From positions 25,234,001 to 25,298,000 of the forward strand of contig CM059437.1 in assembly GCA_030390025.1 (NCBI GenBank): a stretch of 64,000 nt of DNA. Direction: 5' to 3'. How positions within the stretch are numbered: the first letter of the stretch is position 1; each line of letters begins with the position of its first letter. Below, piece by piece: positions 1-64,000 of the stretch. Both the position numbers and the translations under genes were made by a program. A model generated the notes under the pieces. The model searched no databases, was not told where the DNA came from, and worked only from the letters and a program-made list of their open reading frames with translations. The DNA comes from Squalus acanthias (Eukaryota).

Positions 1-496
1 AGTTTTAATAAGGAGTATGTTTTAAAGTACCCGACTGTTCTTCTGGTAGATATGTACTCTTCTCCTCTAAGTGGCACTGTTCAAAATCAGAGTCTGAGTT
101 AAAGTTCTGGTGAATAAACTGCTGACTGTAAGAGCAGCTAGTCGATGTTCCTTCAGTGTTAGGCAGATGGAGAGAGGCAGAATACCAGCAGTTTAAAACA
201 AGTTCTTGATTTAAAATTGAAGTGCTGCAAAGATAAGGTTGCTTTTGTATAAAAATCCAAAATAGTTTTTAACCTGTACTGCTAACCTATTACGAGTGTG
301 AAAATTTCATCCTGATTTATCCAGAAGTGTATGCTTACAGCTACTACTTGAATGATTCTGTATCATTCTTGGTTGGTTTTTTTTTAATTTTCCAAAGTAT
401 AGGGGTATAGTGTTGGGTTCCCTACATTACAACAGTGTTTACACTTCAATGGTAGTTCATTAGTTGTAAAATGTGTAGGGATGTACTGAGATCTTG

Positions 497-770
497 AATG
501 TTGCCAACCCTCCAGGATTATCCTGCAGTCTCCAGGAATTAAAGCTTGATCTAGTGGGCACTGCTGCGCGCAGCCCAGGAGAAAAATCATAGGGGCAATG
601 AAAAAATTGTGCGTTTTTAAAAAAAAATAATTCTTTGAACACTTGTTTATTAGTTAGAAAAATATTGAAGATGGGGGGGAAAGATGCTGTTTGACTGGGT
701 GAGGTGGTTGGAGGCGGGAGGTCATGTGATGAAACCTCCAGGAATACATCCCACCAGAGTTGGCAACCCT
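497..770. mobile_element. Non-autonomous hAT-like (Blackjack-type TIR) DNA element
   Basis: Inverted termini aatgttgccaaccc ... gttggcaaccct; internal repeated ctccagga; no clear TSD. Confidence 0.55.
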
Positions 771-1729
771 CTGTACCTAAATGCAAGTTCTCTGTTTTCT
801 TTAACAAGGTAGGCCTCGGAGGCCATTTACGTCCTCTTCCTGTCTACAGAGGTCAGAATTGCTGAAAGACAATATGTTAACCGCAGTAGAGTCCTGTGTA
901 AGAAAAGTAAAACTGAAAGTAGAGCATTATTTCAAACTATAAACTTTACTTTGCAATCTTAATCCTTTAATGATTAAGAAATTGCTGCTCAGAACATCTT
1001 GTTATGAATGCACTGTTATCTGTGCTGTGGGACTACAGTAGGTTTGTGCAGATTATATTATTTGGACTTTGGAGAAGAAGTAAAACTTTTTTAATGTGGG
1101 CACTCTTTCTTTCTTCCAAGTTGTTCAGTGTAAAATTGAAATTGTAATGGTTTGACTGAACAGTCTGGTCTCCACAATTTTTTGTACTTTTTGGCGTGTG
1201 CCATATTCTTTGGATAGTTTGGATGACATTTCTTAATACCTGTGAGGTTTAATGGAAAGATTAGAGGGATTTGGTTTTGACCATTAACTCCATTAATGAT
1301 TTTAAGTCGCATTGCTTATCATTACTGAACATTTCATTTTGCTTCATAGCCAATTAATTTTGTAATATTTCCTTTTTCATACCTAAATGTTGGCAGGAGA
1401 GGGGAGAAAGGGGGGAAATTGTTACCGTTCTGATTAGGCTGTTAAAAAATCTGAAGTAAAATGAATTTTGATGCTGCTCAGCCTTCACTGTTGTAACAGT
1501 CACTTGGTTGTAAAAGCTAGAAATTGATGTGAAATAAAGTTGCTAGAATAACGCAACATGAACACGGCAGTAATTCAATTTTTGTATCTACTTTCAAATG
1601 GTTAGTTTAATGTTGCTTGCAAAAGTAAATAGTAATTTGAATTTTTTTGAATTAGTGGAGCGAATTGACAGAAAGATTGTGTCTATTTTAACATACGTAA
1701 TGAGCCTAAGAGGATGTTTTAGTGTTCTA

Positions 1730-2394
1730 GGGGGAAAAATTCGGTCGCGCCCCCTGCCCTAAATTGAGTTGTAGCGCCTCAAGCAGGAGGCGGGGCACTA
1801 CTAGAAGCGATTTTTCCCCTCCCTCCTGGGGCGCTACCATTCAATATCGCGGTGCTATTGCAACAGCGCCACGCGCGTCGGCACATAGTGCCGCGGTATT
1901 ACAAGCTTCCCTCCCCTGGGGGAGGGGCCAAGCACAGCGTGCACCAGGGCCCTGCTGGACCACTGGGGAGCGAGGTGCCGGGAAAAGAGCCCGGCACTCG
2001 AGGAGTGCCAGGCTGACCAATCGTGGCCAGCACCCCGCATGAGAAGGTGAAAGGGGGCAGGTGCTGGCAGGCGGCCCAAAAAAAAGGGCCGCCCAGCACC
2101 TGCACTTTAATTAGCGCGGCTGCAAAAACACCACCCTGATCCTGTCGTGTATATAGCGTCCGGCGGTAGGTCGGGGGCACAACCAAAGATTGAGGCCGGG
2201 GCGTGAGCGGGGCGCTGCGCACGGCGATGATGTAATCGCTGGAGGCGCAGCACTGCGGGGCACTACCGGCTACCGCCTCTGCTAACCTCCCACTGAATTT
2301 CGCGGGAGGCGTTAGTGGCGCCACGCCCGGGAGCTAGGTGCTTTGCGCCCCATCAGGGTGCTAACGGGAGGCGCAAAGCAACCCAATTTTCCCC
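1730..2394 (-). mobile_element. GC-rich PIF/Harbinger-type MITE (family A)
   Basis: Imperfect TIRs ggggaaaaattcggtcgc / gcaacccaattttcccc; right end is reverse complement of left ends of 12358 and 59727 copies. Confidence 0.7.
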
Positions 2395-3176
2395 ACCCAA
2401 TGTTTTATATTCCCTTAAGGTGTTGCTTCAGTTTTGAATAACTTTTGATAAGATGCCGTTTACTGCAACCAAATTTAGGCGCTGGAAGAAATTAGTTTGT
2501 GAGATCCTCTTGAGACCTTTTAACCAGAAGGTATCTGATCAATTTCCTTGGACATGCTGGTGACATGATCCCAGTCATGATTCCTACTGCAGTATAATGC
2601 CAATCTTTTTTTAAAAAATGCAGTTGAAAAACTATGGAAGCAAAATTCCCCTTTATCTGAGAAATGCGTGGACCATACAATTTTGTAACATGATTCCTGT
2701 GGGGAGAAAAAAAGATTTTGGTTTGTGATGACAAAACAAATCAGCCAGTCACACTTAACCTATAGTAATCCTTTAGCTGCTTGAGAAGTGGTTACAAACC
2801 ACTTAAACTGGTATAAGTAGTCATGCAGCTGTGCAGTGCGCAATCACAGTAGCAAAAGGTTGAACACCAGTGGAGAAGATTTGTTTACCCATAAGACATT
2901 GCCTTAACTTCAAGAATGCTTGGCAGTGGAATACAGTTTGTTCAATTTTTGACCCTGGTAGCAGTTTCTACAAAGCAGCCTCATCACATTGTTTGGGTGT
3001 ACTACATAATTTTGTGAATTTTATTATTTTACATTGCATACAATTCATTTTCTAGTTATAAAGTAAAACCTTGATTATCTATCATAATGAAGGAGTAACC
3101 CCTCTCCCCTGCTGGATAATTAAGAGTCTTTGGATTACATTGTTGATTGGTGCTCTCTTTTTTTTGTGAATTCTTT

Positions 3177-3926
3177 GGGCTGGATTTTGTCTTGGGGTCG
3201 GGTTGGGGTCGTGTAATCCGCATTTTGTGCCCCCCCCCCCCCCGACTCCAGATTAATGTGGATGCCTGATGCAATTTTCACTTAATTGGGCAATTGAGTT
3301 GCAGCATGTGGGAACCCATGAACTAATTAGTGGTTTCAGTCTGAAACCCGCCTCTGATGATGTCATCATTGCTGACTGCCTGCTCTCAGAGATTGTCTGG
3401 CTACTGGTGAGAGAGGACCTGTCTGCATTGCTTCTGATGTGAGTGGACCTGGAGAGAGAGAGATATATATATATATATATGAGAGAGAGAATTTTTTGCA
3501 TCCAAGTCCTTTTACACCAAATGCCATGACATTGAATGTAGCAGTATCAGAGGCGACTTTCACACCTAATACTACTACTACCTTCATCACATCTCCGTTG
3601 TAATAGTGGACTTGCAGCCGATAGTCAGCTATCCACTTGTGCTCCCGCCAGGTTTCACTGGAGTGTTTCACACCAGGCGTGCTTCACGTCAGAAAAGGGT
3701 TAAACTAGCTACAACGTTTCAAAATAGCATTACAGACCCAATTTAGGGCTTGTTAAGGGTTTTAATGGCCTCTCCCGCCTCTTGCAGGCGGGAGAGAGTC
3801 GGGAACCCCGCGCCTGATTTTGTCAAAATTGCGTGGAGGCGGGATGGGGTCGGAAACCCGACCCTGCAAATTTAACCCCCCACACGCCTCCAAACCCGAC
3901 TCCATGGGTCATTCAAAATCCAGCCC
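3177..3926. mobile_element. PIF/Harbinger-type MITE
   Basis: Perfect 13-bp TIR GGGCTGGATTTTG/CAAAATCCAGCCC flanked by TTT/TTT 3-bp TSD; internal (GA)n(TA)n(GA)n microsatellite at 3451-3490. Confidence 0.8.
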
Positions 3927-5699
3927 TTTGCCTTTGCTCAGCTGCTGATTTTCAATCCTTTCCAACAACACTCAGCTCTGTTTCTGCTAATAAAAGCAGC
4001 TCCTCCATTCCTGCTAGTAGAGCAGCTGCTGCAAGAACATAAGAACCATCTTGGTCCATGAGCTGATCGGGGCCCCCCCGCCACATTCTCACCCACAACA
4101 TGACCTGCTGCAGATCTGAGCGAGCTCCCCCGACACCAGCTACAAACCCTGCAGCTGCAGAGGTGAGCACTAAAAGCAATCTTGCTGTCAGCCATTCTGC
4201 TGACGACTCCACTGAGATTAGCAATGTGGAGGTTGCCAGCAGGATTGCTAATGATGAGCATATATAAGATTTGCTGGAGTGAGTAGGAGCATGTTACCCA
4301 ATTATAGGTTCAAATGGCTTCCAAAAACCCCTGTACTTTTTCTTTCATTGTTTCTGGCTTCATCCGAGCCCTGTTACTAAGTTTCAGCCTCTAATTTCAA
4401 TTAACCGATAATAGTTGGTGGTGTCAGCAGGATTGTAATGAAGTATAATGGTGGATGGACGAAATTTTGTACCTGACCCAAGAAAGAGACCCATAGATTT
4501 TGTCCTTCCAAAGACGGAATATGTCTGGAGAGAGCATTCCGAGATATATAACACAAGAGGAAGTACAGATTTTGCTGGTAGTGATAGGTGCAATTTCAGA
4601 TGATGAATTCAGAGTTTCACATGAAGTGTATTGGATTGAATGTGATTTTTATTTTCCTCTCCTAGGATAAAGGTGTCAATATCTCTAATAGATAAGCTTC
4701 GTGACAATTTTGCATCCATTAGTCTGCATGTAATACATTTTAGGGCACCTGGAAGGGGTTGCAAGGCTGTATTTTATTAGTGCGGTGGGGGGGGGGGGGG
4801 GCGGGGTTTACCAATAAGCCCAAGTAATTTGTTAACATTATTTGGATCCCTTAATTCAGTCACTACTTTTAACCCACTTGTAATTATGTTACATACACTT
4901 TTTTAAAAGTAAATTTTCTTTCCTTTTATGTCTAAATTGTCCAAATTATAGCTGCAAACTCCAGGAATCCGGCACACACAACCTTGGGCCCTAATGCCAC
5001 ATTTTCTTCTTGTATTCTTAACCTATATTTCCTCCATTGTTAGGTTTAGCATTTTGAATTTAGCAGGCCTGGTGCATTGGACAAGAGCTTGACCTGCATT
5101 TGTGGATTTACAACCTAAAATCTGTCACTGACAGAGCAAACTTTCCCAATCTGCCAAGTCCACCAAGTTATTAAAGCCATTGAATGATGCAGTGGAGATA
5201 AGGCAAGTGTGCACAGGTAGCTAGCCAAATAAAAATCTTTGTTGATAGCCATTACATTTCCTGTGCCTCTGGATACTTCAGTTTTTGTTGGTGTTTTTAT
5301 CTTATGATAACCAACTGCTTTCGTTTAAAATTGGCACCTTTCAGTGAATGAGAAAAAGTAGTGTTGATTTTAATATCTTGCTTCGTACATCTGCTGCACT
5401 GAGTGTATATGGTTGTGAAGTTGAAGTACCATGATATAGGAAAAAGATTCTCAGAAAATGATTGATCTCTATTTGAAGGATTATATTTAGATGTTCACTA
5501 TTGTAGCAGTAAATGGGCGTAGACTGCTGGGAATTGATTGCAAGGAGGTGAAGAGTGAGAAACCTGGTTACCATTGGCAGATTTTCTATCTGTTGGGAAT
5601 TGAAATATTAAGATGGGTTTGTACAGTCAAATTGATCTGTTTCTTTGAGAGAAAGGCGCACAATGGCACTCTGCCACCAAAAAGTCACTTGTATGAAAG

Positions 5700-6042
5700 A
5701 ATGCAGGAAGAATGTTCCCGATGGTCGGAGAGTCCAGAACCAGGGGTCATAATCTAAGGATAAGGGGTAAGCCATTTAGGACAGAAATGAGGAAGAATTT
5801 CTTCACCCAGAGAGTGGTGAACCTGTGGAATTCTCTACCACAGAAGGTAGTTGAGGCCAAGTCATTAAATATATTCAAGAATGAGTTAGATAAATTTCTT
5901 AAAGCTAAAGGTATCAAGGGATATGGGGAGAAGGCAGGTACAGGGTACTGAGTTTGGATGATCAGCCATGATCTCATCGAATGGCGGAGCAGGCTCGAGG
6001 GGCTGAATGGCCTACTCCTGCTCCTATCTTCTATGTTTCTAT
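5700..6042 (+). mobile_element. CR1 LINE 3' fragment
   Basis: ORF2 C-terminus MFPMVGESRTRGHNLRIRGKPFRTEMRKNFFTQRVVNLWNSLP, 3'UTR gatcagccatgatc...ggcctactcctgctcctat and short-repeat tail. Confidence 0.9.
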
Positions 6043-7304
6043 ATGGTTACACACAGCACTGGTTTCACGTTACATCATCATAGAAATGAAAGTTATCTTT
6101 AGATGTATTTTGGCTCTGTGAATAAACCTATAAAACATCAACCACCTGTTATTCTGATGTAGTAAAACACCATATTTGCATTTCTTGCAATTGGGATAGT
6201 TCTGAAATTACTTTTTTGCCCAATATAACCTGCTATTTCCTAATTTTTGTGTTCTGTTATATTCAAGTTGTTCATCCTTTATAAAATACTTACAATATGG
6301 TAAGTAATTAACTTTGCCTCCCATGGCAGTAGAAGATTCCAACAGAGAACAAGCATGTTTGCCCTCTATGACTCCTCACTATTGAGTTCACTTATCAGAC
6401 CCCGATCATTTTTGTTTCTTTTTTGGGTGGAGGGAGTGCGAGGTAGAAAAGGAGGGCTGAGCACTGAAATCTCCACTTATCTTCTAGGCAAATTACCATT
6501 TATATCCCATGCCTAGTCATATCCTCAACTTTGTTAAACCAGAATCTGACAGGTTGGCAAGTATGTAGTCCTTAGTGGCCTTTTTAAAGGTGCCTAAGCA
6601 GATATAACCTTTTACAAAGATAAGCCTATTGTTTGTGTTTTTATAAAGGCAAAAAAGCTATGCATTTTAGGGCTAGATCAAATTTTGTTGTGCAAGGTTC
6701 TTGTTCCAGTAAGAACAAAAGATTGGTTTCACTGCGAGCATCTGTTATGGAATAACTTGAAAATCTACCATAAAGTTTCCCTTCATGGATTATATATGAC
6801 TAGTTTCATTGGTGTATTTTGTTTCAAACAGAATAATTGAAGAGTCTGATAGCCCAATGCTTCTCAGGATTAAAGCAACCCGTAACCTCCAGCAAATTTG
6901 TCTATACCTTGCGCCTTTGGCACGGGGCTAATTCTTCTTTCTCGATATTTTCCACAGGTTTGTTAGCTAGGGTAATCACTTGTGTACTTCAGTCTCTCAA
7001 AACTAGAAATATGAAGCTGATCCTGGTTAAACCTCTCTTTAGTGTCTTTACATGTTTCCCCTCATTAGTCTGGTTAATGCCTCACCCCACATTATATTTC
7101 CCATTTCCATACATCAAAACACAATTTTTGACTGCATCTGGTGCTAGATGCTCTCTGACCAACACATCTATCCATATCTTTCTTTTCTTTCTTTCAATGG
7201 AGCAAGCAATTTTTACAAAGTAAGACGACAAAATACTGAACCAACATGTAACTTACTTGCAAATCTCAAACAATGCAAAATCTTCAAACATTTTAGGCAT
7301 TTTG

Positions 7305-9480
7305 CCAGTGTTCAGAGGCGGGTCCGCTGTCAAAAATCTAAAAGATTGACAACTGGTCGGGATCCCGCTCTGAACCCGCCTCCGTGTCAGTTTCCCAAGT
7401 GCAGGGTCTGCACTAAGCGGCAGGTCATCCAGTTGAGATAGTTAAGAGGGTCTTTAAAAGTAGTTGAACAGCATTTTACCACCTTCTAGCCATTTTTCCA
7501 ACTTTTCCACGAGGGTCCCATCGCTCGAGGTCATGTCAGGTAAGTGTGTCGGGTTCTCTGACTCTCCATTGTTGTGAATAGGTGACAGCTACAAAAGTGG
7601 TATAAAAGCTACCATTTCACAGGTGTTCACTTTCCAATGTCAGAAGCTTGAGCCTTCAAGATTTGGAAGACTTTTGAGCTGTATGCAGTTTGGAAGTGTT
7701 TGGAGTAAACTCTCTATCCACTGTCCCCTCCTTGGATGGATCACTTCTGCCATCTATTCCAGCAGCATCGGTACCCTTGAAAAAATCTCCCCTTGGTCCT
7801 CAGAATACCACCACGATCAGCCCCAACACCAGCAGCACCAGGCACACCAGCAGCACCAACAACAACACCAACCTTCTCCGCAATCACCTGATGCTGCACA
7901 GGACACAGGGCATCAGCACCCGACCACATTGCTGCCCGGGACGCCAGCGATGGCCTCACTATGGCCAGATTTACTTCACTTGGCACTGTACACCCTGGCT
8001 GCCACATGATACACCAGGCTGGCCCCACCCCACACCAGCACCATAAAGCATCCCATCAATGTCCAAGCCATTCCTTTCACACTCATCACCATTTGAGGGA
8101 GGGGAGGAGAAGTTATGTCTCCCCATTCACTGGAACTCACTAAGACACTTCCAAAGGTGCACGCAAATATGTCCAAGAACGGAAAGTGTTGAAAATAAAG
8201 ATTTCAATGCTTGACAACACATTAACACTTTACACAAGTGCCTATCCTTGTGTGTTAGTTTGAATAATTGGACTAGGATGAGGGTGAGTGTGAAGGGTGG
8301 CTAGTGAGATGGGGAAGCGATAACGTAGATAGAGAGGGTTGGGTGGCGGTGCAAGGTAAGTTGGTGTGAGTAAGGATGTACAGGAGTAGGGTAGGGAAGG
8401 CAGAGTGATGGGGATGTGATGAGTGGCACAGGAGGATGAGGTTGAGTGTGGCTTTGCAGTAACGTTTCGTGATCTTTGATCATTGAAAGGTTTGCGCCAC
8501 TGCAGCCAGGGACTCCTGACAACATCTCTGCTTGTGCCCTCCGGTGCACTGTAACCAGGCTGTGTTGGTGTCCTGGGGAGGTCTCTTCCGCCCATTGGAA
8601 GGGAAGAGAACCTCCTTGCGTGCTGTGACTCCCTCCATAAGCATATGGAGGGAGTCATGGGAGAGCCTGGGTGCAGCCGTGCACCTTTGTGCAGTGTTTG
8701 CAGCACCTCCGTGTTGTAGAACACTGACAGCACAACTGTCAAAATGAATGTGGACATGGCCCCTTTAAGGAAACATTGTGACTCCTGACAACGAACCGGA
8801 AGCTGCGCAGAAACATTCTGTGCATAACTGGCAGGTCCCAAATTTAAAAAATAACGTTCACCACAACAGACGGAGGATCTGAGAAGTGCTGAAGCACATC
8901 ACTAATAAAGTTTCATTAATGTTAGAGATTCCCAATCTACCGTCCTACGACTATTACAGGAATCTCCGAATGCTTTTTAGTCTCAGAAAAATAGTTTGCA
9001 AAATATTAACAAACCCGTAGGCAAAATAGACGGTGCTGGGGCCAAACTATCCCCCACCTGAAAACTGCTGACTCTGACCAACCACAATTTAGTGCACAAA
9101 CAAGTGGCTGATACCTGAATAAATTCTACAATTAATAAATTAAACTGCAACTGAACAATTTTTTTTTATCCGCTACTTTATTCCTCATTTTGGGAAGTCC
9201 GGCGACAACAAACAAAAAAACCCACTGGAACTGCGCATACGCAGCTACTTCCATTGGCAGCAGTCGCGTCCTTAAGGAAACCGGCTGGTGACGCGTCATC
9301 AGATGACGTCATCAGACCCGCTTCCTTTTAATTGGCCGGGTACCTCGCAGGGTGGGTTTAATAAGCTCAATCAGGGCAAAATCACTTGGAGGAGGCGGGA
9401 TGAAGACAGGAGCGGGGTTTGAAGCTGCCACCTACTCCGGCCACACCGGACTTGCCACAGTTGGCAGTGAATATTCAGAC
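7305..9480 (-). mobile_element. Longer Harbinger deletion derivative (family B) with Myb/SANT-like gene relic at 8479-8677
   Basis: Ends resemble reverse complements of the 14464 and 39125 element ends; minus-strand AAPRLSHDSLHMLMEGVTARKEVLFPSNGRKRPPQDTNTAW / (frameshift) TSRDVVRSPWLQWRKPFND; boundaries approximate. Confidence 0.6.
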
Positions 9481-10621
9481 GCAGTAAAACATGATTTCAG
9501 GAAAATAAATACCATGGATATGTGATTTAATATTGAACAGATATAAATCAGTTAGCTTTTGCAGCATAACCTTGTAACATGTAATGTTGTATAATTGAAG
9601 TTGAATTTAAACATAACACTTGTAATATAATCACACAGGGTTAACCTACCCTTGCAGTTCAACAATTGAACTCATTTTGTATCTGTTATATAAAATAAAT
9701 ATCCAGAATGAGTTGAAATCTACAGCTGTTAACAGTATTCTGCTGATCTGATCTGACCTGCATGAGTTTTGCTCTCTAGCCTATTGCTTGATTCAAACCC
9801 CTTAATTGAATTCTGATCTTGTGATTTAAGGGGCCTTAGTCAATTCAGATTACTTTTTAAAAATAAGTCATGTTTTGTTGAGATGTAGAAAGTTCCCTTT
9901 CTTACTTGATGTACATACGCTGAGATAATCGAGCGAGATTCGTCATGTACAGAGGAAAAATTAGGAAGCCCACTGAGCTTGCATCCTGATGTTTGGTAAA
10001 ATGGTTACTATAATTTTTATTAAAAAAATTCTCCCTGGTCAAATGGATGAGGCAATTTTAATTGTGTTAAATTACTTACGGGAGCATAACAATGAGGAAA
10101 GAATTATAACGCTGAATATTTTTAGCCAATGAGGTAAAGTCTGCACCACATTATATTTTAGCTAGTCATAATACTAGAAATATTATTCAACTAATTTCAG
10201 CTGTTGGCCGTTTTGTGTAGTTTGTGTGTAATTCTATATTTCTCTTTAACAAACCTTGCATATAAGAACTGATTTCCTGTGTGGTTACCATTTGGTTTGT
10301 TTTATTTCTCTCTTTCTCTTCAACCAGTAGTATCATGTCAGCAAAAGTAATATACAGAAACTTTTTGGTGGCCGTTGCACAATACTTTCATTTAACTTAC
10401 TAATAAGCCTCATCTTATTTTGTGCCGAGCTTAAAAATGGAAAGTTATTTTGCAGATGTTTGTGACTATAATGCAAGTATGGCTAAATACAAAATAAGTG
10501 TGCTGCTTTTTATTTGCATTAATGTTTACAAGCAGGGTGACCATCCATTTACTTCCAATCAGACAATCCAGTTTTTGGACTGGCTGCTCAGTAATGGGTT
10601 TATTTTAAAATAGGATAATAA

Positions 10622-11248
10622 GGGGCTAATTTTAATGACTCGTGGGAGGTTTAAATTGGTAGAAATGTGAAACCTGCCGCAAATGTGCCTACTTCCGGTT
10701 TAACCCCGGCAGGTTTGGGGCCAGCTGAGTAATCCACTCTGGAGAAGCAGGTCCGTGATTATAATAATTAAATGAGGCTCTGTTCCCGGGGCTTAAGAAA
10801 CCCGGCAGCTGAAGGGAGGCAGGAGCTGTCCGATCCAGCAGGAAAGTGCTTTTCCACCACTGCTTCCCCCCCCCCCCCCCCCGGCAACTCAAACAAACCT
10901 TCCATGCTTTCTTTCCACCCTCTCCCGCCACGACTGGCCGACCCACCCCCGCGCTCATCCGACTCCTTCCCCCCCCCCCCCCATCACTCCCTCCCTTTGC
11001 GTTGCCGTGCTCCAAGCACCCCCCGACCGCCGACCAATCCCCAAGCTTCTCCGATTTGACGATGACCGTCCCCAGCGGTCCCCGGCTGCAGGCTTTCCTG
11101 CCTGGCAGCCAGCCAACCTTCAATCTGGCCGGCTACTGGGTGGGAAACAGAGTAAAAAAAAAAAATTACATTTGGCAGGGCCTTCGCGTTCCTGGGTCTC
11201 CCGGCCGTTGACACGTACCCCTGCTCCCTCCCCGTAAATATCGGGGCC
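10622..11248 (+). mobile_element. PIF/Harbinger-type MITE (family C)
   Basis: TAA/TAA TSD, imperfect TIRs, internal homology (gctgaagggag...gatccagcag...aaagtgc) to 22070-22976 (-) and 63532 (+). Confidence 0.65.
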
Positions 11249-11920
11249 TAAAAGTTCAGTTTCTATAGCATGAAGAGACACTTGGTGAGGGGGAAAACTG
11301 AAGGTGCATGCAAAGGCTTGGCCTTCTATGAACGCACAGTACAGAAGAACTTTAAATAGTTCAAAATTATAGTTCTTGCCTGCTGCAGATCAGCAAATAG
11401 CAGGAGTGACAAATCAAACTTGGCAGACAAGTCACGCTTCCATATATTACTGGTAGAAGCATCAATCTGTTGCTCCGTGATCATCTGTGCTGTAAAATCA
11501 AACTGGTTCACATGTTGGTGATGTCAATCATCTATAGCCCTGCCCCACTGTACTTAAAATGATTTCTGCTATAGGTTTCTAGTTCTGCAGATCCTAAATC
11601 CATCTGCAAAAATATTTATTCCCTATGAAAACACATTTTATTCTCGGTTGTAACATGTTTAAAAACATGAAATGCTTTCTGAACAAAGTTTTCCGATGTA
11701 ATCTTTCATTTCTCAATTTCGATGCTTTAGCATCAGTGGAAGTAGCAACAGTCAAAATGTAAATTAGCTTGCATTGCTGTTCTGATAATGCTGTGCTTTA
11801 AAACTTCTAGAAATTCATTTTTAAGTTGTGCTGTAGTTAAAAACATGCTGAGAGTGGGTGGGTGATTGGGGGGTGGGGGTGGAAGGGAGGAGAGAGGGAG
11901 TAACAACAAGCAGTTGTACC

Positions 11921-12236
11921 GAGTACAGTAGTATAGTGGTTAAGGTACTGGACTAGTAACCCGGAGATTGTGACCAGATCGTGCCAAGGAAAATTGTGAA
12001 ATTGAATTTAATAATCTGGTAATTTGCGGGCTAGCATCAGAAAAAATTATCCTAAAAGTTGCAGATTGTTCCAAATACCCAACTGGTTCATTAATGTCCC
12101 TTTTTTAGGGAAGGGAATCTGCCACCCCAATCTGGTCCAGCTGTGTGACTCTTCATGCTCTCTGAAGTGGCTTAACAAGCAACTAGGGATGGGCAATAAA
12201 TGCGGCCTTGTGAATGTCACCCATGTCCTGAGTAAT
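11921..12236 (+). mobile_element. tRNA-headed SINE (same head and tail as the 53867 LINE)
   Basis: tagtatagtggttaaggtactggactagtaac head; ggttcattaatgtcc...agggaagg body; agggatgggcaataaatgcggcc tail. Confidence 0.8.
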
Positions 12237-12357
12237 TTTTTTAAATAAATTTGCTAGTGCATTGTAATCCCAATTTCCCTATTCTCTCCTCTCATTTTTA
12301 TATAAGAGCAGACAGCATTGTGCATTTTGCCAAAATTTAATCCAGCCAAGAAATAAT

Positions 12358-13074
12358 GGGGGTGAAATTGGGTGCCTTTGCACCTCCCATTAGCGCCCCC
12401 AGGGGGCACTAACGGGATGTAAATGGCTTTGCGACCGGGCGCAGCGCTGACATTGGCTCCTGCCATATTCGGCGGGAGTTTTGCGGCGGCGCTACAACGT
12501 TGCGCCCCAATCTCCTTCACCCGGAGATCGTGACGTTATCACCGTGCGCATCACCCTAGTAGCGCCCCAGACCTGAAATTGACTTCTGACCCCTGCAGTA
12601 GCGCTGGTCGAAAACACTGACAGCTGCAGGAGGCATGCATCGGGCGGCCAGCCACTTCGGGGACGATAATTAAAGGCGAGGTGGCCGAGGTAAGTAAAAA
12701 AAACAACTTACCTTTCTTGTTGCAGTTTTTTTCACAGGATCCTGCCCATGGATCGCAGCTGCCTTGGTGGTCCAGGTAGGTACTTTTTATATTGCAGAGC
12801 CTGCAGCATTAGCCCTGCCCTTTAAGGGAGGGAAGGAGCCTTTGAACGTGGCAGCACTGCATGGCCCAGTGTGCAGTGCTGCTGAAGTCTCCACCCCGCC
12901 TGCTGCCGATTGCACTTCAAGAAGGAAGTGGAGTGCTTGATTTAGCGCTCCACTTCCTTCCTGGAGCGCAAAACCAACTTTTTTTTAAAGTTTAGCAACA
13001 TTAGCGCCTGGCGCTAATTTTCTCAACTTTTAAAAGTTAGCTCCCCAAACAGGGCTATAATGAATTTCTCCCCC
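12358..13074 (+). mobile_element. PIF/Harbinger-type MITE (family A)
   Basis: gggggtgaaatt ... aatttctccccc with AAT/AAT TSD; homologous to 59727-60624. Confidence 0.8.
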
Positions 13075-14463
13075 AATGACCTTTAAAACTTATGATGATT
13101 CTTTTACCTATGCTAGCCTCCAGTGGTCATCTGTTGTCAAATTGAGTCCCTACTGTGACTGTTTTGGAGGAATCTTTCAGAGACGAAGATGTATGAAGCA
13201 GTGGTATTACATTGCTGGAGGATACTGCGACAAGTATTGAATCTCGGATTTCTAGAGCTTCGGGTCCAGTGTGGAAATAGTCCAGTTTTTAGAAGTGTCT
13301 TTTGTCTTGTGCAAGAGAGAGAGAAAATGGAAAGCTGTCAAATGGGGTTAATCAGTATTAAGTATCTTTTTTCATTTTAGATGCAATAATGTTAAATCAG
13401 ATGCATTTTCATGGTACAAAATGGAAAATTAATTCTCTTAAAATCTGTTTTTTCTTTATAGTGAAATTGTTGCCCTGTTCTGTCTCCATAACACTTCAGC
13501 TGTGTTATGTATCTTGTTTAAAAACTTCAGTTGTGTAAGGGAGGAATTTGTTTTGCAGTTTTTATTGTAGAGGGCTGTATTTTATTTTTGCTGTTGTTGA
13601 CCATACTCCTATCTGTTAACATAGGATGGTTTTGGTATATGAATAATGAACCTTTTGATCTCCAAAAGTGATTGTGTGGTTTTTGAACGCACTTTGGAAT
13701 TTCCTTCGTTTCATCCTGTCTCCTACCTCAAATACAGCACTTTGATCTTTTTCTCTAAACCACAGATATCTTTGTCATAGCATCATGGTGACTCACAGCT
13801 GAGTAATTCTAAGGAAGTTAGCTTTCTTTAATTAGCAAAAAGTAGCTGCTGCACTCGCTGAATTATAAGTTTTAGATTTCAAAAATGAAACTGATGAGTG
13901 ATTAGATGTTCAGCATAATTTGAAGGAGGAATTTCAATCTTGGGATACACAAGAGGATTAGTTAGTAGGAGACTCTCAAATAATTAATGTTATACTTTTT
14001 AAATTGTGATACTTGGGGCAGTTGGCCAGTGAGCTTATTTTTAGCTGTAGCAAATTTGAGACCTAATGTAAGTATACAGTCAACGAATCTCTAAATGGAA
14101 TATAATGTATGAGTTTGCATGGGTTTAAGGAATTGTATGTTGCAAGCTCATTGCACAGTATGTAATGTGTGTTTCTGTAAATAGAGGCTCTGGTATTCTG
14201 TCCTTCACCACCTGACTATCTGACTTTAACGGATGTCACTATTGTAGACAATGGAGATGCCACAGATAATCTGCACACGCAAAGTGTGCTTTTTATTGGC
14301 TGGTGGTGGCTCTTTACTGGCAAATGTTCTGATCTGTGTGTGAGTTTAACCTGTATCCTGCTTTTAACAGAGAGATCAAATTTGAAGTTCATTCATATAG
14401 ATCTATATATGATTTAAGTGTTTTAGCACTATTCACTCATTGGAAGTTCTTAAAGTATACTTC

Positions 14464-15301
14464 GGCCGCGATTTTATTAATGGAGGTGAGTTGAGTGCGG
14501 GACAGCTGGTTTCCGGCTTCCAGTCCCGCACCCAGCTGCATCCGCTCCACAGACTTGACTTGATTTTCCCTTGATTGACCTTGTTAAGCCCGCCAATTAA
14601 CAGGAAGCGGGTCTGATGACGTCATCTGCCGGTTTCCCTGAAGGGACCACGCACAATTTTATTTTGACAGTTGATTTCTCCGTGTTTGACAGCATTGAGG
14701 TGCTGAAAACACTGACAGTCACGGCACAAAGGTGACCTCTTGCACCCAGGCTCTCCAATGATTCCCTCCATAGGCTGGAATAGATGGCAGCTGCAGGTGA
14801 GGTGACAGAAGCAATCTGTCACTGGTGAGAGAGGTTCTCTCAATGAGGTGGCACTGGCCATGGATTTAAAAACTTGTAAGCTAAAGAAATCTATAAATGT
14901 ATTAAAAATGCAGTACCCAACATTTTCTTTGCTCTGAAACTCACCATGTGCAACATTGGATCCTTCGCACCACTTCTGCAGCTGTCCTCATTCCACAAAC
15001 ATTACACCAGACTCACAACACGCCATACTTACCTGGCGTAGTGTCCGGACGTCGGGAAACCCGACCCAGAAGCGGGAAAATCCAAAAACAGCCTGAAAAC
15101 TACTGGCAAGTACCCGTTAATAGACAGGTAATTGCCTTTAATTCGCTTCCCGCCGCTAGGTGTCGGGTCCATTCGCAAATCGGGGACCCGACACTTGGGA
15201 AAGCTGTTTGGAGACGTGTTGACGGCGAGATCTGAACCCGCCGTCAATCAAAATGAATTTAACCTCTGACCCACCCTCTGAGCGCCGGCAAAATCGCGGC
15301 C
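14464..15301 (+). mobile_element. PIF/Harbinger-type MITE (family B)
   Basis: Perfect 12-bp TIR GGCCGCGATTTT/AAAATCGCGGCC, TTC/TTC TSD; degraded Myb start (gcacccaggctctccaatgattccctccat) near 14740. Confidence 0.85.
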
Positions 15302-16586
15302 TTCGACTTGGCTTGGATACGTCCCAGGGTATACACCTTGTTGCCTGGCTACCAAGTATGATTAAGTGGTTATAATGTCACCCACTGGGAAATCATTTCT
15401 GTCCTTGGTTTTCATTGGTATTCCTTCTGTATTTATGGGATTCTGTCCTTTTCCCTGCAGCCCTATTACAAGAAGGTTAATTTTAAAAGTATGCTTTTCA
15501 CTGATTTGGGGATTTCAATTAATTTTAGGCGTAGGCATTTTTCAAAAAGGCTGTAACATTAAGGGAAACTTTATATTTACCTACTCAGTGATGTAAACAT
15601 CATGGAAAATAGCTGTGAACATACGTTAGCTGGGGAATTTACCTTTCTGACATCTGAGGAAGTTGCTATTGATTCTGACCTATTAAAATTACTTTTACAT
15701 CTGATCTGATAACTGTGCTTGTATAAACTTTTATAAAAGTTTATAACTCCTGTTAACTGGTGTTTGGAAAAATCTTTGAATATTAGGTCATCTTTTACTG
15801 TGTTTTAAATAGACAATATTTCTTTTTGTTACTTTGTGCTGAAATTGCATTGTGTGCTGCCCATGGGTGCATTGTATGTTTGCATTTGAAGTAGGCATTA
15901 CTTAGTTATGTGAGCACCAAGTTCATCAAATGTTTTTATAAAATCTGCTCCCTGTCCCAAACAAGCCAGTGTTGGAAAATAACACTGATACCAGCTCAGA
16001 TTAAGTGAAATTAGGGTAGCTATTGCTGTATGAGAAACGAGTTTATATCTTGCATCTGTATTATTGTAATCTAAATGAATTTCCATTCTGATAATGGGAA
16101 TTGCCTATGTAAACTTGTCTTACTGGAATTCTACCTTCCTGCCAGTGATGGTGCAGAAGTGCTTCAGTTTTGTGTCTCCCACCTTCTCCGCCTGTACTGC
16201 AACAAATGCTACATCTTTGTGTCCTAAATTGCTATAGGTTTAGCTATTTATCCATAAATAATATAAAATCTAAGTATTTTGATGCTACGCCACAGGAGAT
16301 TAACTAATGAATCACAAAAAGTAGTGATGCCTGACGAAGATCAAAAGTTTTCAGTACTGATCCAGAATCATCAAGTTTGCAACTTGTGCAAACAGATATT
16401 TTTCAACTTGAAACAAGCACAATCTCTTGTATTTTTGTCACGTCACATTGGATATATCTTTTAATCAGTACCACTATTTCTGATGACTTTTGATGCTCAT
16501 AAATCTTTTAAAGAAAGCATACGTGTGGTTTAGTACCTGTCTGGGGAATTTTCTTGTTTGCTCAGTGATAGCAGTCTTGCTTCTAT

Positions 16587-17397
16587 GGGCTGGATTTTAT
16601 CAATGGGGAGCTTTTGGAGGCGGGACTCCCACTTGTCGGGTTTTAGTCCCGCCTCCATCGACTTGTGACCAACCCACGCTATTTTCCCTTGATTGACCTT
16701 GTTAAGCCCGCCCAGCGGTTACAGGTGACATCAGCGAGTGACGTTTCATCTGTCTTGAGCTTTTGACAGATGAATTGTCATCGTTTGAGAGCTCTGTGAA
16801 GCTGTCAAACACTGACAATCTGTCCTCTAAGTTCAGTCCTGTCACTCAGGCTGAGTTAGAGAGCTCTCCTAAGCAGAAGGCTGCAGCTTCTGACAGTTCA
16901 GCGGCCATTCTGCTTTCTGTGCCGGTGAGCTGAGGGACTCCCGAGAACTGAAGGGAGGAAGCCTGCAGGATGAAGTAAAGGTAAGTAAAACTTATTAAAA
17001 CAGTTTATACACACACCTCACACACTTACCTCTTCACACATGCACCCATCACTCACCTGCACACCAGACATCTCGGTCCTTCGACCCCCGCAGACCGACG
17101 GCCCGCCTCGCTGACCCTGGCGAGGTTCGGAGCCGTCGGGAAGCCCACACTTCAGGGCTCAAAATGGGGATTCTCCAAAAAACTGCCTGTTAACTGCCTG
17201 TTGACGGGCAGTTAATTGGCAGTAATCCCCTTCCTGCCTCGAGGAGACGGGACCCGGTGCGGGTCGGGTACCCGCCTCCTGGGAAGATGGCACGGAGGCG
17301 GGTTGGGCTCGGGATGGGTACCCGCCCCCAGATTCTGCCATTTTCCCGGCAGTCCCGCCTCCAAACCCGTCTTCCCAGGGCTGGCAAGATCGCCCCC
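16587..17397 (+). mobile_element. PIF/Harbinger-type MITE (family B2)
   Basis: gggctggatttt left end, GGAGGCGGG/CCCGCCTCC subterminal repeats, closely similar to 37959-38763. Confidence 0.8.
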
Positions 17398-18980
17398 TTT
17401 GTCACTGAAATATCAAACTTAAAAGGGAAAAATCTAGCATAAAACATTCAGGTCAAGATAGAGTAGGTGGTGACATTTTTGCTGTAGCTCATTTTTACCA
17501 AAACAAAAATCCCAGCGCTGAGACACATTTTCCTGCTGGTGTACAATAATGACAACCGTCAATCCACGAGCAGAATTCTGTATGTGGACAAGTAAAAACA
17601 GAACGGAAAACAATTCTGACCAAGAGTTTTATGTACTTTTATTCCTCTTTCCCTGCTTAGTGCCAACTAATGGTGACAACAATTTTTAAAATGGAGGTAT
17701 GTGAGGAGAGCGTTAAATCCAAAGTATAGCTCCACACAATTTAAAAAAAAAGTAACCATTAATTTTGTCCTATTAAAAGCACCTAGGTTAGAATGGAAGT
17801 TTTAAAACTGGGGTCTGCAGACCTTCAAGGGTCTGAGAGGATCCCAATGTTCCTGAAGAGTCATGCGATTTCTGTATTTTTATGTTGTGCCAGTAAGTCA
17901 AAGGAATGTTATTTCTGCTATTTAGCAACAGAAATGCTAAGTTATGTTTTACTTTCCGTAGCTGACACTTCTTTTGGAAGGGGTGGCTGGGAATGTGCAA
18001 TTTTGCAGGGATTCCCACATAGAAGAGTTTGAAAACTACTCTTATCTTTTCTTTTACTTGTGGCCGCATGGAGTTGGCTGAAGTATTTGTTAGAAGGAAA
18101 GGGAATGTGGACTTGTTCTGAAATAGACTAATTTGTCGCCATCTCCTGCAAGCTTCTTTAACAAATTGTGTACTGCATTTTAAAAATAAATTGCAATTTA
18201 AATAATTACAATATTTACAACAAAATTGAGTCACTTTTTTTACTTTTCAGTATTGCAGAATCATTCAATAATCTTTTCTGACTATTGCTCTTGGCCATTT
18301 ACAAACTGGTAAGTTCAGTAAAAAGCAACATTTCATTGAATCCCACCAGTTGTATCAACTGGCTTAACCTACAGGGTTACTTGAATATTGCTATTTGCAA
18401 TTAAGGCATTGCAAGGCATTGCAGTTTGTTTTTCATGTATGTTAGTTGTCATAAGTGGCAGTAATTCAGTTGAGAACAAATGAAACTTTTTGGTGTAAAG
18501 AAAGTAGAAACCACCAGCCAAGTAAACATTTCCCTAAAATGACAGTTGTGTGGAAATATGTACAGCGTACTGCCCACAATTCTGTTTGTAGAGTTGCATC
18601 ATATCCTGAACGTTTGCAATATTTCTGCAATGCCATGTCCCTGACTTTATAATTTAAAATCCTACCTACTACTTTTGGAAATTCTGGTGCTTTGGATTAA
18701 TAATACTTTGGGAGGAGATGACTGCACCACTGGGTTCTAAAGGAAATTTAAAAATGGCCAAGAGTTTATAATGCTATCTTTAAATGTGTATTTTTTAAAT
18801 GCTGCCTTCTAAAGAGGTGTTTATATATAGATGTTCTCTTGCAGGAGCTGCAAACAGTGTGTATTCTGAATGTTCTGAAAGGGGCTGATCTTTTGTGACT
18901 GGCTGAACTTGTGAGAAAACATATGAGTAGATGACAGATGGCAACTTATCAGATAACCTTTTCTTTTCAGCGTTCTGTAA

Positions 18981-43828
<24,848 letters not shown>

Positions 43829-44461
43829 ATTCTGTGTGCCATTAACCAATGCAGGATCTATTGTTGTTGGTTATATCTTCAGTATGATTAACCACTAGTT
43901 ACAATGGTTTACACAATAATTTGTTTATATCTATTGTCTCTTGAAAATTAGTACTTTAATAATGTTACTACTCTGTTGCATATAATGCTTTAACTGCATT
44001 GTATCATGTTAATTTCCAGCTGCTTATTTCAAATTTAGCCCAACAAAGAAAGCTTTGTTTTACACCAGTCCAGTGCTTCAACATGGATCCGATCAGTCCT
44101 TGGCAATTGCAGATGGTTCAAAAGAAACAACTCTTCTGCAGTATATTGCAAGACTCTGGTGCACTATGGCAATGTGCTACCCTTTTACACTGTCCTTGTT
44201 CATGTGGATTTAGTAGATGTGTATTATCAACAGCTTCAAGTACACAATCCCAACTCATAGTGGGATGAAAAGTAAATTCTTCAGGAGTGTATTTTTTGCT
44301 GGTTTGAATTCAGAGATGATGCACTTATAAAAGAGATGTGGACTACATACCTGTGTCTTGGTCCCAGTGCACCTTGTTTGGAAAATGGCACCCAAGTGTG
44401 CAGAAACAGAGTACTGTGCATGACCAGTGTTTGTTTGAACTGCTTTTTAAATGTTTTTATT

Positions 44462-44845
44462 AATTCTCGGGATGTGGGTGTCCCTGGGAAGGCCGGCATT
44501 TATTGCCATTCCTAGTTGCCCTGAGAAGATGGTGGTGAGCCTCTTCTTGAACCTCTGTAGTGGTTTGCTACAACTGAATGGCTTGTTAGTCCATTTCAGA
44601 GGATTGTAAAGTCAACCACATTGGTGTGGAACTGGACTTGCATATAGGCCAGACCGGGTATGGGCAGCAAGTCTCCTTCCCTAAAGGACATTAGTGAATC
44701 GGTTGGGTTTTTACGACAATCCAAAGCTTTATGGTCACTTACTGATACCAGCTTATTATTTCCAGATTTTGAAAAACTGAATTCAAATTCTCAAACTGCC
44801 ATAATGGGAATTGAACTTGCGTACTCTGGATTATTAGTCTAGGCC
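44462..44845 (-). mobile_element. tRNA-headed SINE, antisense within the presumed STAT3 3'UTR
   Basis: ggatgtgggtgtc...gcatttattgcc...ccttccctaaaggacattagtgaa...ctggattattagt is the reverse complement of the 53867 head/tail. Confidence 0.85.
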
Positions 44846-46509
44846 TCTCGATTACTTGCACTGAATAGAGCTCTGCAGGGATGACGGTTCTGAGACTGGA
44901 CTACAGAGAGCAGGTGTCAATCGCTGTGTTAATCAGCTCTCCTTTCTCTGGCTATTCACCAGTTCCCACAGGGAAGCATGTTGTTATGGTGCACGGGGCA
45001 AGCTGACTGCTCAATTTATTTCCAGAGTCTGCTTAAGTTTCTTGATGAGTAAATGGATATTGTAGTGCGATGCTAAATTTAGCAGGACAGTGGGATGTTA
45101 ATGAGGCTGGTTGTTAGGTAAATAATGAAAAGTTGTTCTCTATGTAGATTAATTGTTTTTATATTAAAAGCATTTTTTTGTTATAACTCTTAAACGAGGT
45201 TCTAAAAGACAAAGCTGCATCCATGTGGTGTATTGCCCCTGAGGAAAGAGCCAATCCAACATTACTAATAAATTTAGAAATGTTTGAAAATGTAAATTGC
45301 ATTAAGCTGCAGGGAATTGTAATATGTCTGTGATTTGTACTTTAAAAAGGTATTGTTGGCATTGTAGAAAGTGAACAATAATGGAAACTGCCTGGGCCAG
45401 AGGTAGAAAATTACAATTCAGTGGAGTGCATTTGGCTAAGGATTTAAGGTCTGCAATCATTCTGTATTTCAATAATGCAGTGTTTATTATTGACAAAAGT
45501 ATATTCAGAGCAATGCTTGGTCTAACAATGGGAATGCATTTTTAAGAATTCTTGATGTTGCTCTAGTGCTTGAGGTTGTTTGAAGTAAATGGAATGTGCA
45601 AGTAAAATGTCAAGTATGACAATGCTAGCAAAGGTTTGTATATATTGGACCATCAAAACCTTTTTTGAAGGTCTGGTGTTTGGGCTGGGGAGGGGAGAGG
45701 ATTAGAAATCCCATTTGAACCCAGGTCTTTTGGCCTAAGTGTTAGAAAAATGGTCGATTCAAGATGAGTTTTTTACTTTTGCCATGTGAAGCTTCTGTGT
45801 GAAGACTGCATTATAGAGTTAACAACTCCAATGGGCTTGCATTGTGCTACCATGTGGATAATGATGAGTTAAACTGTATAATCATGGTTTTCGACATGTA
45901 AGTCAGAAATCCACGATTAAGCCACAACGAAGCAGTTTTTAGTGTACTCTTGTAAATTTTTTTGTACATTATGGGAGAGGGAGGAAAAATTCTACAAGTT
46001 TGAAACAATTTTTTGATGAGGAATTTGAATTTATCACTGTAGGAAAAAGTAAATCTCGAGCAGAGAGCTACAAAGATGTCCAAATTGCATTCTGACTGGT
46101 TTGAGTAACTGAGTAACCTTTTATTACCTCCCATCTCCCTGCTTCAGTATAATGCAGTTCAGTTTCTTCGTGCCGTAAAGCCGACTGTGTACCTCCACTG
46201 TCTTACTCAAAAATGATTGCTTTTCGGAAGTAGGGAAGCATATTTTTAATCCCCTCCATTGTATATGAATGCATGATGTAATGAATTCTAAAACTGGTTG
46301 AATATCACTGTTAAGCTGTAAAACATTCTCTTACAGTGCATCCGATTCTGTTTTAAGCATTTTTAATTAATTTCATTTGTGAAATGTATGGTTTGACTGT
46401 ATTCAAGATGTGTATATGAAAAGTGTGTATAAATGATATAGGCAGCATTCATTTATGCTGTAAATTTTATTGCTGTAATACTGAAAACTATCTCCTTATC
46501 CTTTTACTG

Positions 46510-46570
46510 ATTAAAAGGCCAAGCTTTAACTGTCCAGTTGTGCCGGTGTTTTTTGTTAAGTTAGTGTTTG
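46510..46570 (+). terminator. Candidate STAT3 polyadenylation signal (ATTAAA + GU-rich downstream element)
   Basis: ATTAAA at 46510-46515 with several upstream TGTA motifs and downstream gttgtgccggtgttttttgttaagttagtgtttgt; an alternative AATAAA lies at 45267-45272. Confidence 0.45.
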
Positions 46571-46664
46571 TCAAAATAGTTTTTATATTGCCCTCGGTTG
46601 TGCAGCAAAATCAAAATTGATATTTGCATCACAGCCAACTAAAAATGCATCCTTCAAATATATA

Positions 46665-47260
46665 CAGGAAACTCTTTGGTATCCGGCACCGACGGGACCG
46701 GCGTGGTGCCGGTTGATCAAAAGTTCCGGATAACGGAGAGTTATATCTACCAAGGCTATTTTTAACAAACAAAAATAAAAAAATCAAGAAATGTGCAGTA
46801 TACAGTATTTGGGTACTCACCTACAGAATGTTGTGTTAAATGGATGGTGGAAGATGCTTGATTAAGTACAGTACTGCCAGTTGAGGGTAATCCATAACTC
46901 TAATTACTTAACAGTAAAACAAAACTTACACACAGTAAAATGGCCGATCAGAAGAGACTCCCGGCAGCGCGGGAGAATCAGACTCCTGTTACTGCAGTGT
47001 TCGGACTTCCGACAGCGCCAGGAGGCCGAGTAGTGGCACTTTGGAGAACTACCCCCACTGACTAACTCGGCGTTCGCGATAGACTCGGACTCGGCAACAT
47101 TGCCGGTTATTTGAGAGGAGTTTTCGGAGTACTCGGCGTTCGCGGGAGACTCTGAATCGGCAACATTGCCGGTTATTTGAGAGGAGTTTTCGGAGTATGA
47201 TTTTTGCCGGTTAAGAGAGAATTCCGGATATTTAGGTGCCGGTTAAACAAGAGTTTCCTG
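46665..47260. mobile_element. Tc1/mariner-pogo (Tigger-like) MITE
   Basis: TA|CAGGAAACTCTTTGGTATCCGGCACC ... GGTGCCGGTTAAACAAGAGTTTCCTG|TA; internal 66-bp tandem duplication 47065-47196. Confidence 0.85.
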
Positions 47261-47840
47261 TACATCATTATGTAAAGGAAAAGGAGACTGTGCAATGGTT
47301 TAGGCTTTTTAATTGCTATTTCTGTGTAACAGTTGTATAGAGTCCAAGAACCAGGGCTAAAAACACCCTACTGCCTAATAGAGGGACCACCTTCATATAG
47401 ACAAATTACCTAATTATATTGATTTACACTTGAAACAATTTCAAAAAGCGCAGATATTGGGTAAATAACAAGTTCAAGACAATATTGTAATACCGTATAG
47501 AGTCAAAGCTGCAGTCCACTGCAACGATTACTTCCATGGAATTGCGCTGCTATAGCCTGGTCTACTACGAGCAATCCAAAGTGTTTTAAGTCAGCAGTGC
47601 CATTTGGTTCCATGATGTCTCTCTTCATGTGAATAGTGCAACATTAGACTCCAGTCATGAAGAGTCTTCCAGCTCACACGCTCAAAATAAGAGAACATTC
47701 CGGGCCTATTGACGGTTCTTTTTTAAGGATTCATTTCCTTTTATGGGTGGATTTGCCAATCAAGCTTGGAAAAAAATCAAATATTGAAGTAACAATGCTT
47801 TTTGGTCCTTGACAATATTTCCACAAAACTAAAATACAAT

Positions 47841-48595
47841 GGCCCAGAAATTCGCGTGTCGGGCTTGCGGGGGTAAGGATCACGCGCGCTCTTACCTACC
47901 GCGCCTGCTGTTGTGTTTTGGGCCCACGGGAACTTCAGGGTCCTGGGCCTCTCCCAACTGCCGGCGCGCAGTGCTTGCGTGTTCCAGGGGCGCAGTTAGT
48001 GCGATGCGACCCCTGGGATCACGTGGGCCATGGAGAGCCAATGGCAGCAGACCATCTTTCATTCATAGATTTGACAGGAGATCTGTCAAATCTGTGAATT
48101 GAAATCGGCCCCAAAAGAACAGCTAAACTTTAAATTTTTTTTAAAAAACCATCACATTTATAAAATAACTATAGTTAAATAAATTAACCACTTTAAACAA
48201 AAATTTAAATTTTTGAAAAAATTAAAATACTTTTTAAAAGTTATAAAAATAAACTTACCTTTCTTTAAAGTATCTAAAAAAGATAAACCTGTTGAAAAAA
48301 TTTAAAATTATACTAATTAACCACTTACCTTGTTCAAAAGGGGTCTTACGCCTCTTTTATTAGCGTAGTATCTTCAATACTTACCCTCGAGTAGAAACCT
48401 GAAAAAAAATCTAAGTGTGCTGCGTGCGCGCAGCCTCTAGCGCGCACGCGATTCACCTAGGAACCGCCCCCTTCACCATACCGGAAGTTCCGGTTTCCCG
48501 CGCATGCGCAGTGCATGCAGGAAACCGGCACTTCGGGAAGCAATACGGGGAGTACGGACTGTGTACTCACCCGGGAAGAGCCGAATTTTTGGGCC
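47841..48595. mobile_element. MITE with GC-rich arms and AT-rich core (Harbinger-like TIR)
   Basis: GGCCCAGAAATTCG / CGAATTTTTGGGCC TIRs (1 mismatch), flanks aat/att. Confidence 0.75.
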
Positions 48596-49289
48596 ATTAA
48601 TTAGGACTAATTGCAGATGGTGGAAGGCAGTCTTTAACATACAATAGTAAAGTTTATAGGTGAATCATAAGCTGCTGACACTTTGCAGAATTCACTTGCA
48701 TATGTGGAAAAATCATCCCAAGATGTTTTACTGAGCATGAGTAAAACATGCCAAGCCAAAAGGAGGAGAGATTAGGAAGGCTGACTAAATGTTTGGTCAA
48801 AAAGGTCAACTTTAAGGAGGGCCTTAAAAGAGAGGGATGTGTATGTGTGGAAAGATTGTAGCGGGGAGGGTGGGTGCATTTCCAGAGAGTGGGATCTTTG
48901 TGGTTGAAAGTACAGCCACCCTTGGTGGGGTGCAAGGAAGGGAGAGGAAAGCACTCCCTTCAGAATCCAGAGATTACCAGTTCCAGGATTCTCAGACTCC
49001 TATGAGCCTCTTTTTTGAAAATTCTTCATTGTTTAAGACAAGCCACTAGGTGAAAGTCCTTCTGGTACCGCAAGAGAGTAAATAAACATAATTGTTCCTG
49101 CCTGGAGTCTTTCACCAAAATAACGGATGAACTTGAGATGTCTCTTTAAAAATTAACAGCTATTTTGAATGGATGATGGAGAGGATAAAACATGTTTTTT
49201 TTAAAGCAATGGTGGCCCTAATCAATGTATTTAAAACAAGGTAGCTTTAGGAGAGTTTACTTTCAGTTTAAAGTGCTTCTGCTTTTCCA

Positions 49290-49601
49290 TCATAGAAACA
49301 TAGAATCTAGGAGCAGGAGTAGGCCATTCGGCCCGTCGAGCCTGCTCCACCATTCAATACGATCATGGCTGATCATCCAAATCCAGTACCCTGTCCCTGC
49401 TTTAATCCCCACAGTACACATATCCCACCCTACCCCCGTAACCCCACGTATTTAATTCCCCCTAACATATCCCATCCTATCCCCATAACCCCACATATTT
49501 AATACCCCCCTAACACTAAGGGTCAATTTATCATAGCCAAATCAACCTAACCCGCACATTTTTGGACTGTGGGAGGAAACCGGAGCACCCGGAGGAAACC
49601 C
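49290..49601 (-). mobile_element. HE1/V-SINE-like fragment plus CR1-type tail
   Basis: tttggactgtgggaggaaaccggagcacccggaggaaaccc is the reverse complement of the V-SINE core; related tail at 20312-20403. Confidence 0.75.
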
Positions 49602-50315
49602 TTTCTAAAAGTAAATATTTGCTTCCTTAGGAGATTTTGAAGGGACATTTTATTTTCTGTCTATGTTTAGAATGGGCATTCTCCATTAACATCAGTGACA
49701 TGACTGGTAGCAAGTAGCTCCATAGTCCTATTGTTGACTGGCATTCTTTGTCTCCTGATTGATTATCGGGACAGCATTGAAAATAACAATGTTGCAACAA
49801 CTGTGAGGCACTACAGCTTTAAGTTGACTGTTATCTTTAAATTGACTGTTACCTTTTCTTAACAGTTTAAAATTAAATAATTCGGATGAGACATTAAAGG
49901 GAGGCCCCGTCTGCTCTCTCGGGTGGACGTAAAAGATCCCACTGCACTATTTCGAAGAGGAGCGGGGGAGCTCTCCCCAGTGTCCTGGGACCAATATTTA
50001 TCCCTCAACCAGCATCACTAAAAGAGATTATCTGGTCATTATCACATTGCTGTTTGTGGGAGCTTGCTGTACACAATTTGGTTGCCACATTTCCTATGTT
50101 GTAACAGTAACTGCACTTCAGAGAGTACTTCATTGACTATAGCGCTTTGCAATGCCCTCAAGTCGTGCAAGGCGCTGTACAACTACTTTCCCAGAGCGTA
50201 GAGAGCCTCTCAAATGCGTTGCCAGCTGGTGTGATGAGTACTGACTCAGTACGCCTTCAAGAGAGAGCTGGACCGATTCCTGACTGGGGCAGATATTGCA
50301 TCATATAGAAGCTAA

Positions 50316-51055
50316 GAGCTAGATTTTGTGAATGGAGGCGGGACAGCTGCTTGTCGTGTCAATGTCCCGCCTCCATCCTCGCCTGACCAACCAGAGGAAT
50401 TTTCCCTGATGGAGCCTGTTAAGCCTGCCCTGCGGGCTCAGCAGGCCAATTAGGGAGGAAGTGACTGACAGATCACGTTAACGTCAGACGTGCTATCTGT
50501 CAAGACTTCTTCAAAGAAGAAATGTCAGCGTTTGACAGCTCTGTGAAGCTGTCAAACACTGACATGCTGTTTAGTTTGATGAGTCCTGTGTTCAGGACTC
50601 ATCAAACCTTTCAAATTTGTAAATTTCACATGGCTGTTGGAACAGAGGTTCCAACAGCCAGTCTGTGAAATTGACGAGCAGGATGTCAGCTCTTAAGATC
50701 CACCGCGGCTAAAGGCTGTAGAAAGAAAACAAGGTAAGTGAACACTTTTTTAAACTTAGCACTCACCCTGCATACCTACCACTCCACACTTGCACCCATC
50801 ACTCACCTCTACACCCTACTTCCAGGTGCCCCTGACCGCCACAGACCTCCTCCACGTCTCCTCCAACCCAGCGGGGTTCTCCGAGGTCGGAAAGCTTTCA
50901 CCTGTGAAGGTAAAATGGCACTAATCCTTTTTTCTGCCTGTTAACTACCTGGCAAAAGGGCACGGAGGCGGGATGGGGGCAGCTTTGCCATCCGCCCCCA
51001 CTTTCTCCGAGTTTACCGGCTGTCCCGCCTCCTCGGGGCTTGGAAAATCCAGCCC
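50316..51055 (+). mobile_element. PIF/Harbinger-type MITE nested in a LINE 3' fragment (~50190-51190)
   Basis: gagctagatttt ... aaaatccagccc, flanks taa/caa; LINE-like sequence resumes after the element. Confidence 0.75.
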
Positions 51056-51854
51056 CAAGTGTCTTTATAGATAGCACTTGGTCCGTGTGATCTCCTGGAC
51101 TGGTTTCAATCGCCTGAGGGGATCGGAGAGGAATTTTCCAAGTATTTTTTCCCTTATTGGCCCTGGTTTTTTTTTCTCTTTTTAGATTACGTTGCTACAG
51201 GAGGGGAGGGAGGGAGGGAGTGGAAGGCGTAGTTACAATCCTCCGGCCAGCGTGAGTTGTACATTTGTGTGGAGCATTGTGTAAAATGTGTGTTTTAAAA
51301 GTTGATCATTTAACTGCAGATTTGCATAATGTTCCACAAACACATACAAGTTGGAACAAATCTTTCTGGCTCCCTGCGAGTGTCAGGGTAGAATGTTTGC
51401 CGTGCAGTCGCAGCCACTTTTGGCCACACATCACTTAGTTCATCTCAAAACATTTGCAAGTAAAGTGAACGGATAGGTTAGTAACTTTTCCTACAATATA
51501 ATTGATTTCCTTAAGTATGGAAAACGTATTGTTCCCAAAAGTCCTTGGAGAACCTAAATTAGTGCTTCTTCAAATCTTAATGCTGTGATAAATTAATTAT
51601 ACATTGAATTGTAAAATGCAGAAATAAGTGGTCTCTCAGAACACTGATTTACAATAATGTTTATAAAAAATGTAAGTAAGACCCTGTCTCCCCAAGCATG
51701 ATATATTAGCTGTGAAGATTAATCTCTTTTTTGTTACTATAAAGAGGCTGAAGTGTAACTAGTTTTCAATGGAGTACAATTTTGAAATGCTTCCATGAAT
51801 AAGTACTTTAATATTAGTCATGCACAGCCTTTGCAGATTGGGTTTACATATAAT

Positions 51855-53270
51855 TACATAGAATGTACAGCGCAGAAACGGCCCATTCGGCCCAACTGGT
51901 CCATGGTCCACACAAGCCTCCTCCCACCCCTCATCATCTAACCCTATCAGCCTAACCTTCTATTCCTTTCTCCCTCATATGTTTAGCTAAATGCATCTAT
52001 GCTATTCGCCTTAACGACACCATGTGGTAGCGAGTTCCAAATTCTAACCACTCTGGGTAAAGGAAGTTTCTCCTGAATTCCCTATTGGATTTATTGGTGA
52101 CTATCTTATATTTGTGGCCCCTAGTTTTGAATTCTTCCCACAGATAGAAACATTTTCTCTACGTCTACCCTATCAAACCCTTACCTCTATCAGGTCACTC
52201 CACTCAGCCTTCTCTTTTCTAGAGAAAAGGGCCCCAGTCCATTCAGTCTTTCCTGCTAGGTACAACCTCTCAGTTCTGGTATCATACTTGTAAATCTTTT
52301 TTGCACCTTCTCCAGTGCCTCTATATCCTTTTTATAATGTGGAGGCCAGAACTGTGCTCAGTAACAAGTGTGATCTGACCAAGGTTCTACAGAAGTTTAA
52401 TATAAATTCTCTGCTTTTCAACTCTATCCCTCTAGAAATGAACTCTAGCGCTTTGTTTGCTGTTTTTATGGCCTTATTAACCTGTGTCGCTACTTTTAGT
52501 GATTTGTGTCTCAGCACCCCTAGATCCCTTTGCTCCTCTATCTCATTTAGACTCTTAATGTGACCTCCTTATTCTTCCTACCAAAATGCACCACCTCACA
52601 CTTAGCTGTATTGAAATTAATTTGCCAATTACACGCCACTTCTGCAAGTCTGTTAATGTCTTGTAATTTGTCGCTGTCTTCCTCAGTATTGACTATACTT
52701 CCCAATTTGGTGTCATCTGAAAATGTTGAAATTGTACTTCTGATTCCCGAGTCCAAATCATTTATGTAAATGGTGAACAACAGTGTTTCCAGCAGCGATC
52801 CCTGTGGAACACCACTTCCCACCTTTTGTCAGTCTCAGTGGCTACCTTTAACCCCTACTCTCTCTTTTCTGTTTTGTAACCAGTTTGCTATTTATTCTGC
52901 TACTTGTTCCCTGACTTCACATGCGTTGACTTTTTTTCACGAGTCTACTATGCAGTACCTTATCAAAGGCCTTTTGAAAATCTAAATATATTACATCTGC
53001 TGCATTACCCTTGTCTATTCTTTCTGTTATTTCTTCAAAGAATTCAATAAGGTTGGTCAAGCATGACCCCGTGCTGACTATTCTTTACTATATTTTCAGA
53101 TTATTCTACGACCTCTTTGAGTAAAGATTCCATTATCATTCCTACCACCGCATTAAGCTAACTGGTCTAATGTTCCCTGGACTTGTTCTATCTCCCTTTT
53201 TAAATATAGGAATAACATTAGCTGTCGACCAGTCCTCTGCCACTTTTCCCTTTCCTATTGATTTTTGAGA
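51855..53270 (-). mobile_element. Degraded CR1 LINE ORF2/3' fragment
   Basis: Minus-strand SGVPQGSLL..LFTIYINDLD...FSDDTKLG and KANKALEFISRGIELKSRE; 3' tail near 51855. Confidence 0.88.
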
Positions 53271-53866
53271 TATGTCATCGTGCCTGCAGTTTGCTGCAGT
53301 TCATTTCTGCTTTACTCAATGTTGAAGGTTCTGCTACAGTCTTTGTTCAAGAATCAAAGTCAATAGCTTCCCTGGTGTCTTAGTTGGTAACTGCAGAGGA
53401 AAGTCTGTGGGTTCGATCGTAGGTCTGTGCTGAGTTCACTGATCTCATGTCAGGGCAACACCTGAGGTGCCACAAGTGGCTTCTATATCTCTGGGTTAGG
53501 GAGTGAAGAAGTACCGAGAATTTCTGCTCCTGCTTGTTCTATGGAAAGTGTGGATGTTAGTTAAGGGCAGAATCAGTTCAAATAACCTGCCAACATCTGC
53601 TGGCTGGGTGCCAATTTGAAGAATGGTAAATTGAATGCGATACTGTAGGGCTACAGGTGCCCACGGAACTGTACCTCAGCGTAAGTCAGTGCCTTCAACA
53701 AATGAGAGGAAAAAAATTGAGGGGGATTGAACACTATTGTGGCTGTTCACTTTCTGATGCTCAGATCCCATCATACATTACTATTAAAATAATTTCTATA
53801 TAAACTAAGTTTTGCGATCCAGATTCAATACACATTTTTTTGCCTAATTTTCTTCATTCCCTTTCA

Positions 53867-56635
53867 GGGAACGGTAGCATAGTGGTTATGTTACTGGATT
53901 AGTAATCCAGAGGCCTGGACTAATGATCCGGAGACGTGAGTTCAAATCCCACCACGGCAGCTGGGGAATTTAAATTCAGTTAATTAAATAAATCTGGAAT
54001 AATTACCAGTATCAGTAATGGTGACCATGAAACTATCGGATTGTCACAAAAACCCATCTGGTTCACTAATGTCCTTTAGGGAAGGAAATCTGCCGTCCGT
54101 ACCTGGTCTGGCCTATATGTGATTCCAGACCCGCAGCAATGTGGTTGACTCTTAACTGCCCTCTGAAATGGCCTAGCAAGCCACTCAGTTGTAAAAAAAC
54201 TGCTACGACAAACAATAAGAATAAAACTGGACGGACCACCCGGCATCGACCTCCACACCAGCTACAGACACGACAATGGTACACCCAGCCCAGTCGACCC
54301 TGCAATGTCCTCCTCACCAACATCTGGGGACTTGTGCCAAAATTGGGAGAGCTATCCCACAGACTAGTCAAGCAACAGCCTGACAAACTCATATCCACAG
54401 AATCATACCTTTCAACCAATGTCCCAAACTCCTCCATCACCATCCCTGGGTATGTCCTGTACCACCAGCAGGACAGATCCACCGGGGTGGCGGCACAGTG
54501 GTATACAGTCAGGAAGGCGTGGCCCTTGGAGTCCTCAACATTGACTCCGGACCGCATGAACCTCCTGCTGATTACCACCTACTGCCCTCCCTCAGCTAAT
54601 GAATCAATACTCCTCCATGTTAAACACCACTTGGAAGAAGCACTGAGAGTAGCAAGGGCACAGAATGTACTCTGGGTGGGGGACTTCAATGTCAATCACC
54701 AAGAGTGGCTTGGTAGCACCACTACTGACCGAGCTGGCCGAGTCCTGAAGGACTTAGCTGCCAGTCTGGGCCTGCGACAGGTGGTGAGAGAACCAACACG
54801 AGGGAAAAACCTACTTGACCTCGTCCTCACCAATCTACCCGTCGCAGCTGCATCTGTCCATGACAGCATTGGTAGTAGTGACCACCGCACAGTCATTGTG
54901 GAGATGAAGTCCCGTCTTCACAATGCGGACACCCTCCATCGTGTTGTGTGCGCTACCACTGTGCTAAATGGGATAGATTCAGAACAGATCTAGCAGCTCA
55001 AAACTGGGCATCCATGAGGCGCAGAATTGTATTCCACCACCGGATCCAGCAAAGGTTATGGGCCCCGACAACATCCCGGCTTTCATGCTGAAGACTTGTG
55101 CTCCAGAACTAGCCACGCATCTAGCCAAGCTGTTCCAGTACAGCTGCAACACTGGCATCGAGCCGACAATGTGGCAAACTGCCCAGGTAGGTCCTGTCCA
55201 CAAAAAGCAGGACAAATCCAATCCAGCCAATTACCGCCCCAGCCAATTACCGCCCCATCAATCTACTCTCAATCTACTCTCAATCATCAGCAAAGTGATG
55301 GAAGGTGTCGTCGACAGTGCTATCAAGCGGCACTTACTCACCAATAACCTGCTCACTGATGCCCAGTTTGGGTTCCACCAAGACCACTCGGCTCCAGACC
55401 TAATTGCATCTTGGTCCAAACATGGACAAAAGAGCTGAATTCCAGAGGTGAGGTGAGAGTGACTGCTCTTGACATCAAGGCAGCATTTAACCAAATGTAG
55501 CATCAAGGAGCCCTAGTAAAACTGAAGTCAATGGGAATTGGGGGGGGGGAAACTCTCCACTGGCTGGAGTCATACCTAGCACAATGGAAGATGGTTGTGG
55601 TGGTTGGAGGTCAATCATCACAGCCCCAGGACATTGCTGCAGGAGTTCCTCAGGGCAGTGTCCTAGGCCCAACCATCTTCAGCTGCTTCATCAATGACCT
55701 TCCCTCCATCATAAGGTCAGAAGTGGGGATGTTCGCTGATGACTGCACAGTGTTCAGTGTCATTTGCAACTCCTCAGATAATGAAGCAGTCCATGCCCGC
55801 ATGCAACAAGACCTCGACGACGTTCAGGCTTCGGCTGATAAGTGGCAGGTAACATGCGCGCCACAGAAGTGCGAAGGCAATGACTATCTCCAACAAGCGA
55901 GCGTCTAACCACCGCCCCTTGACATTCAACGGCATTACCATTGCCAAATCTCCCACCATCAATATTCTGGGGGGTCATCATTCACCAGAAACTTAACTGG
56001 ACCAACCACATACATACTGTGGCAACAAGAGCAGATCAGAGGCTAGGTATTCTGCAGCAAGTGTCTCACCTCCTGACTCCCCAAAGCCTTTCCACCATCT
56101 GCAAGGCACAAGTCAGGAGTGTGATGGAATGCTCTCCACTTGCCTGGATGAGTGCAGCCCCAACAACACTCAAGAAGCTCGACACCATCCAAGACAAAGC
56201 AGCCTGCTTGATTGACACCCCATCCACCACCTTAAACATTCACTCCCTCCACCACCAGCCTACCGTGGTTGCAGTGTGTACTATCTACAAGATGCACTGC
56301 AGCAACTCGCCAAGGCTTCTTCGGCAGCACCTTCCAAACCCGCAACCTCTACCACCTAGAAGGACAAGGGCAGCAGGCGCATGGGAACAACACCACCTCC
56401 AAGTTCCCCTCCAAGTCACACACCATCCTGACTTGGAAGTATATCGCCGTTCCTTCATCGTCGCTGGGTCAAAACCCTGGAACTCCCTCCCTAACAGCAC
56501 TGTGGGAGTACCTTCACCACACGGACTGCAGTGGTTCAAGAAGGTGGCTCACCATCACCTTCTCAAGGGCCAATAGGGATGGGCAATAAATGCTGGCCTT
56601 GCCAGCGACGCCCACATCCCATGAATGAATAAACA
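53867..56635 (+). mobile_element. CR1-group (Zenon-like) LINE, degraded EN+RT, with tRNA-like 5' head
   Basis: A box tagcatagtggt (~53875), B box gagttcaaatccc (53938-53950); APE motifs TNIWGL, GDFN, PTRGKNLLDLVLTN, SDH; RT motifs GPDNIP, NYRP, GVPQGSVLGP, FADD, KAQVRSVME; (atga)n tail; several frameshifts and an internal deletion. Confidence 0.88.
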
Positions 56636-56694
56636 AATAAACCTCTCCTGAAGGTGCTAACTCCTTGCTGGGATATAGTTCTACAGCCACCTTC

Positions 56695-58440
56695 TTGGCC
56701 CCTTGAGCCTGCCCCGCCATTCAATAAGATCATGGCTGATCTTGGGCTCAAAGCCACTTCCCCGCCCGCTCCCCATAACCCTTCACTCCCTTATCTTGCA
56801 AAAATCTGTCTATCTCCACCTTAAACGTACTTGATGACCCAGCCTCCACCGCTCTCTGGGGCAGAGAATTCCACAGATTTACAACCCTCTGAGAGAAGAA
56901 ATTCCTCCTCATCTCAGTTCTAAAAGGGCGACCCTTTATTCTAAAACTGTGCCCCGCGTTCTAGATTCCCCACGAGGGGAAACATCCTCTCTGCATCTAC
57001 CTTGTCGAGCCAACTCAGTATCTTATATGTTTCAATAAGATCACCTCTCATTCTTCTAAATTCCAATGAGTATAGGCCCAGCCTGCTCAAACTTTCCTCA
57101 TAAGTCAACCCCCTCATCTCTGGAATTAACCTAGTGAATTGTCTCTGAACTGCCTCTAATGCAAGTATATCCTTCCTTAAATAAGGAGACCAAAACTGTA
57201 CGCAGTACTCAAGGTGTGGTCTTACCAATACCCTGTACAGTTGTAGCAGGACTTCCCTGCTTTTATAATCCAACCCCTTTGAAATAAAGGCCAACATTAC
57301 ATTTGCCTTTTTGATTACTTGCTGTACCTGCATGCTAACTTTTTGTGTTTCATGCACAAGGACCCCCAGGTCCCTCTGAACTGTAGCATTTTGTAATCTC
57401 TCTCCATTTAAATAATAATTTGCTTTTTTATTTTTCCTGCCAAAGTGTATAACCTCACACTTTCCCACATTATACTCCATCTGCCAAATGTTTGCCCACT
57501 CACTTAGCCTGTCTATATCCCTTTGCAGGTTCTTTGAGTCCTCTGCACAACTTGCTTTCCCACCCATCTTTGTATCATCCGCAAACTTGGCTACATTACA
57601 CTCGGTCCCTTCATCCAAGTCATTAATGTAGATTGTAAATAGCTGAGGCCCCAGCACCGATCCCTGTTGCACCCCACTAGTTACCGTTTGCCAACCGGAA
57701 AATGACCCATTTATCCTGACTCTCTGCTTTCTGTTAGTTAGCCAATTCTCTATCCATGCTAATATATTACCCCCAATTCCGTGAGCTCTTATCTTATGCA
57801 GTAACCTTTTATGTGGCACCTTATCGAATGCCTTCTGGAAATCCAAATACACCACATCCACTGGTTTACCTTTGTCCACCCTGCTCGTTACCTCCTCAAA
57901 GAACTCCAGCAAGTTTGTTAAACATGATTTCCCTTTCATAAAACCATGCTGACTCTGCGTGACTGCATTATGATTTTCCAAATGCCCTGCTACTGCTTCC
58001 TTAATGAAGGACTCCAGCATTTTCCCAACCACAGATGTTAGGCTAACTGGTCTATAGTTTCCTGCTTTCTGTCTCCCTCCTTTCTTAAATAGGGGTGTTA
58101 CATTTGCGGTTTTCCAATCCGCTGGGACCTCTCCAGAGTCCAGGGAATTTTGGTATATTGCAACCAATGCATCCACTATCTCTGCAGCCACTTCTTTTAA
58201 GACCCTGGGATGCAGGCCATCTGGTCCAGGGGACTTGTCGTCTTTTAGTCCCATTATTTTACCAAGGACTATTTCCTTAGTGATAGTAATTGTCTTTAGT
58301 TTCCCCCCTCCCTGTGGCCCCTTGATTATCCATTATTGGGATGTTGTTAGTGTCTTCTACTGTGAAGACAGATACAAAATATTTGTTCAGAGTCTCTGCC
58401 ATTTCCCCGTTCCCTATTATTAATTCCCCAGTCTCATCCT
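56695..58440 (-). mobile_element. 5'-truncated CR1 LINE with 437-aa RT ORF (56941-58254)
   Basis: KSPGPDG, NYRPVSLTS, YLDFQKAFDKV, QGSVLGP, FADDTK, VRPHLEYCVQFWSP; C-terminal frameshift; CR1 3'UTR near 56700. Confidence 0.95.
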
Positions 58441-59726
58441 CGTCCCTAAATGCTTTACAGGCAATTAAGTACTTTCGAAGTGGAGTCTCTGTTGTAATGT
58501 AGGGATTGCGGCAGCCAATTTGCGCACAGCAAGGTCCCACAAACAGCAATGTGATAATGACCAGATAATCTGTATTTCAGTGATGTTGTTTGAGGGATAA
58601 ATATTGGCCCAGGACACGGGGATAACTCCCCTGCTCTTTTTCGAAATAGTGCTGTGGGATCACATCTATGGCAATCCTTTCCACAGATGCTAGTAGTTAA
58701 GTATCCTGGCTAAAGTAGGCGATATAATAGGAATCCCTAATCTCCAGATTATTACAAGAGCTGGCAATGTTTTAAAAGTAATCCACATATTTGATCAATT
58801 TTTAATTGCCTGACAGTGCAGCAGACCTTGATGTTGGAGACCTCTTTGGCAATAAGGTGCAACTACAGCACTGAGCACTGCCGAAGAATTATTCCCATTT
58901 GGCATATTTTTTCATACTGGATATAAACTTGCTAATGGGTGTTTGCATATGAGAAGCTCAACTCTGATCAACAGTGCTTTCTGTTGAATAAAATTAAGCT
59001 GCCATTACATTTTGACTCTTCCCTTGCCTGTGATTTGCAGTTAAACACACATGTTGTGAATTTGCTTTCCTTAACTTTAGGTTGCCTTACGCAATTCACC
59101 ATTTCCCAGTGAAATGGTAATCAGGTTTTCTGATCCTGGAATGCTGCTTGTGAGTTTCATCCTAAGGAGCGTGCTGAAGTAGCACAGGGTAACTGACCAT
59201 GTTGTTTTCTGGTTTAAATTTTGTTCCTCCCCTGATACTGCAGAGTCAAAGTCAGCGAATTTACCATGTGGGAAATTCTGCATCCTGACATTGTTCTTAC
59301 TGTGTTGCTGCTTTAGAGAGGTGTCTGTCCCTTGATCCATCCATTTAATTAACGTGAAGCTTTCTATTTCTTTGAACCAAATGTAAAATCCTATTACTAT
59401 TCAGTTAAATAAAATGAAGTGATCTGATCTGTGTTTTCACACTGTAATAAATATTCTTTTTATGCTCCTACATGTACAGGTAAGTATGATTCGTGATGGA
59501 GCAATGAAACCAAATCACCAGCTACTCTGTTAAAAGTTCCGGAGAGGGGCACTGTGCGTGTGTATGTATAATAAATATCCTTCAGTTGGTAATCCTGTGA
59601 CACACTCAACCCATTGAAATCAATGGATAATGCTGCAACAATAACAACTATTCCTTTTACTTGCTCCTGATGTGGCATTGTAACATCTGTCAGCTGGTTA
59701 CAACAAGCATAGCTACAAGACATAAT

Positions 59727-60624
59727 GGGGGGAAAATTCAGTTGGTTTGCGCCTCCCATTAGCGCCTTAAGAGGGCGTTAATGGAGCGCAAAGCAACTAG
59801 CGCCCAGGCGCGGCGATATCTGCGCCTCTCGCGAAATTGACCAGACATTTTGCAGCGGCGCTAAACACTACCGCCACGATCTCCTGCGCTGGCAGATCGT
59901 GACGTCAGTCGAGTGCGCAACACCCCGGTAGTGCCCCGGAGCAGATATTGAGTGGCGCCCCCTGCCTTACCGCCTGCTGCTAGCAACGACAGGTTGAGGG
60001 GAGCGTTTTGCAGTCAGGAAGGGACTGGGGGAGCGAGCGCTATTTAAAGGCGAACACTTCCTGCTTTTTTTTGTTGGTGACATTTTTGCACCACGCATTC
60101 TGAGAGAGAGAGAGAGAGACTTCTGGAGAGATTCAACGCTGTGTGAAGGAGTTTTGGGTACTGAGCAGCACTTTGCAGGTTCATTTTGATTTGCCCTTCC
60201 TTGCATCTATTTAGAAGAGACTGTGGGGGCTGCACTCTGAGCTCTTTCCTTGGTTCTCTCCATTGTTCTTTCCAGCAGATTTGATGTACAGGTCTCTCCA
60301 AGGCCGAGATTCAAGGCTGCAATGAGCAGGAGTGGATGGAGAGCAAGATCAACCCTCCCCTTTAAGCACTGGCCGGCGCCATTGTGTCTGTGTTCCATTG
60401 CTGACTGACATCACATGAGCTTCGCCAGCGCTCTGAGGTAGCGCCTCGCTCCTCGGCCTTTGTGCTTTAAGACAGGTGTGTAGCGCCTGATTTACCGCTC
60501 CAATCACCTCCAGGGGCGATAGAAACCAAGTTTGCAGTCGGAGGCGATAATTAGCGCCAGGCGCTAAACTTTGCGCACAGCCGATAATTGCGCCCCAAAC
60601 GGGGCGATACTGAATTTTTCCCCC
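59727..60624 (+). mobile_element. PIF/Harbinger-type MITE (family A)
   Basis: 16-bp TIR GGGGGGAAAATTCAGT/ACTGAATTTTTCCCCC (1 mismatch), AAT/AAT TSD. Confidence 0.85.
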
Positions 60625-60734
60625 AATGTTTCCTCTAACTAACTGTGAGCAAGGTCATGGGAGATGGATATTTTAAAAAATTTAGCCTGAGAGAAGATGA
60701 ACAGCTCATTTCAGGCCTTTATTACAAGAGGATT

Positions 60735-61365
60735 TGATTGGCCTTTATTACAAGAGGATTGGAGTATAAGAGTAAAGATGTCTTACTGCAATTATATAGG
60801 GCCCTGGTGAGACCACACCTGGAGTATTGTGTACAGTTTTGGTCTCCTTACCTAAGAAAGGATATACTTGCCAGAGAGGGAGTGCAACGAAAGTTCACCA
60901 GACTGGTTCCTGGGATGGGGGGATTGTCCTATGAGGAGAGATTGAGTAGACTAGGTCGATATTCTCTAGAGTTTAGAAGAATGAGAGGTGATCTCATTGA
61001 AACATACAAAATTCTTACAGGGCTTGACAGGGTAGATGCAGGGAGGATGTTTCCCCTGGCTGGGGAGTCTAGAACCAGAGGTCACAGTCTCAGAATAAGG
61101 GGTCGGCCATTTAGGACTGAGATGAGGAGAAATTTCTTCACTCAGAGGGTGGTGAATCTTTGGAATTCTCTACCCCAGAGGGTTGTGGAGGCTCAGTCGT
61201 TGAGTATATTCAAGACAGAGATCGATAGATTTTTGTATATTAAGGGAATCAAGGGATATGGGAATAGTGCAGGAAAGTGGAGTTGATGTAGAAGATCAGC
61301 CATGATCTTATTGAATGGCCAAATGGCCTACTCCTGCTCCTATTTCTTATGTTCTTATGTTCTTA
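60735..61365 (+). mobile_element. CR1 LINE 3' fragment (young)
   Basis: Uninterrupted 182-aa ORF2 C-terminus (60738-61286) and (ttcttatg)n tail. Confidence 0.93.
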
Positions 61366-63531
61366 TAGTTATTGGAATGAGCCAGCAATCAATAGGAGTG
61401 GGAGGGAGGAAATAAAGGTATTCAGAGAAACATACTACAGTCTGGTTTGACTATGATTGGGTGTCTTTGTTCCAAGTTTAATTACTTTATTCATCTTAAG
61501 TATCACAGGCACAAAGTTCACATTAATGAGTATGTTGCAGAGTGGCATCCACAAAGCATTTGTCACCAAGATATCAAATAAATCTGTTTGCTATTCTTTA
61601 TATGCTAGCCAATCGATATCAGGAAACAAAATGGATTCCAGCTGTCGGGCATTCATCGGCATGGTGATCTCTGTTTGAAAGAGACAAACTACAGAGAATG
61701 GGACCCTGACTCGGCCACTACTTACTGAGGTCGTAGTCCCAAAGGATAGCCCTGAATACAAAGAAAAAACCCACTAAAATCCCCTAATTCACAGAGCTTT
61801 AAGTCCCATTTTCAAATCATGAAGGGGGAGATAGCCTGCATAAACATTTGGGAAATAGCCCTGATTCTTCAGAGACTTTTTGAGTCTGAATGCCAGTTAA
61901 CAGTATGTAGCATTTACACTTAGTGGAGAGATTCTTTAATTTAGCTGTGTGTGTTTTAAAAGGAAATATTCACAATTTTTCTTACGATTAAAGTGTGGGG
62001 TTTTTTTTGGGAACATTTCCAAAAAAAAAAAGGTTGCATGAAATTTGAAATTTCCAATTTTTAAAGCCGTTCTGCAGCTGTTCTCATTTGTAAAACGAGC
62101 GGAAGCTTTATCGTCTTCTTCAAGTGGATGGAGACCTGCAATCGACAGCAACACACGGCCTGCACGGGTTCTGCAGTGGAGCCGCGGGACACATAACCAG
62201 AGCTTGAAATTTGTTTTTCTGTTATGTTTGATTTCATTCTCCATTTCACTCTGTGCATAATATATTTTAAAAGTCCCTGTATAGATTTACCATGATGAAT
62301 AACAGATACTTCCAGAACTTAAACATGCACATTTTTCAAATTGCATCAGCGGGCCTGTTTTTTCAGAACAGCAGTGAAGGAGGCCATACTGTCTGTGCCA
62401 GGGAAAATACAAAACTAATCCCACTGCACCACTGTGGTACCATCGAAGTACACAGTAGGTCAGTCAAACTAATAGAAGCACTTCAAACTTAAATACGACA
62501 TTGAATTTGTACAGGACAGCTACGTTATGTGTCAGACTTTAATGTTCGACTGACTGTTTTTAACAAGAATTAAGTCAACAAACACAAGTCACCAACCCGA
62601 AGATGCTCATTCAAAACAAATACAGGAGCGTTGGAACTACTGCTTTTGGTGCCCTCGACATTCTTTCCCTCTTTACACCACTAAAAATAATCTTGCCAGT
62701 GGGGCCCATTATAGGAACATATTAAGAAAAGGCCTTTTGCACCTCACCACTCTCCCCTTGCAAGTTCGGAAAATCGCGAGTTCGCCTGCAGGCAGAATTT
62801 TCATCTGACACTGCACCTGTCTTTTGCAGATGTGCCCTTGTAAAGTGTGGGCCTTTATATCCGGTCGTTTTGAATTTTGCCATCGAATCCAAGTATAGTC
62901 CAGCAGTTAAGGAGTTAACGAGGAGTTTGCCATCTCCCTCTGACTCACGCAACGCAGCGGGGGATGGATAACCTTTAAAATAATAGTAAGCTGAGGTCAT
63001 AGTTCTGTAAACTTTCTTTGCTAAGTCGGCTGCTAGTCACAATTTAAAGCATTGTAAAATCAAATGTTCCCTGTTATGTTCCTGCATTTTCATTTTTTCC
63101 CAGTGGAATGCATTGCTCTCATTAAAAACACTAACTATTCCCAAAAATGGAGTTTGTTGGCAATGCTTCTGTGATACCTGGCACTGCTCCTACATCTAAG
63201 TATGCGAAAGATTTAAGTGTTATTGCTATGGATGGCTGATGCTGTTGCCTTAAAAGGGAATGTATGTTTTAATTTAAACCCTGTTAATAATAAAAACAAA
63301 AAAATTCCGCCAAAGTTTATGACTCATGAGGCACTTCTTGTAAAGTGAGTTCTAAACCCACTGGTGAATGATTGCCAGACTGCCTTTATCCAATTCTCCG
63401 TTTCATGTCTGGATTCCCAGGTCCTGAGCGTCGAAACCTATGATTTTATTATGAGTATTTGGTTAGTCTCTCAGTGGGATCTGTGGTCGATACATTGCTG
63501 GCTAAAACATTGAGCTTCCTTCGAAAATAAT

Positions 63532-64000
63532 GGGGGGAATTTTAACCTAAAAAAACGGGTGGGTTTGGAGCGTGAGGGTTGTTAAAGATGGGATTCCCAA
63601 CCTGAACCCGCCTCCAACCCACCCACTTCCGATATTAATGGGGGTGGGCAGCCAATCCGCACCCAGGAGGTGGGACGTCAATTTAAATATTATAATGAGG
63701 CTGGAAGCCTCTGTTTTAACCTCCATTTTGTTGTTAACTGCATGTGGACGGGTTTTACACAATTCATGAAACCCGGCAGTTACAACAAGGCGTGGACTGC
63801 TGGATCCAGGAGGTAAGTGTCATTATACCTACCTCCTGGATCCAGGGTTCTTACCTAACCCACCCCCCTGCTCCCCCCCCCCCCCCCCCCCCCGCGATCA
63901 GAGACCCCCCCCATGAGGCTTCCCAGACTCCCCCCACACTGATGATGCTGAGGCTGGTCACGATCCTTTGGTGGCCGGCCACGATCTTCCCTTCACCACC
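63532..64000 (+). mobile_element. PIF/Harbinger-type MITE (family C), truncated by window edge
   Basis: ggggggaattttaacc left TIR; homology to 10622 and 22070-22976 copies. Confidence 0.65.

Follow-up and report, generated by a model that had tools for sequence, protein, structure and literature searches.

A tRNA-headed LINE family in sharks and SINEs that share its head, body and tail: nested junctions and possible routes of origin

Introduction

How does a SINE come to share its head, its body and its tail with a protein-coding LINE? The question is raised by a stretch of 64,000 nucleotides from Squalus acanthias (the window), in which a LINE copy with a tRNA-derived head of its own lies among short elements that resemble it in all but the coding region. 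The origin of SINE bodies is mostly unexplained, and in the usual account a SINE is born when reverse transcription switches template to a small RNA. A first-pass annotation of the window had read the differing junctions of the local SINEs as independent internal deletions of the LINE, with SINE subfamilies born repeatedly from a coding master rather than by capture of its tail. Here we consider this reading in the light of the junctions and shared states of the local copies, contigs from public sequencing runs, shark proteins and distant relatives of the LINE that carry no tRNA head.

Results

Anatomy of the headed LINE and the local SINEs

The features of the LINE copy and of the four SINE copies are collected in Table 1. 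The anticodon arm of the LINE head is a tandem duplication with a period of 21 (53894-53912 and 53915-53933). The head matches the Rfam tRNA model at 53874-53953 with 25.5 bits (E 0.006), which is below the gathering score of 29, and ARAGORN calls no tRNA gene within it; contigs that start exactly at 53867 number 517 in run X1 and 751 in run X13. At the other end of the body a predicted hairpin (54163-54188) is followed by GCTAC at 54202-54206. Three-frame translation of the LINE reveals frameshifts and stops in its ORF and no ORF1; the ORF matches Pfam PF14529 (E 1.9e-14) and aligns with the intact 938-aa protein P0001 in four segments at 37-48% identity, with about 190 residues absent between segments. 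The copy carries internal deletions of its own near 54558 and at 55024-55040, with about 190 codons gone near the latter, while the ORF of its relatives is a single APE-RT of about 940 aa. A search of P0001 against the protein atlas returned only generic APE-RT clusters. SINEs retain a part of the 3' region whose start is 56495 for the longest common class, about 56527-56530 for the long copies of the window and 56564-56572 for the short ones; the LINE tail reads ...gcagtggttcaagaag at 56528-56543. The repeats sit around exons of what, from their translation, we take to be a STAT3-like gene.

Table 1. Positions in the window of the headed LINE copy, its parts and the SINE copies.
Feature	Position	Strand	Description
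Headed LINE copy	53867-56637 (end 56630-56637)	+	2.77 kb, decayed, tRNA-headed, single ORF
LINE tRNA-derived head	53867..53953	+	A box and B box
Body common to LINE and SINEs	53954..54206	+	250 nt; last letters ...ctgctac at 54206
Decayed single ORF	54207..56576	+	Short spacer, APE endonuclease, RT, C-terminal region
LINE 3' region retained by SINEs	56495..56637	+	Start varies by junction class
SINE 36752	36749..37152	+	Longest local junction; single anticodon arm; body to 54206, tail from about 56527
SINE 44462	44456..44858	-	5'-truncated inside first arm; duplicated arm as in LINE
SINE 30210 fragment	30200..30305	-	About 35 nt of body, ending at 54190; tail starts at 56564
SINE 11921	11921..12240	+	Most decayed; single arm

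A blastn comparison of the LINE with the window places head and tail pieces side by side at 36753-37152 (+), 44456-44856 (-), 11925-12210 (+) and 30217-30269 (-), with E values from 1e-65 to 1e-5, and finds no further pieces of this LINE in the window; profile searches of the window added only a marginal match at 26586 (E 0.19). The body of the LINE is 76-80% identical to those of SINEs 36752 and 44462 over 290 nt by blastn, and the same head could be aligned in three of the four copies. The copies share their tail with the partner LINE and contain no ORF, and in head and tail they have the make-up of tRNA-derived SINEs (SINE2). SINE 11921 has a second gap of 29 nt and a 4-nt insertion. Each full SINE copy contains one to three runs of four or more T, possibly through decay. 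No clean target-site duplication lies around the LINE copy, SINE 36752 or SINE 11921; candidate duplications of doubtful weight, with one mismatch each, lie around SINE 30210 (9-nt) and SINE 44462 (8-nt). Structurally, the SINE is the head, body and tail of the headed LINE minus the ORF. The description of the SINEs as the headed LINE with its coding middle gone is thereby borne out at all four places where head and tail adjoin, and the head, body and tail strings quoted for it are all present in the window.

The headed LINE is a multi-copy family

Among 32 contig pieces listed from a set with 704,256 more, at least two bridge the border between body and ORF. One (record 9, run X13) covers 54075-54377 with 63 differences from the LINE copy, and the other (record 25, run X6) covers 53970-54237 with 37; these differences identify them as other copies, in two other organisms. 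Just inside the ORF (54275-54373) the summed depth reaches 225,000-1,390,000 in three DNA-like runs, against 10-15 in the flank; summed depth is no copy number, but it shows that the family is very large. The depth of bin 54176-54274 was rejected as proof of continuity between head and ORF, as 18 of its bases fall in the SINE body.

A comparison of 180 proteins points the same way. In P0016 from Heterodontus the matches to body, spacer and endonuclease follow one another, and three Rhincodon proteins (P0026, P0035 and P0044) match body and endonuclease; contiguity is seen only in P0016, and in P0032 as read from its N-terminus, and gene models can splice. The closest named proteins are those of Heterodontus francisci and Rhincodon typus, and headed copies occur in two shark orders. 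Pattern scans found no further shark copies in metagenome contigs or in viral contigs, and two chance 19-mers, with flanks without similarity, in bacterial genomes. On this evidence the headed LINE exists as a family of many copies, and a single chimera is very improbable.

The local junctions form a nested series

In LINE coordinates each of the four local junctions is contained in the next longer one, in the order 36752 > 44462 > 30210 > 11921: the junction of SINE 44462 is 6 nt shorter than that of SINE 36752, that of SINE 30210 is shorter by a further 48 nt, and that of SINE 11921, which may be private to that copy, by another 15-16 nt. Four independent deletions would be fully nested with a probability of 0.043, or 0.085 if one shared left end is allowed. 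The first-pass annotation had counted about three breakpoints; the differing joins are real and there are four of them, as SINE 36752 keeps 6 nt more than SINE 44462. They nest as deletions of a single master, and the claim that the local breakpoints are independent deletions is not supported.

Contigs from four public runs were aligned on the window. Eight of the 15 joints listed, beyond which there are 8,046 more, connect the head to the 3' end, and in six of these eight, which are the commonest joints, the left end falls at 54190-54193 and the right end at 56495, 56566 or 56574-5, with all four runs represented; that the left end is so constant is in part artificial, as the LINE copy has private letters directly after 54193. 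The 56495 tail class starts with CAGC and CAG(C/T) recurs at 56529; from these letters we infer that the class can rank higher in this nested series than the local long copies do.

Four of the 15 listed joints lie outside this series (54083 to 56355, 54168 to 56481, 55644 to 56476 and 55731 to 56454). Their depths are 370-1480, with a single-copy depth of 10-15; each was seen in one contig of one run, the short side measuring 21-26 letters where its length is stated, and is flagged as unreliable. A chance ORF (P0067) on a 589-nt contig spans the short junction, but its residues are of the LINE type at three diagnostic sites, so the short junction is present on two backgrounds; a search for homologues of this SINE-derived peptide returned only P0067 itself. 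Deletion derivatives of the headed LINE probably arise more than once; that the local junction variants are separate births is not shown by the four local copies.

Shared states, trees and relative decay

All four SINE tails have GA at 56621-2 where the LINE has AT, a difference that could be CpG decay at the first site and could not at the second, and all three SINE heads have A at 54057 against T in the LINE. SINEs 36752 and 44462 have further states in common. The 21-nt duplication of the anticodon arm is present in the LINE and SINE 44462 and lacking in SINEs 36752 and 11921; it groups SINE 44462 with the LINE although SINEs 36752 and 44462 share the long junction, a point against the reading of old deletion and trimming proposed below, and SINE 44462 and the LINE agree at two further sites. 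SINE 30210 carries the short junction on the other tail type. As read from alignment gaps, single- and double-arm heads both occur in run X17 (records 17 and 18).

The head branch of the LINE copy has a length of 0.06 and those of the SINEs 0.14, 0.17 and 0.34, making the SINE branches two to five times longer. Five copies do not resolve the tree: quartet analysis rejects none in either region, and head and tail favour different ones. The shortest junctions are found on the most decayed copies, the opposite of what trimming from long to short would lead one to expect (two copies against two). Judged by this relative decay, the local SINEs are older than the LINE copy at 53867. The shared SINE states and the branch lengths indicate that they do not come from the subfamily of that copy, and their source would then be one SINE master or older LINE masters.

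Head-less relatives, the end of the body and T-runs

The distant relatives of the LINE comprise 69 metagenome loci, many of which may be 5'-truncated. The head profile matches none of the 69, and none of the 12 that were scanned contains an Rfam tRNA. The closest relatives with upstream sequence, L003 and L006, have about 200 nt in common and no tRNA head; each has a hairpin with a 7-nt loop, followed by GCTAC, 140-141 nt before the start of the endonuclease. A like hairpin and GCTAC stand in the shark LINE 155 nt before the endonuclease start and in the same frame, at the exact place where the SINE body ends. Over 111 columns, and in the same position and frame, the end of the body aligns with the sequence that precedes the endonuclease in L006; this homology is one of 36 comparisons, at p 0.013. 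Three of the nine hairpin pairs have a compensatory change. A profile of L003 and L006 did not find the shark site, and a hairpin descriptor matched only L003, L006 and three shark copies, the sequences from which it was built, so that its chance figure is no test. If the correspondence is real, the end of the SINE body would be LINE-born, which would weakly favour deletion over pure tail capture.

The sense strand of the LINE contains no TTTT in 2764 nt, where 4.2 are expected from base shuffles (p 0.015) and 2.2 from dinucleotide shuffles (p 0.08); all 10 head-less relatives compared contain between 2 and 21, and the neighbouring CR1 contains 6. This lack of T-runs fits, weakly, a long use of the polymerase III head as the promoter of the LINE. 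Both the body end and the T-runs would also be compatible with a head that reached the LINE from an early SINE.

Discussion

Our analysis shows that the headed LINE forms a family and that the SINE is structurally this LINE minus its ORF, and it bears differently on the several parts of the earlier reading. Deletion rather than tail capture is upheld in so far as the headed LINE is multi-copy and the end of the body looks, weakly, LINE-derived; the independence of the local deletions is not. Repeated birth from the subfamily of the LINE copy itself conflicts with the states that the local SINEs share and the LINE copy lacks, and with their greater age.

We propose, with moderate confidence, that one or a few old ORF-removing deletions in the headed LINE gave rise to the SINE, whose junction was then trimmed stepwise. 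The proposal builds on what is observed: the anatomy, the family status of the headed LINE, the nesting, the shared SINE states and the relative decay. We infer its direction from LINE to SINE, the transcription by polymerase III and the number of founding events. The 5' end of a shark LINE with a single APE-RT ORF would itself have been a polymerase III head derived from a tRNA. In an older master of this LINE the ORF would have been lost, once or a few times, so that the end of the 5' region came to abut the 3' tail; with promoter and RT-recognition tail both retained, the product would at once have been a working SINE, amplified through the tail that it has in common with the LINE. In the SINE lineage the dispensable junction region would then have been shortened by small deletions, often between short repeats, to give the nested variants, with some mosaic exchange between the SINE and a LINE that kept evolving. 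The LINE copy at 53867 would be a younger cousin of the parent and not the parent.

Several other routes must be weighed against this one. Successive headed-LINE masters might each have shed a SINE subfamily of their own by a 2.9-kb deletion, and breakpoints would be reused because the ends are held within the same few dozen bases by short repeats and by selection that preserves head and tail. The short junction does occur in P0067 with a LINE-type background and in SINE 30210 with the other tail type, SINE 44462 agrees with the LINE in the arm duplication and at two more sites, four non-nested joints reach depths of 300-1500, and the LINE copy at 53867 has suffered internal deletions itself. 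We nevertheless consider recurrent birth rather unlikely: the local junctions are fully nested; SINEs 36752 and 44462 share derived-looking states despite the difference in their arms, and a tandem duplication of 21 nt is readily lost by collapse; the non-nested joints are each known from one contig of one run, with a short side, where given, of 21-26 letters; and repeated trims of 6-50 nt reach the same short junction more simply than repeated deletions of 2.9 kb. In its widest form, in which a polymerase III-driven headed LINE would have acted as a standing SINE factory in sharks over the life of at least two orders, with repeated births from successive masters and reuse of short-repeat breakpoints, any deletion that removes the ORF would give a ready SINE at once, as the LINE brings its own tRNA head; the idea is possible but rather unlikely.

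The SINE may also have come first. Along the route of Okada, Hamada and Kojima, a bipartite derivative of a head-less LINE would have gained a tRNA head, which the LINE then took over by a template switch within the shared 5' sequence, and the likeness of the SINE to a deleted headed LINE would be only apparent. Every local SINE is more decayed than the LINE copy, SINEs 36752 and 11921 have the single arm, which as the tRNA-like form is ancestral, L003 and L006, nearest among the relatives whose 5' end can be seen, lack a tRNA head, and exchange of modules between SINEs and LINEs is documented (PMC5786205, PMC5499810). This route, however, takes three events (deletion, head gain and back-transfer) in place of two; headed copies occur in two shark orders, and the T-run-free 2.8-kb ORF weakly suggests a long tenure of the head in the LINE. 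We regard it as rather unlikely. Capture of the tail by an unrelated SINE, which would make the headed LINE a chimera formed once or the product of adjacent insertion, is very improbable. The lack of a target-site duplication around the LINE copy would suit it, but it is largely refuted by independent bridging copies, namely the contigs in two other organisms and the gene models in two named sharks, and in three DNA-like runs very deep coverage continues into the sequence that adjoins the end of the body.

These findings bear on how SINEs may be made. As a coding LINE family here carries head, body and tail alike, one deletion can be enough to produce a SINE. The order of events is testable in public shark assemblies by trees of junctions and subfamilies. 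Repeated independent births, if true, would surprise specialists, and a SINE factory, if true, would amount to SINE birth without a step of fusion to a small RNA, with a dated series readable in a single genome.

The literature that we searched contains no description of this family; Repbase, Dfam and SINEBase, which were beyond its scope, may catalogue it. Self-comparison found no match between the SINE/LINE tail and the CR1-type LINEs of the window. In HE1 a V domain is combined with a CR1 tail, by which it would differ from the shark SINE described here. The headed LINE might belong to the CR1-Zenon clade, which is a guess on our part. HE1 and the HER1 LINE, a V-SINE system of sharks, are likewise a shark SINE-LINE pair with a common tail, according to the accessible parts of PMC3747384 and PMC4824008. 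A CR1-Zenon-like class is reported from the whale shark in the available text of 10.1101/443036. ZenoSINE with its Zenon LINE (PMC6685494) and the bivalve SINEs with CR1-Zenon partners (PMC11481361) likewise use tails of CR1-related LINEs; as presented in the accessible parts of these papers, the tail is fused to an unrelated head and no headed LINE is mentioned. With regard to the conserved central domain of V-SINE, MetaSINE and CORE-SINE, the body motifs are absent from the searchable supplements of PMC4824008 and PMC11481361 (8 files). The Deu-SINEs SacSINE1 and LmeSINE1, of shark and coelacanth, likewise have a tRNA head, a length of about 400 nt and a LINE-derived tail in the accessible part of PMC5499810. 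SacSINE1 is further marked by a Deu domain and an L2-2 tail. Identity with SacSINE1 was rejected, as the head printed in the supplement of PMC5786205 is unlike those of the shark SINEs, and the SacSINE1 head motif occurs in the window only at 33571, in a separate repeat.

The accessible part of PMC5786205 (Kojima 2018) describes bipartite LINE-derived SINEs and internally deleted LINEs, namely Bov-A/Bov-tA from BovB, AfroSINE, SINE2-1_EC, RIME from Ingi and the Vingi-1_EE derivatives, and it names only RTE, Ingi, Vingi and R2 as sources of such derivatives. Its supplement, as available, lacks the 5' hairpin motifs of RTE that were sought there, and contains eight matches to a 10-nt body motif, all in the RTE/Ceph domain. 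Like the bipartite SINEs of Okada, Hamada and Kojima, the shark SINE is non-autonomous and corresponds to both ends of its partner LINE, 5' and 3'; it would have arisen by internal deletion and be mobilised by the shared tail. In PMC5786205, however, the tRNA head was added after the deletion and the LINE is headless, whereas the shark LINE is itself headed, so that one deletion suffices.

The headed LINE copy and its relatives

The sense strand of the decayed tRNA-headed LINE copy (window 53867-56630, +) contains no TTTT and ten AAAA runs, and TTT is likewise depleted, with 8 occurrences against 13-20 expected. The copy has itself lost about 12 codons through an internal deletion at 54558 and about 190 through another at 55024-55040, and its RT region carries two short tandem duplications (55225-55290). 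A CR1-type copy with a 463-codon open RT frame adjoins its 3' end.

In L003 and L006, metagenome loci of head-less relatives of this LINE, a strong hairpin lies just upstream of the ORF; its loop is 7 nt long and GCTAC comes after it. Neither locus has an in-frame ATG near the endonuclease. This arrangement is possibly a clade-wide signal for translation or packaging. Pieces of the headed LINE also occur inside public shark gene models, namely P0003, P0016 and P0017 from Heterodontus and several from Rhincodon, where their fusion partners include zinc-finger, CWC25 and immunoglobulin-domain genes; these models are probably annotation artefacts.

Neighboring features and a second SINE family

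Features of the window and of head-less LINE relatives
Feature	Location	Strand
CR1-type LINE	56700-58332	-
CR1-type LINE	60738-61350	+
CR1-type LINE	5701-6046; 28648-29064	
Unclassified repeat	16582-17398 and 37954-38764; 14470-15164 and 39131-39817; 50333-51032	
SH2 exons (presumed STAT3-like)	36546-36692; 40940-41180	+
Hairpin + GCTAC	L003:606-662; L006:448-505	

Members of the unclassified repeat family contain internal repeats and reach 85% identity over 850 nt. SINE 36752, a local ORF-less copy sharing the LINE head, begins about 55 nt downstream of the splice donor of one of the SH2 exons, which we take to belong to a STAT3-like gene.

Beside the SINEs of the headed LINE, the window holds a second SINE family, at 33571-33594 (+) and about 26560-26970 (+). 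The former matches the head motif of the shark Deu-SINE SacSINE1 with 3 mismatches; the latter, with relatives at 49935-50141 and 58451-58661, is presumably SacSINE1-like.

What the first reader, a model, noticed from the sequence alone, without database searches (positions are those of the whole stretch)
53867..56635. A LINE with a tRNA-derived Pol III head and no ORF1: SINE-LINE hybrid retroelement
Seen: the element starts with tRNA-like A and B boxes and a ~320-bp body identical in kind to the local SINEs. It runs without a visible junction into an ORF (ATG 54139, inside the SINE-shared body) in frame with the APE endonuclease start, then RT, then the same tail as the SINEs. Established: LINEs normally use Pol II 5'UTR promoters, and SINEs borrow only LINE segments without coding. 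Inference: the parent is an autonomous single-ORF retroposon using a tRNA promoter; this copy is decayed.
Basis: partly seen in the sequence, partly recalled or inferred. Interest (0 to 1): 0.85.

Follow-up and report, generated by a model that had tools for sequence, protein, structure and literature searches.

The report
Shark LINE with a SINE's head
This is a worn-out copy of an abundant shark jumping gene that encodes its own copying enzymes yet starts with the tRNA-like promoter piece normally seen only on short non-coding SINE repeats, and it is likely (untested) copied into RNA by RNA polymerase III, an enzyme not expected to make protein-coding messages.

Summary
Real, and a family, not a one-off fusion. 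The 3.3-kb element is tRNA-like head, ~240-bp body, one endonuclease-RT frame of ~970 codons, hairpin tail. 62 of 67 endonuclease-anchored genomic copies run back into the head or body; none shows another 5' region. An older subfamily (~72% identical) has the same head, and the protein has relatives in four named sharks. Local SINEs are this element minus its coding middle. One correction: ATG 54139 is in frame only through a 1-base insertion in this copy (9 of 77 copies in frame); in both subfamilies the first in-frame AUG lies after the endonuclease (codon 287). Polymerase III transcription is inferred: copies start at the tRNA 5' end, keep A/B boxes, and lack T-runs on the sense strand (T3 observed/expected 0.40 versus 1.05 in 73 relatives), though codon-shuffle controls are weaker. 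No polymerase, cap or expression data. How the RNA is translated is open. Ten paper searches found no description; Repbase/Dfam could not be checked. This scan noted the same family before, on other pieces of this genome and in another genome.

The parts
53867..53953 (+). tRNA-derived head (A box 53875-53885, B box 53938-53949); fixed 5' end of the element
   Evidence: Rfam tRNA match; 51 5'-complete copies start at the same base with unrelated flanks; anticodon and T arms resemble own-genome tRNA-Gln genes
53954..54191 (+). Body shared with the SINEs; serves as the LINE's 5' UTR; not the Deu domain
   Evidence: the Deu motif from the supplement of PMC7245038 hits the window only at 35032 and 49930
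54069..54122 (+). Candidate 17-codon upstream ORF in the body (weak, post-hoc lead)
   Evidence: 5 of 7 codons that differ between old and young subfamily are synonymous, 0.3 expected; ATG kept in 49 of 51 young but only 4 of 10 old copies
54139..54141 (+).
   Evidence: in frame in 9 of 77 copies; alignment
54192..54303 (+). In-frame stop (54192-54194) followed by an AUG-less, Arg/Lys-rich leader of about 36 codons
   Evidence: shared stop; stop-to-endonuclease distance is a multiple of 3 in 43 of 56 copies; same layout in the old subfamily
54304..54915 (+). APE endonuclease domain, broken here by a 1-bp and a 35-bp deletion
   Evidence: Pfam; indels against the other copies
54916..55169 (+). 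Linker remnant; 20-bp and 512-bp deletions near 55020-55038 in this copy
55170..55990 (+). Reverse transcriptase domain with frameshifts, a stop and a 27-bp duplication in this copy
   Evidence: Pfam RVT_1
55991..56576 (+). C-terminal coding region to the family stop codon at 56574
   Evidence: shared stop column
56525..56640 (+). Tail shared with the SINEs: last codons, stem-loop 56576-56621, AATAAA 56585-56590, short A-rich end
   Evidence: predicted fold -23.9 kcal/mol
44456..44856 (-). SINE copy: head + body joined to the tail
36753..37152 (+). SINE copy: head + body joined to the tail
11925..12210 (+). SINE copy with the old-subfamily body type and a different body-tail junction

Best explanation
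This is a decayed copy of a long-lived shark LINE family with one endonuclease-RT frame and no ORF1, whose 5' end is a tRNA-derived SINE-type head, and whose 3.3-kb RNA was likely made by RNA polymerase III and likely translated without an AUG start. Shown: head, body, frame and tail move as one unit; the frame was under purifying selection; two subfamilies about 28% apart share the layout. Inferred steps: (1) TFIIIC binds the A/B boxes and Pol III starts at the tRNA 5' end; (2) the sense strand was purged of T-runs so that Pol III reads through; (3) it stops at a terminal or flanking T-run and an A-tail is added, possibly through the AATAAA as in T+ SINEs; (4) ribosomes start just behind the stop at 54192 on a non-AUG codon, by a cap-independent or re-initiation route that I could not identify; (5) the protein binds the 3' stem-loop and inserts the copy by target-primed reverse transcription, leaving short or no target duplications; (6) the SINEs likely arose from it more than once by internal deletion and use its protein.
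For: Unit: 62 of 67 endonuclease-anchored loci reach the body or head, 5 are truncated in the leader, none has another 5' region (27/29, 7/9, 28/29); 27 of 29 head-selected loci run on through the endonuclease; full-length copies interrupt older repeats cleanly (L033, L049) and the empty site of L034 is present in 4 of 4 runs. Selection: shared variants 26 syn/27 nonsyn versus private 248/663, Fisher p 0.0014; old versus young differences by codon position 9.6/7.1/20.7%. Old subfamily: 8 loci with head and endonuclease, read by eye among 23 of 30 loci displayed. Pol III signs: fixed start at the tRNA 5' end, G before the start in only 5 of 51 copies; strict A box in 19 and B box in 20 of 26 heads; no T4 column in either subfamily (3.8 expected), T3 7-8 against 19.5; T3 obs/exp 0.40 in 25 copies against median 1.05 (minimum 0.66) in 73 related ORFs and 1.16 in 35 shark CR1 fragments; interrupted runs TNTTT and TTTNT 0.13/kb against 1.34 expected; tails of variable T then A, T4+ in 6 of 29. 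No AUG: first modal Met at codon 287 in both subfamilies, whereas the three clade relatives with DNA have Met within 2-20 codons.
Against: No transcription, polymerase, cap or ribosome data; no listed run is on record as RNA. With the protein and its codon usage held fixed, the T4 count of one natural copy is not low (1 observed, 1.7-2.2 expected, P 0.3-0.4, one copy only, script failed after it); first- and second-order Markov controls are not significant; Phe codon skew p 0.12; relative L174 has only one T4; old and young subfamilies are not independent. The in-frame Met-free endonuclease needs an unshown translation route; no conserved structure with covariation emerged in the body. No fully open copy among 72 scored; 4 modal stops in the thinly covered old subfamily. 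Copies were the best-scoring 40-72 of thousands of candidates, not a random sample.
Confidence: 0.6

Rival explanations
1. A tRNA-headed LINE that is transcribed by Pol II (promoter in the body, or read-through from host transcripts); the head is a passenger gained by an old template switch onto a bipartite SINE, and T-poverty reflects base composition or another constraint.
For: LINEs with only 5' and 3' parts and their parents are thought to be Pol II transcribed (PMC5786205, passages); a cap would ease translation; codon-level controls of the T4 absence are weak.
Against: 5' ends coincide with the tRNA start without an extra cap-derived G; A/B boxes persist across subfamilies; depletion is T-specific, includes interrupted runs, and is absent in relatives and shark CR1; a capped RNA would still lack an AUG for the endonuclease.
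Confidence: 0.25
2. Two RNAs: Pol III makes the template that is copied, while the protein comes from occasional Pol II read-through or spliced transcripts of some copies that supply a start codon; or the headed element is moved in trans by an unseen sister LINE with a normal 5' UTR.
For: Explains both the Pol III signs and the missing AUG without a new translation mechanism; searches score only the best 40-72 candidates, so a rare sister family could be missed.
Against: The frame of the headed element itself shows purifying selection over both subfamilies, and leader indels keep frame right up to the stop at 54192; no alternative 5' end in 67 loci.
Confidence: 0.12
3. One-off chimera: this LINE copy inserted into, or switched template onto, a SINE.
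For: The in-frame ATG is peculiar to this copy.
Against: Same junction in dozens of loci, two subfamilies and contigs of two other coded organisms.
Confidence: 0.01

Closest known systems
Single-ORF CR1-group LINEs such as lepidopteran Zenon with its internally deleted derivative Persaeus (PMC6740152, passages read)
   Same: One ORF with endonuclease and RT; short derivative made of the 5' and 3' ends including both ends of the ORF. The shark RT groups (SH-aLRT 99, quick tree) with 940-1000 aa proteins including amphioxus and Loxostege ones, apart from the window's ordinary CR1. The name Zenon for that clade is recalled; no named reference was in the tree.
   Different: Persaeus has no tRNA homology and no Pol III promoter according to that paper; clade relatives with DNA have no tRNA head (Rfam scan of 14 related loci), an early Met and, in L091 and L171, normal T-run counts.
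Bipartite SINEs: Bov-tA/Bov-A/Bov-B, SINE2-1_ACar/Vingi-2_ACar, RTE-derived SINEs (PMC5786205 and PMC4494074, passages)
   Same: SINE = tRNA head + 5' part + 3' part of the partner LINE.
   Different: There the head is added to the non-coding derivative and the LINE lacks it; here the coding LINE itself carries the head.
Shark/chimaera SINE-LINE pairs: SacSINE1 and CmiSINEs with L2-2_CM; HE1 with HER1 (PMC5499810 parts 1-2 of 6; PMC3747384 table)
   Same: tRNA head, tail shared with a LINE, cartilaginous fish.
   Different: They share only the tail with the LINE; the body here lacks the Deu motif; V and CORE domains were not tested.
T+ SINEs (B2, Dip, Ves; PMC8466645, passages)
   Same: AATAAA, then a T-run, then an A-tail at the 3' end; Pol III transcripts that can be polyadenylated.
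   Different: Non-coding, mammalian, L1-driven; here the AATAAA lies about 40 nt upstream inside a predicted stem-loop and a T4+ run is present in only 6 of 29 tails.

Membership tests
APE-type non-LTR retrotransposon (LINE) | APE endonuclease followed by RT in one frame | tested here: met
   Pfam; no shared stop over ~970 codons
APE-type non-LTR retrotransposon (LINE) | Dispersed copies, 5' truncation, fixed 3' end with simple tail | tested here: met
APE-type non-LTR retrotransposon (LINE) | Autonomy (frame under purifying selection in source lineages) | tested here: met
   no intact copy seen among 72 scored
APE-type non-LTR retrotransposon (LINE) | Target-site duplication | tested here: inconclusive
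   short or absent in 8 copies; empty site seen
APE-type non-LTR retrotransposon (LINE) | Pol II transcription | not testable with these tools
   sequence signs point to Pol III instead
Single-ORF CR1 group (Zenon-like) | RT groups with single-ORF CR1-like elements | tested here: inconclusive
   clade of 24 rows at SH-aLRT 99 in a quick tree without named references
Single-ORF CR1 group (Zenon-like) | No ORF1 | tested here: met
   only ~330 nt, with stops in all frames, precede the ORF
tRNA-derived SINE (SINE2) | tRNA-derived head with A and B boxes at the 5' end | tested here: met
tRNA-derived SINE (SINE2) | Short and non-coding | tested here: not met
   3.3 kb with EN-RT frame; the ~430-bp derivatives do meet it
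tRNA-derived SINE (SINE2) | Pol III transcription | not testable with these tools
   indirect signs only
DeuSINE (SacSINE1, AmnSINE1) | Deu domain in the body | tested here: not met
   one 18-nt Deu motif, up to 3 mismatches, no hit in the element
V-SINE (HE1) / CORE-SINE | V or CORE domain | not tested
   no reference sequence obtained
2A-bearing single-ORF LINEs (PMC3894237) | DxExNPGP motif near the N-terminus | tested here: not met
   absent by eye from the leader and upstream frames
Ribozyme-headed LINEs | Self-cleaving ribozyme at the 5' end | tested here: not met
   no Rfam ribozyme at E<=5 in 53700-54400; a divergent one could be missed

The most novel reading that the evidence does not exclude
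An autonomous retrotransposon transcribed by RNA polymerase III: a 3.3-kb uncapped, terminator-free RNA from a tRNA promoter that is translated from a non-AUG start by a cap-independent signal in its ~240-nt body, active across shark evolution and the direct parent of a SINE family by plain deletion. It would remove the Pol II/Pol III boundary between LINEs and SINEs.
Probability: 0.5. Interest if true: 0.92.

Novelty: new variant of a known kind. Interest (0 to 1): 0.78.

Why it matters
SINEs are defined as Pol III, non-coding and dependent; LINEs as coding and Pol II (PMC5786205 states that SINEs cannot encode a protein). This family has both halves in one unit and kept them through about 28% sequence divergence. 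It makes two open questions testable: whether a natural Pol III transcript can be a long protein-coding message, and what SINE bodies are for (here the body is a LINE 5' UTR sitting directly before an AUG-less frame). It also offers a short route to SINE origin: deletion alone, with no head capture at the SINE stage.

Tried and rejected
Deu-domain identity of the body (my first guess, from recall): rejected. ATG 54139 as start, or a -1 frameshift from it: rejected; in frame in 9 of 77 copies, the upstream frame stops early in some young copies and in the old subfamily, and there is no conserved slippery site. Conserved IRES-like fold of the body: single-sequence z 0.27, subfamily consensus folds disagree: inconclusive. 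Target-site duplications: mostly none; the host sequence around the window copy was not found in held loci. Expression: no RNA holder listed; laid contigs only, which cannot show start, strand or level. Codon-shuffle control ran for one copy only. The careful RT tree did not finish; the quick tree is cited. The first related-loci scans found no conserved seed in a 16-row alignment; an 8-row alignment was used; viral contigs were not scanned. Second protein search gave no named non-shark vertebrate among the best 120 listed, most of which carry no name; a recalled similar SINE in turtles remains untested. Paper searches showed no description of a tRNA-headed coding LINE in their listings; two window motifs gave no full-text hit. 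Three papers I wanted (Nishihara 2006, Walsh 2013, Alisch 2006) were not held under the ids tried, the supplement of PMC5499810 and one file of PMC4824008 could not be read, and Repbase/Dfam entries may already hold this family.

Full report
Observation. The element spans 53867 to about 56640 on the + strand. Rfam matches a tRNA at 53874-53953 (25.5 bits, E 0.006, under the gathering score); ARAGORN calls no tRNA gene in the window. The first ~340 bases align at 77-80% with short repeats at 44456-44856, 36753-37152 and 11925-12210, which then jump to the element's tail from 56525. Pfam finds the endonuclease and the RT in order. Against 15 other copies, this one has a 512-bp deletion at 55038, deletions of 35 and 20 bp, a 27-bp duplication and several 1-bp indels.

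It is a family. The own genome is 3.7 Gb; the first search gave 4,147 candidates, 40 scored. I took three sets of loci anchored on coding sequence and asked what lies upstream. 27 of 29, 7 of 9 and 28 of 29 reach the body or head; the other 5 are truncated inside the leader. 12 of the first 29 reach within 5 bases of the 5' end. The flanks of truncated copies share no common alternative 5' region. Two loci of the third set look like one duplicated segment. Conversely, 27 of 29 loci picked by the head run on through the endonuclease and 2 are short deletion derivatives (the query was this copy's head, which favours the young type). Full-length copies L033 and L049 interrupt CR1-like sequence that continues across them (read by eye), and the empty site of L034 appears as a joint in 4 of 4 public runs. 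Target duplications are short or absent. All sets are best-scoring hits, not random samples.

Age and spread. Young copies are 4.3% from their column modes; an old subfamily is 15.5% from its own and about 72% identical to the young one. Among 23 of 30 loci displayed from an old-type search, 8 carry a recognisable tRNA head and endonuclease sequence (by eye). Named relatives of the protein come from Heptranchias (81-88%), Pristiophorus (69-83%), Heterodontus (73%) and Rhincodon (68-76%); these are fragments and say nothing about the head. The 5' kilobase is held by runs of 10 coded organisms in 9 studies, and single contigs in runs X17 and X18 bridge body and endonuclease.

The reading frame. 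Column by column, one frame has no shared stop from 54195 to 56574, about 970 codons (a second alignment placed the leader gap differently and gave 982). Variants shared by four or more copies are 26 synonymous to 27 non-synonymous, private ones 248 to 663 (p 0.0014). Old and young modes differ at 9.6, 7.1 and 20.7% of first, second and third positions over 964 codons. So source elements needed their own protein. No fully open copy was among 72 scored.

The start codon problem. ATG 54139 is in frame here only through an extra A near 54199; it is in frame in 9 of 77 copies. The frame opens right after a stop at 54192; the distance from that stop to the endonuclease motif is a multiple of three in 43 of 56 copies, and the old subfamily has the same stop and a similar basic leader. 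The first modal Met is codon 287, after the endonuclease, in both subfamilies. Clade relatives with DNA have Met within 2-20 codons. Translation therefore likely starts on a non-AUG codon near the leader (inference). I found no conserved fold to explain it, no 2A motif (by eye; PMC3894237, part 1 of 3 read) and no ribozyme. A 17-codon upstream ORF at 54069-54122 has 5 synonymous among 7 changed codons; this is post hoc and its ATG is kept in only 4 of 10 old copies. AUG-independent re-initiation on L1 ORF2 and cap-independent translation of R2 are precedents from recall only.

Which polymerase. For Pol III: 51 5'-complete copies (LINEs and SINEs together) start at the same base at the tRNA 5' end, preceded by G in only 5; strict A and B boxes survive in 19 and 20 of 26 heads; neither subfamily has a T4 column (3.8 expected) and T3 is 7-8 against 19.5, while A, C and G runs of four are present; T3 observed/expected is 0.40 in 25 natural copies against a median of 1.05 (minimum 0.66) in 73 related ORFs and 1.16 in 35 shark CR1 fragments; interrupted runs, which act as weak terminators (PMC8466645, passages), are also rare; tails end in one to five T then a short A-run, with T4+ in 6 of 29. 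Against: most comparators are AT-rich; L174, of like composition, has one T4; dinucleotide and trinucleotide controls absorb the signal; with protein and codon usage fixed the one copy tested is not significantly low; the Phe codon skew is not significant (p 0.12), though Phe is rarer (1.8%) than in 12 relatives (2.3-5.6%). No experimental data bear on it. I put Pol III at about 0.65-0.7, and Pol III plus translation of that same RNA at 0.5-0.6.

The SINEs. All 25 loci from a SINE query are head+body joined to the tail. They keep the first codons after the stop at 54192 and the last codons of the ORF, several different junctions exist, and body types pair with LINE subfamilies: the SINE at 11925 has the old body, L260, L269 and L271 the young body and tail. 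One abundant SINE body type was never seen joined to the endonuclease (0 of 9), so SINEs also evolved on their own. Repeated origin by deletion is the simplest reading; whether the first head came from an earlier SINE by template switch is not resolved.

Comparison with what is known. The RT falls in a clade (SH-aLRT 99, quick tree of 50 rows) of 940-1000 aa proteins including amphioxus and moth sequences, apart from the ordinary CR1 next door. Single-ORF CR1 elements and an internally deleted derivative without tRNA head are described in Lepidoptera (PMC6740152, passages). A Rfam scan of 14 related loci found no tRNA head; only three of them lie in this clade and one lacks upstream DNA, so 'shark-specific' is tentative. 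Bipartite SINEs carry LINE 5' and 3' parts behind a tRNA head, but their LINEs lack the head (PMC5786205, PMC4494074, passages). Known shark SINE-LINE pairs share only tails, and the body is not the Deu domain. Ten searches (listings read, passages of twelve papers) showed no coding LINE with a tRNA head; subscription papers, Repbase Reports and unreadable supplements may hold one.

Earlier notes of this scan (nothing by sequence) describe the same family with the same reading. I reached mine before seeing them; they are not independent support.

Verdict. The architecture is shown and I could not find it described; Pol III transcription is likely but unproven; the translation route is the main unexplained step.

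Noticed in passing
window 56748-58576 (-), 60738-61318 (+), 5701-6042 (+): Ordinary CR1-type LINE copies; the one at 56944-58332 keeps a 463-codon open RT frame. Used as T-run control.
   Followed up: partly
window 35032, 49930, about 58477-58661: Matches to the Deu-domain motif, i.e. a second, unrelated SINE family in the window.
   Followed up: no
window 14497-15308, 16582-17404, 37954-38770, 39120-39944, 50333-51062, inverted copy near 8640-9339: A GC-rich dispersed repeat of about 0.8 kb in at least five copies, with no identified class.
   Followed up: no
window 41588-41824: Tandem array of about six 30-bp units.
   Followed up: no
G000:C21:3342186-3502284: Long tandem array with a tRNA-Gln motif about every 1.19 kb, more than 90 listed matches.
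   Followed up: no
L033 (G000:C25:47816000-47823500), L325: Two copies of the element meeting in inverted orientation within one locus.
   Followed up: no
P0002, P0008, P0010, P0011: Annotated shark gene models (aldo-keto reductase, sushi-domain protein, GPR139-like, LRRC32-like) contain pieces of this LINE's protein: exonisation or annotation error.
   Followed up: no
L171-L247: Many GTDB genomes of animal symbionts carry eukaryotic LINE contigs, likely host contamination.
   Followed up: no

Follow-up and report, generated by a model that had tools for sequence, protein, structure and literature searches.

A tRNA-type head forms the 5' end of an elasmobranch Zenon LINE and, with a sense strand poor in T-runs, points to transcription by RNA polymerase III

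Introduction

LINEs are taken to be transcripts of RNA polymerase II (Pol II), or co-transcripts of Pol I; short RNAs without coding capacity are what Pol III is taken to make. In vertebrates, four or more consecutive T residues terminate Pol III.

Several described systems come close to the element reported here. The elasmobranch Zenon LINEs, with SquAca_Zenon-1 among them (Stuart et al. 2026, PMC13343379), are 3.3 kb long, with one ORF joining an APE endonuclease to a reverse transcriptase (RT), no ORF1 and an A tail; a poly-A end is listed as a Zenon trait in that source. The Deu-SINEs SacSINE1 and LmeSINE1 (Luchetti et al. 2017, PMC5499810) carry a tRNA head with A and B boxes, a central body and a LINE-type tail. 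As described there, SacSINE1 relatives in chimaera and coelacanth share head, body and tail, with LINE homology in the tail only; the partner LINE of both Deu-SINEs is listed as CR1-4_DR-like (PMC3747384), and descriptions of the Deu domain are found in PMC5499810 and PMC4824008. Bipartite internal-deletion derivatives, joining the two ends of a LINE at many breakpoints, are described for RTE, Vingi and R2 (Kojima 2018, PMC5786205; as SIDEs, PMC6765202), and in the account of Kojima SINE bodies with LINE 5' parts are given for RTE and Vingi only. The TRIMs Cassandra, Helenus and Ajax possess an internal Pol III promoter derived from a small RNA (Kojima 2024, PMC10886601); non-LTR elements are described as Pol II transcripts in the same source, which counts against the reading proposed below. 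R2 and L1Tc are single-ORF LINEs with uncapped RNA, for which a putative IRES-like translation is described (PMC6765202).

Here we analysed a window of 64,000 nucleotides from Squalus acanthias (contig CM059437.1, positions 25,234,001 to 25,298,000), in which locus 53867-56640 on the plus strand is one degraded copy of a retrotransposon that is abundant in sharks and rays and encodes its own copying enzyme. The Zenon family with its consensus and the SINE are already in print; new are the identification of this element as a Zenon, the heads across species and the headless controls.

Results

A Zenon LINE with a single reading frame

The features of the locus, and of related sequences in the window, are as follows.

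53867..53956, plus strand: tRNA-derived head, its base 1 being the family 5' end (Rfam tRNA, copy starts)
53875..53885, plus strand: predicted A box of a type 2 Pol III promoter (sequence, A+B pattern)
53938..53949, plus strand: predicted B box (sequence; exact B-box words in six elasmobranch Zenon consensuses)
53957..54195, plus strand: SINE-type, Deu-like body, the presumed 5' UTR (about 90% shared with the short SINE)
54196..56576, plus strand: single endonuclease and reverse transcriptase ORF (Pfam Exo_endo_phos_2, RVT_1)
56576..56620, plus strand: 3' stem-loop tail, common to the short SINE (fold -23.7 kcal/mol; z -1.7, weak)
56621..56640, plus strand: short A-rich end (sequence)
56695..58440, minus strand: neighbouring canonical CR1 fragment, a control outside the element (463-aa RT frame)
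44456..44856, minus strand: short SINE copy, with the tail following immediately on head and body (80-83% to the element by BLAST)
36753..37152, plus strand: second short SINE copy (BLAST to the element)

The genome was searched with the start of the ORF, and the best 40 of 4266 candidates were scored. The 39 loci outside the window gave 32 colinear copies in addition to the window copy; with four carrying unrelated insertions left out, 29 S. acanthias copies yielded a column majority of 3313 bp with one 972-codon frame, whose first Met is codon 286. The copies diverge from this majority by 4% on average. The window copy is 2.8 kb long against 3.31 kb for the family because 35 bp after 54558, 20 bp after 55020 and 512 bp after 55037 have been lost, and its ORF is broken by frameshifts and by these deletions. 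A second sample, blind to the head, consisted of the 30 top-scoring hits of a distantly related protein (34-37% identity); all 30 proved to be the same Zenon family, and the head was present on every one long enough to carry it. A third majority was made from 10 older copies.

The majority frame joins APE endonuclease and RT in one ORF by Pfam, no ORF1 is present (only about 330 nt precede the ORF), and the copies end in short A tails. SquAca_Zenon-1 (3314 bp), as given in Table S2 of PMC13343379, matches the family by eye in its first 400 nt and in length. By its sequence, then, the family is an elasmobranch Zenon LINE of the CR1 group, SquAca_Zenon-1. The nearest database proteins are those of unnamed single-ORF LINEs (39-43% identity), and more than half of the sampled head and ORF-start words are present in five organisms. 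No target-site duplications were seen by eye around the copies, and the viral contigs searched held no relative of the element. Two shark protein records, P0002 (aldo-keto reductase) and P0008 (SVEP1-like), contain stretches of the LINE protein (88% and 77%), reflecting either gene models that take in element sequence or exonisation. Further old SINE pieces and CR1 fragments lie in the window at 11925-12210, 28470-28980, 30217-30269, 51989-53273 and 60666-61247.

The head is the true 5' end

The Rfam tRNA model matched 53874-53953 with 25.5 bits, under its gathering score of 29 (E 0.03), and the match spans model positions 7-64 only, leaving out the acceptor stem. ARAGORN run on the window reported no intact tRNA at the head, and a cloverleaf fold of the head was not obtained. 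The boxes were named by the A- and B-box consensus. The A+B-box pattern used was the third tried; it passed the positive control that the first two had failed, and it matches the family head, none of 160 foreign LINE loci and not the RTE family described below. With two boxes and a 5' end lying just upstream of the A box, the head has the arrangement of a type 2 promoter.

Base 1 is the starting point of 23 of the 81 copies that retain the head-ORF junction, and 26 begin within bases 1-3, in unrelated flanks; the starts of the remaining 55 are scattered over bases 4-343. The short SINE begins at the same base as the LINE, and older subfamilies (79-91% identity) carry the head too. The tRNA head is thus the genuine 5' end of the family. 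At about bases 110-120 (window 53975-53990), older copies and SINEs show a slippery T(n)A(n) tract with 1-6 T; the young subfamily has a fixed TTAATT there in 37/37 LINE copies.

Heads across sharks and rays

Sharks and rays split roughly 250-300 million years ago. In Table S2 of PMC13343379, all seven elasmobranch Zenon consensuses, from white shark, whale shark, catshark, dogfish and stingray, open with the tRNA head. The A box is visible in all seven and an exact B box in six, that of stingray being imperfect, and the spacer between the boxes varies among species while the boxes stay. The four B-box words sought are absent from all other rows of the table within the first 400 characters of each sequence. 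By eye, the first 400 nt hold no run of four or more T (T4+) in any of the seven headed consensuses, and 7, 1 and 5 such runs in the three hagfish and coelacanth Zenons, which have no head; the coelacanth 5' end is given with low confidence. The words tRNA, polymerase and promoter are absent from the main text of that article, in which the head of its consensuses goes uncommented.

The two nearest full-length relatives with DNA (L207 and L208, 36-37% identity) have 36 and 20 T4 runs in their ORFs, and Rfam found no head on either. Rfam tRNA heads were likewise absent from 15 + 15 + 11 foreign loci, a negative of little weight because many of these loci are 5'-truncated. No headless sister family of the Zenon lineage was found in 1.38 Mb of the S. 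acanthias genome; a supposed sister turned out to be mostly the same Zenon family.

T-runs are depleted on the sense strand

The sequence-only reading had claimed that the plus strand of 53867-56640 holds no T4+ run although A runs are frequent, that the neighbouring CR1 has several on its sense strand, and that selection for Pol III read-through was the cause. The counts agree with the first two statements: there is no T4+ run in 2774 bp (T 0.209, eight T3 runs), there are 10 A4+, 9 C4+ and 7 G4+ runs, and the CR1 has seven sense-strand T4+ runs in 1746 bp. The T4-free gap, from 53848 to 57261 (3413 bp), is the longest in the window, the next being 1302 bp, against a plus-strand background of 9.5 T4 runs per kb. 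The absence also extends to the family, with zero T4+ runs in the majorities of 29, 30 and 10 copies; the 29- and 30-copy young majorities share seven identical TTT sites, and single copies have a few T4 runs at scattered places. T4+ runs in the consensus, one of the two refutations that the earlier note had named, are thus absent. Non-canonical T3VT2 or T2VT3 sites do not occur in the family majorities.

How surprising this is depends on the null model. Base shuffles of the window copy gave 4.2 T4 runs (P=0.011) and dinucleotide shuffles 2.2 (P=0.09); for the majority (T 0.196) the figures were 3.9 (P 0.016) and 1.7 (P 0.165). When codons were shuffled, 1.6-1.9 runs were expected (P 0.10-0.16), and here the earlier claim stood only in part: zero T4 was not significant, and TT and TTT were depleted (P<=0.004). 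Since P is 0.10-0.17 under codon and dinucleotide shuffles, the zero count is by itself modest, and the lack of an internal T4+ terminator, as expected of a Pol III unit, is weak evidence alone. With synonymous codons shuffled, the ORF has 5 TTT against 11.2 expected (P 0.004; 0.001 in a second set) and 74 TT against 90 (P<0.001), with A, C and G runs as expected. Phe makes up 1.9% of the family protein, a value equally low in 4 of 83 related proteins. P0040, P0041, P0058 and P0066 form a sub-lineage of related single-ORF LINE proteins with 1.6-1.8% Phe.

As controls we used 135 ORFs with frames of at least 400 codons, from 58 of 80 metagenome and 77 of 80 MAG loci. The observed/expected ratios of the family were the lowest of all, at 0.81-0.82 for TT (control minima 0.87) and 0.43-0.45 for TTT (control minimum 0.69). 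As z-scores the family is less extreme: at -2.6 for TTT three controls lie lower (-3.2, -2.8, -2.7), and at -4.0 for TT at least one does (-4.6). Some foreign ORFs are also nearly free of T4 (L437, 0 in 1287; L381, 1 in 2859; L440, 1 in 2034; L428, 1 in 1422); no head was found on these four loci, of which L381, L428 and L440 are 5'-truncated. L440 has in 3500-5550 a T content of 0.29 and one T4 run in 2034 bp where about 10 are expected. Many of the prokaryotic MAGs (L379-L458) carry eukaryotic LINE contigs, most likely as host contamination.

The closest control comes from the same genome, in which a headless RTE family has a single T-run, a conserved T5 near the stop codon, in 3511 bp (T 0.169); because of that position it is T4-free for more than 3 kb. 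Its T-runs follow composition (TTT 13 against 13.9 expected). In pooled natural copies, which are non-independent, T4 runs per kb were 0.18 for the Zenon family (1.38 expected), 0.46 for RTE (0.82) and 3.5 for CR1 (3.0). Whether related headless LINEs are equally depleted, the refutation that the earlier note had named, thus receives a divided answer: L207, L208 and the hagfish and coelacanth Zenons are rich in T4, and the RTE family of the same genome is nearly T4-free, by composition. The RTE family (L162-L176, L072-L131) is young and abundant, its copies diverging by about 3% from their majority. Its sense strand is rich in C and poor in T, a TATA-like word at its 5' end is surrounded by tandem repeats of 29 bp and 19 bp, and its tail is AAG.

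A selected frame without an in-frame AUG

Between subfamily majorities, synonymous and non-synonymous codon changes stand at 21:19 and 36:33, against 824:2158 in the decay of copies; the head-bearing lineage has therefore been selected for its protein, with noise added by CpG decay. The majority has no in-frame AUG for this ORF. The closest one, in AUG-GCC-UAG, lies where the body ends (54168); the body also holds other upstream AUGs, and in only 2 of 76 LINE-type copies is the body AUG open into the ORF. Translation would therefore have to start unconventionally, whichever polymerase makes the RNA, and R2 and L1Tc offer precedents for uncapped LINE RNA being translated (PMC6765202). A -1 frameshift at the A-run after the body was ruled out, that A-run being missing in other subfamilies. 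Just inside the ORF (window 54223-54229), an AUG in the +1 frame would open an overlapping frame of about 48 codons; it is kept in the white shark, whale shark, catshark, stingray and dogfish consensuses as tabulated and in one young subfamily, and is AUA in the window copy and others.

Short SINEs as deletion derivatives

Thirty-two short copies (13% from their own majority) match the LINE at about 90% over its first 340 and last 115 nt, leaving essentially no base unaccounted for, and their 3' part starts within the last ORF codons. A junction pattern matched 51 times, and the 50 matches examined form a series running from full-length LINE to short forms with many breakpoints. Given this graded series, we conclude that the short elements here are deletions of the headed LINE. 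A junction guessed for the short SINE proved rare, with two exact matches. The element itself, at 3.3 kb and with a coding frame, is not a short non-coding SINE; only its deletion derivatives are SINE-sized. The Deu name of the body is provisional and follows the literature descriptions.

Of 127 family and SINE tails, 19 have a T4+ run ahead of the As, and no clear trade-off with A length was seen; runs of this kind can also lengthen in copies already inserted (PMC8466645).

The head predates sharks and is missing from other Zenons, which makes its capture from a SINE the likelier direction; the LINE probably acquired it from an older Deu-type SINE, in an ancestor common to sharks and rays. 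It is less likely that the SINE lineage descends from an ancient LINE that already had the head.

Discussion

A tRNA-type promoter together with a sense strand almost without T-runs makes Pol III transcription likely, and we interpret the element as an autonomous LINE that is probably transcribed end to end by Pol III, a reading to which we give a probability of roughly 0.6. The proposal of selection for Pol III read-through accordingly survives in part, carried by the TT and TTT depletion and by the promoter anatomy, with zero T4 alone contributing little. TFIIIC would bind the A and B boxes, and Pol III would start at base 1, cross 3.3 kb without meeting a terminator and end at a T-run located at the A tail or downstream of it. 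Translation of this uncapped RNA would do without an in-frame AUG, through a cap-independent, near-cognate or reinitiation start, and the product would recognise the 3' stem-loop and, in cis, copy the RNA that encodes it by target-primed reverse transcription. Since capture of the head, internal deletions would repeatedly have given SINE-sized derivatives. The fuller history, in which the family has since the shark and ray ancestor been a Pol III-transcribed autonomous LINE translated from uncapped RNA, with its ORF purged of terminators, the Deu body as 5' UTR and SINEs arising by deletion, seems to us slightly better than an even bet. The lack of ORF1 and the poly-A end are common to all Zenons described in our source, headless ones included, and lend no specific support to Pol III.

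The alternative that deserves most weight, though we consider it unlikely, is a Pol II LINE with a passive head, transcribed from an internal Pol II promoter or using the head as a TFIIIC boundary; T4 would be missing through C-rich, T-poor composition and codon use, or through avoidance of U-rich RNA signals. The headless RTE family, with a TATA-like word at its 5' end and one T-run across its length, shows that such a sense strand can occur without a head; several foreign LINEs are T4-poor, the zero count loses significance once codons or dinucleotides are controlled, and a capped RNA would make translation simpler. The RTE T-runs, however, fit composition, whereas the Zenon family is depleted beyond both composition and codon use. 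Other signals are not avoided, pyrimidine tract-AG sites numbering 2 against 0.8 expected and AATAAA 5 against 1.1, in both cases small numbers. A passive head would also leave unexplained the start at the first tRNA base, and why the boxes have been kept across the five species tabulated while the spacer drifts, and a ribosome scanning from a cap would meet several upstream AUGs, none in frame.

It is also conceivable, at rather long odds, that the labour is split, with Pol III making the RNA that is copied and the protein being translated from capped RNA that Pol II makes by reading through the same copy or others. Head, pile-up of 5' ends and T-run depletion fit this equally well, and no uncapped RNA need be translated. 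The family does occur in RNA-type runs, as contigs that show no starts or ends and at a depth following copy number, and its 3'-weighted profile there resembles that in a large run whose type is not recorded. That the ORF is under purifying selection would, however, be most easily understood if the protein acts on its own RNA, and read-through RNA would still be without an in-frame AUG. Least probable is a processing signal, in which RNase P-style cutting of a tRNA-like head would release the 5' end of the element from transcripts made by host Pol II, a part played by HDV-like ribozymes in R2, L1Tc and some RTEs: it predicts the same exact 5' end, and self-cleaving 5' ends are described in other LINEs (PMC6765202), but the head gave no cloverleaf, no acceptor stem in its Rfam match and nothing with ARAGORN, and T-run depletion is not predicted.

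If transcription by Pol III is correct, a LINE present in many copies, with a tRNA promoter that has persisted in both sharks and rays, would break the division between Pol II LINEs and non-coding Pol III products, and would provide a natural 3.3-kb protein-coding Pol III transcript. The element bears on the role and origin of conserved SINE bodies, because its body would be the 5' UTR of a selected ORF lacking an AUG and SINE-sized elements arise from it by deletion. No description of a shared LINE/SINE head or of Pol III transcription of this family was found in full-text searches of the openly accessible literature.

Compared with known systems, the family is the Zenon of Stuart et al. 2026 in length, ORF and tail, and the head, Pol III boxes, T-run depletion and link to SINEs are undescribed in the main text of that work (PMC13343379). 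In SacSINE1 and LmeSINE1, as described in PMC5499810, only the tail is homologous to the partner LINE, whereas here head and body are the 5' end of the LINE, SacSINE1 being compared by description. For the RTE, Vingi and R2 derivatives, transcription by Pol II or Pol I is assumed, with a tRNA head added later (PMC5786205, PMC6765202). Cassandra, Helenus and Ajax differ in being short, non-coding and of LTR type (PMC10886601). R2 and L1Tc have a 5' end that a ribozyme cuts out of RNA co-transcribed by Pol I or Pol II, and are described with no Pol III promoter (PMC6765202), unlike the Zenon family, whose 5' end is the tRNA head itself.
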